Origin: an uncultured bacterium
GTDB taxonomy: Bacteria; Fidelibacterota; Marinisomatia; SCGC-AAA003-L08; JACNLC01
DNA length: 64,000 nt
Direction of reading: 5' to 3'
NCBI GenBank assembly: GCA_964527215.1
Contig: CAZGNZ010000017.1
Span: 1,610 to 65,609 of the forward strand
Under the pieces are notes generated by a model. The model ran no database searches, was not told where the DNA came from, and worked only from the letters and a program-made list of their open reading frames with translations. The position numbers and the translations under genes are program-made. Of the stretch, positions 1 through 64,000 are shown piece after piece (positions within the stretch are counted from its first letter, which is position 1; every line of letters begins with the position of its first letter).

Positions 1-801
1 ACCCTGGCCATCACCTACCACGGTGATATGGATGTCTCCGTTATCGATGAACTCCCCGGGAACCGCCAGCCCGTCACCACCCGGGTGGTGAAACCGGAAC
101 AGCTGCCGAAAGTGACGGAATTCGCCCGGAAGGAGCTGACTCGGGGCAGACAGGTTTTCGTGATATTCCCCCTGATTGATGATTCCGAAAATCTGGATTT
201 GAAAGCGGCGGAATCCGGTTATCAGCAGATGCAGAAGGAATTTGGCGATTTCTCTGTCGGCTTCATCCACGGCCGAATGAAACCGGAGCAGCGCGAAGAA
301 GTGATGCAGGCCTTCTCCCGGAACGACATCCATCTGCTGGTTTCCACCACGGTGGTGGAAGTGGGTATCGACATCCCCAATGCCACGGTGATGATTGTGG
401 AAAATGCAGAGCGGTTCGGACTGGCACAGCTGCACCAGCTGCGGGGCCGCATCGGCCGGGGAACGCATAAAAGCTGGTGCATTCTCATCCAGCGCAAAAG
501 AACCGAAGAATCCGACCGGCGTTTGAAAATCATGGCCCGGACCGCCAACGGGTTCGAGATATCCGACGAAGACTTGAAAATCAGGGGACCCGGAGAATTC
601 TTCGGCACCCAGCAGCACGGCTTCGCGCGATCCCGGCTGGTGGACCTGATCAACGATACCGCCATTATTCGACTGGCCCGGAAATCCGCATTCGATCTGA
701 TCGCAGACGACCCCCACCTTCGGAAATCCCGGAATAAGGGTATCCGGACTCATTTCATTCGCTATTACAAAGACCTGCTTGAATTCATAAATATTGATTA
801 A
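1..801 (+). CDS. recG: ATP-dependent DNA helicase RecG, C-terminal part (5' end lies outside the window)
   Basis: Frame 1 is open from base 1 (TLAITYHGDMDVSVIDELP...). It carries helicase C-domain motifs (VSTTVVEVGIDIPNATVMIVENAERFGLAQLHQLRGRIGRG) and the RecG TRG-type motif RGPGEFFGTQQHG. Confidence 0.9.
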   Translation, partial: TLAITYHGDMDVSVIDELPGNRQPVTTRVVKPEQLPKVTEFARKELTRGRQVFVIFPLIDDSENLDLKAAESGYQQMQKEFGDFSVGFIHGRMKPEQREEVMQAFSRNDIHLLVSTTVVEVGIDIPNATVMIVENAERFGLAQLHQLRGRIGRGTHKSWCILIQRKRTEESDRRLKIMARTANGFEISDEDLKIRGPGEFFGTQQHGFARSRLVDLINDTAIIRLARKSAFDLIADDPHLRKSRNKGIRTHFIRYYKDLLEFINID

Positions 802-996
802 AATTGAGGTCTGTATTTACGGTTGTTTTTTATTGAAACAATCCGGTATCAGGAAGTATGACTGATACCGCGACCGGCAAAGACATTGGATGACTTGTCA
901 GCCGAAGCACCATCAGGATTTACACATTTCAATTATCGCCGCCTGACCGGATGAAATCATCCCTCGTCAGGCCGGCGGATTAACCGGGGAATTATC

Positions 997-3795
997 TTGT
1001 TCTCAGATTACACCAAAATCAACCGCGTTCTGGCAGGACTGGCATTTCTGCTGTCCTTCATCATTTACATCACCACCATGGCGCCCACCACCTCTTTCTG
1101 GGATTGTGGAGAATTCATTGCCACTTCAGTGATAATGGGTGTTCCCCATCCGCCGGGAACCCCGCTGTTTCTGCTGATCGGGAATTTGTTTTCGAATCTG
1201 CCCACTTATGCCGACATCGGTGCCCGGGTCAATCTGATATCCCCCATCGCCAGTGCTCTGGCAGTGGCGTTGACCTACCTGATTGTGGTCATGTTGGTTG
1301 AAGAATGGCGCGGACCGGTGAAAAACCGTGCAGATGCCATCATTGCCTACAGTTCCGGTTTTCTGGCCGCCATGACGTTTGCCGTTACCGACTCTCACTG
1401 GTTCAATGCCGTGGAAGCGGAAGTGTATTCTCTTTCAACCTTCTTCACGGCCATCGTGGTCTGGCTGATCCTGCGCTGGGCCCGGAACGAAGGCAAAGCC
1501 GGCAATGTGCGCTACATTCTCATTATTGCCTACATCTTCGGTCTGGCCATCGGCATCCACCTGCTGAATCTCCTGGCCCTGCCGTTTATCGCACTCATCA
1601 TTTATTACAAAAAACACAAATTCACCCCCATCACCTTTCTGTATGTGGTGGGTTTGACCGGTCTGGTATTTCTGGTAATCTACCAGGGCATCATTAAGGG
1701 TCTGCCCTTTCTGGCGGATCAGTTCGGTCTGTGGGCACCCATTGCGGCCATTGTTCTGGTTTTTGCTGGGGCGGCCTGGTCTATCTGGCAGCAGAAATTT
1801 TTCACCGCTACCATCTTTGCATCACTGGTATTGATTCTGATGGGATTTTCAACCTACACCACCATATTTATCCGGGCCAACCAGCGACCGGCCATCAATG
1901 AAAACAATCCTGACACCTTTGAACGGGCCGTAAAGTACATGAACCGTGAACAGTACGGCGAGTGGTCCATCATTGACCGGTCCGCAACCCTGCAGCGTCC
2001 GGAATGCTCCTACTGGAAGCGCTATACGCTGAACCGCGCCAATCCGTCCTCAAAAGAAGTATTCAATTTCTTCTGGGAATATCAGGTCAAGGAAATGTAC
2101 ATGCGGTACTTTGCCTGGCAGTTTGTGGGCCGGGGAGATTTCAACTGGCCGGTGGTGAATTTGAAAGGCACTCTGATCAAATACAAGGAGGGTATCAATC
2201 TCTGGAGGTACGGACTGCCGCTGGCCTTTTTACTGGGTCTGTACGGCATGATCAATCACCTGGCAATTCTGGACCGGAAAAGGGGGCTGGCCGTTCTGGC
2301 CCTGTTTATTATGACGGGCCTTCTGATAGTGGTGTATCTGAACCAGTATGATCCTCAGCCGCGGGAGCGGGATTATTCATACGTGGGCAGTTTCTTTGCG
2401 TTTTCGCTCTGGATCGGAGTGGGCATTGCCGACATCCTCCAACGGCTTCAGAAACTGAAATTCGGTTCGGATCAGCTGCGAAGCGCTGCATCGCTGGCTG
2501 TGGTGGGGCTGCTGCTGATTCTGATGCCTGTCCGAATGCTGGCCGAAGATCACCACGAACATGACCGAAAGGGTAATTTCGTCGCCTGGGACTATGCATA
2601 CAACATGCTGAACAGCTGCGAACCCAATGCCATTCTGTTTACCAATGGCGACAATGATACTTTTCCGCTCTGGTATCTTCAGGAAGTCCGCGGTATTCGC
2701 AAGGATGTGCGCGTGGTAAACCTGAGTCTGCTGAACACAACATGGTATGCCTACCAGCTGCGGGACGACGCCCCCCGCATACCGTTGAAAATGAGCGATA
2801 AGGATATCGATCAGCTGATGCCCATTCCCTGGGAGAGCAAGGATATTTCCATTTTCGGTGTGAATAAAAAAGACGAGAAAATGGTGTGGCGTCTTGATCC
2901 TACCTTCATGGGCAGATATCTTCGGGTTCAGGATCTGATGATCTATCGGATCATCAAGGATGTGAAATGGGAACGCCCCATTTATTTTGCGGTCACTGTC
3001 TCACCAGACAATCAGATCGGGCTGGATAAATATCTCCAGATGGAAGGTCTTGTGTACCGGGTCAATCCCACCCAGGTGCCGGAGGTCAATTACGACCGCA
3101 TGAAGCAGCTGATCACTCAGACTGATGATTTAACCGAGATCATTGAAACCGCTGAAGACTGGGAACAAAAGGTTGCCGACGGCGGGGGAATTTACCGATA
3201 TCGGAACCTGGACAACAGCGATGTGTTTTTCAGTCATAATGTTCTGCGGCTGATCCAGAACTACCGGTCCGGATTTCTGCGTCTGGCATTGGACAATGTC
3301 TATTCCCAGCGGCCGGACCGGCAGGAAGCCACCTACCGTCTTCTGAAGGAAATGGACCGCTATTTCCCCACTGAAACACTGCCAATCAACAATCCTGATC
3401 TGGAAATTCAAATTGCCCGAATGTACAAGGAAGCCGGTGATTTGGAGGAGTTTGAAAAACGGCTCTGGAGCATTCTTGAATACCCGGGTCTGGGTCTTGA
3501 TATCATGTACTATATCGGTCAGATGTTCATCAACGATCTCAACGATCCGCTTGCCGCTGTCAAGGTATTCAAACCTCTGCATGCCAATCCGGAATACGCC
3601 GGCTACTTTGAAATTATGATTGCGCTGGTCCATGCCTATGCCCAGGCCGGTGAAGCGGACAGTGCTCAGACAGTTCTGGAAAACTGGCTGATGCTGAACC
3701 CCAACGACAAGGAAGCCCGGGAAATGCTGGATCTGCTGATGAGAGAACGGGGGTCGCTGGATCAGAATCCGCAGTCCGATGACCCCATCCAGTGA
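997..3795 (+). CDS. DUF2723 / GT-C-fold membrane glycosyltransferase (TMEM260-like) with a C-terminal TPR-like domain
   Basis: A 932-aa polytopic membrane protein. The N-terminal signature is TTSFWDCGEFIA...GVPHPPGTPLF. The soluble C-terminus is helical-repeat-like. The TTG start follows the ORF track. Confidence 0.75.
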   Translation: MFSDYTKINRVLAGLAFLLSFIIYITTMAPTTSFWDCGEFIATSVIMGVPHPPGTPLFLLIGNLFSNLPTYADIGARVNLISPIASALAVALTYLIVVMLVEEWRGPVKNRADAIIAYSSGFLAAMTFAVTDSHWFNAVEAEVYSLSTFFTAIVVWLILRWARNEGKAGNVRYILIIAYIFGLAIGIHLLNLLALPFIALIIYYKKHKFTPITFLYVVGLTGLVFLVIYQGIIKGLPFLADQFGLWAPIAAIVLVFAGAAWSIWQQKFFTATIFASLVLILMGFSTYTTIFIRANQRPAINENNPDTFERAVKYMNREQYGEWSIIDRSATLQRPECSYWKRYTLNRANPSSKEVFNFFWEYQVKEMYMRYFAWQFVGRGDFNWPVVNLKGTLIKYKEGINLWRYGLPLAFLLGLYGMINHLAILDRKRGLAVLALFIMTGLLIVVYLNQYDPQPRERDYSYVGSFFAFSLWIGVGIADILQRLQKLKFGSDQLRSAASLAVVGLLLILMPVRMLAEDHHEHDRKGNFVAWDYAYNMLNSCEPNAILFTNGDNDTFPLWYLQEVRGIRKDVRVVNLSLLNTTWYAYQLRDDAPRIPLKMSDKDIDQLMPIPWESKDISIFGVNKKDEKMVWRLDPTFMGRYLRVQDLMIYRIIKDVKWERPIYFAVTVSPDNQIGLDKYLQMEGLVYRVNPTQVPEVNYDRMKQLITQTDDLTEIIETAEDWEQKVADGGGIYRYRNLDNSDVFFSHNVLRLIQNYRSGFLRLALDNVYSQRPDRQEATYRLLKEMDRYFPTETLPINNPDLEIQIARMYKEAGDLEEFEKRLWSILEYPGLGLDIMYYIGQMFINDLNDPLAAVKVFKPLHANPEYAGYFEIMIALVHAYAQAGEADSAQTVLENWLMLNPNDKEAREMLDLLMRERGSLDQNPQSDDPIQ

Positions 3796-3839
3796 ACCAA
3801 AACCAATCCCAATAACTGAGTAAACTTTTTGAGCTCTGC

Positions 3840-4886
3840 ATGAATCCCGCACCGCAGGTATCTGTTGTCATTCCGCATTTTAACGGATATGACATCCTTT
3901 CCGACTGTCTGGTGTCGCTGGCACGTTCCGGCTACGATGCACTGGAGGTCATTGTGGTGGACAACGCATCAACCGACGGCAGCGGTGAGAAGGTCAGAAA
4001 CGATTTTCCTGATGTTAAGGTCATCACTGCACCTGAAAATCTTGGATTTGCCGGCGGCTGCAATCTGGGGGCACGCTCCGCAGCAGGACCGTATCTTCTC
4101 ATCCTGAATAATGACACCATTCATGAACCCGGCTGGATACAGCCCCTGGTTTCCGCCCTGGAAGAGGATTCCTCGCTGGCAGCGGTGCAGCCGAAAATTC
4201 TGAACCGCCACCATCCGGGTCGGTTTGATTATGCCGGAGGGTCCGGAGGGATGCTGGATGTATTTGTCATTCCGTTTGCCAGAGGACGTATCATGGATTC
4301 CGTGGAACCTGACACGGGCCAGTACAACGACTGCTGCGATATATTCTGGGCATCCGGAACAGCTTTCCTGACACGATCTGAGCTGTTTCAGTCCCAGGGC
4401 GGATTTGATGAAATCCTGTTTGCCCATATGGAAGAAATCGACTACTGCTGGCGGCTTCAGCTCCAGGGATACCGTATCGCTGCAGTTCCGGCCGGCGTGG
4501 TTTACCATTTGGGCGGTGCCACTCTTCAGTATCAGTCCCCGTTTAAAACGTACCTGAACCACCGCAACAGCCTGATCCTGCTGCTGGGAAATTATGAATT
4601 CATGAATGCGGTGTACCTGGGTATCGGTCGGTTGGCAATGGAAGTGGTTTCATTTGCAAAAGAACTTGCAGTCGGACGGCCGCGCCATGCTGCCGCCCAT
4701 ATAAAAGCAGTTTACTTTATTGTGATTAAATGCGGTATCATATTCCGAAGACGACGGAGAATCCGGAAAATTCGCCGGATCAAGGACCGGGAACTGTTTC
4801 ACCGCATGTATCCCGGCAGTGTACTCATGAAATATTATGCTGAAGGAATACGGGAATTTTCTCAGCTAAACTATCGAATAAACTGA
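3840..4886 (+). CDS. Family 2 (GT-A) glycosyltransferase
   Basis: VSVVIPHFNG...VVDNASTDGS...LLILNNDT...FAHMEEIDYCWR is the typical GT2 / rhamnosyltransferase-like layout. Confidence 0.85.
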   Translation: MNPAPQVSVVIPHFNGYDILSDCLVSLARSGYDALEVIVVDNASTDGSGEKVRNDFPDVKVITAPENLGFAGGCNLGARSAAGPYLLILNNDTIHEPGWIQPLVSALEEDSSLAAVQPKILNRHHPGRFDYAGGSGGMLDVFVIPFARGRIMDSVEPDTGQYNDCCDIFWASGTAFLTRSELFQSQGGFDEILFAHMEEIDYCWRLQLQGYRIAAVPAGVVYHLGGATLQYQSPFKTYLNHRNSLILLLGNYEFMNAVYLGIGRLAMEVVSFAKELAVGRPRHAAAHIKAVYFIVIKCGIIFRRRRRIRKIRRIKDRELFHRMYPGSVLMKYYAEGIREFSQLNYRIN

Positions 4887-5029
4887 ATGATGATCCGGAC
4901 ACTGCATACCATTCCGGAAAAAACACCAACACACCAGAACGAGCCAGTCATTCCACTTCACCATCATGCATAAACATATGCTTAAAGGATAAGCAACCAA
5001 ACTGACAACCAAAAATATTTGGATAAATT

Positions 5030-6451
5030 ATGCTTGATACCAGACGTGAGGTCCGGCGGCTGTGGGGAAAACTGGAGTTTTCCTCTGTCCGGGCATTCAT
5101 CAAATTCACACTGACGCTTCTCATCAGTTACCTCATTGCCCTTGTACCGGATTATCAGGGGTTGTCGGAAGCCGGTCAGATGACTTTTTTCATTCTTCTT
5201 TCCGCTGCCGGCCTGTGGATCAGCGAGGCAATTCCGGCATTTTCCGTTGCACTGCTGGTGATTGCCATGGAAATATATATTCTCGGAAAGCCCGGCGGAC
5301 CATTTGCTGAATCCGCCAAGGACTGGGAACTGTTTGTTCAGCCTTGGGCCAGCCCGCTGATCTGGCTGTTTTTCAGCGGATTTGTTATGGCTTCTGCAGC
5401 TTCAAAAACCCGGCTGGACCGCTGGCTTGCACGTCATGTTCTGGGCTGGTTCGGCGGACGTCCCAGTCATGTACTGCTGGGTCTGATGATGATTACGTTC
5501 ACATTCTCCATGTTTATGTCCAATACTGCCACCGCTGCCATGATGATGGCGGTTCTGGCACCCATTGTCGGATCCATGGACAATCGTGATCCTTTTGGAA
5601 AAGCCATACTGCTTGGGGTTCCGTTTGCTGCCAACATCGGGGGCATGGGAACCATCATCGGCAGTCCGCCCAATGCCATTGCGGCCGGTTCACTGTCATG
5701 CACTCAGGTCAATTTTGCCACCTGGATGCTGTCCGGTCTGCCGCCGGCCCTGGTTCTTGCCGCCGTCGCGTATTTCTATCTGCTTCGAAAATATCCGTCT
5801 TTTACTGACTCGATTGATATCACGGCCCTTCAGGATCAGTCCTACCAGAGCGCTCAGCTGCCTAACTGGAAAAAACTGCTGGTGATGTTTGTATTCATTT
5901 TAACGGTGCTTCTGTGGATGACCGGTCCGCTGCACGGAATTCCCACAACGGTCGTGTCGTTTATTCCCATTACGGTGTTTTCCGTCGCCCGGGTCACATG
6001 TGTGGATGATATTCGCGGTCTGAGCTGGGAAGTTCTGCTGCTGATGACGGGAGGACTGTCACTGGGAGTGGCTGTCGCCAAAACCGGAGTGGCAGACTGG
6101 CTGGTTCAGATTCTGCCTATTTCAGGAATGGGATTGATTGCCCTGGCATTTACGTTTACCTATCTGGCAACCATCCTGTCAAATTTCATGAGCAATACAG
6201 CCGCTGCCAATATTCTTATACCGATCGGTGTGGCTGCCGGTGCCGGATGTCAGACCCAGGTGGTTATTGCCATCGCCCTGGGTGCCTCGGCCGCCATGTG
6301 CCTGCCGATATCCACACCGCCCAATGCCATTGCATATACTTCCGGGAAACTGCAGTCAAAGGATTTCGTCATTGGCGGAATCATCATCGGCCTGCTTGCT
6401 CCCATTCTGACCGTGCTGTGGTGTTCATTTGTCTGGGGCAAACTGCTGTAA
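5030..6451 (+). CDS. DASS/SLC13-family anion:Na+ symporter (sulfate or di-/tricarboxylate)
   Basis: A 473-aa polytopic protein with the two hairpin SNT motifs (FMSNTATAAMM and FMSNTAAANIL) and PPNAIA repeats. Confidence 0.85.
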   Translation: MLDTRREVRRLWGKLEFSSVRAFIKFTLTLLISYLIALVPDYQGLSEAGQMTFFILLSAAGLWISEAIPAFSVALLVIAMEIYILGKPGGPFAESAKDWELFVQPWASPLIWLFFSGFVMASAASKTRLDRWLARHVLGWFGGRPSHVLLGLMMITFTFSMFMSNTATAAMMMAVLAPIVGSMDNRDPFGKAILLGVPFAANIGGMGTIIGSPPNAIAAGSLSCTQVNFATWMLSGLPPALVLAAVAYFYLLRKYPSFTDSIDITALQDQSYQSAQLPNWKKLLVMFVFILTVLLWMTGPLHGIPTTVVSFIPITVFSVARVTCVDDIRGLSWEVLLLMTGGLSLGVAVAKTGVADWLVQILPISGMGLIALAFTFTYLATILSNFMSNTAAANILIPIGVAAGAGCQTQVVIAIALGASAAMCLPISTPPNAIAYTSGKLQSKDFVIGGIIIGLLAPILTVLWCSFVWGKLL

Positions 6452-6640
6452 ATCATTGATCCGAAATACCCAAACCAGTATTTGCAGAATATTTAGCACG
6501 GATACTTCATAAAGTATCGAAATGAGATGACGAAACCTGTTGATTATGCAGGGCTTGCCAAGAGATTTAAATCCGCCAGTTAACGGGTTCAGTGAAAGGT
6601 ACAATCGAGATAAAACTGTATTGTCGCGCATGTTCTTTTG

Positions 6641-6664
6641 GTCCTTTTCTTCGAAGAAAAGGAC
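6641..6664. repeat. Perfect 24-nt palindrome GTCCTTTTCTTCGAAGAAAAGGAC
   Basis: The sequence equals its own reverse complement. It is intergenic, about 190 nt downstream of the DASS gene, and has no flanking T-run. Confidence 0.9.
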
Positions 6665-6735
6665 TTCCAAATTCATGGACTCAAGTAAGGCAGATGTGCA
6701 GTTTGCATCTGATCAATACATGTATGGTTACTAAC

Positions 6736-6910
6736 CCGGATAATTCATGAGACTTCGTAGTGAGATGATGAAAATGATTGATTCTACAAGGCATATGAAG
6801 AAAAATGAGTGAAATCGTACTGGACAGTACGTTGAGAACATTTTTCGAGTATAACGCTGTAGAATTGAGCAGATCCATCATCGGAATAGATTTCTCATGA
6901 AATATTCGGG
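6736..6910 (-). mobile_element. MITE-like element, copy A (175 bp)
   Basis: Read on the minus strand it is 5'-CCCGAATATTTCATGAG...CTCATGAATTATCCGGG-3', with termini complementary at 15 of 17 positions. TTAG flanks both sides. It is about 95% identical to copy B at 47325-47499, which lies in the opposite orientation. Confidence 0.8.
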
Positions 6911-7075
6911 CTAATGAACGGATTATCAATAAAACGTTTTGTACGAATTTGAGGTCAAATATCGAGCGTAATTGAAAATCCGTCTGCTGACCGATGCTGG
7001 AGAATTGACCAGATCCATTATCGTCCGGAAAATGCGAAGCATTTTACGCATGGAAATTCTCATGAAATATTCGGA
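6911..7075 (-). mobile_element. MITE-like element, variant copy C (abuts copy A; left boundary approximate)
   Basis: It ends with the same terminal motif (CTCATGAAATATTCGGA at 7059-7075). Its interior aligns to the reverse complement of 21810-21948, apart from an extra segment of about 22 nt. Confidence 0.55.
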
Positions 7076-7095
7076 TCAGGGGCAGCTGCGGTGAT

Positions 7096-8271
7096 TCAGG
7101 GACTGAGGAGTGTTTCGGGAGCAGTATCCCGGATTTCACCATGTATGGCCTTTCGCAGATCCAGCAGCATTGTCACCGTCATCAGGGGAACATAGCCGTT
7201 TGCCTGAATGGCACGCTGAGTGTTTTCCACCACTTCCAGACACTCGCTCCAGCAGGCATCGGGGAATCGGACCAGCAGTTTTTCATATCTGGGTGCAAAA
7301 TCCCTGAATACCAGATGGTCTTCTGCCGCATTTCGTTCGGCAACCATCAGGTCCCGGAAAAAGAAACCGGCAATCCTGAAAATATTACCCAGTTCATATA
7401 TTCCGCTTTTCTTGCGCGTCCCGATATCCCTGATCAATTTCTGCCAATCTTTTGGATCCGATCTGAAAACTGTTCGGGCGAACAGTTCGACATCGGTAAA
7501 CATTTTTTTCTGATCCTGCACGATGCGCAGCGCCATTCGAATATCTCCTCCGGAAATGTGGGCAGCGGTGCGGGACTGATCAGCGTCTTTTCCCTGACGT
7601 ATCAGATACTCGGTGATTTCACTTTGCTTAAGGGGCGGAAAATAAAACGGCAGGCACCGGGATTTTATGGTGTCCAGGATTTGGTCAATCCGCGATGTAA
7701 CCAGTACAAAAACAGTGTTGGGGGGCGGTTCTTCAAGTATTTTCAGAAGGGCATTGGCTGCTTCCGGCTGCGGGATACACAATTTTTCAGCATCGAAAAT
7801 CAGTATTGCTTTCCATCCCCGATCCGCATGAGACATATAAATACGACGGCGAAGATCCCTTATGGAGTGAATCAGAATGGTATTGGCATTCTCCATCTCT
7901 ATTTTATAATAGGGATTCTGGCTCATTGATTCCATCTTACTGCGCAGTGCCTGTATCTCTTTGCTGCTGAGTCCCTTGAGGGGGGAATCCTCCGGACTCA
8001 GCTCCTTCCGACTGCGCGGAAGAGGCAAAATCAGTTCCACGTTGCCGTGCTGAAAACTGCTCACCTTGCTGCATCCTGGGCAGACCCCGCAAGCACCGTT
8101 CTCATCCGGTTGGTCACAGTTCACCAGCGCTGCAACCTCCAGAGCATACGCCTCCTTACCGGTTCCATGAGGACCGTAAAACAGCAGAGCATGGCTGAAT
8201 TTACGGTTGTGCCAGCTGGCCAATAGCAGTTTCCAGATGCGTGTCTGCGGAATCAAGTCTGAATAAATCAT
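7096..8271 (-). CDS. holB: DNA polymerase III delta' subunit (clamp-loader AAA+)
   Basis: It has GPHGTGKE, the Zn module CDQPDENGACGVCPGCSK, and the SRC motif (IKSRCLPFYF). Confidence 0.85.
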   Translation of the reverse strand: MIYSDLIPQTRIWKLLLASWHNRKFSHALLFYGPHGTGKEAYALEVAALVNCDQPDENGACGVCPGCSKVSSFQHGNVELILPLPRSRKELSPEDSPLKGLSSKEIQALRSKMESMSQNPYYKIEMENANTILIHSIRDLRRRIYMSHADRGWKAILIFDAEKLCIPQPEAANALLKILEEPPPNTVFVLVTSRIDQILDTIKSRCLPFYFPPLKQSEITEYLIRQGKDADQSRTAAHISGGDIRMALRIVQDQKKMFTDVELFARTVFRSDPKDWQKLIRDIGTRKKSGIYELGNIFRIAGFFFRDLMVAERNAAEDHLVFRDFAPRYEKLLVRFPDACWSECLEVVENTQRAIQANGYVPLMTVTMLLDLRKAIHGEIRDTAPETLLSP

Positions 8272-9518
8272 TTTTTACTCAGCCAGTGCTCTGGATTGAA
8301 TTTTTCATTTTCACCCCATACTTCAAAATGGAAATTTGCAGCACCGCCGTTGGCGATTTCGGTCTTGCTGACTTTTGCGATGAGCATCCCTGATTTCACA
8401 TATTCCTTCTCTGTAACCTGAATCTGATCTACATTGGCATACACGGTATGATAGCCGGAACCGTGCGAAATGATGATCACCTGCTTATATCCGTGCAGAA
8501 AACTGACACGGGATACGATACCATCCAAAACGGTGACAATATCAGAACCGGGTGCAGCTTTCAGGTCGATACCGGGATTTTCGGTTTTTGTTTTCAGGGC
8601 TTCATTGTACTGAATACCGTATTGGTTGACAATTTGCCCGGATACCGGCCAAGGCAGTCTGCCGCGCAAGTCCTTGAAATTTCCTTCCGTGGCCATCTGC
8701 TGAGCTTCACGGATTCGGACCAGTTCCGCCTCGTATTCCTGAGCGGAGGATTTATCTTTCAACAGCTGTTTGATGAGGTTTTCAAGCTCTGCAACCATCT
8801 GTTTTTTTGAGTTCAGCTGTTTTTCAAGGCCTGATTTTTCAGATTCCAGTTGTTTCTTAAAAGTATCCCGCCGGGCTTTGTCAGCAACCATGTTTTCGTT
8901 TTCCCGGTTTTTTTCATCCCGCAGCTTTTGAACATTCACCAATTCCTGATTGTATGATTCCGTTTCTGCCTCCAGCTCCTGAACGGTCTGTTCAATGTGA
9001 TGCATCAGGGTATCTTTATGGCGATTGATGGATTCAAGATATTTTACCCGATAAACCATATCATCCCAGTTTTCTGACAGGAGCAAAATTTCCAGAAAGG
9101 TGGGTTTACCGGATTTATAGAGATAGACAACCACATCACGCAGTTTCAGCTGCAGCGAGGACAGGCTGCCGTTTTTTTCCTCAATGGCATTCTGCGTGAT
9201 CTCTATCTGATCCCGAATCAGTCTCTCCTCCCGACTGAGAGACCGGACCAGTTTCTCGGTCAATTGGATTTTGTGATCAAGATCACGAATAATGCTTTCC
9301 ACAGAATAGGCGGCCCGTTCCTTTTCCTGAATCTGCCGCTCAAGCTGCTGAACTTCCGCTCTCAGGCTGATAAGATCGGTGTGCTGATGATCAATATCTT
9401 TCTGGATTTCCCAGGATGCCCGGTGTTCCTGATTCCAAACCAGGGTCAGACACAGCAGACAAAAAATGAAGTAAATAAATTTTTGCATCGTTAACCAGAC
9501 AAAATTAGCAATATCCAT
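8268..9518 (-). CDS. EnvC-like coiled-coil protein with a degenerate LytM/M23 domain (murein hydrolase activator type)
   Basis: It has a signal/TM segment, then a long coiled coil, then a C-terminal M23 fold. The metal ligands are degenerate: NPGIDL replaces HxxxD and NFHFE replaces HxH. Its end overlaps the holB start by 4 nt. Confidence 0.75.
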   Translation of the reverse strand: MDIANFVWLTMQKFIYFIFCLLCLTLVWNQEHRASWEIQKDIDHQHTDLISLRAEVQQLERQIQEKERAAYSVESIIRDLDHKIQLTEKLVRSLSREERLIRDQIEITQNAIEEKNGSLSSLQLKLRDVVVYLYKSGKPTFLEILLLSENWDDMVYRVKYLESINRHKDTLMHHIEQTVQELEAETESYNQELVNVQKLRDEKNRENENMVADKARRDTFKKQLESEKSGLEKQLNSKKQMVAELENLIKQLLKDKSSAQEYEAELVRIREAQQMATEGNFKDLRGRLPWPVSGQIVNQYGIQYNEALKTKTENPGIDLKAAPGSDIVTVLDGIVSRVSFLHGYKQVIIISHGSGYHTVYANVDQIQVTEKEYVKSGMLIAKVSKTEIANGGAANFHFEVWGENEKFNPEHWLSKK

Positions 9519-9636
9519 CCAAGTTTTGGGATGCTTTTCCGCTGGCCTTGTTAAAGGTCAAATCTGACCAAAACGTTTATACAATACTCGTACTTATCTG
9601 ATACAATTTTCTTGTACAGCTGCCCCGGCAGAGCGC

Positions 9637-9774
9637 TGACAATTTTGTATGTTTTGTCTCCGAGGTGCTGTCACTGGTCAAAAACGTCGTCCCTTCAGGA
9701 CTTGAATCCTTCCCTCTTTCTCTCCGGTGGCTGAAGCCACCGGCTGGACAACCATTCCCCTTCGGGGAATAAAG
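9637..9774. repeat. Array unit X1 (5'-truncated, 3 substitutions relative to X2-X4)
   Basis: Aligns to offsets 19-156 of unit X. The differences are T/C, T/C and C/T in ...GTCTCCGAGG...CACTGGTCAAAAA. Confidence 0.9.
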
Positions 9775-10042
9775 AGAATTCGATGGTTTTCCGGCAGAGC
9801 AAACCACATCTTCAATGGGATTTCCGAAGTAATACTCATCAACGGACTCAGTGACGCAGAAGCATAGGTTAAATTCATTCTGCGCAGGGATTCATCTGTC
9901 TGCCTGGCTCGTAAAAATGATCCCGGCAGGGATCAGGGTATGCAGCCGGTGGCTTCAGCCACCGGTACGGGAAGTACAATATCGCAGTCCTGAAAGGACG
10001 ACGTTAAATTGACGGACAACCATTCCCCTTCGGGGAATAAAG
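9775..10042. repeat. Array unit Y1 (268 nt)
   Basis: Starts AGAATTCGATGGTTTTCCGGCAGAGC and ends GACAACCATTCCCCTTCGGGGAATAAAG. Identical to Y2. Confidence 0.9.
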
Positions 10043-10198
10043 AAAGTACGATGGTTTTAGTGACAATTTTGTATGTTTTGTCCCCGAGGTGCTGTCACCG
10101 GTTAAAAACGTCGTCCCTTCAGGACTTGAATCCTTCCCTCTTTCTCTCCGGTGGCTGAAGCCACCGGCTGGACAACCATTCCCCTTCGGGGAATAAAG
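10043..10198. repeat. Array unit X2 (156 nt)
   Basis: Starts AAAGTACGATGGTTTTAGTGACAATTTTG and ends ...GACAACCATTCCCCTTCGGGGAATAAAG. Identical to X3 and X4. Confidence 0.9.
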
Positions 10199-10354
10199 AA
10201 AGTACGATGGTTTTAGTGACAATTTTGTATGTTTTGTCCCCGAGGTGCTGTCACCGGTTAAAAACGTCGTCCCTTCAGGACTTGAATCCTTCCCTCTTTC
10301 TCTCCGGTGGCTGAAGCCACCGGCTGGACAACCATTCCCCTTCGGGGAATAAAG
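10199..10354. repeat. Array unit X3 (156 nt)
   Basis: Identical to X2, producing an X-X doublet. Confidence 0.9.
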
Positions 10355-10622
10355 AGAATTCGATGGTTTTCCGGCAGAGCAAACCACATCTTCAATGGGA
10401 TTTCCGAAGTAATACTCATCAACGGACTCAGTGACGCAGAAGCATAGGTTAAATTCATTCTGCGCAGGGATTCATCTGTCTGCCTGGCTCGTAAAAATGA
10501 TCCCGGCAGGGATCAGGGTATGCAGCCGGTGGCTTCAGCCACCGGTACGGGAAGTACAATATCGCAGTCCTGAAAGGACGACGTTAAATTGACGGACAAC
10601 CATTCCCCTTCGGGGAATAAAG
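10355..10622. repeat. Array unit Y2 (268 nt)
   Basis: Identical to Y1. Confidence 0.9.
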
Positions 10623-10778
10623 AAAGTACGATGGTTTTAGTGACAATTTTGTATGTTTTGTCCCCGAGGTGCTGTCACCGGTTAAAAACGTCGTCCCTTC
10701 AGGACTTGAATCCTTCCCTCTTTCTCTCCGGTGGCTGAAGCCACCGGCTGGACAACCATTCCCCTTCGGGGAATAAAG
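10623..10778. repeat. Array unit X4 (156 nt)
   Basis: Identical to X2 and X3. Confidence 0.9.
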
Positions 10779-11047
10779 AGAATTCGATGGTTTTCCGGCA
10801 GAGCAAACCACATCTTCAATGGGATTTCCGAAGTAATACTCATCAACGGACTCAGTGACGCAGAAGCATAGGTTAAATTCATTCTGCGCAGGGATTCATC
10901 TGTCTGCCTGGCTCGTAAAAATGATCCCGGCAGGGATCAGGGTATGCAGCCGGTGGCTTCAGCCACCGGTACGGGAAGTACAATATCGCAGTCCTGAAAG
11001 GACGACGTTAAATTGACGGACAACCATTCCCCTTCAGGGAAATAAAG
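10779..11047. repeat. Array unit Y3 (269 nt, last hairpin degenerate)
   Basis: Identical to Y1 and Y2 except at the end, where CCCCTTCAGGGAAATAAAG replaces CCCCTTCGGGGAATAAAG. Confidence 0.9.
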
Positions 11048-11299
11048 AGAAACGGCTCTGTGCGGCAAAAAGAACCCTGTGTTCCGGCGGACTTTTCCGC
11101 TCAGATTTTCCCAAAAAGGGAATTCGTCGGCAGGTGTGAATTTCAACCGGATCGTAATTCCTTTATTTCCAATGCGATTATTGTTCTCCGGATTTTCAGG
11201 AATCCGTTTTGAGGGACGGTGCACTTTTTGGCATTGTTGTTGCGAAAAGAATGACAAATTTCATTTCTATTAAAATTCCTTTGTCGGAGATACTCAAAT

Positions 11300-11611
11300 A
11301 TGGATCAGAAACAAATCAGTTCGGGACAAAGCCTGAATAATATGATTGAACAGGAACGAATCACTGCAATCCACGAAATTATCACAACCGTTAACCATGA
11401 AATCAATAACCCGCTTACAGCCATTATCGGCAATACTGAATTGCTTGATCTGGAGCTGAAATCCGGTAATCATCAAAAATTGGCCTCCGCATTGGATTCC
11501 ATCGCCTCTGCGGCCCAACAAATAAAACAAGTCACTCAACAATTAGCCAACATTACCTCATCAAAGACTGAGATCTACGCCGGTCGAAGTCGCATGACCA
11601 GTTTGTCCTGA
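11300..11611 (+). CDS. Orphan HisKA/DHp-only protein (103 aa, no ATPase domain)
   Basis: It has an H-box-like VNHEINNPLTAIIGNTELLDLEL followed by a second helix (ALDSIASAAQQIKQVTQQLANI). An intrinsic terminator follows directly. Confidence 0.65.
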   Translation: MDQKQISSGQSLNNMIEQERITAIHEIITTVNHEINNPLTAIIGNTELLDLELKSGNHQKLASALDSIASAAQQIKQVTQQLANITSSKTEIYAGRSRMTSLS

Positions 11612-11647
11612 CCACCATCAACAGGACAGATGCTGACTCGTTTTAGG

Positions 11648-11675
11648 GGCTGCCGGTACCGGCAGCCTTTTTTTT
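11648..11675 (+). terminator. Rho-independent terminator of the DHp-only gene
   Basis: The stem is GGCTGCCGG-TA-CCGGCAGCC, followed by TTTTTTTT. Confidence 0.85.
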
Positions 11676-11751
11676 GCCAACAGAATGTTCGGAGTAAAAC
11701 AGCGTTTGCTGAAAATCGGTGTATATTCTGCGGATGATTACCAATCGCTGA

Positions 11752-14259
11752 TTACCCGGTCTCTGCTGAGGGTATTTTCACCCTCAATGTCGTGCCTTTG
11801 TCAAGTTCACTCTCCACCTCAATCACACCGTTGAACTCCTTGACAATTCCATGAACAATTGAGAGTCCCAGCCCGGTACCTTCACCCACTTCCTTGGTTG
11901 TGAAAAAAGGTTCAAGGCAGCGCTGTTTTGCAGACTCAGACATACCAATCCCATTGTCTGTAACCTCAAACACGGCAAATGGTGATCCTTCATGATGAAA
12001 AAGATGCAGGCCAATTTCAGGGCTGTACGCAGTGATTTTTCCCTGTTTTCTTTTGGATTCCACTGCAAACCTGGCATTGGACATGAAATTCACAACGATC
12101 TGCTGGAATTCCTGGGGATTGACAAGAACCAGCGGAAGGTGATCCTGAATTTCAATGTTTAATTTGATATTATGGACTTTAAACTGCTGCTGGAAAAAGA
12201 CAAGACTTTCGCGTACAGGCTGTATCAGATTGATCCGGTCCGTGGGACTGGAGGATTTCCGGGAAAAATTACGCATATGGGTAATAATGTCTGACGCTCT
12301 TCGGACCTGATTTAATATCAGATCCATATCGTTCATGGTTGTTTCCGGGATATTCTTCATGTTTCGAAACTGAAGCTTGAGAAGTTCTACCTGAGCCTGA
12401 ATGATGGCCAGGGGCTGATTCAGTTCATGAGCCACGCCGGTCGCCATCTCACCCAGTGAAGCCAGTCGGCTCGAATGCACCAGCTGAGCCTGTTTTTCCT
12501 GCAGTTCCAATGACCGTTCCTTTACCATTTCCTCCAAATGATCACGGTATTTTTCCAGTTCGGATTCATTCCTTTTCTGCCGTGTGATATCATTCCCGAT
12601 GACGACTGCGCCCTCGATCTCATTCCGGTCATTCATCAGAGGAACGGCAGAATTTAAAATAATCTTTGATTCCCCGTCCTGACTGTGAATCTGGACCGGT
12701 TCATTTAAGGTGGTGATCCCTGACTCACAGGCTTTGGCGGATGCCCATTCATGAGGCTCAATTTTCTTACCGCTGTCAAGAAACCAGCCGTCATATTCAA
12801 AGTCATCAAGGCTGTTGTTCAGTTCCGGAACTGCCCATATCCTCCGGCTTGCCAGATTGTCGCTGACCACATTCCCTTTTTTATCGGTGATCCAGACACC
12901 CACAGGCAGAATTTTCAAAACCTTCCGAATTCGCTCTTCATTTTCCCTCAGTGCCCGGCTGGCTTCCTGACGCTCCAGAAATACAGACAGCAGCTCACTG
13001 ATTACAATCAGTACCCTCTGTTCGTGTTCGTACCACTTTCGGGAGCTCAGATGATCCTCCACCACCAGATAGCTGTGCGGTTTTTCACGAAAAAGGACTG
13101 GTACTGCCATAAGCGCACGAAGTTCGGTTTTCCGGAACCACTCCACCATGACAGTATCCGAAGCAGGTACATTTTTTGAGCTTCTGATAATAACGGCCTC
13201 GCTCTGCCTGAATCGATCCATTATCCGGTGTCCCAGTTCATTCTGACGGCTCGGGAAAAAAATAGAATCCACCATAGGCTGATCCGGATTCATCCAGGTT
13301 GAACCGCCGGGAAAATCAGTCACATTATCATCCAAAGATACGATGGTCACCCTGCTGGCTTTCATTGTGGTTCCCATCAGTTTCATCAGTTGAGGGAAAT
13401 CCGGAGTATCGCCGGAAGCAAACAGACGGGATGCCCTGGCAATGGCTTCCTCCAGCATCAGATGATGAGTGATAATTTTTTCTGATTTTTTCCGTCTGGA
13501 AATATCTGTGGTCAGCACGACAATTTTGGATACTTCGCCGTCTCTGCCGTACAAAGCATAAAAATACTGTGATATCCAGGTGGCTTTACCCGGCCGGTTT
13601 TTATGCAGCCTCATTTCAGGGATATGATACTCACCCCCATTCTCGTAAACTTCCCGAACACCGGCAGCATGCTCACCCAGGTAAGAATCCCGTTGATCCA
13701 GACGGAACTGTTCGCGGGGTTCAAAATACTGAGCCAGATCCTCATCCGGAATGGCCCATATCTCTCGCCAGGCTCGATTGACGATCAGCAGCTGTCCATT
13801 TTTCTCCCGGATGGAAATACCGATGGGTGAGTTTTCGATCACAACGCGGATTAAGCCCTCGTACCCGTCTTTAATGCTGCCGGATATCTGCTGATCCATT
13901 TCCAGCGTCCGGTTGACCCGTGTCAGCTCCTGCCTGAGTTCAGCCTTTTCCAACGCAATCCTGAGAACCTGGACCGCCGGTTCAAGATATTTTTCCAGTA
14001 ATCCCTGATCTTTCTGGGCCATGCTGTCCATTGTCAGAAAACCGTATTTTCTGAAAAGGGTCTGAATTGGCATCCATCCGCTCGTGTCAGCATCAGAAAA
14101 AAGTTCCGAAGCCTGACGAAATTTCATATCGACGCCGTAACGATCCAGCAGATTGATAAAATTCTGGATGATCTGCCCCGGTTCCTCATCTTTGGATAAC
14201 TGGTAAATATGATCAATCAGATCAGGTATCTCTTTTAAAATGGTTTTATTAAAAGGCAT
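11752..14259 (-). CDS. Sensor histidine kinase HK1 (PAS-GAF-PAS-HisKA-HATPase)
   Basis: H-box LGEMATGVAHELNQPL, N-box NFMSNARFAV, G1 DNGIGM, G2 GTGLGLSIV, with upstream PAS- and GAF-like segments. Confidence 0.9.
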   Translation of the reverse strand: MPFNKTILKEIPDLIDHIYQLSKDEEPGQIIQNFINLLDRYGVDMKFRQASELFSDADTSGWMPIQTLFRKYGFLTMDSMAQKDQGLLEKYLEPAVQVLRIALEKAELRQELTRVNRTLEMDQQISGSIKDGYEGLIRVVIENSPIGISIREKNGQLLIVNRAWREIWAIPDEDLAQYFEPREQFRLDQRDSYLGEHAAGVREVYENGGEYHIPEMRLHKNRPGKATWISQYFYALYGRDGEVSKIVVLTTDISRRKKSEKIITHHLMLEEAIARASRLFASGDTPDFPQLMKLMGTTMKASRVTIVSLDDNVTDFPGGSTWMNPDQPMVDSIFFPSRQNELGHRIMDRFRQSEAVIIRSSKNVPASDTVMVEWFRKTELRALMAVPVLFREKPHSYLVVEDHLSSRKWYEHEQRVLIVISELLSVFLERQEASRALRENEERIRKVLKILPVGVWITDKKGNVVSDNLASRRIWAVPELNNSLDDFEYDGWFLDSGKKIEPHEWASAKACESGITTLNEPVQIHSQDGESKIILNSAVPLMNDRNEIEGAVVIGNDITRQKRNESELEKYRDHLEEMVKERSLELQEKQAQLVHSSRLASLGEMATGVAHELNQPLAIIQAQVELLKLQFRNMKNIPETTMNDMDLILNQVRRASDIITHMRNFSRKSSSPTDRINLIQPVRESLVFFQQQFKVHNIKLNIEIQDHLPLVLVNPQEFQQIVVNFMSNARFAVESKRKQGKITAYSPEIGLHLFHHEGSPFAVFEVTDNGIGMSESAKQRCLEPFFTTKEVGEGTGLGLSIVHGIVKEFNGVIEVESELDKGTTLRVKIPSAETG

Positions 14260-14379
14260 TGAATCCTCTCTCCAATTTGATCATATCCAACCGTTTCAAT
14301 CGATTGATCCGGATTTCGTTGGGTATTCTGCCAAGGTCCGGCCTGATGCCGCCAATGGGTATTTTCGGAATCATTGGTT

Positions 14380-17300
14380 TCAGTTGGTTTCCGGTGCGAT
14401 TCCCGCTGGGATGGCAATTCTAAACTCCGTCCCATTACCCGGAGCGGAATCCACCATCAGCTGTCCCTGGAATTCGCGAATGATATTGTGCACAATGGAA
14501 AGTCCCAGTCCGGTTCCTTCACCAACTTCCTTTGTCGTGAAAAACGGTTCAATGCAGTGTTCCTTCTCGTCCGGAGACATTCCGATTCCATTGTCGGCAA
14601 CCTCAATGACCACGGAGTCTTCAGATTCAGAGAAAAAGCTGCGGATCGTCACAATCCGCTGATACCCCGGTCCTGCATTTTCCGCCATTTTATCTACGGC
14701 ATACCGGGCATTGGACATGAAATTGACAATCACCTGTTCCAGTTTCTGCGGATTAATTCGAACCTTGGGCAAATTGGCTTCCTGCTCAACCTTCAGGTCA
14801 ATATCATTGACCCGGAACTGCTCACGGAAAAATACCAGGCTGCCGTTTACGGGATCGGCAATATCCACAAGCTCTGGATAGGACATTGTTTTTCGCGCAA
14901 ACCCCCGCATATGATCGATTATCCGGGTGGCTCTTTCGACTTCGTTGATGATGTTGTCAAGATCCCGATCCATCTCATTGCCCTGGTCTTGTTTGCAGTA
15001 TATCATTTTAAGAAGCTCCGCCTGAGCCCGAATGATGGAAAGAGGCTGGTTTAGCTCATGAGCCACCCCTGTGGCCATTTCACCCAGGGAAGCCAATCTT
15101 CCGGAATGAGCAAGCTGAGCCTGTTTTTCCTGCAGTTCCTTTGTACGCTGCTCTACCAGATCCTGAAGATGTTCCTGATAATTGGACAGCTCCTTTTCTT
15201 TCTGCTTTCGATCCGTGATATCCCGGTAAATACCGTAAACAGCCAGCTGACTGTTATCCAGAATAATTGGAGCTCCCGTCACGGAAACATCTATCGGCTG
15301 ATTATTTTTATTTTTCCGAACTGTCTCAAATTCCACCAGCTTTCCGTCCAAAACAACCTGTGTGGTTTCCAGGCTTTCCGCTTCCCTGCCTTCGGGAATG
15401 ATCAGATCATTGATGCATCTGCCGTGGAGCTCTGCCCGGCTGTACCCAAAAAGCTCAATGAAACGGATATTGGCCATAATGATGGAGTTGTTCATATCCA
15501 GCAGAACAATAGCATCCGGTGATGAGGCAAACAGTTTTTCAAAATAGGTTTTTTGCACTCGAAGCTGATTTTCAGCCTGCCATCTATCCGTAATATCTTC
15601 ACCGGAACTGAGGGTGCCCGTAATCTGTCCGCTTTCATCTCTGATGATACTGTCTCTCCACGCGATGATGCGCTCGAATCCCTCCCGTGTTGTAATGGGA
15701 TTGGTGTATTGCGGGCGCGGTTCACGCTTTCCGGTTACTATTTCCTGAAAATCCCTGTGAACTTTATCGCGGATTGAGTCCTCTATGAAGCAGTTAAACC
15801 AGTTTTTTCCAACAATTTCATTTCGCGGAAGCTCCAGGATTTCCTGGCCTTTGCGATTGATCTGAAGCACTGCACCGGTACAGTCCAAAATAAGGATGAT
15901 AACCCCGGCGATATCCAAATAAGTCTGAACTTTTTCTTTTTCTTTTCGAAGCTCGTTTTCCGTTTGACGCTGTTTTGTGACATCCATGACCAGTTCCACT
16001 GTTCCGATCACTTCACCCGTCCTGCCAATTACCGGCTGAATTCGAACACTGTACAGTTTGCTGTCACTCTCACAAATCGATTCTATTTCAACGGGCGTTC
16101 GAGTTTCCATTACCTGTTGAAAATCGCAGTCGCCGCTTATCGCATTCTTGTTTATGATTTCATCATAGCAGGGTCGGGTCGGCATTTCGTCAAAAGCCTG
16201 CTTCTGTTCAGAAGATGGATGATTGGTCCAGACGACATTCAGTTTCCGGTCCCGGAATACAATGTATTTGTAGATGCTTGCCAGTATCGCTGCTTTTTCG
16301 TATTCGCTGCGCAGCAAGGCATTATGGGTTTCAGACTGCTCTGTTATATCCTGAATGACCGTAACAATATGGCATACCCGGCCATCTTCAAACAACGGGA
16401 TTTTCCTGATCTCAGTAATCAATGTTTCCCCGTTAAAATTTAACCGGTCGGTTTTGATGATTTTCTCCCCGGTTCTGAATATGCTCTGATACTCGGACCG
16501 GCTTTTCTCGTCAATCATCGGATACGTTTCGAACAGATTCTCCCCGATGGGATTGAGATTCAGCTCCAGTTTCTTATGCAGTTTCAGCTGTGTCTGGTTT
16601 ATATCCACAATTCTGAATTCCGGATCAATCAGGAAAATACCATCAGTCATAGAGTCCACCATCTTATGGTATTTTTCCTTTTCCCAGCGCAGGTCTTTTG
16701 AAGCATTAACTTTCTCGGAAATATCACGGCATATGGATAAAACGGCGGGTGTATTCCGGTAGGTAAATGGAACGGCAGAGGTTTCAACATCCAGAACCTG
16801 TCCCTGAATGTTGATAAACTTCTGCGCTATCGAGGGCATTACTATTCCTTCGTTCAGAGTTCGGCGGATACGGTCCATGACCTGTTCATAACTGTTTTGT
16901 TGGATAAAATCTGTAATGGGCCGGCCGTATAGGTCCTCGGGATTGTCAGCGCCGGTCAGTTTCAGAGCTGCCGGATTGCAGTAAACAAGTTTGCCGTCTA
17001 TATGAATACCCACCGCATCCGGCAGTGCTTCAACCAGACAACGGTATTTTTTTTCATTTTCCTCCAGTATTTCCTGATATTCGATTCTATCTGTCACATC
17101 CCGAATAATACCGATCACACCGAATTTATAATTCTGCATTGAAGTGCGAATTTCCAGGTGCCGGTTATTGTATTCCAGGGCAAACCAGGGAACGGCGGTG
17201 CCTGTGAGCCCCTGTCGAACCATTTTGAGTATACCGGGAATTTGGGCTTTGGACAGATGTCTGCGAACGAGAGAAAATACAGATTGATCGATGACGTCTT

Positions 17301-17871
17301 CCGCTGAAAGCCCGGTCATTTCACTGAAAGCCCTGTTCACCTCCAAAACCTTTCCGGCAAGTGAAACCAAAACGATACCGTCTCCGGCATTCTGGAAAAA
17401 ACCGACATATTTTCGGTAAAGGGCTTCAAAATCCGGATCAGGCTGGTTACTTCTGTTCCGCTGGCTTTCGTGTTCATTCTGCATGACAGACAGCCGCATC
17501 AGGGTCCTGATACCAGACCGCACTGCGCTGCGCGGGACTGGAACCGGGTAGATCAATTCTGGCTCTGCACCCGCCACTGCTTCTGTAAGTTCAGAATCCG
17601 CATCCCGGGGCATGAACACCGTTACAGGGATCAGTTCTGAAACTGGATTTTCAGAAAGCGTCTGCAGGTCCCTGACGACGTCCTCTGTTCCTGCATGAAT
17701 GCGGACATCATAAAAGAGCAGGTTTGTTTTTTCTTTACCGGTCGAATTCAGGAATTGGTTCAGTGAAGTGACCCATTCTGTTTCAGAGGACGAATCTGAC
17801 ACTTCCTGAACAATATCCGACAGCAGTTCCATCAGTTCAGAATCACCTGAAATCACTGCTGTGCGGCTCAT
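14380..17871 (-). CDS. Sensor histidine kinase HK2 (N-terminal receiver-like domain, about six PAS-like modules, HisKA-HATPase)
   Basis: H-box LGEMATGVAHELNQPL, NFMSNARYAV, DNGIGM, GTGLGLSIV, with repeated PAS S-box-like segments. Its start overlaps the HK3 stop by 4 nt. Confidence 0.9.
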   Translation of the reverse strand: MSRTAVISGDSELMELLSDIVQEVSDSSSETEWVTSLNQFLNSTGKEKTNLLFYDVRIHAGTEDVVRDLQTLSENPVSELIPVTVFMPRDADSELTEAVAGAEPELIYPVPVPRSAVRSGIRTLMRLSVMQNEHESQRNRSNQPDPDFEALYRKYVGFFQNAGDGIVLVSLAGKVLEVNRAFSEMTGLSAEDVIDQSVFSLVRRHLSKAQIPGILKMVRQGLTGTAVPWFALEYNNRHLEIRTSMQNYKFGVIGIIRDVTDRIEYQEILEENEKKYRCLVEALPDAVGIHIDGKLVYCNPAALKLTGADNPEDLYGRPITDFIQQNSYEQVMDRIRRTLNEGIVMPSIAQKFINIQGQVLDVETSAVPFTYRNTPAVLSICRDISEKVNASKDLRWEKEKYHKMVDSMTDGIFLIDPEFRIVDINQTQLKLHKKLELNLNPIGENLFETYPMIDEKSRSEYQSIFRTGEKIIKTDRLNFNGETLITEIRKIPLFEDGRVCHIVTVIQDITEQSETHNALLRSEYEKAAILASIYKYIVFRDRKLNVVWTNHPSSEQKQAFDEMPTRPCYDEIINKNAISGDCDFQQVMETRTPVEIESICESDSKLYSVRIQPVIGRTGEVIGTVELVMDVTKQRQTENELRKEKEKVQTYLDIAGVIILILDCTGAVLQINRKGQEILELPRNEIVGKNWFNCFIEDSIRDKVHRDFQEIVTGKREPRPQYTNPITTREGFERIIAWRDSIIRDESGQITGTLSSGEDITDRWQAENQLRVQKTYFEKLFASSPDAIVLLDMNNSIIMANIRFIELFGYSRAELHGRCINDLIIPEGREAESLETTQVVLDGKLVEFETVRKNKNNQPIDVSVTGAPIILDNSQLAVYGIYRDITDRKQKEKELSNYQEHLQDLVEQRTKELQEKQAQLAHSGRLASLGEMATGVAHELNQPLSIIRAQAELLKMIYCKQDQGNEMDRDLDNIINEVERATRIIDHMRGFARKTMSYPELVDIADPVNGSLVFFREQFRVNDIDLKVEQEANLPKVRINPQKLEQVIVNFMSNARYAVDKMAENAGPGYQRIVTIRSFFSESEDSVVIEVADNGIGMSPDEKEHCIEPFFTTKEVGEGTGLGLSIVHNIIREFQGQLMVDSAPGNGTEFRIAIPAGIAPETN

Positions 17872-20800
17872 AATACCTTCCCTGAACCCTCTGGAATCAG
17901 ATGGGATGAATAATCAGGAGGACAGGCCGGGAAACTGATACTGACTGTTGTGCCCTGGTTTTTTTTACTGCTGATATATATAGAACCACCGAATTCACGA
18001 ACAATACTGTGAGAAATGGACAGACCCAATCCTGTTCCGACACCCACTTCTTTGGTGGTGAAAAAGGGTTCCATGCATTTCTGTTTTTCTTCCGGGTTCA
18101 TTCCAATTCCATTGTCAACCACTTTTATGGTCACATAATTTGTGAATGAATTTTCAATCGTTGTCAAACAGATTTTCATTTCCGCTCGGTTCGTATCCCG
18201 GCTTTCCACAGCGTACCGGGCATTGGACATGAGGTTTACAATCACCTGTTCCAGTTTCTGAGGATCTATCAAAATCTGAGGGAGGTTGTCTGCCAGTGAC
18301 AGCTCAAGCTGGATTCCGTGCGCCCGAAACTGTTCCTTGAAAAAAATGAGGGTCTGATTGAGAAGGAAATTTACATCGCAGGGATCGGCGGGCTGTCCCT
18401 CTTTCCGGGAAAAACTGCGCATTACACTGATAATTTTTGCAGCCCGGTCCACCTGATCCATAATTTTATCAAAATCCTTCAGTTGAGCCGGACTCATCAA
18501 ATTTCGGTTTTTACTTTGCAGGCGCAGCAGTTCTGCCTGCATTCGAATGATAGACAGGGGCTGATTGAGTTCATGGGCAACACCGGCAGCCATTTCACCC
18601 AGAGCCACCAGCCGTCCGCTGTGGACCAGCTGAGCCTGATGTTCTTTCAGTTTTTTCTGTATCTCTTTCGCCTCTGTAATATCCATCAGGAAGGAGCGAA
18701 TTTCGGCATGATCGGATTCGACATCCGGATAATATCGGGTTAATTCATAAATCCAGAAAATCCGGTCGTGATGCTGAATCCGGTATTCCTGTTCAAGCAC
18801 TCCCTGGGGCTTTGAAAGATATTCCTTCAGTTTACCCTGGACCTCCGCGGAGTCATCAGGGAATACAAGTTCGCGCAGATCCAGGCCGCCTTCAAGAAAT
18901 GCATTGCGTTCAAGTTCAAGCTGAGTAATATTCGGGGACACGTACCTCAAATGAGCCTGATCAGGCGGATTCCAGTCCCACTGGAATACAATGATAGGTC
19001 CTTCAATGAATAAATCCCGTTCTCTCTCCAATTCCCTGTTGATTACATCCAGTTCTTCCGTCCGCTTCTGTACCAGATTTTTCAGATTCTGCTTTTGCCG
19101 GTTGATATACCGGGTGCGGAAATTAATGCTGCCAAGGATTATCAGAATCACTGCCAGGACCAGAAAAATTCTGAACGGTGCGGTTCTCCAGATCGGCGGG
19201 TGTATCAGCACATTCAGCATAATCCCCTCATCGTTCCAGACACCGTCGTCATTGGAGGCCTTCACTCGAAATGTGTAGCTTCCTCCGGGCAGACTGGTAT
19301 ATGTGGCAATACGCCTGTTCCCGACGTAATTCCAATCCTTTTCAAACCCTTCCAGGTAGTAGGCATACAGGTTTCTTTCAGGCTGATTAAAAGACAGTGC
19401 CGAAAACTCAAATGAAATCACGTAGTCATCATAATTCAGTTCAATTGTATCCGTATGAAGGATTGATTTATGCAGGATTTCCCTGCCGTCATCCATTTCC
19501 CCAATGGGGACCGGCTGATTAAACAGGCTGAATCCCGTGATTTTAACAGGCGGGCTGAACGGATTCAGCGTCACATCAAGCGGGTTGAAAGCATTGAGTC
19601 CGTTAATCCCGCCAAAATAGAATGTACCGCTGTCTCCTCTGTGATACGCACCGGCGTTGAACTCGTTGCTCTGCAGCCCATCTGATTTATTGAAATACCT
19701 GAACTGTCCGTCATCGGGATTCATTCGGCAGAGACCGTTGTTGGTACTCATCCACAAACATCCGCTGTCATCGCGAATTGTACCATAGACAACATCGCTG
19801 GGAAGCCCGGAAAAGGTTGTATAGGTATCAAATATTCCGCTGATGGGGTCCAGCCGGATCAGCCCTCCGCCATACGTGCCAATCCACAGCATCGTACCGT
19901 CATTGTAGAGGGAAAGAACATCATGACTGCGTTCTGCACGGAGATATTTTCGCTGAAAGTTATGGTGTATCAAATGGCCCGGCTGTTCGGGAGTCATTTC
20001 AAAAACCCCACGGCTGTTGGTGCCGATCCAATAATGTCCGTTCTGATCCTGGGTCATGCAGGTGACGCCATATTTCAGCGGGGAATCAGCTGTTCCCGGA
20101 TCGGAGGGATAATTCCACCAAAGCCCGGCCTCGGGCTGGTAACGCGAGATACCCCTTCCTGTGGACATCCACAAGGTGTTTTCATTATCCTCAAAAATAT
20201 GATACACGCTGTTATCCAGAAGACTGTTTGGATTTTTCGGCTGATGGAAAAAACGCTGAAATGAATCCGTCTCGGGCTGATACCGATTTAAACCGTTGTC
20301 AGTTGCAACCCATATGGATTGGTCACGACTCTGGTAAATAAACCAGATTACATCAGAACTGACGGTGGTGGAATCCTCCGGAATATGGGTTTTGGTTTTA
20401 AACTCATCCGTACCAGATTCCAGAATATTGATACCGCCGAAAGTGCCGACCCAAAGCGACCCGTCTGACATCTCAAACATGGTGTAAACATGCTTGTCAG
20501 TAAGCAGATCGGGATTTCGAGGTGTGTTGTGAAATACCTTGAATTTTCGGGCGTGGGGGGCATAATAGCTGAGACCGGATCCAATTGTTCCAAACCAGAC
20601 AATTCCCTCTGCATCTTCAAAAATGGTCAGTATGACATCCCCGCAGATGGTGGAACCATCGTAGGGATCATGAAAAAAACGCGTGAAGGTTCCCTGCTCC
20701 CGGTTCAGGATATTCAGACCGTCGGAGGTCGCTATCCAGAATATTCCCCTGCTGTCTTCAAAGAAATTATAAACATAATTACAGCTCAGCGATGTCTCAT

Positions 20801-21599
20801 CACCGGGATCATTCAGATAACTCTGAAATCCATCCGTCTCAGGCAGATAGCGGCTGATTCCCCCATTTTCAGTGCCAATCCAGAGATTCTTCTGACGATC
20901 AGAATACACACAATAGATGGAATTATCCTGAACAGCATTGGGGTTTCCCGGGTCTGCCGGGTAATGGATGAATGTACTGTCAACAGGATTGAACCGGTCC
21001 AGCCCATTACTGGTCCCGATCCACAGGTTTCCGGCAGAATCAAAACTCAGGGTTGTGACAAGGTCTGAAATCAGGCTGCCCGGATCATCATCCCGGTGCC
21101 GGAATCTTCGAGCGGTGTTCCGATTGGTGTCAAGACATGCAAGACCGCCGTCAACAGAAGCAATCCACAGTGTACCGTCTTCATCCTCCGCCATCCACCA
21201 GATCGATTTTCCGGTTTGTCCCTGGAGACTGTCGGAATCGCTGGAATACCGGATGAATGACTCCCTTTCAGGATCATATCGGTTCATCCCTCCCCATTGA
21301 GTTCCCAGCCACATGCGGGATTTTCGGTCCATAAAGATATGAAACACAGACAGATGACTGAGTGTTGTTGAATCGCCGTATTCCGGCGTAAACACTTTGA
21401 ACTGCTGACCGTCATAGCGGTTGAGACCTTCCTCTGTTCCAAACCAGAGAAAGCCGCTGGAATCTTGATTTATGGCGTAAATGGTATTCTGGGAAAGGCC
21501 GTCATCAATATTGACATGTTTAAATTCAATATCCCTGTATTGCCCGGCAGCAACAGATAACAAGCAAAATATGAGCCCAATTCCAAACGTCTTATTCAT
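17868..21599 (-). CDS. Sensor histidine kinase HK3 with a periplasmic two-component-regulator beta-propeller plus Y_Y_Y domain
   Basis: It has a signal peptide and many repeats of the type WIGT..GL.R(Y/F). These are followed by a Y_Y_Y-like segment (YAYYLEGFEKDWNYVG...YTFRVKASN), one TM helix, a PAS-like domain, the H-box LGEMAAGVAHELNQPL and an HATPase domain. It lacks the REC and AraC outputs of classical Bacteroidetes HTCS proteins. Confidence 0.9.
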   Translation of the reverse strand: MNKTFGIGLIFCLLSVAAGQYRDIEFKHVNIDDGLSQNTIYAINQDSSGFLWFGTEEGLNRYDGQQFKVFTPEYGDSTTLSHLSVFHIFMDRKSRMWLGTQWGGMNRYDPERESFIRYSSDSDSLQGQTGKSIWWMAEDEDGTLWIASVDGGLACLDTNRNTARRFRHRDDDPGSLISDLVTTLSFDSAGNLWIGTSNGLDRFNPVDSTFIHYPADPGNPNAVQDNSIYCVYSDRQKNLWIGTENGGISRYLPETDGFQSYLNDPGDETSLSCNYVYNFFEDSRGIFWIATSDGLNILNREQGTFTRFFHDPYDGSTICGDVILTIFEDAEGIVWFGTIGSGLSYYAPHARKFKVFHNTPRNPDLLTDKHVYTMFEMSDGSLWVGTFGGINILESGTDEFKTKTHIPEDSTTVSSDVIWFIYQSRDQSIWVATDNGLNRYQPETDSFQRFFHQPKNPNSLLDNSVYHIFEDNENTLWMSTGRGISRYQPEAGLWWNYPSDPGTADSPLKYGVTCMTQDQNGHYWIGTNSRGVFEMTPEQPGHLIHHNFQRKYLRAERSHDVLSLYNDGTMLWIGTYGGGLIRLDPISGIFDTYTTFSGLPSDVVYGTIRDDSGCLWMSTNNGLCRMNPDDGQFRYFNKSDGLQSNEFNAGAYHRGDSGTFYFGGINGLNAFNPLDVTLNPFSPPVKITGFSLFNQPVPIGEMDDGREILHKSILHTDTIELNYDDYVISFEFSALSFNQPERNLYAYYLEGFEKDWNYVGNRRIATYTSLPGGSYTFRVKASNDDGVWNDEGIMLNVLIHPPIWRTAPFRIFLVLAVILIILGSINFRTRYINRQKQNLKNLVQKRTEELDVINRELERERDLFIEGPIIVFQWDWNPPDQAHLRYVSPNITQLELERNAFLEGGLDLRELVFPDDSAEVQGKLKEYLSKPQGVLEQEYRIQHHDRIFWIYELTRYYPDVESDHAEIRSFLMDITEAKEIQKKLKEHQAQLVHSGRLVALGEMAAGVAHELNQPLSIIRMQAELLRLQSKNRNLMSPAQLKDFDKIMDQVDRAAKIISVMRSFSRKEGQPADPCDVNFLLNQTLIFFKEQFRAHGIQLELSLADNLPQILIDPQKLEQVIVNLMSNARYAVESRDTNRAEMKICLTTIENSFTNYVTIKVVDNGIGMNPEEKQKCMEPFFTTKEVGVGTGLGLSISHSIVREFGGSIYISSKKNQGTTVSISFPACPPDYSSHLIPEGSGKVL

Positions 21600-21809
21600 A
21601 AACAGGCAATTATAAAATCAAAAACTGCAGAACCTACATACTGCACTGCAGCAGGAAATCAGCGTGTAAAAACAGTGACGATGTATTATGGATTAAGGGG
21701 GGAGCCTAATTTAACGGTATTCGATTTATTAAAACCACAAGAAGATTTCTCGAACCTGAAATCCGCACATTCGGCCGCAGCGTTTATAAATCAGCCGACC
21801 CATTGCTGC

Positions 21810-21948
21810 CCCGCATATTTCTCGAAAATATGCATGCGTAAAATGCTTCGCATATTCCGGACGATAGTATATCTGGTCGATTCTGTTTCAATTACGCTCG
21901 ATATCTGTTCTCATTTTACTGTCCGTACAATGTCGATGAATTTCCCTG
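21810..21948 (+). mobile_element. MITE-like element, variant copy D (boundaries approximate)
   Basis: It aligns to the reverse complement of copy C (CATGCGTAAAATGCTTCGCAT...CAATTACGCTCGATAT). The terminal motifs are degenerate. CTGC is present on both flanks (21806-21809 and 21949-21952). Confidence 0.6.
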
Positions 21949-22075
21949 CTGCAGGAAAAGAACCAGAGTAATACGTGCTGCAGATCAATTTTATCTCGAT
22001 TGAATCCGTCAGTGGGCGGATTTTTAATCCGTCTCCTGACGGACAAGTGTAACTGGGTGCATTCCCCGCCGCTTG

Positions 22076-22171
22076 TTTGAAATCCGCCATTTGGCGTGGC
22101 GGCGAAATAAAAAATGATTATATCACTAATGATACCCCGTCCCGTCGGCTGACGGGCGGGGAAATTCATTA
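22076..22171 (+). repeat. Short intergenic repeat family E, copy 1
   Basis: AAATCCGCCATTTGGCGTGGCGGCGAAAT...CCGTCCCGTCGGCTGACGGGCGGGGAAATTCATTA is shared with 31341-31436. It contains two GC-rich hairpins. Confidence 0.8.
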
Positions 22172-22265
22172 TTTCTATGTGTGAGATTCAGTAAACCATT
22201 GTTGAAATCCGTCTGTGATCGAGAGCGGATCAGGTGTATTTTGGACAGACTGGTGTGATCCGGTT

Positions 22266-25200
22266 TCAGCTGCTTTCCGGAATGGGTATTTTGAGCTGTA
22301 CCGAAGTACCGGACATGGGTTTACTTTTAATTTTCAGGCTGCCGTTAAAATCAGCCATGAGGTTTTGAACAATTGTAAGTCCCAAACCGGTACCTTTGGA
22401 TTGGCTTTTGGTTGTAAAAAAGGAATCCCGGCAGTGTTTGAGTTCATTTTCATCCATGCCAATCCCATTATCTGAAATTTCAAGATAGCTGCAGCGGGAT
22501 TCAGGATCAAAGCGTGCAATAATTTCAATTTCCATCTGATAGCTTTTTTCAGCCACGCTTTTTCGCTGTTCCACTGCATGCCGGGCGTTGGAGAGGAAAT
22601 TCACGACGATCTGCTCAAACCGGACAGGGTTGACGGGAATCAGCGGAATGTCATTTGGAAGACTTGTTTTGAAAATAATGCCGTGATTGCGGAACTGTTC
22701 ACGGAAAAACATCAGGCTGTCGCGAATAGGAAAGACGATATTGATCGGATCCTGATGTTCAGCTGCCATGGTTGAAAAAGTACGGGCATGTTCCATGATC
22801 TCCTGTGCCCGGTCAGCCTGTTTCATAATGTTCTGGCAGGTTTCCAGTATGTCCGTTTTCGGCGGAATATTTTTGTTCAGATTTAATTTCAGACATTCCG
22901 CCTCTCCACGGACAATTGAGAGAGGCTGATTCAGTTCGTGGGCAATCCCTGCTGCCATTTCACCCAGCAGCGCCAGTCTTCCGGTATGAGCCAGTTTGGT
23001 TTCCTGCTTCTGGAGCTCCATTTGGGCATACTTCAGTTCCGAAACATCCATGAAAAAACTGTTAAACACCTGAGCATCAGACTGCTGGGCGTCTTCGTGG
23101 ATACGAACCTGAAAATATATCCAGCGCTCATCGGAGTTGGGAAGAATCACTTTCACTTCATTTTCCAGCACTGACAGCTGACCCTCCTGCAGTTCACGGA
23201 TGCCATTTTTCAGACGTTCATAGTCTTCCGGAAACAGCAGGGTGTCATAGGAGAATTTTGCCTGCAGCACATCTTCCGGCATTACACCAAACTGAAAAAT
23301 GTTGGGGGAGGCATAGGTGGCTTTCACCGGCTTGCCGGGCTTCAGCTCCCAGTTGATCACCGCAACCGGTCCGGTAAGAAATAAATCCCGTTCAGCTTCA
23401 ATGAGTTTCTTTGATTCATTCAGCTCAGCGGTACGCTGCATCACCATTTCTTCCAGCTGCTGCTTATACCGCTGCAGTTCCTCCTCTGCACGTTTCTGAG
23501 CAGTCACATTTCGGGAAATGCCGACCATCCCCTGAATTTGACCCTTCCTGTCTCTGACCGGGACTTTGGTTGCCGTAACCCACAAATCATGATTTCTGGG
23601 ACCCTTCAGTTTCTCAAGCTTGTTGATTACGGGTCTTCCGGTCCTAAACAGCTCCAGTTCATCAGTAAGCATCGCCTCAGCCGTCTGGTTTTCAAAAAAA
23701 TCAAAATCAGACTTGCCGACAGCCTCCAGCGGTGATTTCACTCCAAGAACCCGTGCCTGCGCGTTGTTGATCAGTGTAAACCGGCTGTATTTGTCTTTAA
23801 AATATATAGTATCCGGTATGTTTTCCATCAAGGCATCCAGCAGTCCCCTGGCGGATGTCTCTTCCTGCTCCGGCGTCAGCAAATACACAACCACCGCAGC
23901 ATTGATAACGGTTGATTTATCATTGGCTGCCGGCTGAAACCGGCATTCCAGACGTCCGATGAATTCCGATTCGGCAGGCAGCGGAACCAGTACCCTGGAT
24001 GATTCACCTTCAAAGCAGCGTTTCAGGTGCTGCAGCCAGAAGGACTGATAATCCTGAGTGATAAAATCAAGCAGATGATGTCCTTCCACCGGACTTTTGG
24101 AAAACAGATCGTAACCGAAAGGCTGCTGAGCAGACAGCATCTTGATCTGATATTCGTCATCCAGCAATAAAAACATCAGATTGAAATTTTCCAGGACATC
24201 GCCAAGGATTTTCTGCCAAAACTGAGACTGGCCTTCCGGTGATATCTGAACTTCTCTTGCAATGCCCATAATTCCCGCCGGCTGATTATTTTCATAAATA
24301 ATCGTACTCCAGATTTCCACAAGAATGGACCTTTTGCTCCCGGTGATCATTCGATACTGCTCCACCCGGGTCTGAAAACCGGTCTGCCGTATTTGAGTCA
24401 GCATCACCAGCGAACGGGATAGATCAGATGGATGTATCAAATCCCGATAGCTGAGTTTTTTGAACTTTTCACCGTCATATTCAAACAGTGCCTGTGCAGC
24501 AGGATTGGCATCCACGAAGTTACCGTCAAGATCATGGATAAACAGGGGAGTCGGGGTGTTTTCAAACAGATTTTGGTGATTTTGGCTTTTTGCCTGGAGA
24601 TTTTTCCGAATAAACTGGCGGTCGGTTGCATCCTGAAAAGAGATCAGCAGCAGCGGTTCGCCGTCAATAATCACTGATCTGGCGGTCAGCTCCATGGGAA
24701 TGTCTTCTCCCTGTCCGGTTTTCAACACCCAGTTGAAAACGTGCTGCTCTTTTTTTCTGGCCACCCCAAGCTGTTTCTGTAAGTTGCGGGAGTCATCATC
24801 ATTCTGAATGAACTGCAATGGAGTCAGGTCTGATATTTTCTGATGAATCAAATCCTGGCAATCCTGGAACCCCAGTCTGCTGACAGCAGCAGGATTGCAT
24901 TCAATAATACTGTCTCCTTCCAGAAGCAGCATCGGGCGATCTGACTGATTAAAAATCTGTCTGTATTTATCTTCGGCTTTTTGAAGCTTGTTTTCCTGAA
25001 TCCGTTTACTGAGACAGCCGGAAATGCTTTCATGCAGCATTTCAAAGGAAACGGGTTTTCTAAAATAGTTCGATGCTCCCAGCCGGACGGCTTGAATAGC
25101 GGTATCGATATCTCCATGGCCGGTGACAACAATGGTCTGAAGGCTGGGCTGAATTTCCTTAGCCTTGCGGATCAGTTCAATTCCATCCATTCCCGGCATG

Positions 25201-25379
25201 CGGATATCCGCCACCATTACATCATACTGCTGTTTCCGAAGACATTCAAGGGCATCGGAACCGGAATGCGCCATGTCAATCTGGTAATTGCCGGAATAGT
25301 GCAGCAATCCTTTCTTTACCAGTCCGCACAGACTGACTTCATCATCGGTTAAAAGTACATGAGCTGAATCGTGGATCAT
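22266..25379 (-). CDS. Hybrid sensor histidine kinase HK4 (N-terminal REC, several PAS, HisKA-HATPase)
   Basis: The REC domain has DVMVADIRMPGMDG...TGHGD...KP. The H-box is LGEMAAGIAHELNQPL, with NFLSNARHAV, DNGIGM and GTGLGLTIV. Confidence 0.9.
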   Translation of the reverse strand: MIHDSAHVLLTDDEVSLCGLVKKGLLHYSGNYQIDMAHSGSDALECLRKQQYDVMVADIRMPGMDGIELIRKAKEIQPSLQTIVVTGHGDIDTAIQAVRLGASNYFRKPVSFEMLHESISGCLSKRIQENKLQKAEDKYRQIFNQSDRPMLLLEGDSIIECNPAAVSRLGFQDCQDLIHQKISDLTPLQFIQNDDDSRNLQKQLGVARKKEQHVFNWVLKTGQGEDIPMELTARSVIIDGEPLLLISFQDATDRQFIRKNLQAKSQNHQNLFENTPTPLFIHDLDGNFVDANPAAQALFEYDGEKFKKLSYRDLIHPSDLSRSLVMLTQIRQTGFQTRVEQYRMITGSKRSILVEIWSTIIYENNQPAGIMGIAREVQISPEGQSQFWQKILGDVLENFNLMFLLLDDEYQIKMLSAQQPFGYDLFSKSPVEGHHLLDFITQDYQSFWLQHLKRCFEGESSRVLVPLPAESEFIGRLECRFQPAANDKSTVINAAVVVYLLTPEQEETSARGLLDALMENIPDTIYFKDKYSRFTLINNAQARVLGVKSPLEAVGKSDFDFFENQTAEAMLTDELELFRTGRPVINKLEKLKGPRNHDLWVTATKVPVRDRKGQIQGMVGISRNVTAQKRAEEELQRYKQQLEEMVMQRTAELNESKKLIEAERDLFLTGPVAVINWELKPGKPVKATYASPNIFQFGVMPEDVLQAKFSYDTLLFPEDYERLKNGIRELQEGQLSVLENEVKVILPNSDERWIYFQVRIHEDAQQSDAQVFNSFFMDVSELKYAQMELQKQETKLAHTGRLALLGEMAAGIAHELNQPLSIVRGEAECLKLNLNKNIPPKTDILETCQNIMKQADRAQEIMEHARTFSTMAAEHQDPINIVFPIRDSLMFFREQFRNHGIIFKTSLPNDIPLIPVNPVRFEQIVVNFLSNARHAVEQRKSVAEKSYQMEIEIIARFDPESRCSYLEISDNGIGMDENELKHCRDSFFTTKSQSKGTGLGLTIVQNLMADFNGSLKIKSKPMSGTSVQLKIPIPESS

Positions 25380-25477
25380 AATAAGATATTCGGACTATTG
25401 ACGTATTTGCATGACTGGAGGCGGTCGGTTTTCGCAGATGCTGTTCAATCCAATTCAATAAAAGTCGGCGTGAACCA

Positions 25478-26449
25478 TCAGATCACTCCAACCACCTTAC
25501 CGACAAAGAACACATACAGGATGACCAGCAACCAGCCTTCCCATTGGGTAATCTGCTTATCCTGGGTGATGAAAAGGTACAAAACCGTGGCAATAATCAT
25601 TGTAGGCAGACCGAAAGTGAGAATGGAGCTTGATATGATCAGAGGACCAATTAATGCCGGCACACCCATCACGGCGCATGAATTAAAAATATTGGATCCC
25701 AGTACGTTGCCCACTGCGATCTCAGATTTGCCCTTTCGCGCTGCCTGCATGCTCACCACCAGTTCAGGCAGGGAAGTTCCCAAAGCCATCACCGTAATCG
25801 CAATGATTTCCTTTCCTACATTGAGAAGTTCTGACAGTTCAATGATGGCCTTGATGGTCCATTCAGCGCTAAAATAGATCACGACAGAAGATCCAATCAG
25901 CATAAGGATGTTTTTCAACTCCAGTTTCTGATTGGTTTTCAAATCCTTTTCCAGGTCTTTGATTACATCGGTTTCGTCGTGTGCTTCTTCCTGTTTTATC
26001 GTATATAAAAAATAAATTACCAGCATGATCAGCAGCAGCAGGGCTTCCGGGATTGTCACCGTACCGTCCCAGATGATGAGTCCCAGCAGAAAAGCTGTGC
26101 CGATAAACAGGGGCAGATCCACATTAATCAATTCAAAACTGATCCTGATTTTCTTTCCAACGATGGCTGTCACCCCAAGCACCAGAAAAATATTGGTAAT
26201 ATTCGACCCAATCACATTGCCTGCAACCACTTCAGATGAGTTCTGGCTGACCGCAAAAAGGGAAGATATCAGTTCAGGGAGGGAGGTTCCGATGGATACG
26301 ATGGTGACCCCGACAACAAACGGCGGGATTCCAAGTACAATTCCGATTTTTTCAGCAGCAATGGTAAAATAATCAGACGCTTTGATTAAAAATGTCAGGC
26401 TGATAATGAATATTATTGACCACAGAAATATTGGACCCATGTTGTTCAC
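25478..26449 (-). CDS. CaCA-family Na+/Ca2+ (K+-dependent type) exchanger
   Basis: It has two alpha-repeats (IGTSLPELISS and LGTSLPELVVS) and about 10 TM segments. Confidence 0.85.
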   Translation of the reverse strand: MNNMGPIFLWSIIFIISLTFLIKASDYFTIAAEKIGIVLGIPPFVVGVTIVSIGTSLPELISSLFAVSQNSSEVVAGNVIGSNITNIFLVLGVTAIVGKKIRISFELINVDLPLFIGTAFLLGLIIWDGTVTIPEALLLLIMLVIYFLYTIKQEEAHDETDVIKDLEKDLKTNQKLELKNILMLIGSSVVIYFSAEWTIKAIIELSELLNVGKEIIAITVMALGTSLPELVVSMQAARKGKSEIAVGNVLGSNIFNSCAVMGVPALIGPLIISSSILTFGLPTMIIATVLYLFITQDKQITQWEGWLLVILYVFFVGKVVGVI

Positions 26450-26562
26450 TTGTTATTTTGATTTGATGAGAGGATGCCCGATTTGATAGCATTATTTTAC
26501 GGATATTTATGGAATACGTGAAAGGAGAAACAGAACTTCGGATTGGACCTGAAAACGGGTCG

Positions 26563-27453
26563 TCAGTTGGGCGGCTGTTTCCGTGCTGAGCGCTTGCTGG
26601 CATCAAACAGGATATCCTGTTCCGAATGACTTAAGCCATCCCAACCCACCTTTTTCATCTTATCCAGCACATCATCCACCCTGCGCTTAAGCAAAGTCGT
26701 GTCGATATTTGCACCCGAACGTGGCTTGTCCCGGGAAGGGACTTTGGGAGTTCCAACTGGAATCTTCCTGGTTTTCTTTTTCAATCTGATCTTTGTCAGC
26801 CTCAGCAGATAAATATATCCGATTGCCATTCCGGAGAGATGGGTCAGGTGACTGACTGGTGATTCACCGGGTGAGAGAGTGGCGAAAAAGCTGACAGCTG
26901 CCAAAATTCCGATAAAATATTTCACTTTCAACGGCAGGACGGCCATCACCAGAACAATTTTGTTTGGAAAAAGGATTCCGTATGCAAGCAGAATGCCGTA
27001 CACCGCTCCGCTGGCTCCCACCACCGGAATTAAAGAGTTGTAGTTGAATAAAACAGTGATCAGTCCACTGCCCATGCCGGTAATAAAAAAATACTGCAGA
27101 AACCGTTTTTCTCCCCAACGCTTCTCCAAATCCCGGCCAAACATCCAGAATACAAACATATTCATAAACACATGAAGAAAACTGCCGTGCAGAAACAGAT
27201 ATGTAAAGGGCTGCCAAAAGCGAAACTCACGCCAGGAATCTGAAGGAACCAGTCCGAACACCCGGAAAATTTCCATCCGCAGACCGGAAACCTCCACCAA
27301 CAGAAAAACAATAATATTGGTCATTACCAGCATTTTTACTGCTTTCGTTGTTGCAAAGTAGCGTCGGTCAAACCGTACGGACTGGAATCGTTTTTTCATA
27401 GTTCCCTGATCATTTTTGAGAATAGGCAGCCGGTACCGCCTGTATTTTATCAC
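26563..27453 (-). CDS. Rhomboid-family intramembrane serine protease with a basic C-terminal extension
   Basis: It has HGSFLHVFMNMF, the GASGAVYG motif (catalytic Ser) and HLSGMAIG (catalytic His). Confidence 0.85.
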   Translation of the reverse strand: MIKYRRYRLPILKNDQGTMKKRFQSVRFDRRYFATTKAVKMLVMTNIIVFLLVEVSGLRMEIFRVFGLVPSDSWREFRFWQPFTYLFLHGSFLHVFMNMFVFWMFGRDLEKRWGEKRFLQYFFITGMGSGLITVLFNYNSLIPVVGASGAVYGILLAYGILFPNKIVLVMAVLPLKVKYFIGILAAVSFFATLSPGESPVSHLTHLSGMAIGYIYLLRLTKIRLKKKTRKIPVGTPKVPSRDKPRSGANIDTTLLKRRVDDVLDKMKKVGWDGLSHSEQDILFDASKRSARKQPPN

Positions 27454-27500
27454 CTGAATTCAATCAACTCCAACAGAATCCTGCTGCGGAAACAGTCCTG

Positions 27501-28256
27501 TCACCGGACCTGATTGAGCAGTTCATGGAAAATTTTAATAGATTTGGACTGATTGAGTTCATCAACATGATAGGACAAAAACCGGACCAGAAATTGTCCC
27601 GCCTGTTTTTCCGTGGAAGTATCGGCAGATAATCGGTCAATCTGTTTCAGATGCAGGGATGAAAGCTGCTGCAGATATTGCAGTTCCCTGACCGGCAGGG
27701 TTTCATTTCTTCCGCTGCTGCAGTTCCTGCAGGACAGTTCACCGGTTTCACTGCTGAAAACGGCTTCGGTCAGCGGTTTGCGGCACTGCGGACAAAACTC
27801 AAGCTCAGGACGAAAGCCAAGCTGAACCGTCAGCTGATACAGAAAGAAATCAAACACCCTGAAAATGGAAGTGTTCTGTTCTCCCAGTTTTTTCAAAACC
27901 GCTGTAATCAGACGGTACAGCACCGGGTGCGGATCTTCTGTTCGGGTGCATCTGTCCAGCATATCCACCATTGTTAATCCGGCTGTCAGTTTCTGATAGC
28001 TTTCCCGAAGATTATCAGACCCTGCCGCCAGCTGCGCCGAAGAGAGAATCTGGATATCCCGTCCGGATTTATGATAATACATGATTTCCAGGATCGTCAG
28101 CGGCTCCAGAATGGATCCCATGGGGTTTTTGGGTCGTCTGGCTCCTTTGGCCATTACTGTCACTTTGCCAAATGACCGGGTAAACAGTCGGCAGATCAGA
28201 CTGGTATCGCTGTACTGAATGGTGCGAAGCACAACGGCTTCCGTGGTTAGCTGCAT
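27501..28256 (-). CDS. recO: DNA repair protein RecO
   Basis: It has an N-terminal OB-fold-like region and a Cys4 zinc motif (CPQCRKPL...CRNC). The size and layout are typical for RecO. Confidence 0.8.
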   Translation of the reverse strand: MQLTTEAVVLRTIQYSDTSLICRLFTRSFGKVTVMAKGARRPKNPMGSILEPLTILEIMYYHKSGRDIQILSSAQLAAGSDNLRESYQKLTAGLTMVDMLDRCTRTEDPHPVLYRLITAVLKKLGEQNTSIFRVFDFFLYQLTVQLGFRPELEFCPQCRKPLTEAVFSSETGELSCRNCSSGRNETLPVRELQYLQQLSSLHLKQIDRLSADTSTEKQAGQFLVRFLSYHVDELNQSKSIKIFHELLNQVR

Positions 28257-28407
28257 GCTTTTTTGTCGCGCTGTCCTGCTGCGGAACAGGGCATGTTTAT
28301 CATCGATCTGATATGGCAGTCAACCTGAAGTTTGTTTTCAGATTCCCATATCAATAGAGGAAAACCGGAGCTTCAGCCGAATACCGTATGACCGGTATTG
28401 GCGGATT

Positions 28408-29880
28408 TTAATAGGATTTGGCGCAAATCACCTGATGCCTGGCCGGTACTCCGGAATAAATACATGTCATGCCGTCGGGGTTTTCATCGAATGGAATACA
28501 GCGGATTGTGGCCTTGGTCTCTTCCTGAATTCTGGCTTCCGTTTCGGCTGTGCCGTCCCAGCCGCAGCGTACAAACCCGCCTTTATCAACGATGGATTTG
28601 AATTCATCCCAGGTTTCGGCGGAAAAGGTATGCTCATTCCTGAAGTCAAGTGCCTGCTGATAAAGATTCTGCTGGATTTCATCGAGGAGCGCAGTGATTT
28701 TTTCTGCTGCCGTATCCCGGTCAAGCGCGAATTTTTCACCGGTATCTCTTCGCGCCACGAAAACCTGCTGTTTTTCCATATCCCGGGGACCGGCTTCCAC
28801 TCGAACCGGAACGCCCTTCATTTCCCATTCATTGAATTTATATCCCGGGGAAACCTTTTTACGGTCATCAAGATTCCAGCGGATATTCCGTGCCGACAGA
28901 CCATCAAGAACAGGCTGCAGGAATTCTCGGACCGCTGTATCGTCCTGATTGGACCGGACAATTGGAAGAATCACCGTTTGAATGGGAGCAACCCGCGGCG
29001 GAAGACGCAGCCCCTTGTCATCGCCATGACTCATGATTAACGCTCCCACCAGTCTGGTACTCACTCCCCAACTGGTGGCATACACAAATTCTTCCCGGTT
29101 ATTTTCATTTTGGAATTTCACATCGAAGGCCTTGGCGAAATTCTGTCCGAGGTAATGGGAGGTGCCGGCCTGAAGAGCCTTTTTATCTCCCATCATTGCT
29201 TCAATGCAGTATGTGTCCACAGCGCCGGCGAATTTTTCCGACTCTGATTTAAGACCGGTGTAAACAGGAACTGCCAGCACGTCCTCAGCGACTTCCCGAT
29301 ACACTTCCAGCATCTTCAACGCTTCTTCGCGGGCTTCTTCGGCAGTGGCATGGGCGGTGTGGCCTTCCTGCCACAGAAATTCACTTGTCCTCAGGAACAG
29401 CCGCGTGCGCATTTCCCAGCGGACCACATTGGCCCATTGATTTATCAGAAGCGGAAGATCCCGGTAAGACCCGATCCATTTTTTGTACATGGCCCAAATA
29501 ACCGTTTCGCTGGTGGGACGCACGATGATTTCTTCCTCCAGCCTGGACAAAGGATCCACTTCCAGATCGCTGCCGTCTGCAGTGGCACGCAGACGGGAAT
29601 GGGTCACGACAGCACACTCTTTGGCAAACCCTTCCACATGTTCCGCTTCCCTGGCAAGAAAAGATTTGGGAATAAACAGCGGAAAGTAGGCATTGACATG
29701 ACCGGTATCCCTGAACCGGCTGTCCAGTGCAGACTTGATACCCTCCCAGATACTGAAGCCATACGGACGAACCACCATAGTCCCCTTTACAGGACCATAA
29801 TCGGCCAGCTGCGCTTTTGTAATTACATCAGTGTACCAGCGTGAGTAGTCTTCGCTCTTGGGTGTAACGCCTTTAGCCAT
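28408..29880 (-). CDS. proS: Prolyl-tRNA synthetase, archaeal/eukaryote-like type
   Basis: A 490-aa class IIa core (RPTSE...; FRDE-like motifs) with an anticodon-binding domain. The C-terminal domain ends in ...KSY, as in the ProRS type that lacks the INS editing domain. Confidence 0.9.
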
Positions 29881-30020
29881 GAGAACCTTTCAAAATAAGT
29901 TGAGATCGTATCCGTAAAAACCGCATAATTCCGCCGCAGACAGCGGAATTTCCACTCTGAAAACGGGCGGGAATTTACATTGAAAAATAAGACAAGATAC
30001 AGGCTAAACCTGCAGACGGC

Positions 30021-31058
30021 CTATACCAGATGCGCTAGCTGTTCCAGACTGTAGACAATGTCATCCTGCTCAATACCGTAATGGGTCACCATTCGAAAGC
30101 GGTTGGGTCCTGTCTGAAGAAACCGGACTCCGCGCTTTTCCATCTGAATCACCAGTTCATGCGGTTCAATCCGATCACTGTCCAGATTGAAGAAAACCAG
30201 ATTGGTATGCACCTGATCCAGACGGATGTGGATACCCTTCATCTGAGCCAGCCCGTCTGCCAGAATTCGAGCATTATTATGATCCTCTTCAAGTCTTGGT
30301 ATCATTTCATCCAGAGCCACAATGCCGGCTGCTGCCAGCACGCCTGCCTGACGCATACCGCCGCCCAGGGTTTTCCGGTATCTGCGGGCATGATAAATAA
30401 ATTCTGAAGACCCGCACAGCAGCGAGCCGACAGGTGCTGACAGACCTTTTGAAAGACAGACACTGACCGAATCCACCGAATCCACCAGTTCCGCTGCCGG
30501 GACTTTTTGGGCTGCCGCTGCATTGAAAAGCCGGGCTCCGTCCACATGAATACGCAGATTGTTTTCCCTGGCAATGTCAACGGTCTCCCGAATGAAACCT
30601 GGTTTCAGGGGAGTGCCAAAACACATATTATGGGTGTTTTCCAGACAGATCAGACGTGTCACCGGGAAATGCACATTATCATCCCGAATCGCCGCACGTA
30701 TCCGGTCGGTATCCATTGAACCGTCATCCAGGTTGGGAATCTGATAAGAATGGACACCGCCCATCGTGGAAATTCCGCCGGCCTCGTAAATAAAAGTATG
30801 GGAGCGGTCACCCACTATCGCTTCCGATCCGCGTCCGCAATGAACCAGCACCGCAATGAGATTGCTCATCGTTCCGCTGGGCACAAAAAGCGCTTTGTCA
30901 AACTGCAGCAAGGCAGCCACTTTTCTTTCCAGTTCATTGATGGTGGGATCTTCCTCAAAAACATCATCTCCCAGCACAGCCGATTGAATTGCAGCCTTCA
31001 TTGCCGGAGACGGCAGTGTTACCGTATCGCTTCTCAAATCAATTATCTTATCCATCAT
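30021..31058 (-). CDS. ltaE: Low-specificity L-threonine aldolase (PLP-dependent)
   Basis: It has IDLRSDTVTLPSPAM at the N-terminus, GTMSN, and the PLP-Lys context CLSKGLSAPVGS. Confidence 0.8.
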   Translation of the reverse strand: MMDKIIDLRSDTVTLPSPAMKAAIQSAVLGDDVFEEDPTINELERKVAALLQFDKALFVPSGTMSNLIAVLVHCGRGSEAIVGDRSHTFIYEAGGISTMGGVHSYQIPNLDDGSMDTDRIRAAIRDDNVHFPVTRLICLENTHNMCFGTPLKPGFIRETVDIARENNLRIHVDGARLFNAAAAQKVPAAELVDSVDSVSVCLSKGLSAPVGSLLCGSSEFIYHARRYRKTLGGGMRQAGVLAAAGIVALDEMIPRLEEDHNNARILADGLAQMKGIHIRLDQVHTNLVFFNLDSDRIEPHELVIQMEKRGVRFLQTGPNRFRMVTHYGIEQDDIVYSLEQLAHLV

Positions 31059-31340
31059 GATTCCTGTTTTTCTCGTTGTTCAGGATGATTCGCCCCCCCC
31101 CATCCGCAAATTCAATCAAGTGCTTCGTTTGCGGGAATATCTCGTTTTCTGCAGAAAACCTGTTCGAATTCATCTGTTTTGCGGTTTTGAGATCACACAA
31201 AATTACAAAGGACTTCGGGTATTTTCCGCCTTAACAGGCAACCACTGTTTACTATGACCGGTGTACCGCAGTGCGTTCAGCCGGAAATTACCCAGGCTGT
31301 CGCTGGAACCCGAACAGAATCAATCCTTGGATACTGTGAT

Positions 31341-31436
31341 TTTAAATCCGCCATTTGGCGTGGCGGCGAAATTGTAAATGACCCGATCGATTATTGATAC
31401 ACCGTCCCATCAGCTGACGGGCGGGGAAATTCATTA
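31341..31436 (+). repeat. Short intergenic repeat family E, copy 2
   Basis: It shares the ends and hairpin cores of 22076-22171, but its central segment differs. Confidence 0.8.
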
Positions 31437-31757
31437 GCGCAATGCATTTTTTGAAAACGAAATGCGGGAAAACCTCGGAATCTCAAGTCAATTGAAAAGA
31501 ACTTCATCAAAATGGGGTTTGGGAATGCAATAAGGCTTAAATGTTATGACTCCCGGGACACATCCCGGGTCCAGGGTTCCGTGCGGCGCCGGCGGGAATT
31601 CAACCGGACGCACATGTCCGCCGACTGATGGATTATGTGTTGGGTTTTTCAAAATACAACTGAGATAAATTCAAGTTAAGTCCATGCTGCATCATGAATT
31701 ACAAATCACAATTTAGGACCGCACAATTCACACGGCGGATTATTAAATTACGGACTC

Positions 31758-33323
31758 ATGACACATGACATATTTATACAAAACGCACACATCATCACCC
31801 TGAACCCACAGCTGCCCAGAGCGGATTCGCTTCATATTTGTGAAGGCCGCATTGAATCAATTGGGCTGGGTCTCCAACCGCCGGTTTCTTCAGAAGTTGT
31901 GGATGCCGGGGGCGCATTCATTGTACCGGGTCTCACGGATGCCCATGTACATTTATCCAATTTCGGTCGATTTCTGGAAGAACTGCAGCTGAAGCAGCTG
32001 ACCGGTCCGAAAGACGTCATCCCGCTGATAAAAGAAAAGCAGCAATCGGTACTGTCCGGTGAATGGATACTTGGAAGAGGCTGGGACCAGACAGGCTGGC
32101 CTGACGGGATTTTCCCGCCGTCGACGATACTGGACAGTCTTTCCGGCAAACATCCCATTGTTCTGACTCGCGTTGACGGACATGCAATGTGGGTAAACCG
32201 GACTGCCTTACAGGCTGCCGGCATTGATCCTGCCGGTTCTCCCCCTGACGGAGGTCAGATTATCAATAACTGCATTCTGGTGGACAACGCAATGGATCCG
32301 GTTATGAACTGTATTCCGCAGAGTGACGGCCGGACGGTCAAGCGCTATATACAGCGGGGAGCGGAAACTTTTGCCAGTCGGGGCATCACGGAAATCCACG
32401 ATGTCTGGCAGACACAGCAGGAAATCAGCATCATCCGCGAGTTGATTGCCATGGATAAATTTCCCGTTCGCTGCTATGGAATGCTGCCATACAATAACAC
32501 AGCTCTCCTGCAGCAGTTTTTTGATGAAGGTCCCTATATTTCCGATTTCTACACCATCCGCGCAGTCAAAGCCTTTGCAGACGGAGCACTGGGAAGCCGC
32601 GGGGCGGCACTTCTGGAAGACTACAGCGATGATCCCGGGAATACCGGTCTGATCATCGTGGATGAAGCGGTATTTGCGGATCTTGCCTGCAGATGCCGTG
32701 ATGCCGGATTTCAACTGTGCACCCATGCCATTGGCGATCGTGCAAACCGGTTTGTGCTGGATCAGTATATCAGCGCCGTGGCTCCCGATAAACAACACCG
32801 CTGGCGGGTGGAACATGCGCAAATGGTCACCGACGCCGATCTTCCCAAGTTTACCGAACACGGAATCCTTCCGTCCGTTCAGCCCAGTCACTGCACCAGC
32901 GATATGAAATGGCTGGAAACCAGACTGGGAGCTCAAAGAACGGCGACAGTTTCTCGACTGAACACAATGGTTCAGGCCGGCTTGAAAATACCCGGAGGAT
33001 CGGACTGTCCCATTGAAGACGGCATTCCTTTGTGGGAATACTATGCCGCGGTCACTCGCCAGGATCACCGCGGGAATCCGCCGGGCGGATGGCATTCGGA
33101 GGAACGGCTTTCTCCCCTCAATGCCCTTCGAATGCTGACTGTCTGGGCAGCATATGGTGCATTCGCAGAACACCGTCGAGGACAGATCAGAGACGGATTT
33201 GATGCCGATCTGACATTTCTTGACCGAAACATACTTGAAATACCGCACACGGAAATACTGGGTACTCAAATACTGGCCACGATGACGGCAGGAAAATTCA
33301 CTTTCAGACATCCCTCATTCTGA
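31758..33323 (+). CDS. Amidohydrolase-family metal-dependent hydrolase (YtcJ-like, Amidohydro_3)
   Basis: It has DAHVHL, HAIGDRA, VEHAQ and GSDCP motifs spread over 521 aa. Confidence 0.8.
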   Translation: MTHDIFIQNAHIITLNPQLPRADSLHICEGRIESIGLGLQPPVSSEVVDAGGAFIVPGLTDAHVHLSNFGRFLEELQLKQLTGPKDVIPLIKEKQQSVLSGEWILGRGWDQTGWPDGIFPPSTILDSLSGKHPIVLTRVDGHAMWVNRTALQAAGIDPAGSPPDGGQIINNCILVDNAMDPVMNCIPQSDGRTVKRYIQRGAETFASRGITEIHDVWQTQQEISIIRELIAMDKFPVRCYGMLPYNNTALLQQFFDEGPYISDFYTIRAVKAFADGALGSRGAALLEDYSDDPGNTGLIIVDEAVFADLACRCRDAGFQLCTHAIGDRANRFVLDQYISAVAPDKQHRWRVEHAQMVTDADLPKFTEHGILPSVQPSHCTSDMKWLETRLGAQRTATVSRLNTMVQAGLKIPGGSDCPIEDGIPLWEYYAAVTRQDHRGNPPGGWHSEERLSPLNALRMLTVWAAYGAFAEHRRGQIRDGFDADLTFLDRNILEIPHTEILGTQILATMTAGKFTFRHPSF

Positions 33324-33595
33324 TCCCCGATCGGGATCCACAGCAATAGTTTTATACTCGAAACTTGATGAAGCAGCACACCCTGCTGCACGGTTTTCTC
33401 TGGTCATGGAATTCCATATAAATATTTTGCAATTCTCTCTTTTGATACAAAAACGGATCGTAATAAATTGACTGGCTCTTTTCCAAATCGTTTTAGATGA
33501 TTTGGTGCTGGCGAATTGCGTTCGGAAATAGTTTCCGATTTAGAATTAACCGCAATATTGCCTGACATAACCCTAACTTTAAACAGATATACATT

Positions 33596-35539
33596 ATGAT
33601 CAAAAGCATTGGATTCAGATGGTTAGTAATCGGGGTTGTGCTCCTTGTCAGTGCACTTCAGTTGATCCCTTCCATCCAGTTCTTTTCCATGTCTGCCGAA
33701 GACAAAGAACAGATGAAGACAGATGAACCCGAGACATTACAGGAATTAACCGATCAGTCCTTGAATTTGGGACTGGATCTGCAGGGCGGAATGCATGTCG
33801 TCCTGGAAGTGGACCTGCCGGTACTGGTTGAAAATCTCGCAGATCACAAGGCAGAGGAACTGAGTGAAGCTGTGGCGGAAGCCCGGAAAACGGCACTGGA
33901 TGCCAACCGGGATTTCTGGGAAGAATTTGAACGTGCATCAAACAGAATGGATTTGCGGCTGATCCGGTATTTTTCCACCATGGAAGGTCTGCGCGGAAAA
34001 AGCAATACCGATGTGATATCCGTATTGAAGGAAGAGGGTGAAAATGCCACCAGCAGTGCGCTGGAGATTATCCGCAACCGGGTGGATGAATTTGGTGTGT
34101 CGGAACCCAATATCCAGAAAAGCGGGCACGACCGCATCGTGGTTGAACTGGCCGGTATAGAAGACCCTGAAAGAGCCAGGAATTTGATCCAGAGAACAGC
34201 GCTGCTGGAATTCACGCTGGTAAAAACCAATGATGATCTTTCCGGCATGATTGAAAAACTGGACAATGCCCTTCTTGCTGCCGAAGGTCCTGCAGAGGAA
34301 CCCGCTGACAGTGTGAATACTGAACCGGCGGATGATTCAGACCTTGTGATTGAGGAAGATGCGCTGACGGCGGACTCGACCGATGCGGATGAACTGGATG
34401 ATTTGTTTGACACATTCGAGGAAGACTCGGAAACCAGTCTTTTAAAAACCACGGATGATATTCTCATCGATAAACCGTTTTCCGGTTATCTGAGATCCTT
34501 TCCGGGCGGCATGGGTGTCCTGGCTGGTGATATTCCTGCCTTTACCAAATTACTGAATTCAGAGGCCGTTCAGAACGTTATCCCCGGTGATGCTGTTTTT
34601 CTGTGGGGCAGCAAGGTTTTGGAAGGTGCCACTCAGGAAGGGACTTCAATCGCATTCCAGAATCTGTATTACGTCAGTTCCGAGGCGGTTCTGACCGGCG
34701 GCGTGGTTACTGACGCCCGGGCAGCCTTCGGAGGTGTCGGCACGGATCAAACCGGTAAAGCTGTCGTAAACCTGGCAATGGATTCTGAGGGCAGCAAAGA
34801 CTGGGCCCGTTTTACCGGGGCAAACATCGGCCGAAATGTTGCCATCGTCCTGGACAAAAAAGTGTATATGGCACCCAATATCCGTGATCGAATTCCCGGC
34901 GGCCGAACCCAGATAAGCGGTTTGGACAATATCGATGAAGCGATGGATATCGCCAATGTGCTTCGAGCCGGTAAACTCCCGGCACCGGTGGTCATTGTCG
35001 AAGAACACACTGTCGGTCCGTCTCTTGGTGAAGACTCCATTATTGCCGGCTCAAAAGCCATGCTGTACGGCTTTATTGCCATTATCATTTTTATGGCAAT
35101 CTATTATCAGGGATCCGGACTGCTGGCCAATCTTTCCCTGATTCTGAATCTATTCATTGTCATCGGGGTTCTGGCGATGCTTAAAGCCACTCTGACACTG
35201 CCGGGTATTGCCGGTCTGATTCTAACGATCGGTATGGCGGTGGATGCCAATGTCATCATTTTTGAACGAATCCGTGAAGAACTCAACAAAGGGAAAACGG
35301 TCAGGGCTTCCATTGAAGCCGGTTATTCCCGTGCATTCACAACCATTCTGGATGCCAATATCACCACATTGATCGCCGCCTTTGTTCTGGCGTGGAACGG
35401 CTCCGGTCCCATCAAAGGATTTGCCGTCACACTCAGTGTGGGCATCATCAGCTCCATGTTTACGGCAGTATTCATCACACGGACCATCTTCATGATGTTC
35501 GGCAATAAAAAACCTCTTAAAAGTTTGAGCATAGGATGA
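33596..35539 (+). CDS. secD: Protein translocase subunit SecD
   Basis: It has LGLDLQGG, IRNRVDEFGVSEP and a C-terminal 6-TM SecD/F domain. It also carries an acidic low-complexity insert. Confidence 0.9.
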   Translation: MIKSIGFRWLVIGVVLLVSALQLIPSIQFFSMSAEDKEQMKTDEPETLQELTDQSLNLGLDLQGGMHVVLEVDLPVLVENLADHKAEELSEAVAEARKTALDANRDFWEEFERASNRMDLRLIRYFSTMEGLRGKSNTDVISVLKEEGENATSSALEIIRNRVDEFGVSEPNIQKSGHDRIVVELAGIEDPERARNLIQRTALLEFTLVKTNDDLSGMIEKLDNALLAAEGPAEEPADSVNTEPADDSDLVIEEDALTADSTDADELDDLFDTFEEDSETSLLKTTDDILIDKPFSGYLRSFPGGMGVLAGDIPAFTKLLNSEAVQNVIPGDAVFLWGSKVLEGATQEGTSIAFQNLYYVSSEAVLTGGVVTDARAAFGGVGTDQTGKAVVNLAMDSEGSKDWARFTGANIGRNVAIVLDKKVYMAPNIRDRIPGGRTQISGLDNIDEAMDIANVLRAGKLPAPVVIVEEHTVGPSLGEDSIIAGSKAMLYGFIAIIIFMAIYYQGSGLLANLSLILNLFIVIGVLAMLKATLTLPGIAGLILTIGMAVDANVIIFERIREELNKGKTVRASIEAGYSRAFTTILDANITTLIAAFVLAWNGSGPIKGFAVTLSVGIISSMFTAVFITRTIFMMFGNKKPLKSLSIG

Positions 35540-36426
35540 GAGTATTTAAAAACATAAGCATTGATTTTGTCAGCAAGCGGAAGGCTGCCAGCCTTTTTTC
35601 AATCGTTATGATTGTCATTGGCATCGGGGCAATTGTTGTCCGTGGCGGTTTAAATCTTGCCATCGATTTTACCGGCGGAACGGAAGTTCAGCTGCGGTTT
35701 GAACAGCCTATGGATATTGGAGATGCCCGAAAGGCACTGGAAGCACAGGGAATCGAAAATCCCAGTCTGGTTACCATCGGTTCCGACCGGGAACTTCTGC
35801 TCTACACCCAGCTGTCCGGTCCTGAAGTCAAGGAAGAAGTCCAGGCCGCTTTTGCCGACCGGGAGTTTGAAACACGGCGCATTGAGCAGGTCGGACCGAA
35901 GATCGGCAAGGAAACCAGCAATGATGCCTTTCTGGCAATTATGATGGCTCTCCTGCTGATTCTGTTTTATATCATGTTCCGCTTTGATTTCTATTACGCA
36001 CTTGGCAGTGTGGCCGCACTGGTTCACGATATTCTTATTACGGTAGGTATTTTCGCCATCTTCAATCTGGAAATTAATCTGATTATTGTGGCTGCGTTCC
36101 TGACGATTGTCGGATACTCCCTGAACGACACCATTGTGGTTTACGACCGTATCCGCGAAAATATCAAGGCATACGCCAGCAAATCCCTTGAAGATATCGT
36201 AAACATATCACTCAATACGACCCTTAACCGTACTGTTATTACCAGTGTGACCACCTTGCTGGTTGTTATTTCACTGCTGATTTTCAGTCTGGGTCACATC
36301 GTGCTGTTTGCCACGGCACTCTTCATCGGGATATTGATTGGTACGTATTCCTCCATATTCGTCGCCAGCCCCGTGATGATTTTCTTTGAAAACAAACAGC
36401 ATCGTAAGCTGAAAAAGAAAAAATAG
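35536..36426 (+). CDS. secF: Protein translocase subunit SecF
   Basis: It overlaps the secD stop by 4 nt. It has DFTGG and a GYSLNDTIVVYDRIRE motif. Confidence 0.9.
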   Translation: MRVFKNISIDFVSKRKAASLFSIVMIVIGIGAIVVRGGLNLAIDFTGGTEVQLRFEQPMDIGDARKALEAQGIENPSLVTIGSDRELLLYTQLSGPEVKEEVQAAFADREFETRRIEQVGPKIGKETSNDAFLAIMMALLLILFYIMFRFDFYYALGSVAALVHDILITVGIFAIFNLEINLIIVAAFLTIVGYSLNDTIVVYDRIRENIKAYASKSLEDIVNISLNTTLNRTVITSVTTLLVVISLLIFSLGHIVLFATALFIGILIGTYSSIFVASPVMIFFENKQHRKLKKKK

Positions 36427-36460
36427 CTTCGGAGCCCCAATCAGTTTGTACCACTCAAAA

Positions 36461-36496
36461 AGACTCCGCTTCACTCGGGGTCTTTTTATTTTTTTT
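36461..36496 (+). terminator. Rho-independent terminator after secF
   Basis: The stem is AGACTCCG-CTTCACT-CGGGGTCT, followed by TTTTTATTTTTTTT. Confidence 0.8.
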
Positions 36497-36537
36497 AAGA
36501 TGTTCAACCCGTTTCAACCTATATTGGAAGCATATTC

Positions 36538-37818
36538 ATGGCAATTACATCAATCGTCGGCGGTCAGTGGGGAGATGAAGGCAAAGGCAAAATTGTCGAT
36601 TACCTCAGCAGTAACGTAGAGATAGTGGCCCGGTATCAGGGCGGTGCCAATGCCGGCCATACCGTCTTCATCGGGGAACAGAAACTGATTCTCCACCAGA
36701 TTCCATCGGGCATTCTGCGGTCCAACTGCCAATGCCTTCTGGGGAACGGGATGGTATTCGACCCGGTTGGATTCTCGGATGAACTGGACTCCCTGAAATC
36801 AAACAGCATTGATACCGGCGGCCGGCTTCATCTTTCGTATTATACACATATTGTCACACCAATCCATAAGGCCATTGACCGCTGTCAGGAAGCTGCATCC
36901 GGACACCGGATCGGGACAACAGGCCGGGGTATCGGACCGACTTACAGCGATAAAACCAACCGGATCGGTATTCGCGGACATGATCTGCAGGACAGCAGTC
37001 TGCTGAAAACCAAAATCGCCGACCGCATCCGCCTCGCCCTGGATTCGGGAGATATTACGCCGAAAGAAGTGCCGGTGATTGAATCCCAGCTGCCCGCCTT
37101 TTATTCTGCAGCCCAGCTGGCATCAGGTTATCTGGACGATGTATTTTCCATCGTTCAGGAAAATATCAAAACCGGCCGGAATATCCTCATTGAAGGTGCT
37201 CAGGGAGCTATGCTGGATCTGGATCACGGCACATATCCCTTTGTGACTTCCTCAAATCCGACGATCGGCGGTGTTTCCACCGGGCTGGGCCTGCCCACCA
37301 CGGCCATTGATCGGCGCATCGGAATCTTTAAAGCCTATACGACACGGGTCGGGAATGGCCCCTTTCCCACAGAACTGAAAAACGAGGACGGAGCCAGACT
37401 GCAGCATCTGGGACACGAATTTGGCGCAACCACCGGCCGTGAACGGCGCTGCGGATGGTTTGATGCTGTCCTTGCAAGATACTCCTCACAAGTGAACGGA
37501 CTTACGGAAATTGCACTCACCAAAATCGATGTTCTGGATGAGTTTGAAGAAATAAAGGTCTGCACCGGCTACAAAAAACCGGACGGCACCATCACGCAGA
37601 AGATGTCTGAAGTACTGTACCGACTGGAGGATGTAACTCCTGTCTATGAAACGCTGCCCGGCTGGAAAGAGAACACCAGCGATATTGAGCATTACGATGT
37701 CCTTCCGGAAAGAGCAAAACAGTACTGTCAATTCATCACCGAGCTGACAGACACCCCCGTGAAAATTGTTTCCACAGGACCTGAACGCAACCAGATTATT
37801 GTAAAACCCGAAGTGTGA
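36538..37818 (+). CDS. purA: Adenylosuccinate synthetase
   Basis: It has GGQWGDEGKGK and GTTGRGIGP motifs over 426 aa. Confidence 0.95.
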   Translation: MAITSIVGGQWGDEGKGKIVDYLSSNVEIVARYQGGANAGHTVFIGEQKLILHQIPSGILRSNCQCLLGNGMVFDPVGFSDELDSLKSNSIDTGGRLHLSYYTHIVTPIHKAIDRCQEAASGHRIGTTGRGIGPTYSDKTNRIGIRGHDLQDSSLLKTKIADRIRLALDSGDITPKEVPVIESQLPAFYSAAQLASGYLDDVFSIVQENIKTGRNILIEGAQGAMLDLDHGTYPFVTSSNPTIGGVSTGLGLPTTAIDRRIGIFKAYTTRVGNGPFPTELKNEDGARLQHLGHEFGATTGRERRCGWFDAVLARYSSQVNGLTEIALTKIDVLDEFEEIKVCTGYKKPDGTITQKMSEVLYRLEDVTPVYETLPGWKENTSDIEHYDVLPERAKQYCQFITELTDTPVKIVSTGPERNQIIVKPEV

Positions 37819-38053
37819 ACTGCCGTGTATTGAAAATTTCTCGTTGGAAATATCTCTCAGCAAAGGCGGAATACCATCAATTTCCAATGCCGGATGCCCC
37901 CCCGCACCCATCCAAAAATCATTCCGTTCAACGGACAAAACCGTTCACCTGCAGAGCCGTTTTTATTTTAATTCCTTATTTATGGTCAAAGCCTATTAAT
38001 TTTTCATTCAGGCTGGACCCTTTTTTACCCATATTCACAGGAACATTTCTGCC

Positions 38054-40702
38054 ATGTTACGGTCATTTTTGCTTATCCCTGTACTGACAGTCTTTGCATT
38101 TTCAACCCTGTTTGCAGAAAAAGACATCGTTCTGGCGGAACCGGTTACGGGTGCGGCAGATGAACCGGCACAGGCAGATGACAAGGAGTCTGAAACTGAG
38201 CTTCCGCTTTTTGAAGAACATATTCAGGATTTTGAATTTTTCCCGGGGCTGTTTGACATTTACCGCAATACGGAAAAAGATGAATATTTTCTCGCCCTGC
38301 ACCCGGATCAGCTGGAAGTGATTTATCTGCTCAGCATCACCCGTCAGACAGGTGATGCCGGGAGTTTTGACAGCGGCGCCATGATGGGAAGCCTTCCCAT
38401 GGTGTTACATAAATTTAACAAATCAATACAGTTGCGACGGATTAATACCCGTTTTCGGGCAGAAAACAATCCTCCCATGGAACGCGCTCTGGACAATGCC
38501 CTTAATCCATCCATTATTCTGACAACCGACATACTGACCGAACCAGATACCCTTCATGGGAAAATCCTCATTGACCTGAAAAAACTGTTTCTGAACGACC
38601 GTTTTACCCAGATCGGTTACATTACCGGAGAATGGAAACGTAAATACCAGTTTGATCAGGACAACTCCCGGTTCAATTCTCTGAAATCATTTCCTCTGAA
38701 TACGGAAATCGATGTCCTGCTTCATTTCAAATCAGATAAACCGCATCGTTCCGTCACTCTGCCCGACTCCCGGTCCATGCTGCATCGGTATCATTTCAGT
38801 CTGTCAGCACTGCCGGAATCAGATTATGTACCGCGGCCTGCGGACGATCGTGTGGGATATTTCCTGACCATGTATCAGGATTATTCCACTGTGGAACAGG
38901 ATTCTCCCTATAAATACCTGATCAACCGCTGGAATCTGAAAAAGAAAGATCCGAATGCAGACCTGTCCCCGCCGGTAAAGCCGATCACATTCTGGCTCGA
39001 AAACACGATTCCGATCGAGTACCGTCCAGCCATCGAACAAGCCATTCTGCTCTGGAATGACGCCTTTGAACGAATCGGTTATCAGGATGCGGTGGTCGTG
39101 AAGCAAATGCCGGACGATGCAGACTGGGATCCGGCGGATGTCCGCTACAATACCATACGCTGGATCATACAGCCCGGCGGCGGATACGCAGTGGGACCTT
39201 CCCGGGCCAACCCATTTACGGGGGAAATATATGATGCGGACATTCGTATCAGTGCAGATTTTGTCCGTCATTTTTATACGGATGTCGCTGAAATGATTGC
39301 CCCGCTGTCCCTGTCCGAAGTTCTGTCGGAAGCCCGGTTGGAATCCGAACATCGGACCGGCAGACATGAATGCCGGTATGCCGCAGAAAAAGCCCACCAG
39401 ATGTCCTTTGCCTGGGATCTGCTGGCCGCCAGAGGGCTCACGGACAACATGAATCGGGAACAGTTTATTAATGACGGTCTGATTGATCTGGTGGTCCACG
39501 AAGTAGGGCATACGCTTGGACTGAGACATAATTTTAAAGGCAGCCACGTCTACCCGGAAGATCTGCTGCAGGACAAGCAGTTTACTGAAAATTTCGGATT
39601 GACATCGTCGGTTATGGATTACGCACCACTGAACATCTCCCTTCCCGGGGATTCCCAGGGGTCTTATTTTCAGACTGCACTGGGAGTATGGGATTACTGG
39701 GTTATTGAATACGGCTACGGGGATGCGGAATACCGTGGGTTTGACTCTGAAGACACATATCTTGAACATCTTGCCGGGATGGTTGCCGAACCCATGCTGG
39801 ATTACTGCACGGATGAAGATGCACGGGGATATTCCGCCTGGGGCATGGATCCGTCCTGCAGTCTGTATGATTTAACCAGCAATCCGTTGGAATACTATCA
39901 GACACGTGTGGATCTGGTACATGAACTATGGCAGGGGCTGCCTGACAATTCTGTGCAGCCTGGTGGTGAATATCAGGATGTGCGCAACGTTTTTTTCCAG
40001 GGCATTCGGGAATATCGGAATTTATCACGCAATGTACCGAAATACATTGGCGGTGTCTATGTCTATCGCGGTCATATCGGTGACCATACCGAAAAGTGGC
40101 CATATGAAGCTGTGCCGGCAGCTGAGCAGCGGGAGGCACTGGCATTTCTAAATAAGGTTTTGTTCAGTGCGGATGCATTTGAGTTTTCCCCGGAATTGTT
40201 AAGCATGCTGACCCCCGAATATCGTGGTGATTTTTACGGCGGTCTGTGGAGAAGCGGTCGGCAGGATGTGCCCATTCACAGTGAAATCCGTGTTATTCAG
40301 GCCGGTGCGCTTGTCCGCCTGTATTCCGCGGCAACCCTGGAAAGGCTGCTGGACAATGAAATTCGGTATCGCCGGGAAAAAGAAGTTTTTACCATGGCTG
40401 AACTGTTCGAAACATTAAGAGACAATATATGGAACGAGCTGGACAGCGGCAGTAATATTATCAGTTTCAGGCGGGAACTGCAGCGGATGCATCTCAAACT
40501 GCTTCAGGATATTATTTTGGAAAAACCTGACAAATATCCGCTGGATGCCGTCGCTCTGGCGCGCTATGATCTTTTAGCACTTGGTGAAAAAATACCCGGT
40601 GTTATCCATCGTCCCGGTATTTCAACCATTAACAAAGCACATTTACAGGAAGTGAAAGCGTCCATAGAAGGAACATTGGAAGCACACCTGAGCCGGGACT
40701 GA
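38054..40702 (+). CDS. Secreted zinc-dependent metalloprotease (DUF5117/DUF4953-type)
   Basis: It has a signal peptide, a zincin motif HEVGHTLGLRHNF followed by SSVMDY, and totals 882 aa. Confidence 0.8.
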   Translation: MLRSFLLIPVLTVFAFSTLFAEKDIVLAEPVTGAADEPAQADDKESETELPLFEEHIQDFEFFPGLFDIYRNTEKDEYFLALHPDQLEVIYLLSITRQTGDAGSFDSGAMMGSLPMVLHKFNKSIQLRRINTRFRAENNPPMERALDNALNPSIILTTDILTEPDTLHGKILIDLKKLFLNDRFTQIGYITGEWKRKYQFDQDNSRFNSLKSFPLNTEIDVLLHFKSDKPHRSVTLPDSRSMLHRYHFSLSALPESDYVPRPADDRVGYFLTMYQDYSTVEQDSPYKYLINRWNLKKKDPNADLSPPVKPITFWLENTIPIEYRPAIEQAILLWNDAFERIGYQDAVVVKQMPDDADWDPADVRYNTIRWIIQPGGGYAVGPSRANPFTGEIYDADIRISADFVRHFYTDVAEMIAPLSLSEVLSEARLESEHRTGRHECRYAAEKAHQMSFAWDLLAARGLTDNMNREQFINDGLIDLVVHEVGHTLGLRHNFKGSHVYPEDLLQDKQFTENFGLTSSVMDYAPLNISLPGDSQGSYFQTALGVWDYWVIEYGYGDAEYRGFDSEDTYLEHLAGMVAEPMLDYCTDEDARGYSAWGMDPSCSLYDLTSNPLEYYQTRVDLVHELWQGLPDNSVQPGGEYQDVRNVFFQGIREYRNLSRNVPKYIGGVYVYRGHIGDHTEKWPYEAVPAAEQREALAFLNKVLFSADAFEFSPELLSMLTPEYRGDFYGGLWRSGRQDVPIHSEIRVIQAGALVRLYSAATLERLLDNEIRYRREKEVFTMAELFETLRDNIWNELDSGSNIISFRRELQRMHLKLLQDIILEKPDKYPLDAVALARYDLLALGEKIPGVIHRPGISTINKAHLQEVKASIEGTLEAHLSRD

Positions 40703-40795
40703 CCCTGTGACTGCTGCCGAATTGAAGTAAGACGAAAAGCAATTAAGAAACCAGATTTTGTAATTCCAAACTAAATAAACTATCTGCACCCCATT

Positions 40796-43309
40796 ATGAA
40801 TGATATAAAAGTACTGATTGTTGAAGACGAAGTTAATCTGTGTGAGCTGGTAAAGCTGGGTTTGGAAAATATGGCCAGTAATTATCAGATTTATATCGCT
40901 CACAACGGACAAGATGCACTAGAGGTTTTGGATAAAACAGCCATTGACGTGATGGTGACGGATATCCGGATGCCCGGCATCAGCGGGATTGAACTCCTGG
41001 AAAAAACCAATGAGCTCTTCCCCGCTCTTCAGACCATTGTGATAACAGGTCATGGTGATCTGGACAATGCCATTGAAGCCCTGCGCCTCGGTGCCCTGAA
41101 TTATATCAAAAAACCCGTCTCTTTTGAAGTACTGCATTTTTCAATTCAGAAAGGGATAGAAAAAGCAAACCTGAAGCACCAGCTGGAGGCGAACGAGCAA
41201 AAATTCCGGAATGCTTTTATGTCTGCCCCGATGGGCATGATGATATTTAAACCGCACCACCCGTTTATTCAGGTTAATCAGACAGTCTGCAGCATGCTGG
41301 GGTATTCTGAAAAGGAACTTCTGAAGAAAACCATTGAGGATATTACCAATCCCATCAGCATTGAAAAAGAGTCAGAAACCATCTCGAAACTGATGGCCGG
41401 CGAAGAAGACAGCGCCAGTTACCAGACGAGATATATCTGCTCGGACAAACATGAGATATGGTGTAATGTGCATCTGTCCCGCTCAGATGACAGCACAGGC
41501 CGGACAGCCCATCTCATCGCCCAGGTTTTGGACGTTTCGGATCAGATTAAGGGATCCAAAATCAGGTCAGCCACCTACAAAATCTCCCAGGCCGCCCATA
41601 TGGCCACCAGTCCTGAGGAACTGTTCAAAAGTATCCACGACGCCATTGCCGAGCTGATGCCGGCCAGTAATTTCTTCATTGCCCTTCACGATAAAGAAAA
41701 CAATAAGCTGAATTTTCCCTATTTTGTGGATGAGAATGATCCCCCGCCCGATCCTCAGGCTTTGGAAAAAGGGCTGACAGAGTATGTTCTGAACAGCGGC
41801 AGTCCCCTTTGGGCGCCCCCGGACGTGTTTGAAGAACTGCTGCGAAACGGGGACATAGAGATTCTGGGGACACCGGCGGTTGACTGGCTGGGAGTACCTC
41901 TTACAGCCAATGATGAAGTGATGGGCGTCATGGTCATTCAGAGCTATACGGAAGGCGTATGCTTCAGCGAGGATGATCAGCAGGTTCTGGTATTTGTTTC
42001 TGAGCAGATAGCCATGTCCATCCGGCAAAAAATAATTCTGGATGCGCTTCAGAGTTCTGAAGAACAGTACCGCACCCTGATTGAACATTCCAACGACATG
42101 ATTTTCACCTGCGATACTCGCGGAAACTTTACATTTGTTAATTCTCAGACGGAGACCATCACCGGATACAAGTTGGAAAAACTTTCGGGCAAACCTTTGA
42201 CGATTGTCTCTCATCCTGATGATATTGACACCGTGAATGACGCATTAAAACGGCTTAAGACCGGTGAAACCGCCAACTACGAAACTCGAATTTTTGGTTC
42301 AGACGGCCAGGTGATATATCTGGATGTTAACAGTACACCATTGTATGAAAAAAACAAACTGCTTGGAATTGTGGGTTTCGGAAGAGACATCACGGAGCAG
42401 AAACTTGCAGAAGCCGCCCTGGAGGTGGAACGGGCATATCTGGATGAACTGTTTCTCAGTGTTCCCGAAGGCATTGTACTTGTAGATAATCAGAGCAATA
42501 TCATTCGGATTAATCCGGAATTCACCAATATTTTTGGGTACACTGAAGAGGAAGTCATCGGCAAAAATATCGATGATCTTGTGACAAATGAGGAAGTCAA
42601 GGACGAAGCGACACAGCTGACCAAAGTGTTTGGTGAGGGCAATCGTCGGAAAATAGAATCCATGCGGTACCGCAAGCACGGAGCTCCCGTACACGTATCC
42701 ATCATTGGTGCTCCCATTCAGCTGTCCACGGGTCAGGTGGCCGTGTATGCCATCTACCGGGATATCACAGAACGCAAAAATGCAGAGGCAGAACTTGCAT
42801 ACCGGGCCCGCAATGATTCCTTAACCGGATTGTACAACCGCCCCAGCTGTTTCGACCGCCTGGAACAGGAGCTCTCCTATGCCAAACGTTATAAAGTGGA
42901 TCGGGCGGTTCTGTTTCTGGATGTGGACAGTTTTAAAAAGGTCAACGACCTCTACGGTCACGATGCCGGTGATAAAATCCTGATTGAAGTTGCCCAGCGG
43001 CTGAAAGAGTCCCTGCGTGAAAGTGACAGCCTGTACCGTCTGGGCGGAGATGAATTTGTTATCATTCTCAGCAATCCCGATGAAATTTGTCCCGAAATTG
43101 TGGCAGGACGATTGAATGATGCGCTGTCAATGCCTTATGACATTTGCGGACACCACATCGATTTTGTAACCGCCAGTATCGGAATCAGCAAATACCCCGA
43201 AGATGCCATTGATGTATCAACACTGGTTAACAGAGCGGATAAGGCCATGTATGAGGCCAAAAAAGCTGGAAAAAACTGTTTCCGAAATTATACGGATCAC
43301 ATGGAATAG
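40796..43309 (+). CDS. Response-regulator diguanylate cyclase (REC-PAS-GAF-PAS-PAS-GGDEF)
   Basis: The REC domain has DVMVTDIRMPGISG...KP. The active site is an intact GGDEF (RLGGDEFVII), with an RxxD I-site (RESD) five residues upstream. Confidence 0.9.
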   Translation: MNDIKVLIVEDEVNLCELVKLGLENMASNYQIYIAHNGQDALEVLDKTAIDVMVTDIRMPGISGIELLEKTNELFPALQTIVITGHGDLDNAIEALRLGALNYIKKPVSFEVLHFSIQKGIEKANLKHQLEANEQKFRNAFMSAPMGMMIFKPHHPFIQVNQTVCSMLGYSEKELLKKTIEDITNPISIEKESETISKLMAGEEDSASYQTRYICSDKHEIWCNVHLSRSDDSTGRTAHLIAQVLDVSDQIKGSKIRSATYKISQAAHMATSPEELFKSIHDAIAELMPASNFFIALHDKENNKLNFPYFVDENDPPPDPQALEKGLTEYVLNSGSPLWAPPDVFEELLRNGDIEILGTPAVDWLGVPLTANDEVMGVMVIQSYTEGVCFSEDDQQVLVFVSEQIAMSIRQKIILDALQSSEEQYRTLIEHSNDMIFTCDTRGNFTFVNSQTETITGYKLEKLSGKPLTIVSHPDDIDTVNDALKRLKTGETANYETRIFGSDGQVIYLDVNSTPLYEKNKLLGIVGFGRDITEQKLAEAALEVERAYLDELFLSVPEGIVLVDNQSNIIRINPEFTNIFGYTEEEVIGKNIDDLVTNEEVKDEATQLTKVFGEGNRRKIESMRYRKHGAPVHVSIIGAPIQLSTGQVAVYAIYRDITERKNAEAELAYRARNDSLTGLYNRPSCFDRLEQELSYAKRYKVDRAVLFLDVDSFKKVNDLYGHDAGDKILIEVAQRLKESLRESDSLYRLGGDEFVIILSNPDEICPEIVAGRLNDALSMPYDICGHHIDFVTASIGISKYPEDAIDVSTLVNRADKAMYEAKKAGKNCFRNYTDHME

Positions 43310-43428
43310 CCCTTGAGCCCTGCAAATTTCCGGGGCTCGAAAAGCAGTCTTCCATTTTCAGGCCGCCACAGGGAAACAGGATGATGGCCGAAATTCTTGA
43401 TATGTCAGTCACATTCCTGATGTATGCA

Positions 43429-43453
43429 GAAAACGCCCCTTTCGGGGCGTTTT
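43429..43453. terminator. Bidirectional intrinsic terminator between the convergent GGDEF and nrdJ genes
   Basis: GAAAACGCCCC-TTTC-GGGGCGTTTT has an A-run upstream and a T-run downstream. Confidence 0.85.
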
Positions 43454-43506
43454 GAGTCTTACTGTGCCAAGCGTGGTATGCTCAGCGGAAATGACTGTAC
43501 CGAGAA

Positions 43507-44211
43507 CTACTTGTCACATTTACTGTAACCGCAGCTTGGATCCATGCAGATATCGCAGCCGTTTTCAAGCTTCAGTGTTCTATTCCCGCATTCGGGACAT
43601 ATTTTGAACCGCGTCATTCCGCCATTGCCTTCATCGCTTGTGAAAACTTTCTGGACAGAACCGGTGGTTCTGGCTGCCATCGGAGGTCCGTTATCTGCCA
43701 CCGGGCGGGGATCCGGCCGGTCAAGGATTCCAACGTCATAGAAAAACTGTTCAATGACATCTGCAATTTCCGCATAAAAGGAATGGTAGTATTTTCCGCC
43801 CTTGAATGATCCTCCGCTTGGATCAAATATTCCCCTGAGTTCTTCCAGAATGAAGTAGGGATTTGGAGATCTTCTGAAAATGGCAGAGATCAGACGGGTC
43901 AGCACCACATACTCCGGTGCTCGTGAGAGGTCTTTGGAATTGATAAATATCTCGATGGGGCGTTTGCGGCCGTGCTCGTTATAATATCCCAGTGTGATGA
44001 AGACAGAATTTTTCACAAATGCGCTTTTTAATTTGTACACTTTGGCGTCCACACACTCCGGTCGGACAAAGGCAAACGGCTCCTGAGAAGCATTTGGATA
44101 GGCAGCAGTCGTTTGGCCCGATTCTGACGACGGTGCCTGACCCGCGGAAGGTTCAGGCTTTGAAGGGGGCATATACTCTTTAATTTTACTTTCAGAATCT
44201 AGTTTAATCAC
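43507..44211 (-). CDS. nrdJ: Class II ribonucleotide reductase, C-terminal fragment (NrdJb-like) with a terminal Zn-ribbon/Cys tail
   Basis: RPECVDAKVYKLKS...VFITLGYY...RPIEIFINS...LTRLISAIFRR...EELRGI matches the C-terminal region of full-length NrdJ. It ends in CPECGN...CDICMDPSCGYSKC. Its GTG start overlaps the upstream TAG stop by 1 nt. Confidence 0.75.
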   Translation of the reverse strand: MIKLDSESKIKEYMPPSKPEPSAGQAPSSESGQTTAAYPNASQEPFAFVRPECVDAKVYKLKSAFVKNSVFITLGYYNEHGRKRPIEIFINSKDLSRAPEYVVLTRLISAIFRRSPNPYFILEELRGIFDPSGGSFKGGKYYHSFYAEIADVIEQFFYDVGILDRPDPRPVADNGPPMAARTTGSVQKVFTSDEGNGGMTRFKICPECGNRTLKLENGCDICMDPSCGYSKCDK

Positions 44212-46745
44212 TATTTAACTTCCTCTAAATCTTTACTGCTGTGTAAAAAATCATCAATGCCTGCTGAATTTCTGTTCAAATAATGATAAACCGTGGTCAG
44301 CGAGCCATCCGGTAGTTTGAGAATTTCCTCTCCTTTGCAAAATACCGCGCTGCCATCTTCCCGTGTTATTTCAAAAATTCTGTCTTTTGCTTCCTGAAAC
44401 GGCGTTTTAACTTCGTCAGTGGCCAGTATTGCGGAGCGGGATCCGTCCCGGTATACAGTAATGCCCTTCAGCTTTTTCTTCCAGGCAGACAAATAGATAT
44501 CCGAGATAACCTCTGGTTCAATATCTTCAGCCAGATTAACGGTTGATGATATGCTGTGATCGATAAATTTCTGACAGACACTCTGAATTGTGACGCGGTG
44601 TTCAGGGTCAATATTGTGGGCAGTACTGTGAAAATATTCCGGCAGAATGTCATTGATGTCGGTTCTCTCATCCACCTGTTCCTGAAGGCCGTTTTTATCA
44701 ATATAGGCTTTCACCGTGGAATGAAATACTTTGAACAGTTTGTTGTTGAACGACTCAGATCGTCGCGTATAAAACAGGGCGAAAATGGGTTCGATTCCCC
44801 CTGAAACACCAATATAGTTTTTTTCAGAAGACTGATATCCTAATACGATATTGGAAATTGAACCGGTGGGAGCAATAGACATGATGGCCATGTTCCGCAA
44901 ACCGTTTTTCTTAATAAGGGCTCTGGTTTCATCGCTGAGAGCTTCTTTGATAAACGGGCAGCGCATATATTCCCGCTGACTGAAAATCGGGGATGCACCC
45001 TTTTCCTCTGCCAGGCCGGCCGAAGCCTGATACGCCGCATTGGTGATGAAACTCATAATCTCGTTCATGATCTCCAGCCCTTCGGGAGATCCATAGGGTA
45101 CCGAAAGCTGGTTCAGCATGTCTGCCACGCCCATGATTCCCAAACCCAGTCGCCGGGTTTCGGCTGCAGCGCGCCGCTGTTTTTCCAATGCATTGAGATC
45201 TTCATTCCATTTGACAACATTGTCAAGAAAGCGCACCAGAACCCGCGTGGTTTCTGCAAGCTGATCCCAGTTGATCCGGGCATCAGGCTCATAGCCGTTG
45301 TCCACAAACCGCGACAGGTTGACTGAACCAAGATTACAGGCACCTCCGCTTTCCAAGGGAACTTCCGCACATGGATTGGTGCTGATGATGGGGCGTCCGA
45401 CATAGTTGGAGGGTGAATATCGGCTCATGGTTGACCAGAATATCAGACCCGGTTCTGCAGTGCGGTAATTGCCTTCTATAAACTGATCCCAGATTTCACG
45501 GGCTTTGACCATCTTTCGAATCTCGCCTGTGGGATCACTGCTGAAATACAGCATGAAGTCACCGGACTGCCGAACAGCCAGATCAAACTCCTGATCCTGA
45601 AGCATGAATACGCAGTCGCCGTAAACATCCCGCTTTGCAGCATCCTGAAAACAGCCCTGCTTAAGGGTTACGCCATAATCCTGGAAAAGCCGGTTATTCA
45701 GTTCCACAAATGAATCAAACGTGCTGAGCAACTCATATTCATTTATGTTTTTACAGGGGATGCCGGCAGAATAATGATTATCCTCGGAATGCGGTGAATT
45801 CTTGATCAGATTGCGGTTTAATTTTTTATATACAATATATGTGTTTTCACCATATTTTTTCTGCTCATCCACAGCCTGCATAAACTCATCACTGGCTTTG
45901 ATGGAGATATTGGCAAAACGAACCTGTATATTTTCTGCTACCTGTTTCTGAATCGCGTCCAGCTGTTTTTCATCAAACATACCGGACCACTTACACTGTT
46001 CAACGATCTGATTGGTGACCCAGTTCGGATCCTGTTTGGCTTTAATGAAATGAAAAATGTCCGGATGCTTGATATCAATGGTCAGCATGAGAGCACCCCG
46101 GCGGCCGCTTTGACCGATCAGACCAGTGGTCAGTGAATAAAGTTCCATGAAGGATACCGCACCCGAAGATGAATCGGCAGCATTGTGCACCACCGCATCT
46201 TTCGGACGCAGACATGAAATATCCACTCCGACACCACCGCCATAGGAATAGGTCCGGGCACATTCAAATGCCGCCTTGTAAATGGAGTCAATATCATCAT
46301 CATCGATCCTGGCCACAAAGCAGTTGGCCAGTGTTTTCAGACGATAGAGATCACCGGCACCGGCCAGTACTCTGCCGCCCGGCATGAATCGACCTTCATA
46401 TAATTCAGTATAGAACCTTTCCGCCCACTGTCTCTGTTTGGGGCGTGAGGGTTCGACGGTTGCCATAAAAGCGGAAATTCTTTTGAAAGCATCCTCCGGA
46501 CGCTTTTCAATAAGTTCGTTGTCCAAATCTTTAAGATAATATTTTTTTGCGTAAATATTCTGCGCAAGCTCACTGTCACCAAGGTAATCCGGATGCGTTG
46601 GAAGCGTACCGTCGTCTATCTTTTCCTGAAGATAATATGTCAGTTCCTGATATGTACCGACACGCTTTTTCCCAATAACTGAAACTGTTTTGCCATGATG
46701 ATTGAACATTTTATCAATCAATTGAAAACCTCTTTCACTCTGCAC
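44211..46745 (-). CDS. nrdJ: Class II (adenosylcobalamin-dependent) ribonucleotide reductase, large N-terminal fragment (NrdJa-like)
   Basis: It has the thiyl-radical loop STNPCAEVPLESGGACNLGSVNL and an RNR barrel. The true start may be the ATG 12 codons downstream (MFNHHGK). Confidence 0.9.
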   Translation of the reverse strand: MQSERGFQLIDKMFNHHGKTVSVIGKKRVGTYQELTYYLQEKIDDGTLPTHPDYLGDSELAQNIYAKKYYLKDLDNELIEKRPEDAFKRISAFMATVEPSRPKQRQWAERFYTELYEGRFMPGGRVLAGAGDLYRLKTLANCFVARIDDDDIDSIYKAAFECARTYSYGGGVGVDISCLRPKDAVVHNAADSSSGAVSFMELYSLTTGLIGQSGRRGALMLTIDIKHPDIFHFIKAKQDPNWVTNQIVEQCKWSGMFDEKQLDAIQKQVAENIQVRFANISIKASDEFMQAVDEQKKYGENTYIVYKKLNRNLIKNSPHSEDNHYSAGIPCKNINEYELLSTFDSFVELNNRLFQDYGVTLKQGCFQDAAKRDVYGDCVFMLQDQEFDLAVRQSGDFMLYFSSDPTGEIRKMVKAREIWDQFIEGNYRTAEPGLIFWSTMSRYSPSNYVGRPIISTNPCAEVPLESGGACNLGSVNLSRFVDNGYEPDARINWDQLAETTRVLVRFLDNVVKWNEDLNALEKQRRAAAETRRLGLGIMGVADMLNQLSVPYGSPEGLEIMNEIMSFITNAAYQASAGLAEEKGASPIFSQREYMRCPFIKEALSDETRALIKKNGLRNMAIMSIAPTGSISNIVLGYQSSEKNYIGVSGGIEPIFALFYTRRSESFNNKLFKVFHSTVKAYIDKNGLQEQVDERTDINDILPEYFHSTAHNIDPEHRVTIQSVCQKFIDHSISSTVNLAEDIEPEVISDIYLSAWKKKLKGITVYRDGSRSAILATDEVKTPFQEAKDRIFEITREDGSAVFCKGEEILKLPDGSLTTVYHYLNRNSAGIDDFLHSSKDLEEVK

Positions 46746-47324
46746 ACAGATTTAATCAGGTAATGAATTGATGCAGAATATCCTTATTGAACAACAAAAT
46801 CTCCCCGGACCATAGTGGGGCTATTGTTTATACTTAATTTGATGATATCGAATTTTGTTATCGACGGATGAATTTGGATGGAATAAATAAGCGTTTCCAA
46901 TCCTGTCATAAAAATATAAAACCATTCTGCTTCTTCACCCAAAATAAAATTCAAATACAAAGAATAAATCCCAATCAGAATCCACGGCACATACTGTTTT
47001 CATGTTGGTATTTTTATATTTACAAGATACCGTCTCAAAACCATACAATTCCGGCACCACACACGGATTGTATCTTGTGCTGGAAAATCGGGTGAGATTG
47101 ACCGGAAAAAATCCTGCATTGAAATCATGATTCATCAAACCGAATTTCCATGATTAGGGTAAGTGTTTTTTTGTGGCAAGTTTACGGGAAAATCTCGGAT
47201 TGGGTTACCAGAATTGTTCAAAACAACAGACAGACATTCAGGATATAATATATGTCAAATATGCTGCTGACAAGAATATCATCACTTGAACTTCGGCCCG
47301 GTCCGGTCTGCAGAGTAAACCTAT

Positions 47325-47499
47325 CCCGAATATTTCATGAGAAATCTATTCCGATGACGGATCTGCTCAATTCTACTGCGTTATACTCGAAAAATGTTCT
47401 CAACGTACTGTCCAGTACGATTTCACTCATTTTTCTTCATATGCCTTGTAGAATCAATCATTTTCATCATCTCATCACGAAGTCTCGTGAAATATCCGG
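47325..47499 (+). mobile_element. MITE-like element, copy B (175 bp)
   Basis: CCCGAATATTTCATGAG...CTCGTGAAATATCCGGA, flanked by CTAT on both sides. It is the inverted orientation of copy A. Confidence 0.8.
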
Positions 47500-47558
47500 A
47501 CTATTGTAAATGACTGCCCCGAACTGCTGCGGAAAATTTGATTATAACCGTGACTGGA

Positions 47559-49646
47559 TTATATCAGCTGTGTCAATTCCGCAATGGAAGAGTGCTCTCC
47601 AAATACGATCAGTCTGTGTTCCGCCCGTATTACCATTCCGGTTCTCGGTATCTGTGAAGTCACTCCGTTCGAATCCCGTTTTTGAACCAGCAGAATATTG
47701 ATCTGTCCGCGGGAAATGCGGTTGAATTCCTGAATTGTCAAGCCGACGAAACGTGAGGGTATTTCGATTTCTGCAATCTCGTATCCGGGAATGACTTCGA
47801 TGATATCGGATCGGCTTCTGCGGGCGAATTTCAAGTTGGAGGCGAGCTGCTGTGTCACTTGGGTCTGGTTGATTAATTCCTGATACTCGAACAGGATATC
47901 CTTCCGCATTACCTGTCCCAAAAGACGGTTGTGCTCATCAACCACCGGAATACCCATCATATCGTGCTCCAGCATGGCTTTAAGTACAACCGGTATGGGC
48001 GTGTCGGGCATTGCCGACGGATACTGCTGCCGCGCGATATCATTGACACCGGCATTGGCAGGAAAGTCTTCCAGACGCCATATGAATCGCCGCATCATTC
48101 CCTGGGTGATAAGACCCGTGAGTATTCCGTCTGAATTTACGACATACAAAATCAGATCGTCAGATCCCGACATGCGTTCCAAAAGCTCATTGACATTGCT
48201 GTCTTCCGGAAGAGTATGGACAGAATCCGTCATCAGTGAAGATATCTCCAGCCGGTTGAGAATATTCAGTTCCGTTCCGCTTTCGATATCCAAACCTCTC
48301 CGTTTCAGCTTCAATGTATATATGTTGCCGTCCGTAAATCGGCTTGAAATGACCATTGCGACAATGCTGGAAACCATCAGGGGCAGAATAATGGTATATT
48401 CTGAGGTGAGTTCAAATATAATGAGGATTGCCGTCACAGGGGCATGGGTCGTTGCTGCCACCATCGCTGCCATTCCCACCAGGGCATAAGCCCCAGGTGC
48501 AGCGGCCACATCAGGATACAGGCTGTGAAACAGACTGCCCGTCAATCCGCCCAGCATGGCTCCCATGAACAGCGACGGAGCAAAAACACCGCCGGAGGCT
48601 CCTGCACCAAGGGAAACACTGGTCGCAATCATCTTTCCTGCCAGGAGCACACCTGCCAGCACAAACGGCATTTCATCTGCCAGTATCTGATCCATGGATT
48701 CATAACCCACTCCCATTACCTGTGGAATAAAAACTGCAAATCCACCCATTACCAGACCGCCGATCAGGCCTTTGACACTTACAGGCAGTGAGAGTCCGTC
48801 AAATACATCTTCAGAAAAATAAAGAGCGCGGATAAAAAGCAATCCTGCTGCCCCGGTGATAATTCCCAGCACGGCATAAAATATTATTTCGTAAGGTGAA
48901 TTCAATTCATACACAGGGGGAATAAAGGCCGGAAAATTCCCATAAACACCACGGGAAATCACTGTTGCAAAAACCGAGGAAATAATAACCGGACCGACGG
49001 CGGCAGCACTGAAATCCCCAAGCACGACTTCACTGGCGAAAATAGCGCCTGCAATGGGTGCATTGAAAGTTGCCGCTATTCCGGCAGCGGTACCGCAGCC
49101 GATGAAGGTTTTCATGCGCCGCTGTGAAACCTGAAAAAGCTGCCCCATCGTCGATCCAAATGCTGATCCAATCTGTACAATGGGACCTTCCCGTCCAACA
49201 GCAGCACCGGAGGCAATGGAAAACGCAGATGCCAAGGCCTTTATGATCACCACCCGCATTCGAATCAATCCGTTTCGGGTTGCCACTGCCGCCATCACTT
49301 CCGGCACACCATGTCCCTTGGCTTCCGGTGCGAAACGCTTGACAAATGCCGCTACTGCGGCGATACCCAGCGCAGGAACCAGAATACTTACCATCACCGG
49401 GGAAATCAGGTCTGAAAGGACATCATGCCAGAGTATATTTCTGAATATATCGATCAGTGAACGAAATCCCACAGACAGATAACCGCCCGATATTCCGATC
49501 AGAACTGCCATTGCTATGACAAACAGCTGATCGTAGGCCTTGATTCCGGACAGGGGTTTCTGAATCAGATTCTGTAGAGTGTTCCGAACTCTGATATATG
49601 TCCGAAAACGGTTTATTTTCTTTCTGGTCAGTGGTTTGCTTTTCAT
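47559..49646 (-). CDS. ClC-family chloride channel/antiporter with a C-terminal CBS pair and a TrkA-C (RCK_C)-like domain
   Basis: It has GREGP, a GxFxP-like GGVFAPS, then two CBS-like segments and a terminal RCK_C-like segment. Confidence 0.85.
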   Translation of the reverse strand: MKSKPLTRKKINRFRTYIRVRNTLQNLIQKPLSGIKAYDQLFVIAMAVLIGISGGYLSVGFRSLIDIFRNILWHDVLSDLISPVMVSILVPALGIAAVAAFVKRFAPEAKGHGVPEVMAAVATRNGLIRMRVVIIKALASAFSIASGAAVGREGPIVQIGSAFGSTMGQLFQVSQRRMKTFIGCGTAAGIAATFNAPIAGAIFASEVVLGDFSAAAVGPVIISSVFATVISRGVYGNFPAFIPPVYELNSPYEIIFYAVLGIITGAAGLLFIRALYFSEDVFDGLSLPVSVKGLIGGLVMGGFAVFIPQVMGVGYESMDQILADEMPFVLAGVLLAGKMIATSVSLGAGASGGVFAPSLFMGAMLGGLTGSLFHSLYPDVAAAPGAYALVGMAAMVAATTHAPVTAILIIFELTSEYTIILPLMVSSIVAMVISSRFTDGNIYTLKLKRRGLDIESGTELNILNRLEISSLMTDSVHTLPEDSNVNELLERMSGSDDLILYVVNSDGILTGLITQGMMRRFIWRLEDFPANAGVNDIARQQYPSAMPDTPIPVVLKAMLEHDMMGIPVVDEHNRLLGQVMRKDILFEYQELINQTQVTQQLASNLKFARRSRSDIIEVIPGYEIAEIEIPSRFVGLTIQEFNRISRGQINILLVQKRDSNGVTSQIPRTGMVIRAEHRLIVFGEHSSIAELTQLI

Positions 49647-49809
49647 AGTCCGAACTCAAGGCGGCAGATGTATTGGAGCAGTGTGTCTGTACCGGAAAGA
49701 CGAATGGTTCCGTTTCCCTGATGTGTTGACAACCAGCATTGAAAACTGCATTTCACTGATAGTGAAACTTCGATATCTGATTTAAATACAGTCATTAATC
49801 CGACTTATC

Positions 49810-52140
49810 TCATTTATTTTCGATTTGAATTCTTAAGGAATCATACAGTACTGGATCCAGCATATAGAGAATATTCATTTCTTTCCGTGCAGAACGCATT
49901 TTTTCCAGGTTCAAATATGTCTGCCCCAGCGCATAATGAGTCTTGGGATCATCCGGTTCAAGATTCAGGGCTTCCTTGAATTTACGGGCCGCATCCATGT
50001 ACCGGCCTGTCTGCCGGTAGCACAGTCCGAGATAATAGTGGGTTTCATATTCGTCCGGAGAAGCATTAATGGACTGCTGGAAATGATCCATGGCACGCAG
50101 AAAATCCCCCATTCGAAAATATGCCTTTCCCATCATTTTGTGGGCTATGGGATCACGCGGCTGAGACTGCATATACCGGTTCAAAGCCTGAATAGCGTTT
50201 TCCGGCAGATCCAGCTCCATATATGACACACCCATATAAAACAGCACTTCCATATTGCCCCTGTCAAATGCCTGGGCTTTTTCCAATGCCAGCAGGGCCT
50301 GCATGTAGCGTCCCTGACTGCCGAAGGCAATTGCCAGCTGATAGAAATGGTCGTAGTCCGGGTCGCCGCAGCCGATGGCTGTCTGCAGATACTCAACGGC
50401 ACGGGGATATTCACCCAGCTGGTTGGCCATCAGGCCCAGCCGGTACAGTATCTCCGAATTTTCATCATCCAACAGCAGAACATCACGGTACGCCTGATAG
50501 GCATTTTCCAGTTCATCCAGATGCCAGTAGCTTTCGGCGATGTTCAGGTAATGACTCAGTTCACCAGGCTCAAAATACTTCAGGCGGCCAAAGGTATCTA
50601 TGGCTTCGGCATATCGTTTTTCCTTCAGAAAAATGTCTCCAAGGGCTTTCAGCACCAATACACTGTCCGGCTGAATCATGACATATTCCCGAAGCGGTTC
50701 CATGGCCCTGTAATACTCTTCCTGCCGGTAATATGCCATCCCCAGAAGATAGTTGATTTCCTCCAGCTCCGGATTCACTTCCTGCGCCAGCTGATAATGA
50801 TCAACAGCCCTTTCAAGTTCTTCCTGCTCCTCGTATATCCGGCCCAGTTCAAGATGGGCCTCCCCAAAATCAGGATTGATCCGGATGGCCCTTTCAAGTG
50901 CCTCCAGCGCTTGTGTTCTGCGATTCGAATTCAGATAGGCAATCCCGAGATAGTAGTACGTCCTGGCATTGTCAGGATCCAGCAGGAGGCTTTGGGTCAG
51001 ATTCGGGATGGCTTCAGTAAATCTTTCCAGATTGACAAGGGAAAGCCCCAGCTGGAAATAGGCTTCATGATGGAAAGGGTCAAGATCAATGACCTTTTCA
51101 TAGGCTGCTGCGGCGTCTGCGAAATTGTGCAGTCTCTGAAGAGATTTTCCTTCCCCGAACCAGGCAGCAGCATTTTGATTGTCCAGCCAGATGGCTTTCT
51201 GATAAAACCAGAGGGCGTCAAGCCATTCACTGAGCAGTGCGTGATAATCCGCCAGAAACAAAAACCCTCGAATATCAGCAGGTCTCTGTTTTGTATAGGT
51301 AAGCATGTGATCTATTGCAGACCCCATTGACTGCTGCTGGAAATAGATGAGAGAGAGATAGAAATCATTCCCCGGAAGGGCTTCTTTCTGGTCCCGTTCC
51401 AGGTACAGCGCGTCCAGAAGATCCCGATAGTACACTTCATCCGGCAGCATGAAGGTGTAGTAGAATTCCGTATCCAGATTGGGAGTATCCAGCCTGAGGG
51501 CCTGCACAAAGGTTTTTGCAGCCTCGGTGTACAGACCGCGATCCACGTAGGAATACCCCAGTTCCATAAGTTCCAATGCTGCTTCATCTGCTGATTTTCC
51601 CAGGAAGGAGCTGTCTGGAAGCCGGGTGTCCAGGCTGTCCCAGATGAATCCGTCTTCAGGGTCCTGTAAAAGCCCTTCTGCACCGGATGTGTCCGCACTC
51701 CAGCTCATCGACTGGTCACTGACTTCTGACAGCCGGGATCGGGTGACCTTCAGTTTTGCCAGATCTCCCTGCAGACTGTACACATCTGAAAGCAGTTCAA
51801 GCGGTTTTATCAGTCTGATTCGACTGCGGGTAAGATGGTATTCATAAATCTCCACTGCAGTCTGAAGATAGTGGTCAGCCAGACTGAGATCCCCCAGTTG
51901 AAAGCTGATTTCACCCAGAACCATTCGTGTCTCTGCAGTGTCAAGATGCTGATCACCAAGCACGGACTCCTGTATGACCAGTACCTGTTCAAAAACATTC
52001 TGGGCTTCAGCCAGACGTCCGGCATTCCGCAGACTGTCGGCCTGCGTCAGCATTTCCTGAACAGATATCACCTCCTGCCCCATAAAGAGATGCAGAAACA
52101 GCAGTGATAACAAACTTTTACGGATGATTGTGCGAAGCAT
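49810..52140 (-). CDS. Secreted or periplasmic tetratricopeptide-repeat protein
   Basis: It has a signal peptide and many TPR units (A..Y....L...P....A...LG.....G....A) across 776 aa. Confidence 0.8.
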   Translation of the reverse strand: MLRTIIRKSLLSLLFLHLFMGQEVISVQEMLTQADSLRNAGRLAEAQNVFEQVLVIQESVLGDQHLDTAETRMVLGEISFQLGDLSLADHYLQTAVEIYEYHLTRSRIRLIKPLELLSDVYSLQGDLAKLKVTRSRLSEVSDQSMSWSADTSGAEGLLQDPEDGFIWDSLDTRLPDSSFLGKSADEAALELMELGYSYVDRGLYTEAAKTFVQALRLDTPNLDTEFYYTFMLPDEVYYRDLLDALYLERDQKEALPGNDFYLSLIYFQQQSMGSAIDHMLTYTKQRPADIRGFLFLADYHALLSEWLDALWFYQKAIWLDNQNAAAWFGEGKSLQRLHNFADAAAAYEKVIDLDPFHHEAYFQLGLSLVNLERFTEAIPNLTQSLLLDPDNARTYYYLGIAYLNSNRRTQALEALERAIRINPDFGEAHLELGRIYEEQEELERAVDHYQLAQEVNPELEEINYLLGMAYYRQEEYYRAMEPLREYVMIQPDSVLVLKALGDIFLKEKRYAEAIDTFGRLKYFEPGELSHYLNIAESYWHLDELENAYQAYRDVLLLDDENSEILYRLGLMANQLGEYPRAVEYLQTAIGCGDPDYDHFYQLAIAFGSQGRYMQALLALEKAQAFDRGNMEVLFYMGVSYMELDLPENAIQALNRYMQSQPRDPIAHKMMGKAYFRMGDFLRAMDHFQQSINASPDEYETHYYLGLCYRQTGRYMDAARKFKEALNLEPDDPKTHYALGQTYLNLEKMRSARKEMNILYMLDPVLYDSLRIQIENK

Positions 52141-52597
52141 ATTACGTGTTAGAACAGATAATTAATTTACCAAGAAACCTTCTAAAATTCCTGTGTTCAA
52201 TCAGAAGCCAAGCCGTAAAAATATTTGACGAATCCACCCCGGGATTCTTGCATATCTGAATCGGATGCTGCCTGTATTCATCCGGAGAATATTATTTGAA
52301 TTGTATCCCAAGGACGCAATCTATTGCGGTCTTCGACACTGTGCTTCCAGTCTTGGTGGCTTTGCACTATTTTCACCGGTTCTATCGCAAAATGAAAAGG
52401 ATATCAACAGGGGAGAAGGTTCACCGGTACCATTATTGGATTTCCCGCGCAGAATTTTACGTCCCGGAATAATCAGCCGGCGGCTTAAATTTACTGTTCG
52501 TTTATACAGTTGAAATGATGGAATGATGATTTTGACCCGATATTTGAATTTATTCACAATACATTCACTGCAGCTGTAACTGGACAGGAATTCATCG

Positions 52598-53374
52598 ATG
52601 AAATCCCAAAAGACCAAGGTTCTGGCCATTTCAAATCAAAAGGGCGGCGTTGGAAAAACCACCACTGCCGTGAATGTAGCCGCCTATCTGGCTGCAGCTG
52701 AAATTCCATGTCTGCTCATTGATATGGATCCCCAGGCAAATGCCACTGCCAGCGTGGGCTATGACGTCAGTTCGGAAAATCCTTCAATATATGAAGCACT
52801 TCTTGAAGATATTGCCCCTGAACAGGTCATCTATAAAACTGAGCTTGAAACTCTGGATATCCTTCCTTCAAACAAGAATCTGGTGGGAGCCGAGGTGGAG
52901 CTGGTTGGACAGCTTTCCCGGGAATACCGTCTCAGGAAAATCATTTCCGAACTGCAGGGAGATTACCGATTTATCATTATTGACAGTCCGCCGTCCCTGG
53001 GGCTGCTGACCATCAATGTCCTGACCGCTGCTCATTCCGTGCTGATTCCGATTCAGTGTGAATATTTTGCGCTGGAAGGATTGTCACAGCTGCTGAATAC
53101 CGTTAAGCTGGTCCAGGGACATCTGAACCGCAACCTGGAAATCGAGGGTATTCTGATCACCATGTACGATAATCGTCTGAACCTGTCCCAGCAGGTGGTC
53201 CATGAAGTCCAGGAGTATTTCGGGGATAAAGTGTATAAATCGTTTATCAAAAGAAATGTCAGGCTGGGGGAAGCGCCCAGTCATGGGAAACCCATTCTGC
53301 TCTATGATGCATCATCCACTGGTGCACAAAACTACATGAGCCTGGTCTCGGAAATATTAAATGCCAATGAGTGA
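52598..53374 (+). CDS. parA: Chromosome partitioning ATPase ParA/Soj
   Basis: It has the deviant Walker A motif NQKGGVGKTTT and totals 258 aa. Confidence 0.9.
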   Translation: MKSQKTKVLAISNQKGGVGKTTTAVNVAAYLAAAEIPCLLIDMDPQANATASVGYDVSSENPSIYEALLEDIAPEQVIYKTELETLDILPSNKNLVGAEVELVGQLSREYRLRKIISELQGDYRFIIIDSPPSLGLLTINVLTAAHSVLIPIQCEYFALEGLSQLLNTVKLVQGHLNRNLEIEGILITMYDNRLNLSQQVVHEVQEYFGDKVYKSFIKRNVRLGEAPSHGKPILLYDASSTGAQNYMSLVSEILNANE

Positions 53375-54248
53375 AAAACGTTTAGGCAAAGGTCTGAAAG
53401 CGCTGCTGTCTGCCCATGATCTGGGTGACGGCACCCGCTATTTGAATGATGCTGTCCCGGTTGACAGCATCGCTGTCAATCCCCATCAGCCAAGAGAAAA
53501 ATTCAGTGATGAAGGGTTGGCGGAGCTGATACAGTCCGTCAAAGTCAATGGAGTGCTGCAGCCTCTGACTGTCCGGGACTCGGGAAACGGCTGCTATGAA
53601 CTTGTTGCCGGTGAACGCCGCCTTCGGGCGGCCGCTGCTGCTGGACTGACAACCGTCCCGGTATACGTCATTGGCGTGGAAACAGATCTCGAAATGCTGG
53701 AATTGGCATTGGTGGAAAATATTCAGCGTGAAGACCTGAATCCCATAGAAACAGCAGAAGGATACGCACTCCTCGCCGGCAAATACAACCTGACACAGGA
53801 ACAGATTGCTGAAAAGGTTGGAAAAAGTCGGACTGCTGTGGCCAATTTGATCCGGCTGCTTAAGCTGCCTGCAGAAATCAAATCTGCAGTGAAGGAAAAC
53901 CAGTTATCAACCGGTCATGCACGTGCACTTCTGGCACTGCCGGAAAATCAGATTGTCCCCGTATTTAAAGAAATTGTACGGGACAGCCTCAGTGTCAGAC
54001 AGACCGAGGAACTCGTACGCCGGCTGACTGATGATCGGCAGAACAAGGCAGCCGCCAATCACAAATCACAGAAAACCACACCAAAACCGGAAATCATCCT
54101 GTCCTTCGAGGGAAAGCTGCGGACCGCACTTGGCACGAAGGTATCCATAAACAGGAAGCAAAGCGGCAGAGGACGGATTGATATTGAATTCTATTCGGAT
54201 GATGACCTTGTTCGAATAATGGAACTGATGGCAGAAGAACATTCCTGA
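53361..54248 (+). CDS. parB: Chromosome partitioning protein ParB/Spo0J
   Basis: It has ParB boxes (NPHQPR, LVAGERRLRAA) and an HTH (LTQEQIAEKVGKSRTAVANLIRLLKLP). It overlaps parA by 14 nt. Confidence 0.9.
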   Translation: MPMSEKRLGKGLKALLSAHDLGDGTRYLNDAVPVDSIAVNPHQPREKFSDEGLAELIQSVKVNGVLQPLTVRDSGNGCYELVAGERRLRAAAAAGLTTVPVYVIGVETDLEMLELALVENIQREDLNPIETAEGYALLAGKYNLTQEQIAEKVGKSRTAVANLIRLLKLPAEIKSAVKENQLSTGHARALLALPENQIVPVFKEIVRDSLSVRQTEELVRRLTDDRQNKAAANHKSQKTTPKPEIILSFEGKLRTALGTKVSINRKQSGRGRIDIEFYSDDDLVRIMELMAEEHS

Positions 54249-54254
54249 TCGGAA

Positions 54255-54962
54255 TTGCCCTGGATGCACAGGAAAAAATATTCCATACTGCTTATTACGC
54301 CTGAAGACCGGCAGCATACTGTTGTCTTTTCCCGGTATCTGATATATATTGTGACTGCATTCTGTCTCGTTCTGAGCGCACTGGCGGCGTTTGGCATCAT
54401 AAAGCTGATGAACTGGGACAATGACAGCAGACAGCTGTCAGAGCTTAAGGAATTCCGAATTCGGGCACTGGAGATTATCCGTGATCTGGACGGTTCCGAC
54501 CTGCTGCAGGATTCAACGCGGTTGGTGGAATCCTTTAAAACCCACTTTGCCCAAAATCCGGAACTGATTCCGGTCACACCGCCCGTTGACGGATATGTCA
54601 CGCAGACCATGTGCCTGGATGACAGCAATCCCCACTACGGAGTGGATATCGCTGCCAAAGCCGGGGATCTTATTCGGGCACCGGCAGACGGGCTGGTCAT
54701 TGTTTCCGGTCTGTATCAGGGGTTGGGAAATACATTAATTCTGGCTCATGCCAGAGGATTTTATACTGTCTTTGGTCACAACGACACCAATCTGGTTCGG
54801 CAGCGGGAATGGGTGACCCTGAATCAGCCTATTGCACGGGTTGGCAAATCCGGCGACACTGAAGGTCCTCATCTCCATTTTGAACTGTGGAAAAATGATC
54901 GTGTAATCGATCCCCGGGATTTTATAGAGGAATACAAGCAAAGAGATGTCTCGATCCGATAA
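54255..54962 (+). CDS. M23-family metallopeptidase (catalytic residues intact), membrane-anchored
   Basis: It has an N-terminal TM helix, an HxxxD motif (HYGVDI) and an HxH motif (PHLHFE). Confidence 0.85.
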   Translation: MPWMHRKKYSILLITPEDRQHTVVFSRYLIYIVTAFCLVLSALAAFGIIKLMNWDNDSRQLSELKEFRIRALEIIRDLDGSDLLQDSTRLVESFKTHFAQNPELIPVTPPVDGYVTQTMCLDDSNPHYGVDIAAKAGDLIRAPADGLVIVSGLYQGLGNTLILAHARGFYTVFGHNDTNLVRQREWVTLNQPIARVGKSGDTEGPHLHFELWKNDRVIDPRDFIEEYKQRDVSIR

Positions 54963-55353
54963 ACATAACGATTCAAAAGTAAACACCATCCTTGGCCAGG
55001 AGGTGGAAATCAAGGGTGATGTGAATGTCCGCAGCGGCATTCTGGTATATGGCCGGGTCCACGGCTGCATCAATTCACTGGGTACGGTCCGAACCGCTCA
55101 GGGGTCATTTGTTCACGGAAACATTGTGGCCAAAGATGCCGTCATCAGCGGCTCGGTTGAAGGCGACCTTATGATTGAAGGCAAAGTCACACTGGGGGCA
55201 AAATCCGTACTGCACGGCAATCTGAAAGCAGGAATTCTGGTAGTGGAAAGCGGGGCCCGGTTTGAAGGCAGCTGCAGCATGTCCCAGGAAACAAAAGCCA
55301 GGACAGCCGCACCGCGCCAGATCAATCTGAGCGGCAAAAACAGCCAGGAATAA
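54946..55353 (+). CDS. Bactofilin (polymer-forming cytoskeletal protein)
   Basis: It has a beta-helical repeat pattern (G.V.G.V....V.V...G.V.G.I) and overlaps the M23 gene by 17 nt. Confidence 0.8.
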   Translation: MSRSDKHNDSKVNTILGQEVEIKGDVNVRSGILVYGRVHGCINSLGTVRTAQGSFVHGNIVAKDAVISGSVEGDLMIEGKVTLGAKSVLHGNLKAGILVVESGARFEGSCSMSQETKARTAAPRQINLSGKNSQE

Positions 55354-55513
55354 TTCAGATACGCCCGAACCGGACGGTGGCTGTATTCGGTCAGCTTTTT
55401 CCTGTCCCGGGCAACCATTTTTCAGAAACGGTTTCATTTGCAGTACCGGAATTCCGACAGCCGTTTATGACGGACTCCGAAGTGCCGGTAAACCACGGAG
55501 CATTACGCAGCCA

Positions 55514-55720
55514 GTGTCAAAACCAGACCCACCTCATCATCTTGGTCAGGGAGCTTCCGCAGCATACAGTATGGCCGGAGCCCTGCTGCTGTTCGGCGGA
55601 ATTGGGTATCTGCTTGACAAACACAGCACTGGTGACACCTGGTATCTCCTCGCAGGTCTGCTGCTGGGCGTAGCGGTCGGAATGTATGAACTGGCGAAAA
55701 TAATATTCCCGCGAAAGTAA
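55514..55720 (+). CDS. atpZ: AtpZ/AtpI-family small membrane protein preceding the ATP synthase operon
   Basis: A 68-aa protein with two TM helices (SMAGALLLFGGIGYLLD...WYLLAGLLLGVAVGMY), sitting directly upstream of the atp genes. Confidence 0.6.
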   Translation: MSKPDPPHHLGQGASAAYSMAGALLLFGGIGYLLDKHSTGDTWYLLAGLLLGVAVGMYELAKIIFPRK

Positions 55721-56007
55721 TGGTCCTATTCCAGAATATCCTCATCGCTCTGGTCTCTGCTGCCGTCATTCTGATTTCCAGAAAGGCCCTTCGGCGGTCA
55801 CCTGAAAAGTATATGAGAATACATATCCGTTCCCTGTTCTCTAGACTTGTAATTATCGGCCTATTGATAATAGTATTTGCATTCGTATATCCAGGGAAAA
55901 AAACCCTTTTGATTACGTCTGGCATCGGTACTCTGGTCGTATTTCATTTCCTGGAAGGATTCATCATACAGCGTGAGTTATTAAAAGGCGGAAATCATCA
56001 TGGCTGA
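55720..56007 (+). CDS. Small membrane protein, AtpI-like by position
   Basis: A 95-aa protein with about 3 TM segments. It shows TAATG overlap with atpZ and an 8-nt overlap with atpB. Confidence 0.45.
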   Translation: MVLFQNILIALVSAAVILISRKALRRSPEKYMRIHIRSLFSRLVIIGLLIIVFAFVYPGKKTLLITSGIGTLVVFHFLEGFIIQRELLKGGNHHG

Positions 56008-56809
56008 TCCACACAGTGCTTCGCTGGGCGACATCATCCTGCATCACGTAACCAACGATCTCAGTCATAAATATTTCGAGCTTGAAGTGCTGGGGATTGA
56101 CTTGTCAGTCACCAAACATGTGCTGATGCTTTGGATTGTCGGTGCATTTACTGTTGCAGCGGCAGTTTACGGCACCCGCAAATACCGGAAATCGATAGAT
56201 ACCCGCCCAAAAGGACTTGGAAATCTTTACGAAATTCTGATTACGTTCATTCAGAAGGATATCGTCAATCCCAATATCGGCAGGAAATATGCCGTCACCT
56301 GGACCCCTCTTATAACCACGTATTTTATTTTTATACTGACCTGTAATTTATTCGGTCTGATCCCCTTTTTTGACTATCTCCCCGGCGGGGGCAATACCGT
56401 AACCGGAAATTTCAACACCACAATCGGGCTGGCCACTATCACCTTTTTCGCCATTATCATCGCCGGTATTCAAAAGCACGGTTTTTTTGGATATTGGAAA
56501 AGCATGGTTCCCGGCGGCGTACCCTGGCCGGTACTTATTATTCTCATTCCCATTGAGGTACTCAGCATGTTTGTCCGGCCGTTTGCTCTGACCATGCGAT
56601 TGGGCGCAAATATGACGGCTGGCCACATCGGCATGCTGGCCATTTTTGCCCTGCCCATTCTGTTGAATATGATTTTTCTGGGCGCGGTGTCAGTGGCACT
56701 GAATGTGGGTCTGTACTTCCTGGAATTTATTGTCAGTCTGGTACAGGCCTATGTATTTACCCTTCTTTCTGCTGTGTTTATCGGAATGGCCATTCATGCC
56801 GATCATTGA
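56000..56809 (+). CDS. atpB: F0 ATP synthase subunit a
   Basis: It has the conserved Arg helix FALTMRLGANMTAGH and totals 269 aa. Confidence 0.9.
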   Translation: MADPHSASLGDIILHHVTNDLSHKYFELEVLGIDLSVTKHVLMLWIVGAFTVAAAVYGTRKYRKSIDTRPKGLGNLYEILITFIQKDIVNPNIGRKYAVTWTPLITTYFIFILTCNLFGLIPFFDYLPGGGNTVTGNFNTTIGLATITFFAIIIAGIQKHGFFGYWKSMVPGGVPWPVLIILIPIEVLSMFVRPFALTMRLGANMTAGHIGMLAIFALPILLNMIFLGAVSVALNVGLYFLEFIVSLVQAYVFTLLSAVFIGMAIHADH

Positions 56810-56894
56810 TTTTGCACACTGAATTTATTGCCCGCCATCTGGTTTTTCGGCAGGCAGAATAAATAATCAAATAATGACTAAGTAGGAGATTACA

Positions 56895-57185
56895 ATGTTA
56901 AAGTACAGAAACCTGATGCTCTTGGCTCTGATGTCAACCTTCACCTTTGCTGCCGAAGGCGCTGGAAATCAGTTTGCCTTTATTGGTGCTGCCATAGGTG
57001 CCGGGATGATTGTGATTGGTGCTGCACTGGGTATCGGCCGTCTGGCCTCCGCCGGCGCTGAAGCCACGGCTCGTCAGCCCGAAGCGGCAGGCGACATTCG
57101 CTCCACCATTAATCTGCCCCTCTTCCTGCTGGAAGGCGTTGCAATTATTGCTTTGGTTGTCTGTATTCTGGCTGTGGTTCTTTAA
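56895..57185 (+). CDS. atpE: F0 ATP synthase subunit c
   Basis: It has a hairpin with ARQPE in the loop and the ion-binding Glu in LFLLEGVAI. The N-terminal extension suggests the true start may be an internal Met. Confidence 0.85.
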   Translation: MLKYRNLMLLALMSTFTFAAEGAGNQFAFIGAAIGAGMIVIGAALGIGRLASAGAEATARQPEAAGDIRSTINLPLFLLEGVAIIALVVCILAVVL

Positions 57186-57198
57186 ACAGATTGTAGCC

Positions 57199-57789
57199 AT
57201 GAAATCATTCCGGTTACTGACGATAGTCACCCTTCTGTTCGCACCTGCCGTTGTTCTTGCCAGCACGGATGCCGGCGGACATGAAGGCGGATGGATGGAG
57301 AAATGGCTGAGTTTTGATCCCGGATTGTTCATCTGGACAGTCATCACTTTCCTGATCGTGCTGGCCATTCTGCGCTGGAAAGCCTGGGGCCCGCTCATGA
57401 CTGCCCTGAATCACCGCGAGCAGGCCATTGAAGAATCTCTGGCGAAAGCAGCAGAAGCCCGGCAGGAAGCCGACCAAGTCTCCAGGAAATTTGATGAAAT
57501 GATTCAGAAAGCACATGCAGAATCGCAGAAAATCATTTCCAATGGGAAGGCGGCCGGAGAGCGGCTTAAAGAAGAGATGGAACTGGCTGCCCGTCAGAAA
57601 TCCGAGGAAATTCTGGAAAAAGCTCGAATGCAGATAGAAGCAGAACGAGAAAAAGCCATCAAGGAAATTCAGACATCCGTGGTAGAACTGTCCATTTCTG
57701 CTGCATCAAAAGTGCTTGAGAAAAATCTGGATACTGACGAAAACCGTAAACTGGTTCAAAAAACCCTGTCAGAGGTGGGTCAGGCTTGA
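57199..57789 (+). CDS. atpF: F0 ATP synthase subunit b
   Basis: I take the in-frame ATG at 57199 (MKSFRLL...). The longer ORF from 57016 overlaps atpE. The protein has one TM helix and then a long charged coiled coil. Confidence 0.8.
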   Translation: MKSFRLLTIVTLLFAPAVVLASTDAGGHEGGWMEKWLSFDPGLFIWTVITFLIVLAILRWKAWGPLMTALNHREQAIEESLAKAAEARQEADQVSRKFDEMIQKAHAESQKIISNGKAAGERLKEEMELAARQKSEEILEKARMQIEAEREKAIKEIQTSVVELSISAASKVLEKNLDTDENRKLVQKTLSEVGQA

Positions 57790-58328
57790 TGAATGATCCT
57801 GTCAGCACGAAAAAGACTGCCCGTGCTCTTCTGAAGGCATCTCAGAAATCCGGATCCCTCCAAAACACTCAGCAGGGACTGAGTCTTGCTGCTGAGACCT
57901 TTCGCACCAATTCACTGCTGCGTCAGACGCTGCTGACCAAACGTCTGACCACTGCACAGAAACTAAAAATCGTGGAAACCGTTTTTACCGGTCTCGTCGA
58001 TCCGCTGGTAATTGAACTGCTGGTGCTGCTGGTAAAAGAAAGCACCATTCCTTCTGTTGCCGGTGTGGAAAAGGAATTTAACCGTCTGGTAGAAACAGAA
58101 TCCGATCTGCTCAGGGTCACGGTATATTCCGCGGACCCCCTGCCTGAAAATGAGCGCATAAAAATTTCAGAAACACTGCAGACACGTCTGGGGAAAACCA
58201 TCAAAACACATGAAGTAGTAGAACCCGAACTCCTTGGCGGAATTAAGTTGCGGATCGGCAACGCCATCATCGACGGCACCATTTCACGCCGTCTGGAACG
58301 AATGAAGGATGCAATGATCCGGTCGTAA
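57786..58328 (+). CDS. atpH: F1 ATP synthase subunit delta (OSCP)
   Basis: It is 180 aa, sits in the expected position, and has a C-terminal GG(I/V)K(L/V)RIG motif (LGGIKLRIGNAIIDGT). Confidence 0.85.
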   Translation: MMNDPVSTKKTARALLKASQKSGSLQNTQQGLSLAAETFRTNSLLRQTLLTKRLTTAQKLKIVETVFTGLVDPLVIELLVLLVKESTIPSVAGVEKEFNRLVETESDLLRVTVYSADPLPENERIKISETLQTRLGKTIKTHEVVEPELLGGIKLRIGNAIIDGTISRRLERMKDAMIRS

Positions 58329-58370
58329 TCAGAAGTATTGCAGCCCGGTCAAAGGTTAACAGAGGAATGA

Positions 58371-59897
58371 ATGGAAATTAAAACCGATCAGATAACGTCC
58401 TCGCTCTTAAAGCAGTTAGACGAATTTAAAGTTGATTTTGATATCGCCGAAGTTGGCGAGGTCATCATGGTGGGTGACGGTGTTGCCCGGGTCAGCGGAC
58501 TGGAAAACGTCATGTCCTCTGAACTGGTGGAACTGCCCAACAAGGTGTTTGGCATGGCTCTGAACCTGGAAGAGGACAATGTCGGGATTGTGCTTTTTGG
58601 TGAAAGCACTCTGGTGAAAGAGGGTGATCTTGTTCGCCGCACAGGCCGAATTGTAGAGGTTCCGGTGGGTAAGGACATGCTTGGCCGGGTTGTCAATCCT
58701 TTGGGGCAGGCGATTGACGGCAAAGGAGAAATTCCTCTTAATGAAACACTGCCCATTGAGCGCAAAGCATTGGGGGTTATGGCCAGGCAGCCGGTGAAGG
58801 AACCCCTTCAGACGGGGCTGAAAGCCATAGACAGCATGATCCCCATCGGCCGCGGTCAGCGTGAATTGATCATTGGTGACCGCCAGACTGGAAAAACAGC
58901 CATCGCCATTGACACCATTATTAATCAGAAGTACACTCACTCGACAGATACCCCCGTGTACTGCATATACGTGGCTATCGGACAGAAGGCCAGCACGGTT
59001 GCCCGTGTTGTTGCCGAGCTGGAAAATGAAGGAGCAATGGCATATACGACAGTGGTTTCAGCCAGCGCTTCGGAAGCAGCCCCCCTTCAGTATATTTCGC
59101 CCTATGCAGGATGCGCCATGGGTGAATACTTCCGCGATAACGGCATGCATGCCCTGATTATTTACGACGATCTGACCAAACAGGCAGCGGCCTATCGTCA
59201 GATGTCACTGCTGCTGCGGAGACCTCCGGGACGAGAAGCCTATCCCGGGGATGTTTTCTACCTGCACTCCCGCCTGCTGGAAAGGGCCAGTAAGCTGAGT
59301 GACAATCTGAAAGGCGGTTCCCTGACCGCCCTGCCCATTATTGAAACTCAGGAAGGGGACGTATCCGCTTATATCCCAACCAATGTGATTTCCATTACGG
59401 ACGGCCAGATTTATCTGGAAACCAATTTGTTCAACGCCGGTCAGCGGCCGGCAGTGGATGTGGGTATCTCGGTCTCGCGTGTCGGCGGAAATGCTCAGAT
59501 CAAGGCTATGAAAAAAGTTGCCGGGATGCTGCGTCTGGATTTGGCTCAGTACCGGGAATTGGCGGCATTTGCGAAATTTGGGCAGGATCTTGACAAATCC
59601 ACCCGTCAGCAGCTAACCCGCGGTGAACGTATGGTGGAAGTGCTCAAGCAGAATCAGTTTGTGCCTATGCCAATTGAAAAGCAGGTTGCTATAATCACTG
59701 CAGCCAATGACGGGTATCTGGATGACATCGCGGTTGACCGTGTTCGGGATTTTGAGGATGGCTTCCTCAGTCACATGGAGCAGAATTACCGCAGTCTGCT
59801 GGATCAGATTTTCGAAAAAGGCAGCCTGGATGAAAAAATGAGCAGCACATTGAAACAGGCTATCGAAGAATTTAAAAACGGATTCACCGCAGCTTGA
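58371..59897 (+). CDS. atpA: F1 ATP synthase subunit alpha
   Basis: It has Walker A GDRQTGKT and totals 508 aa. Confidence 0.95.
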
Positions 59898-59898
59898 C

Positions 59899-60753
59899 AT
59901 GGCCAATTTAAAAGACATTCGAGAACGGATTAAATCTGTTCAATCCATTCAGCAGGTGACCAAAGCCATGAAAATGGTGGCCGCTGCAAAAATGCGGCGT
60001 AGTCAGGAAAGAATGGAACAGGCACGGCCGTATGCCCGACAGCTGCAGGAAGCCATACAGAATCTGCTGGTTGATGTGGATCGGGCCAGCCTGAATTTAC
60101 TGGAAAAACGTCCTGTCAGCCGAATCGCTCTGGTGGTTCTTACATCCGACCGCGGACTGGCGGCATCGTTCAACACCAGTATTATCAAGAAGGCTGAAGC
60201 CCAGATCGAGGCCACAGGCAGAGACAATACAGACTTATTCTGCATTGGCCGAAAAGCACGGGATTATTTCAAGCGCCGGGATTATCATATTATTGAAAGC
60301 CATGTGGAATTCTGGAATGATCTGGAATTCAGTCACGCCGTCAAGTTTGGGAACGGCATCATCAGCCATTTCCTGAACGGCAGCGTGGATGAAATCCGGG
60401 TGATTTACAATGAATTCAAGAATGTTGCCGTTCAAATTATTCGGGAAGAAACACTGCTGCCTCTGGAATTTGATCCGGAAAAAACCGCCATGCAGGGACG
60501 CATCTATGAACCATCAAAGCAGGAACTGGTTCAATCTCTCATTCCGCGCCATCTGAATATACAGGTGTGGAAATATCTTCTTGAATCATATGCCAGTGAA
60601 CAGGCGGCCCGAATGCTGGCCATGGACAATGCCACGGAAAATGCCGGTGATATGATCCGGTCCCTCAGGCTGGAGTTCAACAAAGCCAGACAGGCTGCCA
60701 TAACCACCGAAATGCTGGAGATTGTCAGCGGGGCAGAGGCGTTAACCGGTTAA
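59899..60753 (+). CDS. atpG: F1 ATP synthase subunit gamma
   Basis: It starts MANLKDIRERIKSVQSIQQVTKAMKMVAAAK and ends ...ITTEMLEIVSGAEAL. Confidence 0.95.
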   Translation: MANLKDIRERIKSVQSIQQVTKAMKMVAAAKMRRSQERMEQARPYARQLQEAIQNLLVDVDRASLNLLEKRPVSRIALVVLTSDRGLAASFNTSIIKKAEAQIEATGRDNTDLFCIGRKARDYFKRRDYHIIESHVEFWNDLEFSHAVKFGNGIISHFLNGSVDEIRVIYNEFKNVAVQIIREETLLPLEFDPEKTAMQGRIYEPSKQELVQSLIPRHLNIQVWKYLLESYASEQAARMLAMDNATENAGDMIRSLRLEFNKARQAAITTEMLEIVSGAEALTG

Positions 60754-60864
60754 GGGGTAAGCTCTGAAAATCAAAGGTGACACGCGTGTCCGTTCATCTC
60801 GGACGGAATAAGAATCAAACCGAATCAGAAATTGCCTTCGGGCAATAAAAGATAAGGAATCTGA

Positions 60865-62262
<1,398 letters not shown>

Positions 62263-62265
62263 ACT

Positions 62266-62673
62266 GTGAGCAAGACATTTCGCCTGGAAATTGTCAGTCC
62301 CATTAAACACTATGAGATGGATGACGTGGAATACCTTAGAGCACCGGGGACAGACGGGCTTTTTGGGGTTCAGGCTGGTCATGCACCCTCCCTCATCGCC
62401 CTGAATATCGGGGAAATTAAAATTACAAGAAGCTCTGAAACAACGTACTGGTCCACCAGCGGCGGTTTTGTCGAAATTGGATCAGACATGGTAAAGCTGC
62501 TTGTGGAAACTGTTGAATCTGCTGGAGATATTGACGTCCGTCGGGCTGAAGCATCCCTGGAAAGAGCCCGAACCCGGCTCAATAATCAATCCATGGATGA
62601 GGCCCGCACAAGAATGTCGCTCTTGAGGGCTCTGAACCGATTGAGCATATCGAAAAACAGATTCAGTCATTAA
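62266..62673 (+). CDS. atpC: F1 ATP synthase subunit epsilon
   Basis: It is 135 aa with a beta-sandwich and a two-helix C-terminus, and is the last gene of the operon. Confidence 0.9.
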   Translation: MSKTFRLEIVSPIKHYEMDDVEYLRAPGTDGLFGVQAGHAPSLIALNIGEIKITRSSETTYWSTSGGFVEIGSDMVKLLVETVESAGDIDVRRAEASLERARTRLNNQSMDEARTRMSLLRALNRLSISKNRFSH

Positions 62674-62743
62674 TTAAAAATGCATCTGCAAGTTAAATGC
62701 GGATGATTCGTAAAACATCTTAGACTCGGATAAGGAGCTAGAA

Positions 62744-63412
62744 ATGAAAAAGGTTTTGTATTTTGGACTGGCTGCACTGATGGCTGTTAGCTGTACAAAA
62801 AAACCAACTGTATCCCCGGAACCGGAACCAGCTGAAACAGAAGAAACTGAAGTCGTCGTGGTGTCGGAAGAATCCAATACCGGTGTTACCACGGATGCCA
62901 TGCTGGTTGAAGGAGAGCTGGACAATGAGGCTGTTGAGCAGGTGGCGGCTGTTATCGAAACAACCGAGCCCGGTTCCCAGGTAGCCATCAATCCAAAATA
63001 TGATTATGATCAAATCCTTACAGACAGCGTCTGGGTGGATTACATGATTAAACCGGGTGACTACCTGTCACTCATTGCCTATAACGAATACGGCAACGCC
63101 AACGAATGGCGCCGTATTTATCGCTGGAACCGGGAAATGATCGGTGACGACCCTGACAAGATATATCCCTATAATGAACTGGACTTGAAAAAACCGCAGG
63201 GGAGCGCAGTCGAATTCAGTTACGAACACTATCTGCACACTGTACAGAGCGGTGAAACCCTCTGGATTATTGCCAACAAGGAGTATGGAGATTCATATGC
63301 CTGGGTGGTTTTATTCTGGGACAATGAAAAACTGATTAACGACAATGACGGCAATTTGTATCCAGGGATGAAGCTGAAGGTGCGTACTTCACTCTGGCCC
63401 GGCAAAGAGTAA
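62744..63412 (+). CDS. Lipoprotein with two LysM-like domains
   Basis: It has a lipobox (LMAVSC), an acidic linker, and two LysM-like units (YMIKPGDYLSLIA... and HTVQSGETLWIIA...). Confidence 0.75.
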   Translation: MKKVLYFGLAALMAVSCTKKPTVSPEPEPAETEETEVVVVSEESNTGVTTDAMLVEGELDNEAVEQVAAVIETTEPGSQVAINPKYDYDQILTDSVWVDYMIKPGDYLSLIAYNEYGNANEWRRIYRWNREMIGDDPDKIYPYNELDLKKPQGSAVEFSYEHYLHTVQSGETLWIIANKEYGDSYAWVVLFWDNEKLINDNDGNLYPGMKLKVRTSLWPGKE

Positions 63413-63428
63413 GTCGGCTGATTATTCA

Positions 63429-63453
63429 GGGGGTGAGGGTATCACCCCCTTTT
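63429..63453 (+). terminator. Intrinsic terminator after the LysM gene
   Basis: The stem is GGGGGTGA-GGGTA-TCACCCCC, followed by TTTT. It overlaps the stop of the convergent nuclease gene. Confidence 0.75.
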
Positions 63454-63808
63454 AATACTCTCTGTATTCCGCAAAGCCTTCAGATACCATCAAATCATTG
63501 ATGTTGATCCACTCGCTTTCCCGCATAAGCCAGAGTTCACCCAGATAACGTCCGTACTTTCCCCGCTTGTCTTTCTCAGTTTCCAGAATGATTTCATTTC
63601 CCAGAATCAGCGATCTCAGATAATCTCTGGAAGCCAGCCCGGCAGACCTGTCAATTCCGCGAATTTCCGGTGCATCTATTCGGGCCAGACGCACTTTTTC
63701 ACCTTTTATGTGGGTTTTGAAACCCAAATCAATGTCAACGGTACAGGTATCTCCGTCATAAACGGAAATGACCCGGCCGCGATATAAGTATAATCTGGAC
63801 TGATCCAT
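63452..63808 (-). CDS. Thermonuclease (SNase-like) family protein
   Basis: It has VRLARIDAPE and a GKYGRYLG motif pattern of staphylococcal-nuclease homologues, over 118 aa. Confidence 0.75.
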   Translation of the reverse strand: MDQSRLYLYRGRVISVYDGDTCTVDIDLGFKTHIKGEKVRLARIDAPEIRGIDRSAGLASRDYLRSLILGNEIILETEKDKRGKYGRYLGELWLMRESEWININDLMVSEGFAEYREY

Positions 63809-63812
63809 ACTG

Positions 63813-64000
63813 TTATTTCCTTACAAATACCTGAAAAGCATGGGGAACCACATTTACAGTTAATGGTGTTGAACCGAAAATCTCACCATCGATATTCAGT
63901 GATTCTGATTTCTCAGGTATCAGCTCAAATGACTGAACCTGATGATATTCCACCAGCTCTGAATGAATGTGTTCACCGGTAAATATCTTTGGGAAAACCT
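63813..64000 (-). CDS. Lipid kinase of the diacylglycerol-kinase catalytic family (YegS/BmrU-like), C-terminal end only
   Basis: The ORF is open to the window edge. My minus-strand translation is ...SLNIDGEIFGSTPLTVNVVPHAFQVFVRK*, the typical C-terminus of this family. It is absent from the ORF track because no start lies in the window. Confidence 0.6.
   Translation of the reverse strand, partial: VFPKIFTGEHIHSELVEYHQVQSFELIPEKSESLNIDGEIFGSTPLTVNVVPHAFQVFVRK

Follow-up and report, generated by a model that had tools for sequence, protein, structure and literature searches.

A probable BIME-like cluster of three-hairpin repeat modules in a deep-branching lineage related to Marinimicrobia

Among the clusters of palindromic repeats in bacteria are the BIMEs, in which REP sequences stand in alternating orientation (PMC2817692); the AG of the GTAG tag selects a CT cleavage site (PMC8266576). 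Certain Y1 transposase genes lie between long inverted repeats that are in part double palindromes, and the corresponding repeat families occur in dimers or clusters (PMC3733652). A separate subject is the Acido-Lenti-1 RNA motif (Weinberg et al. 2010, PMC2864571), which Rfam lists as RF01687 under the type 'Gene; sRNA' and which has been without a known function since 2010. Here, we describe a tandem array that touches both subjects, in a window of 64 kb (the whole stretch of DNA analysed), and propose, with a probability of about 0.78, that it is a BIME-like cluster of seven three-hairpin repeat modules of about 95 nt, whose type-1 and type-2 arms were amplified in place. The array is best read as a REP/BIME-like remnant of selfish DNA and a member of a recognisable, widespread family, not as a new class of regulatory RNA.

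The array lies between divergent M23-holB and DHp genes, and repeat finders together with direct comparison of the copies resolve it into seven units of two types, X and Y, which in the assembled order X1(partial)-Y1-X2-X3-Y2-X4-Y3 span positions 9637-11047:

X1, 9619-9774, + strand; homology to X only from unit position 19 (window 9637), three substitutions relative to X2-4
Y1, 9775-10042, + strand; 268 nt
X2, 10043-10198, + strand; 156 nt
X3, 10199-10354, + strand; same sequence as X2
Y2, 10355-10622, + strand; same sequence as Y1
X4, 10623-10778, + strand; same sequence as X2
Y3, 10779-11047, + strand; 269 nt, right edge of the array

The interior units are 100% identical, with X2, X3 and X4 matching exactly over 156 nt and Y1 and Y2 over 268 nt, and all differences are confined to the two edge units. 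X1 is a 5'-truncated or diverged X unit, directly upstream of which, at about 9624-9636, stands a short piece similar to the beginning of Y (CCGGCAGAGC), and Y3 differs from Y1 and Y2 solely in a degenerate terminal hairpin (a G>A change and a 1-nt insertion). A preliminary description of the locus had given this unit order, these identities, the three substitutions in X1 and the altered last hairpin of Y3, all of which are confirmed. As to their composition, X2 consists of a unit-specific 5' segment of 62 nt followed by a type-1 module arm. Y1 opens with a unit-specific segment of its own, about 113 nt long, continues with a type-2 module arm in inverted orientation and, after a spacer of 9 nt, closes with a solo hairpin. 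These unit-specific segments have no match in the 86 metagenome loci described below, and a chimeric X+Y query in six frames found no match among 5.8 billion proteins, so that they are not recognisable remnants of genes. Looked up in a collection of 15 billion proteins, none of 10 ORFs from the array was present, and BLAST of one X+Y stretch against phages and plasmids gave no meaningful match.

The units are joined by a shared junction, GGACAACCATTCCCCTTCGGGGAATAAAG, found in six exact copies and a degenerate seventh (0 in 100 shuffles) and nowhere else within the 64-kb window; the exact pattern AACCATTCCCCN3-5GGGGAATAAAG is absent from GTDB representative genomes and from JGI metagenomes. 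With its 29 nt, its 7-bp hairpin followed by ATAAAG and its degenerate last copy, this junction recalls the repeats of type I-E CRISPR arrays, and, bracketed as it is by AACCAT...ATGGTT in the manner of an R''/R' pair, it could also be taken for the attC site of an integron or CALIN cassette array. We regard a degenerate CRISPR-like or cassette array as having a vanishingly small chance of being correct, as both readings are refuted by the interval lengths (the 'spacers' measure 127 and 239 nt and are themselves identically repeated, where those of a CRISPR array are unique and about 30-40 nt long), by the absence of cas, integrase and transposase genes from the 64 kb, by the mismatch of GGACAAC and GTTTTCC/GTTTTAG to the integron cores RYYYAAC and GTTRRRY, and by the position of the boundary, since the variable hexamer on the 5' side of GTT is part of the downstream unit and moves with it, and the units are therefore not divided between G and TT. 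The CRISPR-like 'repeat' itself consists of two parts of the module set out in the next paragraph, the linker and hairpin C. A replication origin or parS platform, suggested by the parAB genes at 52.6-54.2 kb, was also rejected, the units not being AT-rich and showing no DnaA-box or parS consensus by eye.

One and the same module of about 95 nt makes up X in its 3' two-thirds and recurs, inverted, within the 3' half of Y. It is composed, in order, of hairpin A (cGTC-GTCC-N5-GGAC), a spacer of about 22 nt, hairpin B (CCGGTGGC-TGAA-GCCACCGG, a perfect 8-bp stem with a 4-nt loop), CT(A/G), a linker of about 8 nt and hairpin C, whose stem varies through compensatory changes; hairpin B occurs seven times in the window and is present in all copies of the family. 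The preliminary description had overlooked that X and Y share this element. An nhmmer profile and a covariance model, R1, both built from metagenome copies alone with the window sequences excluded, find exactly seven full-length copies in the window, four on the + strand (in X) and three on the - strand (in Y), and no module elsewhere in the 64 kb:

copy 1 (A-B-C, in X1), 9683..9779, + strand; R1 84.7 bits, E 9e-22, nhmmer 62 bits
copy 2 (inverted, in Y1), 9909..10005, - strand; R1 70.6 bits, E 8e-18
copy 3 (in X2), 10107..10203, + strand; found by R1
copy 4 (in X3), 10263..10359, + strand; found by R1
copy 5 (inverted, in Y2), 10489..10585, - strand; found by R1
copy 6 (in X4), 10687..10783, + strand; found by R1
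copy 7 (inverted, in Y3), 10913..11009, - strand; found by R1

Copies in X score 84.7 bits and those in Y 70.6 bits (E 1e-17 to 1e-21), which falls inside the score range of family members. Their orientations run + - + + - + -, with identical linkers and fixed spacers of 150, 103 and 70 nt; the gap is 103 nt in head-to-head pairs (Y then X) and 150 nt in tail-to-tail pairs, and one pair, X2-X3, is direct (++).

The family was sampled with a degenerate pattern that fixes only the stems of A and B, and this matched 86 metagenome contigs, 85 of which (the exception being L040) have the same architecture with the third hairpin at a constant distance. Among 132 distinct copies, 93.6% of cells take part in pairs, and compensatory changes occur in 11 of the 18 pairs, including all six of hairpin C, values reached in 0 of 500 shuffles and to be set against 27-51% pairing in slid controls. 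The conservation of stems A and B is partly built in by the sampling pattern, and the compensatory changes in them come from copies recovered only by the model. RNAalifold on the first alignment missed hairpin C through register shifts, and we therefore used a re-alignment to the covariance model. Directly 3' of hairpin B the family has C in 123, T in 128 and A in 112 of the 132 copies, which on the other strand reads WTAG; the window has CCAG (X) and GCAG (Y) at this place, keeping AG alone, so that its tag is CAG against the TAG of 112-128 of the 132. Neighbouring modules stand head-to-head in 56 of 71 pairs, 40 of these with a gap of at most 65 nt, and eight with a gap of 478-504 nt, the length of a transposase gene. 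Against this background the layout of the window is atypical, its spacers being 103-150 nt instead of at most 65 nt and its direct tandem X2-X3 an arrangement rare in the family. Hairpin B has no match in viral contigs.

Inverted modules enclose or adjoin a PF01797 Y1 transposase gene (E 3e-24) in at least 10 of the metagenome loci, the inverted pairs surrounding IS200-type Y1/HuH genes of 150 aa in which the HuH motif and the catalytic Tyr are conserved. The protein scores 71.6 bits against the IS200/IS605 model NF033573 (cut-off 55) and 29.5 bits, under the cut-off of 80, against the RAYT-clade model NF047646 REP_Tyr_transpos, and its nearest solved structures are TnpA of the ISDra2 type. 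Gene-less head-to-head doublets, which are REPIN-like, are far commoner than these gene-flanking pairs. Non-autonomous elements of the REP/REPIN-RAYT (or 'TIR/TIRtron') kind are laid out in this way. The preliminary description had likened the array to BIME/REPIN clusters, rightly in view of the inverted doublets and flanked Y1 genes of the family, and had found in it no recognisable class, a judgement that the same widespread family overturns. It had further held that many dispersed single copies beside a RAYT or transposase gene would make the array an ordinary REP or MITE, and this holds for the family in other organisms; within the 64-kb window, tblastn finds no Y1 transposase gene.

In other organisms, the B-linker-C part of the module is the Acido-Lenti-1 motif. 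RF01687, with its 8-bp hairpin and 4-nt loop, CUA plus about 9 nt and 5-bp hairpin, corresponds to B, linker and C of the module, and hairpin A, present in the module, is absent from the model. On the B-C part it scores above its gathering threshold of 37 bits in five metagenome loci (38.6-46.8 bits), and just under it beside the Y1 genes of L038 and L090. The window itself reaches 13.5-15.9 bits, below 37, with the alignment on hairpin A and not on B-C. The Rfam search that had been proposed for the locus gives nothing over the whole window at gathering thresholds, and chance-level partial matches only over 9400-11400 at E up to 10. The RF01687 seed alignment includes tandem and alternating clusters in Lentisphaera araneosa. 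The papers and supplements searched record no link between RF01687 and a transposase. Acido-Lenti-1 appears to form a portion of the inverted hairpin ends carried by IS200-type Y1 units and by their gene-less doublets, which suggests a role at the level of DNA and not as a small RNA. That the motif in its entirety marks the hairpin end of a Y1-transposase/REPIN-like system spread across several phyla is a broader reading, to which we give a low probability.

The Rfam type, 'Gene; sRNA', is also the natural starting point for reading the array as tandem small-RNA genes, each unit being transcribed into an Acido-Lenti-1-like regulatory RNA that is perhaps tied to the adjacent block of histidine kinases. 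The covariation of the hairpins, which the preliminary description had named as a check and which is found in homologues as given above, would fit an RNA, as would the fold of Y relative to shuffled sequence (z about -3.3), a sigma-70-like site at 9578-9607 directed into the array, and a 7-bp hairpin followed by TTTTT on the - strand of each Y. The z-scores are alike on both strands, however, and G.U/U.G pairs are not more frequent than A.C/C.A pairs (14 against 16), so that neither strand is favoured as the RNA; promoter-like sites are not enriched (1 observed, 1.9 expected). In copy 2 the terminator-like scan places the T-run after the third hairpin, TGATCCC-TGCC-GGGATCA, on the - strand; no T-run follows hairpin A or B on either strand, and only the inverted hairpin C of Y has one. 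The modules, moreover, occur in both orientations, mainly as inverted doublets, and around transposase genes, and relatives sharing the M23-holB operon have neither array nor module, the spacer upstream of the operon being only about 115 nt. We therefore consider small-RNA genes unlikely, and the link to regulatory RNA and to the kinases raised in the preliminary description finds no support, given the lack of strand asymmetry in wobble pairs and of the array in those relatives. It is likewise improbable that the array is a domesticated, transcribed derivative, in which the unit-specific segments and modules would form a multi-copy structured RNA acting on M23-holB or on the kinase genes; such an RNA may start within each X, at sites of the TGACAATTTTG type, or at the 9578-9607 site.

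A tandem array in assembled DNA has also to be weighed against the possibility that its copy number or order is an artefact, the true locus having a smaller number of units, perhaps just an X and a Y, or another order. Short-read contigs from at least three independent runs (13-17 samples listed) match both flanks at 100% identity, and every one of them ends at the array edges. They break off at window positions 9709 and 11006, in each case about 31 nt inward of the outermost copy-specific difference, the behaviour expected of a k=31 graph on meeting a repeat. Exact repeats of 156 and 424 nt are prone to collapse or over-expansion, and the 30-nt stretch common to the ends of X and Y is k-1 long, so that short-read graphs are unable to join a unit to its successor. 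The breaks themselves, on the other hand, show that the sequence stands in two or more contexts in at least three independent runs; substitutions private to the edge units are what a real array would be expected to have; and clusters of the same motif occur in an isolate genome, that of Lentisphaera araneosa. The repeat thus exists in nature, with unit number and order resting on the assembly, since short-read contigs stop inside the array, and we think it unlikely that the layout is an artefact. The array accounts for the assembly breaks at this locus.

Under the BIME-like reading, the hairpins would be single-stranded-DNA recognition structures for a Y1 transposase, and the conserved CT beside hairpin B (xTAG on the other strand) would have a guide or cleavage-site role, as in REPs and IS200/IS605 ends. 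A type-1 arm (X) and a type-2 arm (Y) would then have been amplified at the site along with the unique DNA next to them, probably because the 30-45-nt junctions that they share allowed unequal homologous recombination or slippage during replication, a route that would leave identical interior units and diverged edge units; this identity pattern is the sole basis on which we infer amplification through recombination. Any influence on the host, for instance by insulating M23-holB from the divergent DHp gene or by terminating transcription between them, would be a putative by-product.

For this window the outcome is of little significance beyond removing a candidate 'new RNA class'. It does place such repeats in a deep-branching lineage related to Marinimicrobia, where the sources searched have none on record. 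The M23 protein has no close relative among GTDB representatives, and its best homologues, 45% identical, are labelled Candidatus Marinimicrobia. The module also offers a three-hairpin substrate for the study of DNA recognition by Y1 enzymes.

Among described systems, the TIRs and TIRtrons (Di Nocera et al. 2013, PMC3733652) likewise hold Y1 genes within long inverted repeats, some of them double palindromes, in moderately abundant families that form dimers or clusters, Acidobacteria included, a likeness to the module at the level of description. Miniature elements of the IS200/IS605 type (PATE/MITE) are, like the module elements, non-coding and without terminal direct repeats, and keep the hairpin ends recognised by the Y1 transposase; IS200/IS605 ends are asymmetric, however, LE differing from RE, whereas inverted copies of one module surround the gene here. 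A further comparison is with the REP/BIME and REPIN-RAYT systems of E. coli, Pseudomonas and Stenotrophomonas, with which the module shares a perfect 8-bp palindrome and a short loop; its adjacent conserved tag, xTAG when read on the strand opposite to the module, partly resembles that of REPs. As in those systems, the family forms mostly head-to-head doublets and clusters of alternating orientation, a Y1/HuH transposase gene stands between inverted copies in metagenome loci, and the two arm types, as a heterodimer, resemble the Y and Z REPs of BIMEs. It departs from them in having a module of about 95 nt with three hairpins in place of a single 20-40-nt palindrome, a tag that reads WTAG across the family, and CAG in the window copies, instead of GTAG, and a transposase that scores as IS200/IS605 and not as REP_Tyr_transpos. 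In the window the modules are, unlike REPs, embedded with unique segments in units of 156 and 268 nt, which stand in exact tandem repetition between divergent genes; the regular spacing, alternating orientation, conserved linkers and tandem repetition that characterise a BIME are all found there, with one direct adjacency.

The array of X (156 nt) and Y (268 nt) repeat units, which lies between a divergent operon encoding an envC-like M23 peptidase and holB on one side and a gene for a lone DHp domain on the other, is a BIME-like, locally amplified cluster of hairpin repeats of a Y1 transposase-associated type, and its placing in no recognisable class by the preliminary description is unsupported. 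That account of the units and repeats was otherwise correct in every detail checked by two repeat finders and base-by-base unit comparison, which, with direct reading, covered the region 9200-11500:

9619-9774, X1, homology to X starting only at unit position 19 (window 9637); three substitutions
9775-10042, Y1, identical to Y2
10043-10198, X2, identical to X3 and X4
10199-10354, X3, identical to X2 and X4
10355-10622, Y2, identical to Y1
10623-10778, X4, identical to X2 and X3
10779-11047, Y3, differing from Y1/Y2 only by G>A and a 1-nt insertion, both in the last hairpin

The 29-nt junction GGACAACCATTCCCCTTCGGGGAATAAAG has six exact copies in the array, was found in 0 of 100 shuffles and has no copy outside the array in the 64 kb. 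At the left edge, the body of X is fused to a fragment similar to the beginning of Y. None of the ORFs in the array matches a recorded protein. Independent Logan contigs (short reads, at least three sequencing runs) match both flanks at 100% identity and stop at window 9709 and 11006, ~31 nt beyond the last copy-specific difference. True repeats make a k=31 assembly graph break in just this way, and the repeat therefore exists in nature, its copy number and unit order resting on the assembly underlying the window.

Inverted-repeat analysis revealed homology between the 3' part of X plus its junction and the 3' half of Y read in reverse complement; each unit type therefore carries one ~95-nt module of three hairpins (A, B and C), on the plus strand in X and on the minus strand in Y. 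X and its junction contain, in order, AACGTCGTCCCTTCAGGAC, 21 nt, CCGGTGGCTGAAGCCACCGGCTG, 8 nt and ATTCCCC-TTC-GGGGAAT, whereas the third hairpin of the Y reverse complement, TGATCCC-TGCC-GGGATCA, is different yet equally good. The decisive step in finding relatives was a degenerate pattern that constrained the stems of A and B alone (GTCC-N5-GGAC-N18-26-CCGGTGGC-N4-GCCACCGG), which matched 86 metagenome contigs. The module architecture is common to 85 of them, the exception being L040, where GC-rich coding DNA matches by chance, and the family loci share a CTATACGAC-like linker and, at a fixed distance, a third hairpin that takes 76 different sequences. In BLAST comparisons with the 86 loci, X aligned only at positions ~63-156 and Y only at ~146-234, the best alignment reaching 80% identity across 84 nt (E 1e-14); the 5' segments of the two units (62 nt in X, ~113 nt in Y) had no match there, nor among 5.8 billion protein sequences searched in six frames. 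When the window was searched with an nhmmer profile and a covariance model (R1), both built from metagenome copies alone, exactly seven full-length modules were recovered, all of them in the array and none in the rest of the 64 kb:

9683-9779, 10107-10203, 10263-10359 and 10687-10783, plus strand, module of the type in X (R1, 84.7 bits)
9909-10005, 10489-10585 and 10913-11009, minus strand, module of the type in Y (R1, 70.6 bits)

When 150 copies (132 distinct sequences) were aligned with R1, 93.6% of cells were paired across the distinct copies and compensatory changes occurred in 11 of 18 pairs, including all six of hairpin C, values reached by 0 of 500 shuffles, with slid controls giving 27-51% pairing. 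Conservation of the A and B stems is partly built in because the search pattern fixed them, and their compensatory changes (UA>CG 13 times, CG>UA 19 times) come from extra copies that the model alone recovered.

The association with transposases emerges from at least 10 loci in which the module adjoins a ~150-codon gene. This gene matches PF01797 (Y1_Tnp, E 3e-24) and scores 71.6 bits against the NCBIfam IS200/IS605 transposase model (cut-off 55) but only 29.5 bits against the REP-associated transposase model (cut-off 80); the nearest solved structures to its product are ISDra2-type TnpA, and it keeps both the HuH motif (DH[VI]H) and the catalytic tyrosine (IRYVxEQ). It is flanked by two inverted modules ([C'B'A']-gene-[ABC]), an arrangement far rarer in the family than adjacent arms without the gene. 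Neighbouring module pairs are head-to-head in 56 of 71 cases, with direct pairs nearly absent, and the head-to-head gaps measure at most 65 nt in 40 of the 56 and 478-504 nt, the length of the gene, in eight. The bases immediately 3' of hairpin B are conserved as C (123/132 copies), T (128/132) and A (112/132), the opposite strand of the hairpin-B foot reading xTAG beside an 8-bp perfect palindrome; the window copies have CAG at this position.

A search of Rfam, as proposed in the preliminary description, returned nothing significant for the window. The part of the module from hairpin B through the linker to hairpin C is the Rfam motif Acido-Lenti-1 (RF01687), which scores 39-47 bits at five loci (gathering score 37) and 27-36 bits (E 1e-4 to 0.02) for modules directly adjoining Y1 genes in the metagenome loci L038 and L090. 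The 2010 description of Acido-Lenti-1, from Acidobacteria and Lentisphaerae, treats it as a probable RNA of unknown function (PMC2864571). In the Acido-Lenti-1 seed alignment, copies from Lentisphaera araneosa form clusters, both tandem and alternating, at periods of 74, 110-115 and 192 nt, so arrays such as that of the window are a known habit of the motif. No mention of IS200 or transposases was found in the supplements of PMC2864571. The most useful by-product of the analysis is that Acido-Lenti-1 is tied to IS200-type transposase units.

Several family loci carry further features. Acido-Lenti-1 sometimes lies near group II introns (Weinberg et al., PMC2864571), and a weak group II intron D1-D4 match (L016:371-526, 31.9 bits, threshold 49) sits immediately upstream of a module and a truncated 3' end of a transposase. 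In the same locus (L016:481-650 and 1320-1490), and also in L087, the last ~40 nt of the transposase ORF and the downstream module are duplicated ~840 nt apart, one copy following an intact Y1 gene and the other standing alone as a gene remnant. The sediment metagenome contig L038, which carries six modules along with a Y1 transposase gene, has 7-nt tandem repeats, (AAACCAT/AACCATG)n, of up to ~450 nt between convergent modules (84-205 and 1526-1930).

Among helix wobbles, G.U/U.G (14) are no commoner than A.C/C.A (16), and neither strand is therefore favoured as RNA. Modules are equally frequent in both orientations and fold z-scores are alike on both strands; together with the transposase association, these observations favour selection of the hairpins at the level of single-stranded DNA. 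Transcription of the array is compatible with this evidence: a sigma-70-like site at 9578-9607 is directed into it, and each Y carries, on the minus strand, a 7-bp hairpin followed by TTTTT.

Two types of arm can be distinguished in the family, type 1 having a third hairpin TTCCCC...GGGGAA directly after which the element ends, and type 2 having AACCCCTGTCGGGGTT and a ~35-nt extension, CCAGGTAC...GATGAACC; typical family doublets are heterodimers of the two. X carries a type-1 arm. In Y, a type-2 arm whose extension is shortened precedes a solo type-1 terminus without hairpins A and B. The variable junction hexamer (AAAGTA before X, AGAATT before Y) is always tied to the downstream unit, so that units end at ...GGGGAATAAAG, 4 bases past the end of the type-1 arm. 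The orientations + - + + - + - come with fixed spacers of 150, 103 and 70 nt, the interior units are 100% identical and both edge units have diverged, a pattern that we interpret as the signature of tandem amplification and homogenisation and that does not resemble seven independent insertions. Such amplification probably proceeded through slippage or unequal recombination at the junctions of 30-45 nt that the units share.

The exact junction was not found in GTDB representative genomes or JGI metagenomes. GTDB holds no close relative of the organism, and no known protein exceeds 45% identity to the M23 peptidase beside the array (best named match Candidatus Marinimicrobia). Those distant relatives keep the M23-holB operon with only ~115 nt upstream of it and lack the module; the array is therefore a lineage-specific insertion.

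The window holds no Y1 transposase, cas, integrase or other mobility gene, its remaining content being housekeeping and signalling genes. The 103-aa ORF at 11300-11611 (plus strand) encodes a HisKA (DHp) domain only (PF00512, E 7e-11), without an ATPase domain, and short-read contigs listed for 17 samples encode the identical protein. Four large PAS/GAF/beta-propeller histidine kinase genes follow in series at 11752-25379 (minus strand), their catalytic-region similarity being visible at the DNA level (62-82% over 127 nt). As a BLAST by-product, 53 nt downstream of holB (7022-7074) proved 87% identical to 21811-21863, close to where the third kinase gene region begins. A second intergenic repeat of ~95 nt, unrelated to the array, occurs at 22076-22171 and 31340-31436; the copies, ~90% identical and 9.26 kb apart, each contain two GC-rich hairpins, CCGCCATTTGGCGTGGCGG and CCCCGTCCCGTCGGCTGACGGGCGGGG, and have no Rfam match. 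The presence of parA and parB (52598-54248, plus strand) suggests that the window, profiled for composition over 7-14 kb, may be near the chromosomal origin region.

The arrangement of the modules is the same as that described for REPINs and RAYTs (PMC3116915, PMC5581495) and for TIR families and 'TIRtrons', the latter being tyrosine transposase genes between long, sometimes double-palindromic inverted repeats (PMC3733652). Repeats of the TIR type occur as dimers or clusters, Acidobacteria included (PMC3733652). The xTAG at the foot of hairpin B likewise resembles the GTAG tag of REPs, the final AG of which selects the CT cleavage site (PMC8266576).

Follow-up and report, generated by a model that had tools for sequence, protein, structure and literature searches.

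It is worth asking what kind of object the inverted repeats in this stretch of DNA from an uncultured bacterium really are. The stretch analysed, which we call the window, is 64,000 nucleotides (64 kb) long. The original prediction described arms of 61-62 nt that link each X to the following Y, and read them either as RNA, with a long helix closing a 196-nt domain, or as DNA, with the arms as ends of an excisable or invertible unit. We argue that the array is instead most probably a transposase-less cluster of seven IS200/IS605-family end modules, similar to REP/BIME repeats or TIRtrons. The basis for this is observed: the repeats belong to a family, the members have a three-hairpin structure, they are consistently associated with a transposase, and they also occur as doublets, singles and clusters without one.

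The outer module AACGTCGTCCYTTCAGGACT and the inner module CCGGTGGCTGAAGCCACCGGCTG each have 7 exact matches in the 64-kb window, and 0 are expected by chance. For both, the four X copies are on the + strand and the three Y copies on the - strand, confined to 9683-11009, and the order of the cluster is X> <Y X> X> <Y X> <Y. Once Y is reverse-complemented, it and X prove to be paralogous forms of a single unit of ~91 nt. The unit runs hairpin 1, a variable centre of ~20 nt, hairpin 2, a CTATACGAC-type linker and hairpin 3. The predicted arm sequences and coordinates are therefore borne out, with 7 copies of each module and an arm gap of 196 nt (9747-9942), and X2 does lack a partner since the next unit is an X and not a Y. 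The complementary outer segment and the perfectly paired inner segment also hold. A repeat search gives 95% complementarity for the 20-nt outer arms (9683-9702 and 9986-10005) and perfect complementarity for the inner 23 nt. The centres are unrelated; X centre TTGAATCCTTCCCTCTTTCTCT and reverse-complemented Y centre TGCGATATTGTACTTCCCGTA have only CTTCCC in common. The extent of the arms has to be revised. There are conserved helices around a diverged centre as proposed, but the arms end before the third hairpin of the unit.

Both conserved segments are self-pairing (GTCC-loop-GGAC and CCGGTGGC-TGAA-GCCACCGG), so much of the X-Y "inverted repeat" is what two copies of a self-complementary module look like on opposite strands. 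The copies are genuinely inverted nonetheless, because the loops (TGAA/TTCA and CTTCA/TGAAA) and the flanks (CTG/CAG and AACGTC/GACGTT) are inverted with them. The third hairpin is CCCCTTCGGGG in X and GATCCCTGCCGGGATC in Y. These are not complementary to each other, and each pairs locally. Every X runs on the + strand into a 45-nt R element that contains CCCCTTCGGGG and provides its hairpin 3 and tail, and downstream of each Y on the - strand is TGATCCCTGCCGGGATCATTTTT. "Orphan" R copies adjoin the 5' end of each Y. The features are collected in Table 1.

Table 1. Features of the array and its neighbours in the window, and Acido-Lenti-1 matches in related loci
Feature	Coordinates	Strand	Remarks
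M23 peptidase gene	8268-9518	-	Array neighbour
Whole cluster	9620-11062		
Outer module AACGTCGTCCYTTCAGGACT, starts	9683, 10107, 10263, 10687	+	
Outer module AACGTCGTCCYTTCAGGACT, ends	10005, 10585, 11009	-	
Unit X1	9683-9773	+	Covariance model R1 89 bits, E 8e-23; modules exact; three hairpins as ssDNA; parts: GTCC/GGAC, 22-nt pyrimidine-rich centre, CCGGTGGC/GCCACCGG, linker, TTCCCC/GGGGAA
45-nt R element GGACAACCATTCCCCTTCGGGGAATAAAGA..ATGGTTTT	9746-9790	+	Repeat family of 7 copies; alignment
R elements of the other X units	10170-10214, 10326-10370, 10750-10794		
"Orphan" R copies	10014-10058, 10594-10638, 11018-11062		Last copy degenerate (67%)
Segment between outer tails of convergent X-> <-Y	9791-9914; identical 10371-10494, 10795-10918		Begins CCGGCAGAGC
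Unit Y1	9915-10005	-	R1 77.7 bits, E 1e-19; X1-like architecture
Hairpin 3 of Y1	9935-9918 (terminator-scan match)	-	TGATCCCTGCCGGGATCA then TTTTT; intrinsic-terminator-like
Spacer (101 nt) of divergent Y<- ->X pair	10006-10106; repeated 10586-10686		Orphan R plus segment P
Unit X2	10107-10197	+	R1 89 bits; no following Y
Unit X3	10263-10353	+	R1 89 bits
Unit Y2	10495-10585	-	R1 77.7 bits
Unit X4	10687-10777	+	R1 89 bits
Unit Y3	10919-11009	-	R1 77.7 bits
Stand-alone HisKA protein gene (103 aa)	11300-11611	+	Array neighbour
Acido-Lenti-1 match, L016	1507-1552	-	Inside full three-hairpin unit
Acido-Lenti-1 match, L020	1386-1431	-	Inside full three-hairpin unit
Acido-Lenti-1 match, L065	53-99	+	Inside full three-hairpin unit

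Tandem repetition in the array follows two periods, one of 424 nt (99% matches) and one of 156 nt (98% matches). These repeats are 98-100% identical and there is an R element at every junction, which points to recent recombination or slippage rather than repeated transposition. It must be noted that the 10-nt CCGGCAGAGC is found at 9625-9634, 9791-9800, 10371-10380 and 10795-10804, where 0.12 matches are expected by chance. It precedes the first P-X-R block, directly follows every R(a) element and brackets the first 156-nt block. This direct repeat may be a scar left by duplication, or it may mark an element junction.

The next question is which of the possible structures has been conserved. 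The units fold into three hairpins as ssDNA on either strand. In an independent MAFFT alignment of 28 units, pairing holds in 92.5% of the cells, with double changes in 6 pairs. In the model-fitted alignment of 109 distinct metagenome units 93.5% of the cells are paired, there are double changes in 11 of the 18 pairs, and none of 500 shuffles reaches the observed score. The three local hairpins are supported by compensatory changes. The original prediction had left it open whether X and Y form local hairpins or one bipartite helix (17 + 23 bp) closing a 196-nt RNA domain; the compensatory changes back the former, and the long helix is less conserved. In 37 inverted neighbour pairs the pairing within units exceeds the complementarity between them for every helix (98.3 versus 94.9%, 99.8 versus 90.5% and 83.1 versus 63.3%). 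Since pairing is kept better within a unit than between neighbours, the long X-Y helix is not the conserved structure. One can point to the MFE fold of the 319-nt stretch 9685-10003, which does use the long helix whichever strand is folded (-143.8 and -146.4 kcal/mol, z about -9). However, any inverted duplicate yields such a fold. The long helix also leaves out hairpin 3, and the units it would join are often single, with partners at any distance and in any orientation. The 124-nt inter-tail segment 9791-9914 has no counterpart in the related loci inspected, and what remains of the 196-nt interior belongs to the units themselves (hairpin 3 and tails). We give the long helix almost no credence.

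Relatives of the unit were collected in two scans. The first was an exact-pattern search with the outer module, using one genome per species, and it gave 16 loci, mostly from Desulfobulbales and other Desulfobacterota MAGs. These copies are dispersed, often over 3-4 contigs per genome, and are frequently at contig ends. After the module, 14 of the 16 loci have a variable stretch of 19-26 nt, CCGGTGG(Y)TNAA(R)CCACCGG, CTATAYGAC (the CTATACGAC-type linker) and a small GC hairpin. L016 and L020 have a second hairpin that differs in sequence, and their full layout is visible only with a covariance model. The second scan searched metagenome contigs with hairpin 2 and gave 80 further loci. Covariance model R1 was built from 28 units. 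It recovers exactly seven units in the window, and over the whole 64 kb it finds this single cluster without dispersed copies. It has 52 matches in the first locus set and recovers 113 units in the 80 metagenome loci. The total is >140 copies across Desulfobacterota, Acidobacteriota, Bacteroidota and metagenome contigs, and members of the module family are found in at least four phyla. The window's AtpA (58371-59897, +) is closest to Marinimicrobia/FCB/Fidelibacterota MAG proteins (~81%, and 93% to one short contig), whereas the carriers of the unit are mostly Desulfobacterota, the others being Acidobacteriota and Bacteroidota. This implies that the element family has spread across phyla. The termini vary between subfamilies. 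We considered CTGCC...GGCAG as shared termini, but it is present in the window and one MAG and missing from other subfamilies. No close relatives of the X or Y centres were found among the 95 of 113 metagenome unit centres that could be extracted. Calling X a right-end type and Y a left-end type would depend on the first five centre bases (TTGAA), which is too weak.

L013 has two outward-facing units with an ORF of 150 aa between them, and this ORF encodes a Y1 transposase (Pfam Y1_Tnp, E 2.7e-26). It scores 76.7 bits against the NCBIfam model transpos_IS200 (cut-off 55) and 31.3 bits against the RAYT model NF047646, below the cut-off of 80. Its PDB relatives are the ISHp608 transposase and others deposited merely as "transposase". 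Ten intact tnpA genes were examined (L013, L022-L025, L035, L038, L050, L055 and L056; 65-100% identity, or 65-78% for the nine other than L013). All ten are flanked on each side by a unit, and the two units are inverted, with hairpin 1 towards the gene. Upstream, hairpin 1 is on the opposite strand, 17-20 nt from the ATG; downstream it is on the same strand, 8-10 nt past the stop, and hairpin 3 faces outward. Truncated tnpA remnants lie beside units in L008, L010, L015, L019, L081 and L093, of which L008 is an internal-deletion derivative. The L013 protein has 1612 homologues at E<=1e-30, mostly on ~1-kb contigs. Such contigs are typical of collapsed repeats and, together with the remnants, suggest that the gene itself is multi-copy. 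The repeat still outnumbers the gene, with 113 units to about 10 tnpA genes in the 80 metagenome loci.

An alignment of 9 TnpA homologues of 150 aa has the motifs DH[IVL]H, SWQ.GY and RY[VI]..Q..HH. In the classification of TnpA-Y1 proteins, subclass 1.2 is defined by DH[IV]H, WQ and Y---Q--HH, a length of about 148 aa and the absence of extra domains (Quentin et al. 2018, PMC6006769, Table 1). Judged by these motifs, the associated TnpA appears to be subclass-1.2-like. No REPs or terminal structures were reported for that subclass (Quentin et al. 2018, PMC6006769). In the L013 protein itself (5962-6414, -) QIH replaces the first histidine of the HUH motif, and the eight other homologues have DH[IVL]H, so this particular copy may be inactive.

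The arrangement of the units tells how they should be paired. The unit is single in 44 of the 90 loci. Among neighbouring units over these loci we count 44 divergent pairs, 15 convergent and 3 tandem, and 3 of the 15 convergent pairs are the window's own X-Y pairs. Partners are anywhere from -2 to >2000 nt apart in any orientation. In other words, units occur independently of the inverted X-Y relationship, an outcome that the original prediction had itself named as refuting, and one at odds with a helix that needs both. The divergent gaps include two groups, one of 23 cases at -2 to 29 nt that is free of genes and one of 10 cases at 459-501 nt with tnpA inside each. Reading the arms as ends of an excisable unit was thus right in that the module flanks a Y1 transposase in 10 of 10 intact copies, but the wrong arms had been paired. 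The convergent X-> 196 nt <-Y is not the element pair, since the units that bracket the transposase, like those that make up the dispersed transposase-less doublets, are divergent (<-unit ... unit->). The layout of the parent element is present in the window as Y<- 101 nt ->X, and the position of this 101-nt spacer is that of tnpA in autonomous relatives. No tnpA remnant is detectable in the spacer, as its local alignments to six tnpA regions do not exceed those of shuffles. A short ORF in it that starts MVLVTILYVLSPR was considered as such a remnant, but its relatedness is unconvincing. A tblastn search with TnpA gives only noise across the 64-kb window, so no transposase gene is present there.

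Doublets and clusters of this kind are found elsewhere. In the MAG CSMAG_1789 a divergent doublet of ~273 bp, bounded by CTGCCCTTTACCC...GGGTAAAGGGCAG, has unrelated flanks in four contigs, so this doublet is a dispersed unit. Mixed clusters like the one in the window adjoin tnpA in L022, L024, L025 and L056. A few single loci deserve mention in their own right. L022 has chimeric units (1961-2062 and 1115-1216) in which a right-end-type module 1 and centre are joined at hairpin 2 to a reverse-complemented left-end type. This is the product expected from a central deletion of a convergent pair, and it recalls the "double foot" REPs (Quentin et al. 2018). In L006 the 19-nt spacer of the divergent units (2519-2537) recurs exactly past the right-hand unit (2642-2660), which suggests that this doublet belongs to a longer tandem structure. 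In L072 a unit (6747-6839) lies ~270 nt downstream of a tmRNA gene (6103-6474). The tmRNA gene is a classic integration hot spot.

Could the arms be something other than ends cut by a Y1 enzyme? One can imagine them as sites of a conservative site-specific recombinase, the array being a promoter switch that inverts or a cassette that can be excised. They could also be MITE termini mobilised by a DDE transposase. Inverted repeats with conserved flanks and a variable core would fit, and so would a cluster between two divergent genes, a place at which a switch might have an effect. The CCGGCAGAGC direct repeat in the window and an apparent 8-bp direct repeat, AGCTAGGC, at the L007 doublet could be taken the same way. 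As a target-site duplication, however, AGCTAGGC is ambiguous. It overlaps a palindrome (AGCT), it is unmatched in sister copies, and the terminal inverted repeat may extend through it. None of the unit-bearing loci examined has a serine or tyrosine recombinase or a DDE transposase next to it, and the Y1/HUH transposase is the only recurrently associated gene. Recombinase sites or DDE termini are therefore highly improbable.

The cluster takes up most of the 1.78 kb that separate two divergently transcribed genes, one encoding an M23 peptidase and the other a stand-alone HisKA protein. Around it the window is ordinary chromosome, with holB (DNA polymerase III delta'-like), proS, secD, nrdJ, atpA and very large PAS histidine kinases. 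The best homologue of the M23 peptidase has 45% identity (Marinimicrobia MAGs). The loci of such homologues retain the M23 peptidase-holB pair, but they have no upstream array and no units. As a separate matter, the HisKA protein is DHp-only, has its own terminator (11645-11670) and adjoins four consecutive PAS-rich histidine kinases of 835, 1163, 1243 and 1037 aa (11752-25379, -). It could be a phosphotransfer or kinase-modulating partner.

An Rfam scan of the window has nothing at gathering, only sub-threshold matches to Acido-Lenti-1, P26 and similar. The window units score 13.5-15.9 bits against Acido-Lenti-1, below its gathering score of 37. L016, L020 and L065 are above it, with 45.2, 44.7 and 45.3 bits. 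In each of these three loci the match covers hairpin 2, linker and hairpin 3 of a complete unit. L016 is from Blastocatellia, and its unit belongs to a divergent doublet with 8 nt between the units, L020 is from Bacteroidales, and in L065 the match shares its contig with a unit-flanked homologue of the Y1 TnpA. Acido-Lenti-1 (RF01687) entered the literature as a probable sRNA of unknown function (Weinberg et al. 2010, PMC2864571), and it is still treated as an sRNA in later discussion. It shares with the unit an 8-bp hairpin, a CUAUA..ACGUC linker and a GUCCUUUCAGGAC hairpin. It differs in that the Rfam model spans hairpins 2-3 only and that the sRNA annotation has no link to a transposase. 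Acido-Lenti-1 is probably part of a transposon-end or REP-like DNA repeat.

This bears on another explanation, that X and Y are paralogous small-RNA genes amplified in tandem. Each RNA would have a hairpin scaffold for protein binding, a variable single-stranded "seed" and a terminator, and the seed of X would be C/U-rich and anti-Shine-Dalgarno-like. The own-strand fold does read hairpin, single strand, hairpin, terminal hairpin. The RNA of Y1 on the - strand folds at -38.4 kcal/mol (z -5.5) and ends in GAUCCCUGCCGGGAUCAUUUUU, conservation begins sharply at AACGUC, and the related Acido-Lenti-1 is catalogued as a probable RNA (PMC2864571). Y has a good intrinsic terminator, X a partial one. 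However, hairpin 3 usually lacks a U-run in the relatives, the upstream sequence is wholly different between subfamilies, and a sigma-70 promoter scan finds nothing at the units. Candidate sigma-54, sigma-28 and Bacteroidetes-type -7 motifs picked out by eye have the wrong spacing or are unconserved, and a "conserved upstream box", TTGGTTAATGTGCTTCCCAT, is really the tnpA start on the opposite strand. The 5' ends in 23 doublets are -2 to 29 nt apart, so there is no room for promoters between them. The units systematically bracket a transposase gene, and ssDNA hairpins account for the covariation equally well. On balance we think small-RNA genes unlikely here, though the transposon ends could conceivably have some RNA role as well.

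If the units are transposon ends, it is worth considering which known system they resemble. The nearest published ones are REP/BIME/REPIN systems with RAYTs, and the TIRtrons. The REP/BIME repeats, REPINs and REPtrons of Proteobacteria, in which the RAYT is TnpA-REP, are also short hairpin repeats with a conserved unpaired 5' tag (PMC3116915, PMC3337134, PMC5581495, PMC6006769). They too form singles, inverted doublets and clusters of alternating orientation with fixed linkers, and as inverted repeats they flank a Y1/HUH transposase gene that they far outnumber. The unit here is bigger, however: it has ~91 nt, three hairpins and a variable centre, versus one hairpin of 20-40 nt. The canonical tag GT[AG]G is missing; units begin AACGTC-GTCC and there is no GTAG or GTGG at any hairpin foot. 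The TnpA is short and IS200-like (Y---Q--HH; RYV.EQ..HH) and not of class 2 with Y---NP like the RAYTs. CGTC-tagged REPs share their tag with our units, which have an unpaired CGTC ahead of hairpin 1 (AA-CGTC-GTCC...). CGTC REP families 1-4 have 8-9-bp stems that start A-T, a 4-5-nt loop, a CCA tail and no associated transposase (Di Nocera et al. 2013), whereas the stem here is 4-5 bp (GTCC/GGAC), lacks the CCA tail and is transposase-associated.

TIRtrons are Y1 genes (TIRYTs) with long TIRs, some of them "double palindromic", whose repeat families are single, dimeric or grouped (Di Nocera et al. 2013, PMC3733652). Here too long inverted terminal repeats (~90 nt) with self-complementary tracts bracket a Y1 gene and are also found alone, as dimers and in groups. 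Most TIRYTs are of subclass 2.1, about 238 aa, with HTH tails and a GGGGWSAS motif (PMC6006769), but our TnpA is 150 aa with subclass-1.2-like motifs, and GGGGWSAS is not seen in the units. As for IS200/IS605 (IS608, ISDra2), the TnpA passes the NCBIfam IS200 model and resembles ISHp608 TnpA in sequence. There are subterminal hairpins by the gene, and deletion derivatives retain only the ends (L008 and the doublets). Canonical members have non-inverted ends with one imperfect hairpin each, on one strand, and here the ends are inverted three-hairpin copies.

Our scenario for the window array as a cluster of such ends would be as follows. The autonomous parent element would be the 150-aa Y1 (HUH) transposase gene bracketed by two inverted modules. 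By analogy with the TnpAs of IS608 and ISDra2 and with E. coli TnpA-REP, the enzyme would bind the hairpins while the DNA is single-stranded at the replication fork. Its HUH/Tyr active site would, on the same analogy, cut and rejoin nearby, moving or amplifying modules in trans. The array in the window would then have expanded by recent homologous or slipped-strand duplication between R elements, and the inverted relationship of X and Y would be inherited from the left-end/right-end layout of the parent.

A bolder proposal is that the unit is a programmable module, with the conserved hairpins as a handle and the ~20-nt centre as an insertion specifier or RNA seed. We consider this quite improbable, but its consequences are worth stating. 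The hairpins would be a handle for the transposase (or for an RNA chaperone), and a lineage- or end-specific centre would set the cut or insertion site. IS608 uses a 4-nt DNA "guide", and the centre would extend it. If the centre is instead a transcribed seed, such arrays would be domesticated banks of regulatory RNA, and the Acido-Lenti-1 "sRNAs" would be the same in other phyla.

The array is ordinary in kind. Most probably it consists of mobile-element ends and is neither a new RNA domain nor a genetic switch. For the window this removes the reading as a large structured RNA or an invertible switch, and leaves a 1.4-kb array of mobile-element debris in a promoter-bearing intergenic region. 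If Acido-Lenti-1 is a DNA repeat, the annotation of its matches would change. What is new is that subclass-1.2-like TnpAs, reported without terminal structures, are bracketed by an inverted three-hairpin module in Desulfobacterota and elsewhere, and that this module also multiplies without the transposase gene.

Follow-up and report, generated by a model that had tools for sequence, protein, structure and literature searches.

Two-component signalling is usually drawn as a kinase and a regulator, and a HisKA domain without an ATPase is normally dismissed as 'incomplete' or fragmentary. Among the described systems, the DHp fragments of EnvZ and NtrB dimerise, bind their cognate regulator and dephosphorylate it (PMC3510030). 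For phosphatase activity the DHp of EnvZ or NtrB alone is enough, and its phosphatase phenotype in vivo is constitutive; DHp+CA is a much stronger phosphatase than an isolated DHp domain (PMC3510030). In HisKA kinases the Glu at H+1 has a kinase role, and the Thr or Asn at H+4 is needed exclusively for phosphatase activity (PMC3510030). Natural proteins with HisKA and without HATPase are filed as 'incomplete histidine kinases' (iHKs), a category of P2CS/MiST-style censuses; the study that cites this category treats the opposite case, HATPase without HisKA (bioRxiv 10.64898/2026.02.27.708494).

Here we analyze a DHp-only gene in a 64-kb stretch of DNA (the window), located between a repeat array and a block of four histidine kinase genes. 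We conclude with high confidence that its 103-aa product belongs to a large, unnamed family of CA-less transmitters, of which it is the minimal form without a sensor; the family is recognized by an NHEINNPL H-box and a C-terminal beta-hairpin.

The 103-aa protein and its predicted fold

The reading frame starts at ATG and runs for 103 codons plus stop on the + strand (Table 1). The initial annotation had described its product as a DHp hairpin standing alone, its phospho-acceptor context intact, and the HMM search bears this out: HisKA (PF00512) matched residues 26-84 at 42.5 bits (E 6.7e-11; gathering score 26.9) and was the sole Pfam family above its cutoff. The acceptor, H33 of HEINNPL (codon 11396-11398), stands in an intact H-E-x-x-N kinase/phosphatase motif that fits the H-E/D-x-x-T/N-P-L context. 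Also as annotated, the Pfam search of the protein found no ATP-binding domain (HATPase_c) and no sensor or TM family, and only ~25 helical residues precede the DHp match. The 103-aa protein is thus not a canonical sensor histidine kinase, which is defined by HisKA plus HATPase_c. In the same search SPOB_a (PF14689) reached 13 bits, under its cutoff of 28.1, and Hpt gave no match at E<=1. NCBIfam returned sub-threshold matches only, to the DHp region of many kinases, with scores far under the equivalog cutoffs; the best was AtoS (33 bits). A minus-strand ORF that overlaps the gene (11294..11542) was rejected as a shadow ORF.

Table 1. Features of the 103-aa gene and its flanks, in window coordinates.
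Feature	Position	Strand	Basis or detail
sigma-54 (RpoN)-type -24/-12 element, TGGCATTGTTGTTGC (predicted)	11229..11243	+	GG 11230-11231, GC 11242-11243
CDS, 103-aa CA-less DHp protein	11300..11611 (stop codon included)	+	ORF, orthologues, dN/dS, AlphaFold2
HisKA/DHp domain, residues 26-84	11375..11551	+	Pfam PF00512, AF2 secondary structure, weak Foldseek matches
H-box N32-H33-E34-I35-N36-N37-P38-L39, TTVNHEINNPLTAIIGNTELL	11393..11416	+	family HMM alignment
C-terminal tail K89-S103, KTEIYAGRSRMTSLS	11564..11608	+	alignments A1/A2, family HMM, AF2 strands
Intrinsic terminator, 11-bp stem (7 GC), loop 4, T-run	11645..11678	+	oriented for the 103-aa gene

AlphaFold2 with the family alignment modelled the protein at a mean pLDDT of 88. 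The model consists of helix 1 (residues 3-55), a loop, the second helix that had been noted from the sequence (residues 61-83) and a beta-hairpin with strands at 90-93 and 97-100; the helical hairpin has a pLDDT of ~90. Beyond helix 2 there is only this 15-residue hairpin, and the protein ends 20 residues past the helix. The earlier description of a protein made up only of a HisKA/DHp hairpin therefore stands in that HisKA is the sole domain, but it overlooked the conserved C-terminal beta-hairpin tail. Foldseek against the PDB gave weak matches only (E >= 0.06); ChpT ranked at the top with a non-significant E of 0.06, and with HK853, DivL and SrrB, all DHp-containing, it heads a list of best-ranked weak matches that are almost all DHp-containing proteins.

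The hallmark of the tail is Y-x-G-x-x-x-M-x-x-L, which reads Y93-A-G95-R-S-R-M99-T-S-L102-S103-stop in the 103-aa protein. Alignment A2 has Y93 without exception and M99 almost so; in A1, Y93 is nearly invariant. The tail is missing from CA-containing relatives that share the HEINNPL H-box (P0082, P0135 and LvrB), which makes it specific to the CA-less module. Its position corresponds to the DHp-CA linker and first CA strand of complete kinases. Speculatively, a receiver or the CA domain of a partner may dock on the beta-hairpin, which would then stand in for the protein's missing CA domain.

The locus and its orthologues

Downstream, the gene has a terminator of its own, as had been annotated, with a hairpin that spans 11645-11670 and is followed by a T-run on the + strand. 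The gap of 140 nt between the stop of the gene and the 3' end of HK1 (11752, minus strand) contains this terminator and so leaves no space for a decayed CA domain; residual HATPase-like sequence, which the initial annotation had looked for as the mark of a 5' remnant, is absent from 11612-11751. The gene is convergent with HK1, as first noted, and hence not co-transcribed with it. HK1-HK4 (11752-25379, minus strand) are complete HisKA+HATPase_c kinases whose inputs are PAS, GAF, Reg_prop/Y_Y_Y or REC, the REC of HK4 being N-terminal; none of the four has a C-terminal REC. All four carry the H-box HELNQPL, correctly distinguished before from HEINNPL, and their DHp regions are 18-23% identical to the 103-aa protein. 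On the basis of this low identity, a recent origin of the protein from HK1-HK4 was ruled out. Upstream, a 1.4-kb repeat array fills the intergenic region between the M23-peptidase gene side and the 103-aa gene; its last copy ends at 11062, 237 nt before the ATG, close to the ~250 bp given earlier. Rfam at gathering thresholds had no matches in the window.

The initial annotation had tied its reading to conservation of the reading frame, and an indexed search revealed close homologues at 99% identity (P0001, 103 aa), 75% (P0002, 104 aa) and 61% (P0003, 127 aa), all of which stop within 3 residues of the common C-terminal motif. Compared codon by codon, the window gene and its P0002 counterpart (locus L001) gave dN 0.17, dS 1.18 and dN/dS 0.15. 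Conservation of this kind places the ORF beyond chance, and the 103-aa gene is under purifying selection. A metagenome scan for close relatives gave no match over 39% identity.

Both distant orthologues retain the compact organization of the gene. Terminators lie 3' of the orthologous genes (L001 608-629, L002 888-913), and in the 75% and 61% orthologues the terminator is followed by a 350-aa REC-GGDEF gene, with no kinases there. Conservation of the gene next to the kinase block, which had been proposed as a further check, therefore holds within the same species but not beyond it: adjacency to the four-kinase block is kept only within one species, and REC-GGDEF follows the 75% and 61% orthologues. 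In L002, the P0003 contig, the gene is ~280 nt from a divergent M23-peptidase gene that is a homologue of window 8268-9518. The repeat array is absent from L002 and the short gene is present beside the M23-peptidase gene, so the short size is older than the 1.4-kb array. We also considered truncation of a longer sensor-DHp gene by the repeat array and rejected it, as array-free L002 encodes the short protein and keeps the M23 neighbour.

Upstream of the gene we identified a predicted sigma-54-type promoter, a feature absent from the initial annotation. The TGGCATTGTTGTTGC element sits 57 nt 5' of the ATG and fits TGGCAC-N5-TTGC with exact spacing, which predicts a transcription start near 11255. 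A search of both strands found a single exact TGGCAY-N5-TTGC match in the 64-kb window (0.41 expected anywhere). The element is identical in L001 (75% orthologue) and reads TGGCATTATACTTGA in L002 (61%), with the remaining upstream DNA diverged. The other window ORFs scanned are housekeeping genes, and none of the ORFs scanned encodes an enhancer-binding or Sigma54_activat protein.

The same type of motif recurs in the wider family described below. Among the fetched loci, family genes with an upstream region of their own were set against the other genes: GGCAY-N5-YTGC occurs within 150 nt upstream of 10/41 family genes and of 9/392 other genes from the same loci (odds ratio 13.7, Fisher p 1e-6). 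Most of the motif-positive family genes are GAF-DHp genes of Zixibacteria and Ignavibacteria. The Marinimicrobia flagellar operon, a long operon in which family copies are embedded, has no sigma-54 motif, suggesting that sigma-54 control is restricted to independently transcribed members. With its predicted sigma-54 promoter, gene and terminator, we regard the locus in the window with high confidence as a self-contained monocistronic unit.

A widespread family of CA-less transmitters

The 103-aa protein had been called an orphan, which in the sense of homology it is not: its homologues make up a very large CA-less family, of which it is the minimal form. When 1.84 billion cluster representatives were searched exhaustively with phmmer, 922 matched at E<=1e-3, and the best 150 of these 922 representatives entered the family HMM alignment, with column counts taken over 151 sequences. 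Within the best 150, 137 end no more than 100 residues past the DHp match and thus have no CA domain, and 140 match the HMM through the C-terminal tail. Every one of the top 34 matches of the exhaustive search is a CA-less or short protein. All loci recovered from GTDB species genomes (80/80) are likewise CA-less, and come mostly from Neomarinimicrobiota/Fidelibacterota, Zixibacteria, Ignavibacteriales, Gemmatimonadales, Latescibacterota and other largely FCB-group lineages.

The H-box is strongly conserved across the 151 aligned representatives. The His column contains H in 148 and D in 2, and the H+1 column E in 136, Q in 6 and K in 4. N occupies H+3 in 148 sequences; at H+4 there are N (134), Q (9), T (5) and S (2), so that 139/150 representatives have N or T at this position. 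The P-L columns hold P in 150 and L in 149.

The N-terminal additions vary: GAF is the commonest (~270 aa in total), and PAS, REC, HAMP/TM or nothing at all are also found. As the same DHp+tail is carried behind such different inputs, or behind none, we suggest that the DHp+tail is itself the regulated output. Frameshifts account for some 'short' or stand-alone database entries, which are pieces of GAF- or PAS-DHp genes (P0005, P0201, P0219); the other stand-alone members, the window clade included, are genuine. Public names are generic, for example 'histidine kinase dimerization/phospho-acceptor domain-containing protein'. Our literature searches on DHp-only, HisKA-only and tandem-DHp proteins found the tail-bearing CA-less family undescribed. 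The HisKA domain and its chemistry are known, and the CA-less subfamily with the tail is undescribed as far as the searched literature shows. What was not previously known is the natural kinase-less architecture with a conserved tail, its predicted sigma-54 control and its coupling to complete kinases.

This coupling is seen in gene order and in fusions. Of the 65 loci with an upstream neighbour, 19, of Marinimicrobia type, have a GAF-DHp gene that follows a PAS-HisKA-HATPase_c kinase gene; the kinase (~415 aa) has the H-box HELSQPL, and the gap between the two genes is 2-15 nt in 13 loci and ~30-110 nt in 5. The Marinimicrobia kinase + GAF-DHp unit lies inside flhF-flhG-fliA-...-flgA-flgI clusters, and flgF/flgG is next downstream in 10 of the 71 downstream neighbours scanned. 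In addition, we found Rosetta-stone fusions of the form PAS-[DHp+tail]-[DHp-CA], in which two HisKA domains are joined to a single HATPase_c (P0048, P0065, P0095, P0099, P0035), and one further fusion, TM-[DHp+tail]-HD_5, to an HD-GYP-type domain. Zixibacteria/Ignavibacteria and other stand-alone copies had no two-component neighbour and no common partner among the loci scanned.

Predicted activity and comparison with known systems

Our preferred reading, to which we give a probability of roughly 0.4, is that the 103-aa protein is a sigma-54-induced, homodimeric DHp predicted to dephosphorylate the REC domain of a partner via its H-E-x-x-N motif. The protein would dimerise into the usual four-helix bundle, the DHp dimer would dock the partner's receiver (REC) domain, and the REC would then be dephosphorylated through the intact H-E-x-x-N, like the targets of isolated EnvZ and NtrB DHp domains. 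Having no ATP-binding domain, the protein would not autophosphorylate. As a sensor domain is also absent, its activity would be set by the amount made, under the control of a sigma-54 enhancer-binding activator; in GAF-, PAS-, REC- and HAMP-bearing relatives the activity would be gated allosterically. Judged from gene neighbourhoods, a REC-domain protein is the most plausible candidate class of target, a REC-GGDEF diguanylate cyclase adjoining both distant orthologues. The assignment of REC-GGDEF as the partner is weak, because a terminator intervenes in both orthologues and the 64-kb window has no orthologue of the REC-GGDEF gene; its only match there is at 34% to the GGDEF domain of an 837-aa REC-GAF-PAS3-GGDEF protein (40796-43309). 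Most other family members, moreover, lie beside no two-component gene of any kind. The near-invariant His (148/151) and the Glu at H+1 (136/150) point to real phosphorylation of the His, and so speak against a pure phosphatase.

These two residues lend themselves to a different reading, in which the CA domain of a complete kinase (HK1-HK4 or another) phosphorylates His33 in trans and the phosphate then passes to the protein's own regulator, adding an extra branch or input to the pathway of that kinase. The retained Glu would here serve the kinase role of E+1 (PMC3510030), and the PAS-[DHp+tail]-[DHp-CA] fusions, the Marinimicrobia GAF-DHp genes directly 3' of PAS-HisKA-HATPase_c kinases and the four kinases beside the 103-aa gene in the window all fit such a split. 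We nevertheless hold this trans-phosphorylation to be a serious but less likely alternative to the phosphatase reading: the 103-aa gene and HK1 are convergent, no kinase adjoins the 75% and 61% orthologues, and many family members have no kinase nearby. Moreover, we know of no documented natural mechanism among HisKA kinases by which a foreign DHp dimer is phosphorylated by the CA domain of another kinase. The Hik36/Hik43 'split kinase' was considered as a precedent and set aside as not comparable, being a CheA-type case. A phosphorelay of the Spo0B/ChpT kind, with His33 taking phosphate from one REC (e.g. of HK4 or a hybrid kinase) and giving it to another (e.g. of REC-GGDEF), would likewise explain the near-invariant His, and draws some favour from the top but non-significant Foldseek rank of ChpT (E 0.06), from the weak SPOB_a similarity (13 bits) and from the REC proteins at hand, namely HK4, the 40796-43309 protein and the REC-GGDEF beside the orthologues. 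We judge this Spo0B-like option, which the initial annotation had named, likewise a serious but less likely alternative, as the SPOB_a score is far under the 28.1-bit cutoff, the pseudo-CA domain of Spo0B and ChpT is missing, HK1-HK4 have no C-terminal REC, and the conserved phosphatase Asn and kinase Glu are left unexplained; furthermore sensor domains are absent from Spo0B, ChpT and HPt proteins but present, as GAF, PAS, REC or HAMP, in most family members.

The initial annotation had also raised inhibition of kinases by heterodimerisation, in which the hairpin would pair with the DHp of HK1-HK4 or of another kinase and block autophosphorylation. The four paralogous kinases next to the gene in the same species would supply targets, inducible expression from the predicted sigma-54 promoter would suit an inhibitor, and intramolecular hetero-bundles are conceivable in the tandem DHp-DHp-CA fusions. 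The low DHp identity to HK1-HK4 (18-23%) and the different H-box class (HEINNPL vs HELNQPL) nonetheless make poisoning of these kinases very improbable, as do the loss of kinase adjacency in the orthologues and the near-invariant His, N+3, N+4 and P-L, which an inhibitor would not need; the nearest relatives, too, are CA-less proteins and not HK1-HK4. That the gene is a decayed kinase remnant or a spurious ORF we consider hardly credible. A repeat array and a duplicated kinase block lie alongside, which is a setting where gene fragments arise, but dN/dS is 0.15 at a dS of ~1.2, the orthologues at 75% and 61% have a comparable length (104 and 127 aa) and a conserved promoter and terminator, L002 has the short gene without the array, no HATPase-like sequence remains in 11612-11751, and there are hundreds of CA-less relatives. 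Purifying selection, the like length of relatives and the family-wide CA-less architecture thus argue together against a remnant.

For the family as a whole, we tentatively propose that DHp+beta-hairpin is a distinct, widespread and unnamed class of kinase-less transmitter, which would cooperate with complete kinases or oppose them. It would do so as a receiver phosphatase regulated by signals or by sigma-54, or else as a trans-charged acceptor; the hairpin would take the place of CA docking, and the window protein would be the minimal, transcription-regulated form of the class. The existence of such a protein is unsurprising; it is the size and coherence of the family, its fusions and the 103-aa form that make the specific question directly testable. 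HisKA-only proteins of this kind cohere here into one strongly conserved family. They have a hallmark tail, a range of sensors and recurrent predicted sigma-54 control; they occur fused to complete kinase cores and to an HD-GYP-type domain, and they have a fixed place in Marinimicrobia flagellar clusters. If phosphatase-only or trans-charged activity is true, many uncultured FCB-group bacteria split kinase and phosphatase inputs onto separately regulated proteins, and the 103-aa protein would be a very tractable minimal model of DHp-receiver recognition and catalysis.

Compared with known systems, the closest solved or curated sequences are LvrB and the ZraS/AtoS-type kinases. LvrB of Leptospira (PDB 8vc9) shares the HEINNPL H-box and is the best solved match (profile E 2.6e-8). 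In LvrB and the ZraS/AtoS-type kinases, however, HATPase_c is present and the Y-x-G-x-x-x-M-x-x-L tail absent, and the matches stop at ~77 of the 97 profile positions. The iHKs are the database category into which the 103-aa protein falls, a bookkeeping class and not a characterised family. Spo0B of Bacillus and ChpT of Caulobacter are, like the 103-aa protein, DHp-like, with an acceptor His and no use of ATP. In Spo0B and ChpT, however, an ATP-dead CA-like alpha/beta domain is preserved in full and the H-boxes have diverged; in the 103-aa protein the H-box is of the canonical HisKA type, and helix 2 is followed by no more than a 15-residue hairpin. Having searched the protein for the domains that define the Spo0B/ChpT and HPt families and found it without them, we place it outside these families. 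The EnvZ 'domain A' and NtrB DHp fragments share with it the HisKA hairpin, the H-E-x-x-T/N motif and the lack of CA. These fragments are laboratory truncations, whereas the 103-aa gene is natural, under purifying selection and equipped with its own predicted sigma-54 promoter, and the conserved beta-hairpin tail is found in the 103-aa protein and not in the EnvZ and NtrB fragments. By analogy, the predicted function of the 103-aa protein comes closest to that of the engineered DHp fragments of EnvZ and NtrB, with Spo0B/ChpT as the alternative comparison.

Genomic settings of the DHp family

In the Marinimicrobia-type loci (L005-L046, e.g. L011:3194-14949), a flagellar cluster is conserved in which flhF, flhG and fliA are followed by three unknown genes (~88, 330 and 100 aa) and then by a PAS kinase, the GAF-DHp family member, flgF, flgG, flgA, (flgH) and flgI. 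The kinase-less GAF-DHp protein is an intrinsic component of this flagellar locus. L005 carries an extra stand-alone copy (134 aa) immediately after the GAF-DHp gene.

A different setting recurs in the Zixibacteria/Ignavibacteria loci (L026, L037, L049, L057 and similar), in which the family gene is divergent from purF, encoding amidophosphoribosyltransferase, and the intergenic region between the two genes contains the sigma-54 motif. GATase domains were found in 22/65 of the upstream neighbours of family genes.

Fusions and variants of the DHp module

The membrane-anchored protein P0042 joins the DHp+tail module directly to an HD_5 (HD-GYP-type) domain, and a similar protein is encoded at L073:9701-10855. 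This fusion is a second link of the family to cyclic-di-GMP enzymes. The window encodes a sole diguanylate cyclase (Table), which contains one of the two REC domains in the window. The REC-GGDEF protein encoded beside the DHp gene of relatives is not its orthologue.

Our homologue search also yielded five kinases (P0048, P0065, P0095, P0099 and P0035) with two tandem HisKA domains and one HATPase_c domain, arranged as PAS-[DHp with family tail]-[DHp-CA]. Their first DHp carries HELNQPL or HELNTPL and is followed by the tail YVGxxR(I/L)xD(L/I). A literature search for kinases with two HisKA domains and one HATPase_c domain found none described. In two family representatives, P0080 (NDKINSPL) and P0120 (GDQINNPL), the acceptor His is replaced by Asp, a form that may be a phosphomimetic or a purely structural variant.

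Repeat array and kinase block flanking the DHp gene

Coordinates of features in the window
Feature	Position	Strand	Size
Composite tandem array	9637-11062		units 156/268 nt
Four complete histidine kinases in a row (HK1-HK4)	11752-25379	minus	835, 1163, 1243, 1037 aa
REC-GAF-PAS x3-GGDEF protein	40796-43309	+	837 aa

The array fills the intergenic space that separates the divergently oriented M23-peptidase and DHp genes. Within it lie seven 20-nt palindromes, all perfect and of the form CCGGTGGCT(GA/TC)AGCCACCGG, and the sequence GGACAACCATTCCCCTTCGGGGAATAAAG is present in six exact copies. The array does not occur again in the rest of the 64-kb window. At L002, the locus of the 61%-identical orthologue, the corresponding region is only ~280 nt long and lacks the array. 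Three same-species short-read assemblies (L003, L107 and L108) end 267-294 nt 5′ of the DHp start codon, at the right edge of the array or slightly inside it.

No response-regulator gene is present among the genes adjoining the kinase block. HK4 has a REC domain at its N-terminus, and HK3 has Reg_prop/Y_Y_Y beta-propellers. All four kinases share the FixL-like H-box HELNQPL, with Q at H+4 in place of T/N.

Follow-up and report, generated by a model that had tools for sequence, protein, structure and literature searches.

Four large sensor histidine kinase genes that stand side by side on one strand, with no DNA-binding regulator beside them, raise the question of whether such a block acts as a multi-input signalling hub, its members converging on one partner or pairing with one another, or as a set of independent orphan kinases that happen to be neighbours. 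The block lies in a 64-kb stretch of DNA from an uncultured bacterium (hereafter the window), for which an earlier note had proposed a hub on the strength of a nearly identical H-box in the four proteins.

Gene order and domain architecture

The four genes, all on the minus strand, encode HK1037 (22266-25379, 1037 aa), HK1243 (17868-21599, 1243 aa), HK1163 (14380-17871, 1163 aa) and HK835 (11752-14259, 835 aa), and both Pfam and the open reading frames agree with the earlier description of same-strand sensor kinases with differing inputs. HK1037 is separated from HK1243 by a non-coding gap of 666 bp (21600-22265), within which an independent assembly contig (L001) begins and which probably holds the promoter for the downstream kinase genes. 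HK1243 and HK1163 overlap by ATGA at 17868-17871 (minus strand), as had been claimed, the TGA stop of the former running into the ATG start of the latter, with GGAAGG a few bases upstream. From this overlap we infer that HK1243 and HK1163 are co-translated, and HK835 probably lies on the same transcript, as part of a predicted operon. Promoter and terminator scans performed no better than on shuffled sequence, except for a GC-rich hairpin of 11 pairs followed by a T-run, terminator-like in form (11645-11670, plus strand), between the 3′ end of HK835 and a small gene that we call DHp103, and Rfam and tRNA searches of the whole window returned no match. A repeat array lies at 9637-11062.

According to Pfam, HK835 comprises PAS, GAF, PAS, HisKA and HATPase_c domains behind 135 residues without domain assignment, and HK1163 about six PAS domains, HisKA and HATPase_c behind 150 such residues. 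HK1243, the only membrane-spanning member beside three cytoplasmic ones, begins with an N-terminal signal/TM segment, followed by Reg_prop β-propeller repeats, Y_Y_Y, a TM segment at ~806-828, PAS_3, HisKA and HATPase_c. HK1037 carries a REC domain (residues 8-119, with the DD, D, T and K-P residues all intact), four PAS domains, the last of them a PAS_3, and then HisKA and HATPase_c. The extra PAS-like module that had been seen just before the DHp of HK1243 and HK1037 is this PAS_3 domain, 31% identical between the two (E = 8e-24), and in these two of the four kinases the transmitter comes with a preceding PAS_3.

The HisKA domain scored 33.6-45.8 bits across the four kinases (cut-off 26.9), with the histidine of AHELNQPL at residues 611, 938, 1009 and 814, and the HATPase_c domain 67.6-78.8 bits. 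The N-box N[FL][ML]SNAR, DNGIGM, FFTTK and GTGLGL are present in each, in line with the claimed kinship of the catalytic domains, and the DHp-CA cores are 42-54% identical between pairs. No C-terminal REC and no HPt match turned up in any of the four kinases or in the neighbouring genes, and within the block REC occurs once, at the N-terminus of HK1037. Their motifs and domain order mark the four as class I (HisKA) sensor histidine kinases that are non-hybrid, complete and apparently competent in catalysis. The N-terminus of HK1163, which had been called receiver-like, gave an empty Pfam result, and hhalign put its match to a REC profile at a probability below 1%. A single-sequence AF2 model of it followed a CheY-like strand/helix order at low confidence (pLDDT 52) without a Foldseek match, and a search apparently limited to proteins below ~450 aa, which missed HK1163 itself, yielded no orthologue. 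Pfam, hhalign, AF2 and Foldseek were all uninformative here, and sequence gives no support to a receiver at this position.

The H-box and the transmitter family

The H-box is present in all four kinases as had been described, although all four copies begin with H, where H or S had been given. As a trait of this locus it does not hold up: paralogue pairs share 19-24 of its 26 residues, a similarity no greater than the family background, since at least 20 are shared with HK1163 by 135 of 241 outside relatives, at least 22 by 51 of the 241 and all 26 by one. These 26 residues mark the family of AtoS/FixL/DctB-like transmitters as a whole, and because that family is very large, the cluster is a rather ordinary group of sensors without partners.

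The transmitters all fall within a single sub-clade of this family (AtoS/ZraS/FixL/DctB-like; HPK4, ‘COG4191’). Among NCBIfam models, AtoS fits all four best, with 173-278 bits, below the cut-off of 646, and the 64-kb window encodes neither an NtrC-type nor a FixJ-type regulator, so that orthology to AtoS, ZraS or FixL is not indicated. Among solved structures the nearest are those of CckA, ZraS and FixL, and the top relatives are annotated as ‘C4-dicarboxylate-specific’ or ‘NtrC family’ sensor kinases. The names of the nearest kinase homologues suggest a lineage of the FCB group; the initial homologue search gave only matches of up to 448 aa and thus biased the closest relatives towards short proteins, which was corrected by an exhaustive search of representatives. 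Kinases of the AtoS/ZraS/FixL/DctB type, the best profile and structure matches to the four, have in common with them a HisKA DHp whose H-box reads (A/G)HE(L/I)NQPL, the same set of N, G1, F and G2 boxes, and cytoplasmic inputs rich in PAS. Unlike those types, however, none of the four is orthologous to a characterised member, no sigma-54 (NtrC-type) or FixJ-type regulator is encoded nearby, and the likely receivers have GGDEF, HD-GYP or kinase outputs.

Over the DHp-CA core, outside proteins reach 53-58% identity, compared with the range given above between the paralogues, and in a comparison set of 244 members the four rank between 2 and 217 relative to one another. They are paralogues that separated long ago rather than recently duplicated genes, with proteins of other organisms as close or closer. 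The PAS_3-DHp-CA unit occurs behind Reg_prop, TPR, PAS, REC-PAS, REC-PAS-GAF and GAF-PAS-GAF inputs, and the lineage places this transmitter behind many different input modules. HK1243 has the sensor of another class of proteins: its periplasmic Reg_prop propeller with Y_Y_Y and single TM are also those of Bacteroidetes hybrid two-component systems, and this propeller type normally belongs to hybrid AraC-type systems, whereas HK1243 lacks their C-terminal REC and HTH_AraC and ends with HATPase_c. None of ~160 other Reg_prop loci examined carried a transmitter of the HK1243 type, their motif being SHE(I/L)RTP instead of AHELNQPL. A scan of GTDB species representatives returned only relatives of the Reg_prop sensor at up to 41% identity, all with a different hybrid transmitter, and a metagenome scan, which picked up propeller-repeat patterns, returned loci of the same kind. 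As these scans gave only Reg_prop loci, conservation of the block was judged from one contig of an FCB-group MAG (L085), where a second same-clade kinase lies directly upstream of a full-length HK1243 homologue (36% identical over 1255 aa; a further homologue, P0138, is 42% identical over 1210 aa).

This history bears on a reading in which the four are independent, insulated orphan kinases with their own regulators elsewhere, clustered by local duplication and domain shuffling with no shared function. Old paralogy with closer relatives outside the genome speaks for it, as do the orphan state of other clade members (the 7-kb contig of P0081 encodes no regulator) and the position of the block, which abuts a synteny breakpoint beside DHp103. 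The ATGA coupling of HK1243 and HK1163 argues against it, and so does the kinase-kinase adjacency seen again in the other MAG.

Contact residues and the dimer interface

We took specificity positions, six on helix 1 and three on helix 2, from Capra 2010 (PMC2991266), according to which the six DHp helix-1 positions coevolve with the regulator and three substitutions suffice to switch the partner of EnvZ (PMC2991266). At these positions (helix 1 / helix 2) HK835 reads AIAQEL / LNQ, HK1163 SIAQEL / NNE, HK1243 SIMQEL / KDQ and HK1037 SIGEEC / NKQ. This mapping, put forward earlier as a check on the hub, gives a divided answer, with HK835, HK1163 and HK1243 nearly alike on helix 1 and HK1037 differing from all three at three of the six positions. 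Each of the four kinases has its own combination of residues at the helix-2 coevolving positions and its own hairpin loop. This loop, which has another length in HK1163, and helix 2 diverge more than any other part of the DHp.

For insulated orphans, the differing helix-2 contacts and hairpin loops are a further argument; cross-talk can arise or vanish through single substitutions (PMC10160972), and insulating paralogues needs few of them (PMC2991266, PMC10160972). Yet the helix-1 set is kept in three of the four kinases, compared with only 11 of 241 outside relatives within one mismatch of it, and co-resident paralogues usually diverge at precisely these contact positions. This likeness could itself just reflect common descent in the sub-clade. 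Weighing both sides, we consider four insulated orphans a serious possibility, albeit a somewhat doubtful one.

The same alignment addresses the proposal that near-identical DHp helices let the four kinases heterodimerise. The N-terminal half of helix 1 is indeed 19-24/26 identical between pairs, translational coupling would co-localise the synthesis of HK1243 and HK1163, and DHp contacts between kinases are known from multikinase networks, as for RetS-GacS (PMC8498467, PMC5992135). The conserved stretch, however, is family-wide and therefore cannot encode a pairing preference, while the hairpin loop and helix 2 are where the DHp is least conserved, and one of the kinases is membrane-bound whereas three are cytoplasmic. 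Hairpin loop and helix 2 regions reportedly govern homodimer specificity in EnvZ/RstB (Ashenberg et al. 2011). The heterodimerisation idea is thus left unsupported, and we regard a hub of mixed dimers as very improbable.

Candidate receivers and possible convergence

That the block has no partner holds for DNA-binding regulators. No DNA-binding response regulator is encoded in the 64-kb window, nor in the flanks covered by overlapping contigs (~1.6 kb on the left and ~8 kb on the right), but the window does contain two closely related REC domains, its only ones and both plausible targets of the kinases. One is the N-terminus of HK1037, and the other belongs to an 837-aa REC-PAS-GAF-PAS(-PAS)-GGDEF response regulator (40796-43309, plus strand), encoded 15 kb from the kinase block on the opposite strand. 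The two RECs are 56-62% identical to each other, with three of four residues identical at the equivalents of RR468 V13/L14/I17/N21 and an identical β5-α5 loop. At another locus (L084), a REC-PAS-HD-GYP gene lies directly downstream of a same-clade kinase (P0039), and each window REC is 50-54% identical to its receiver, compared with at most 37% for all other RECs in the fetched loci. The subfamily conserves an x-L-L-G pattern in helix 1 and a KP(V/I)S loop, both also found in the N-terminal RECs of the same-clade kinases P0149 and P0142. The link from these kinases to the REC subfamily consists of the one gene adjacency at L084 together with the single-protein fusions. From these similarities we infer that the 40796-43309 protein is a candidate output partner of the kinases, and since the window RECs are alike and both near the L084 receiver, convergent signalling with a c-di-GMP output is plausible.

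A fifth DHp, absent from the earlier account, lies beside the block. DHp103 (11300-11611, plus strand) is 103 aa long and consists of a HisKA domain alone (Pfam HisKA, 42.5 bits), its H-box reading HEINNPL; the gene is convergent with HK835, 140 bp away. Its AF2 model consists of two helices (pLDDT 79), with kinase DHp domains as the top Foldseek matches, and its homologues are 104 aa (75% identical) and 127 aa (61% identical) long. In both relatives the gene precedes a REC-GGDEF gene, not kinases; that REC-GGDEF gene is absent at this locus, and the shared synteny (M23 peptidase, then DHp) stops exactly at the kinase block. Like split or DHp-only modules such as EnvZ domain A, DHp103 has a HisKA hairpin, the histidine and E-x-x-N and lacks an ATP-binding domain, whereas, by position in its relatives, it pairs with the REC-GGDEF gene. 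Isolated EnvZ domain A keeps phosphatase activity. DHp103 might accordingly be imagined as the missing common partner of the four kinases, a phosphotransfer/phosphatase module or decoy dimer partner, being a real conserved gene that adjoins HK835 and encodes an intact H-box and a helical hairpin modelled with confidence. Its identity to the DHp domains of the four kinases is only 18-23%, however, and it is transcribed convergently with a terminator-like hairpin of its own. We rejected DHp103 within the hub as a main reading because what is conserved beside it in relatives is a REC-GGDEF gene rather than a kinase, and we give next to no credence to its being the partner; it is probably a module separate from the kinase block.

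The best explanation of the block, held tentatively, is that three of its kinases converge on a REC subfamily with c-di-GMP and kinase outputs. The argument from the H-box for a single partner fails, and what survives of the proposed hub is a weaker form, three kinases with similar helix-1 contacts. As these contact residues are nearly alike, the receivers phosphorylated by HK1243, HK1163 and HK835 would most likely belong to one class, which would be the x-L-L-G / KP(V/I)S subfamily with its two copies in the window. The differing helix-2 positions and the distant, opposite-strand gene of the candidate cyclase count against this. The periplasmic signal of HK1243 and the cytoplasmic PAS/GAF signals of HK1163 and HK835 would then meet on c-di-GMP synthesis, and the same three inputs would also control the fourth kinase, HK1037, through its N-terminal REC. 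The contact surface of HK1037 is divergent, which points to a different downstream partner for this kinase. The output would be second-messenger or kinase-cascade signalling rather than a locally encoded transcription factor. In its most specific form, a many-to-few network in which three kinases with one DHp surface address two paralogous receivers, one a diguanylate cyclase switch and the other a gate on HK1037, we think this wiring rather unlikely.

Convergence of this kind could place the block beside the multikinase networks of B. subtilis (KinA-E to Spo0F), P. aeruginosa (GacS/RetS/LadS) and Vibrio (LuxN/LuxQ/CqsS to LuxU), in which unrelated inputs meet on one receiver class, and the receiver of HK1037 could likewise let other kinases control it. 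In those networks, by contrast, convergence is experimentally shown, whereas here it is suggested by contact residues and one adjacency; the block also lacks the HPt, phosphorelay component and hybrid C-terminal receivers, and its genes are clustered, whereas those of the model systems are mostly scattered.

As matters stand, this cluster of orphan kinases is an ordinary one. H-box identity is uninformative on shared partners, and the informative sites are the contacts further along helix 1, helix 2 and the loop. The locus also shows how, in nature, a single transmitter unit can serve many sensors, which is useful in kinase engineering. If the convergent wiring is true, the block, drawn from an uncultured lineage that has received little study, would show in compact form how clustered kinases integrate signals into a second-messenger output and would lend itself to reconstitution in vitro, and if the many-to-few network is true, it would join a kinase-to-kinase cascade to c-di-GMP, with no dedicated transcription factor, in an uncultured lineage of the FCB group.

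The kinase block and its flanks

The four sensor kinase genes, named here by length in amino acids, all lie on the minus strand, and the open reading frames that we found exactly matched the coordinates and sizes listed in the earlier note. By Pfam, HK1037 (22266-25379, 1037 aa) contained REC, four PAS, HisKA and HATPase_c domains, HK1243 (17868-21599, 1243 aa) contained Reg_prop propeller repeats, Y_Y_Y, one transmembrane segment (the only one among the four kinases), PAS_3, HisKA and HATPase_c, HK1163 (14380-17871, 1163 aa) contained about six PAS, HisKA and HATPase_c, and HK835 (11752-14259, 835 aa) contained PAS, GAF, PAS, HisKA and HATPase_c. The ATGA overlap of HK1243 and HK1163 was present, and a PAS_3 domain accounts for the extra module preceding the DHp in HK1243 and HK1037 (31% identity, E = 8e-24). 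No confirmation was obtained for the receiver-like N-terminus proposed for HK1163. Because the phospho-accepting histidine and the N, G1 (DNGIGM), F (FFTTK) and G2 (GTGLGL) boxes were kept in all four, none of them looks like a pseudokinase.

The intergenic gaps measured 120 bp between HK1163 and HK835 and 666 bp between HK1037 and HK1243. The latter (21600-22265) held no convincing open reading frame, and an independent Logan contig overlapping the window begins within it, suggesting assembly-breaking or variable sequence. Housekeeping genes surround the block (Na/Ca exchanger, rhomboid, RecO and ProRS on one side, M23 peptidase and DNA polymerase III delta' on the other), and, as previously stated, no output-domain regulator lies within or beside it, with the overlapping contigs adding none just outside the window.

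A fifth DHp, overlooked earlier, is encoded at 11300-11611 (+) by a 103-aa HisKA-only protein, DHp103, with an intact H-box (HEINNPL). The short protein is conserved: two other metagenome contigs encode homologues, also short, that are 75% and 61% identical. Its predicted structure is a two-helix hairpin (pLDDT 79) matching kinase DHp domains. Each of these two relatives has an M23 peptidase gene (-), then the DHp gene (+), then a gene for a 350-aa REC-GGDEF protein (+). The window lacks the REC-GGDEF gene after DHp103, and the kinase block starts 140 bp on, on the opposite strand; the block is thus bordered by a break in synteny. The simplest view of DHp103 is that of a separate module, which may serve as phosphatase or phosphotransfer partner to a REC-GGDEF protein whose gene now lies elsewhere.

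The interval from the M23 peptidase gene to DHp103 contains a tandem array (9637-11062) in which a 45-nt motif (GGACAACCATTCCCCTTCGGGGAATAAAG...) occurs seven times, the copies being 98-99% identical and spaced alternately by 156 and 268 nt; an independent assembly breaks here. Each unit contained several perfect hairpins, with terminator-like hairpins followed by T-runs also on the minus strand, and folded better than shuffled sequence (z = -2.1 and -2.7). Searches of the array gave no hit in Rfam, even at E <= 1, no tRNA, and nothing identical in viral contigs. The array is absent from the related loci L082 and L083; it could represent small-RNA genes or an unrecognised repeat element.

A transmitter class shared far beyond the block

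Near-identical DHp sequences had been read as a hint of a possible signalling hub, and the sequence facts behind this proposal were right. However, a search with the HK1163 DHp-CA core (HisKA plus HATPase_c) yielded 5,237 proteins at E <= 1e-10, and almost every one of the best 120 carried H(A/S/T)GRL..(L/M)GEMA.G(I/V)AHE(L/I)NQPL. This word-indexed search under-represents long multidomain kinases: its longest protein had 448 aa, and HK1163 itself, although in the collection, was absent from the results. When 1.84 billion representatives were searched exhaustively with the PAS_3-DHp-CA unit of HK1243, 20,622 proteins came up at E <= 1e-30. Over the 26-residue H-box stretch, pairs of window kinases share 19-24 positions, and 135 of 241 outside relatives share at least 20 with HK1163 (at least 22 in 51, all 26 in one). 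The quoted H-box is not special to the block and is the signature of this transmitter class, HPK4 in the classification of Grebe and Stock. Source annotations of the HK1163-core matches describe sensor kinases that are 'C4-dicarboxylate-specific' or of the 'NtrC family'. Among curated models AtoS fitted each of the four kinases best, with scores far under its cut-off, and the nearest solved structures were CckA, ZraS and FixL.

Core identity was 42-54% among the four kinases and up to 53-58% to outside proteins, with mutual ranks from 2 (HK1163 seen from HK1243) to 217 in a 245-sequence alignment, and the four are old paralogues of one sub-clade. HK1243 has full-length homologues in P0138 (42% identity over 1210 aa) and in a 1308-aa protein of the 'FCB group bacterium' MAG GCA_014384265.1 (36% over 1255 aa). 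Directly upstream of the latter lies a second same-clade kinase, whose core shares 56% identity with the HK835 core, so kinase-kinase adjacency recurs at least once. Reg_prop/Y_Y_Y sensors at about 160 other loci, unlike HK1243, all carry a hybrid-type transmitter (SHE(I/L)RTP plus a C-terminal REC). In other organisms the PAS_3-DHp-CA unit also follows TPR, PAS-only, REC-PAS, REC-PAS-GAF and GAF-PAS-GAF inputs, a picture of one transmitter unit recombined with many sensors.

Partner specificity and candidate receivers

In EnvZ, the residues coevolving with the partner are T250, R251, L254, A255, E257, M258, S269, K272 and D273, with T250, L254 and A255 carrying the most weight, and a switch of partner needs no more than three substitutions (Capra et al. 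2010, PMC2991266). Transferred through alignment, the helix 1 and helix 2 positions read AIAQEL and LNQ in HK835, SIAQEL and NNE in HK1163, SIMQEL and KDQ in HK1243, and SIGEEC and NKQ in HK1037. Helix 1 thus differs by at most one mismatch among HK835, HK1163 and HK1243, and only 11 of 241 outside relatives come within one mismatch of SIAQEL; the unusual methionine of HK1243 recurs in its homologue P0138. In HK1037 three of the six helix-1 residues deviate, and the helix-2 positions and hairpin loop differ in all four kinases. Ashenberg et al. reportedly found in 2011 that dimer specificity lies in the variable loop and at the bundle's base, and for this reason the suggested heterodimerization is without support.

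Since cross-talk can arise or vanish through a single substitution (PMC10160972), the specificity residues allow, rather than prove, one partner shared by HK835, HK1163 and HK1243. Four insulated pathways, the main rival, would fit the differences in every helix 2 and hairpin loop, and the near-identity of helix 1 in three of the kinases speaks against it; we consider it somewhat less likely than convergent signalling.

Only two REC domains occur in the whole window, the HK1037 N-terminus, with all phospho-acceptor residues present, and its close paralogue (56-62% identity) in a response regulator at 40796-43309 (+; REC-PAS-GAF-PAS-GGDEF or, with a further PAS, REC-PAS-GAF-PAS-PAS-GGDEF). Both are 50-54% identical to the receiver of a REC-PAS-HD-GYP gene in locus L084, directly downstream of P0039, a sensor-less same-clade DHp-CA kinase; the remaining receivers in the fetched loci reached at most 37% identity. 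At the equivalents of RR468 V13, L14, I17 and N21, contact positions that PDB entry 4jav names in its title, the three receivers read S/N/E-L-L-G, a pattern also seen in the N-terminal receivers of the same-clade kinases P0149 and P0142. The two window receivers share KPVSFE as their beta5-alpha5 loop, and the best curated match of both is a 'NosR family' REC-c-di-GMP-phosphodiesterase model. From one adjacency and several fusions, we infer that the transmitter clade may be tied to one receiver subfamily with GGDEF, HD-GYP or kinase outputs, which would explain the absence of a nearby DNA-binding regulator.

The earlier note was right in its facts and only partly right in its inference. Convergent signalling is the most likely working model, with a little less than even confidence: the HK1243-HK1163-HK835 unit would signal to the x-LLG receiver class, which includes HK1037's own receiver and a diguanylate cyclase. 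Multikinase networks are already well known (PMC5992135, PMC8498467, PMC8749435).

The block is a set of orphan kinases whose family is both huge and modular. In L084 (10392-16822), a giant protein of more than 2,100 aa with REC and many PAS domains, running off the fetched stretch, is encoded after the REC-PAS-HD-GYP gene; it is a further case in which a very large, PAS-rich signalling gene clusters with kinases of this clade.
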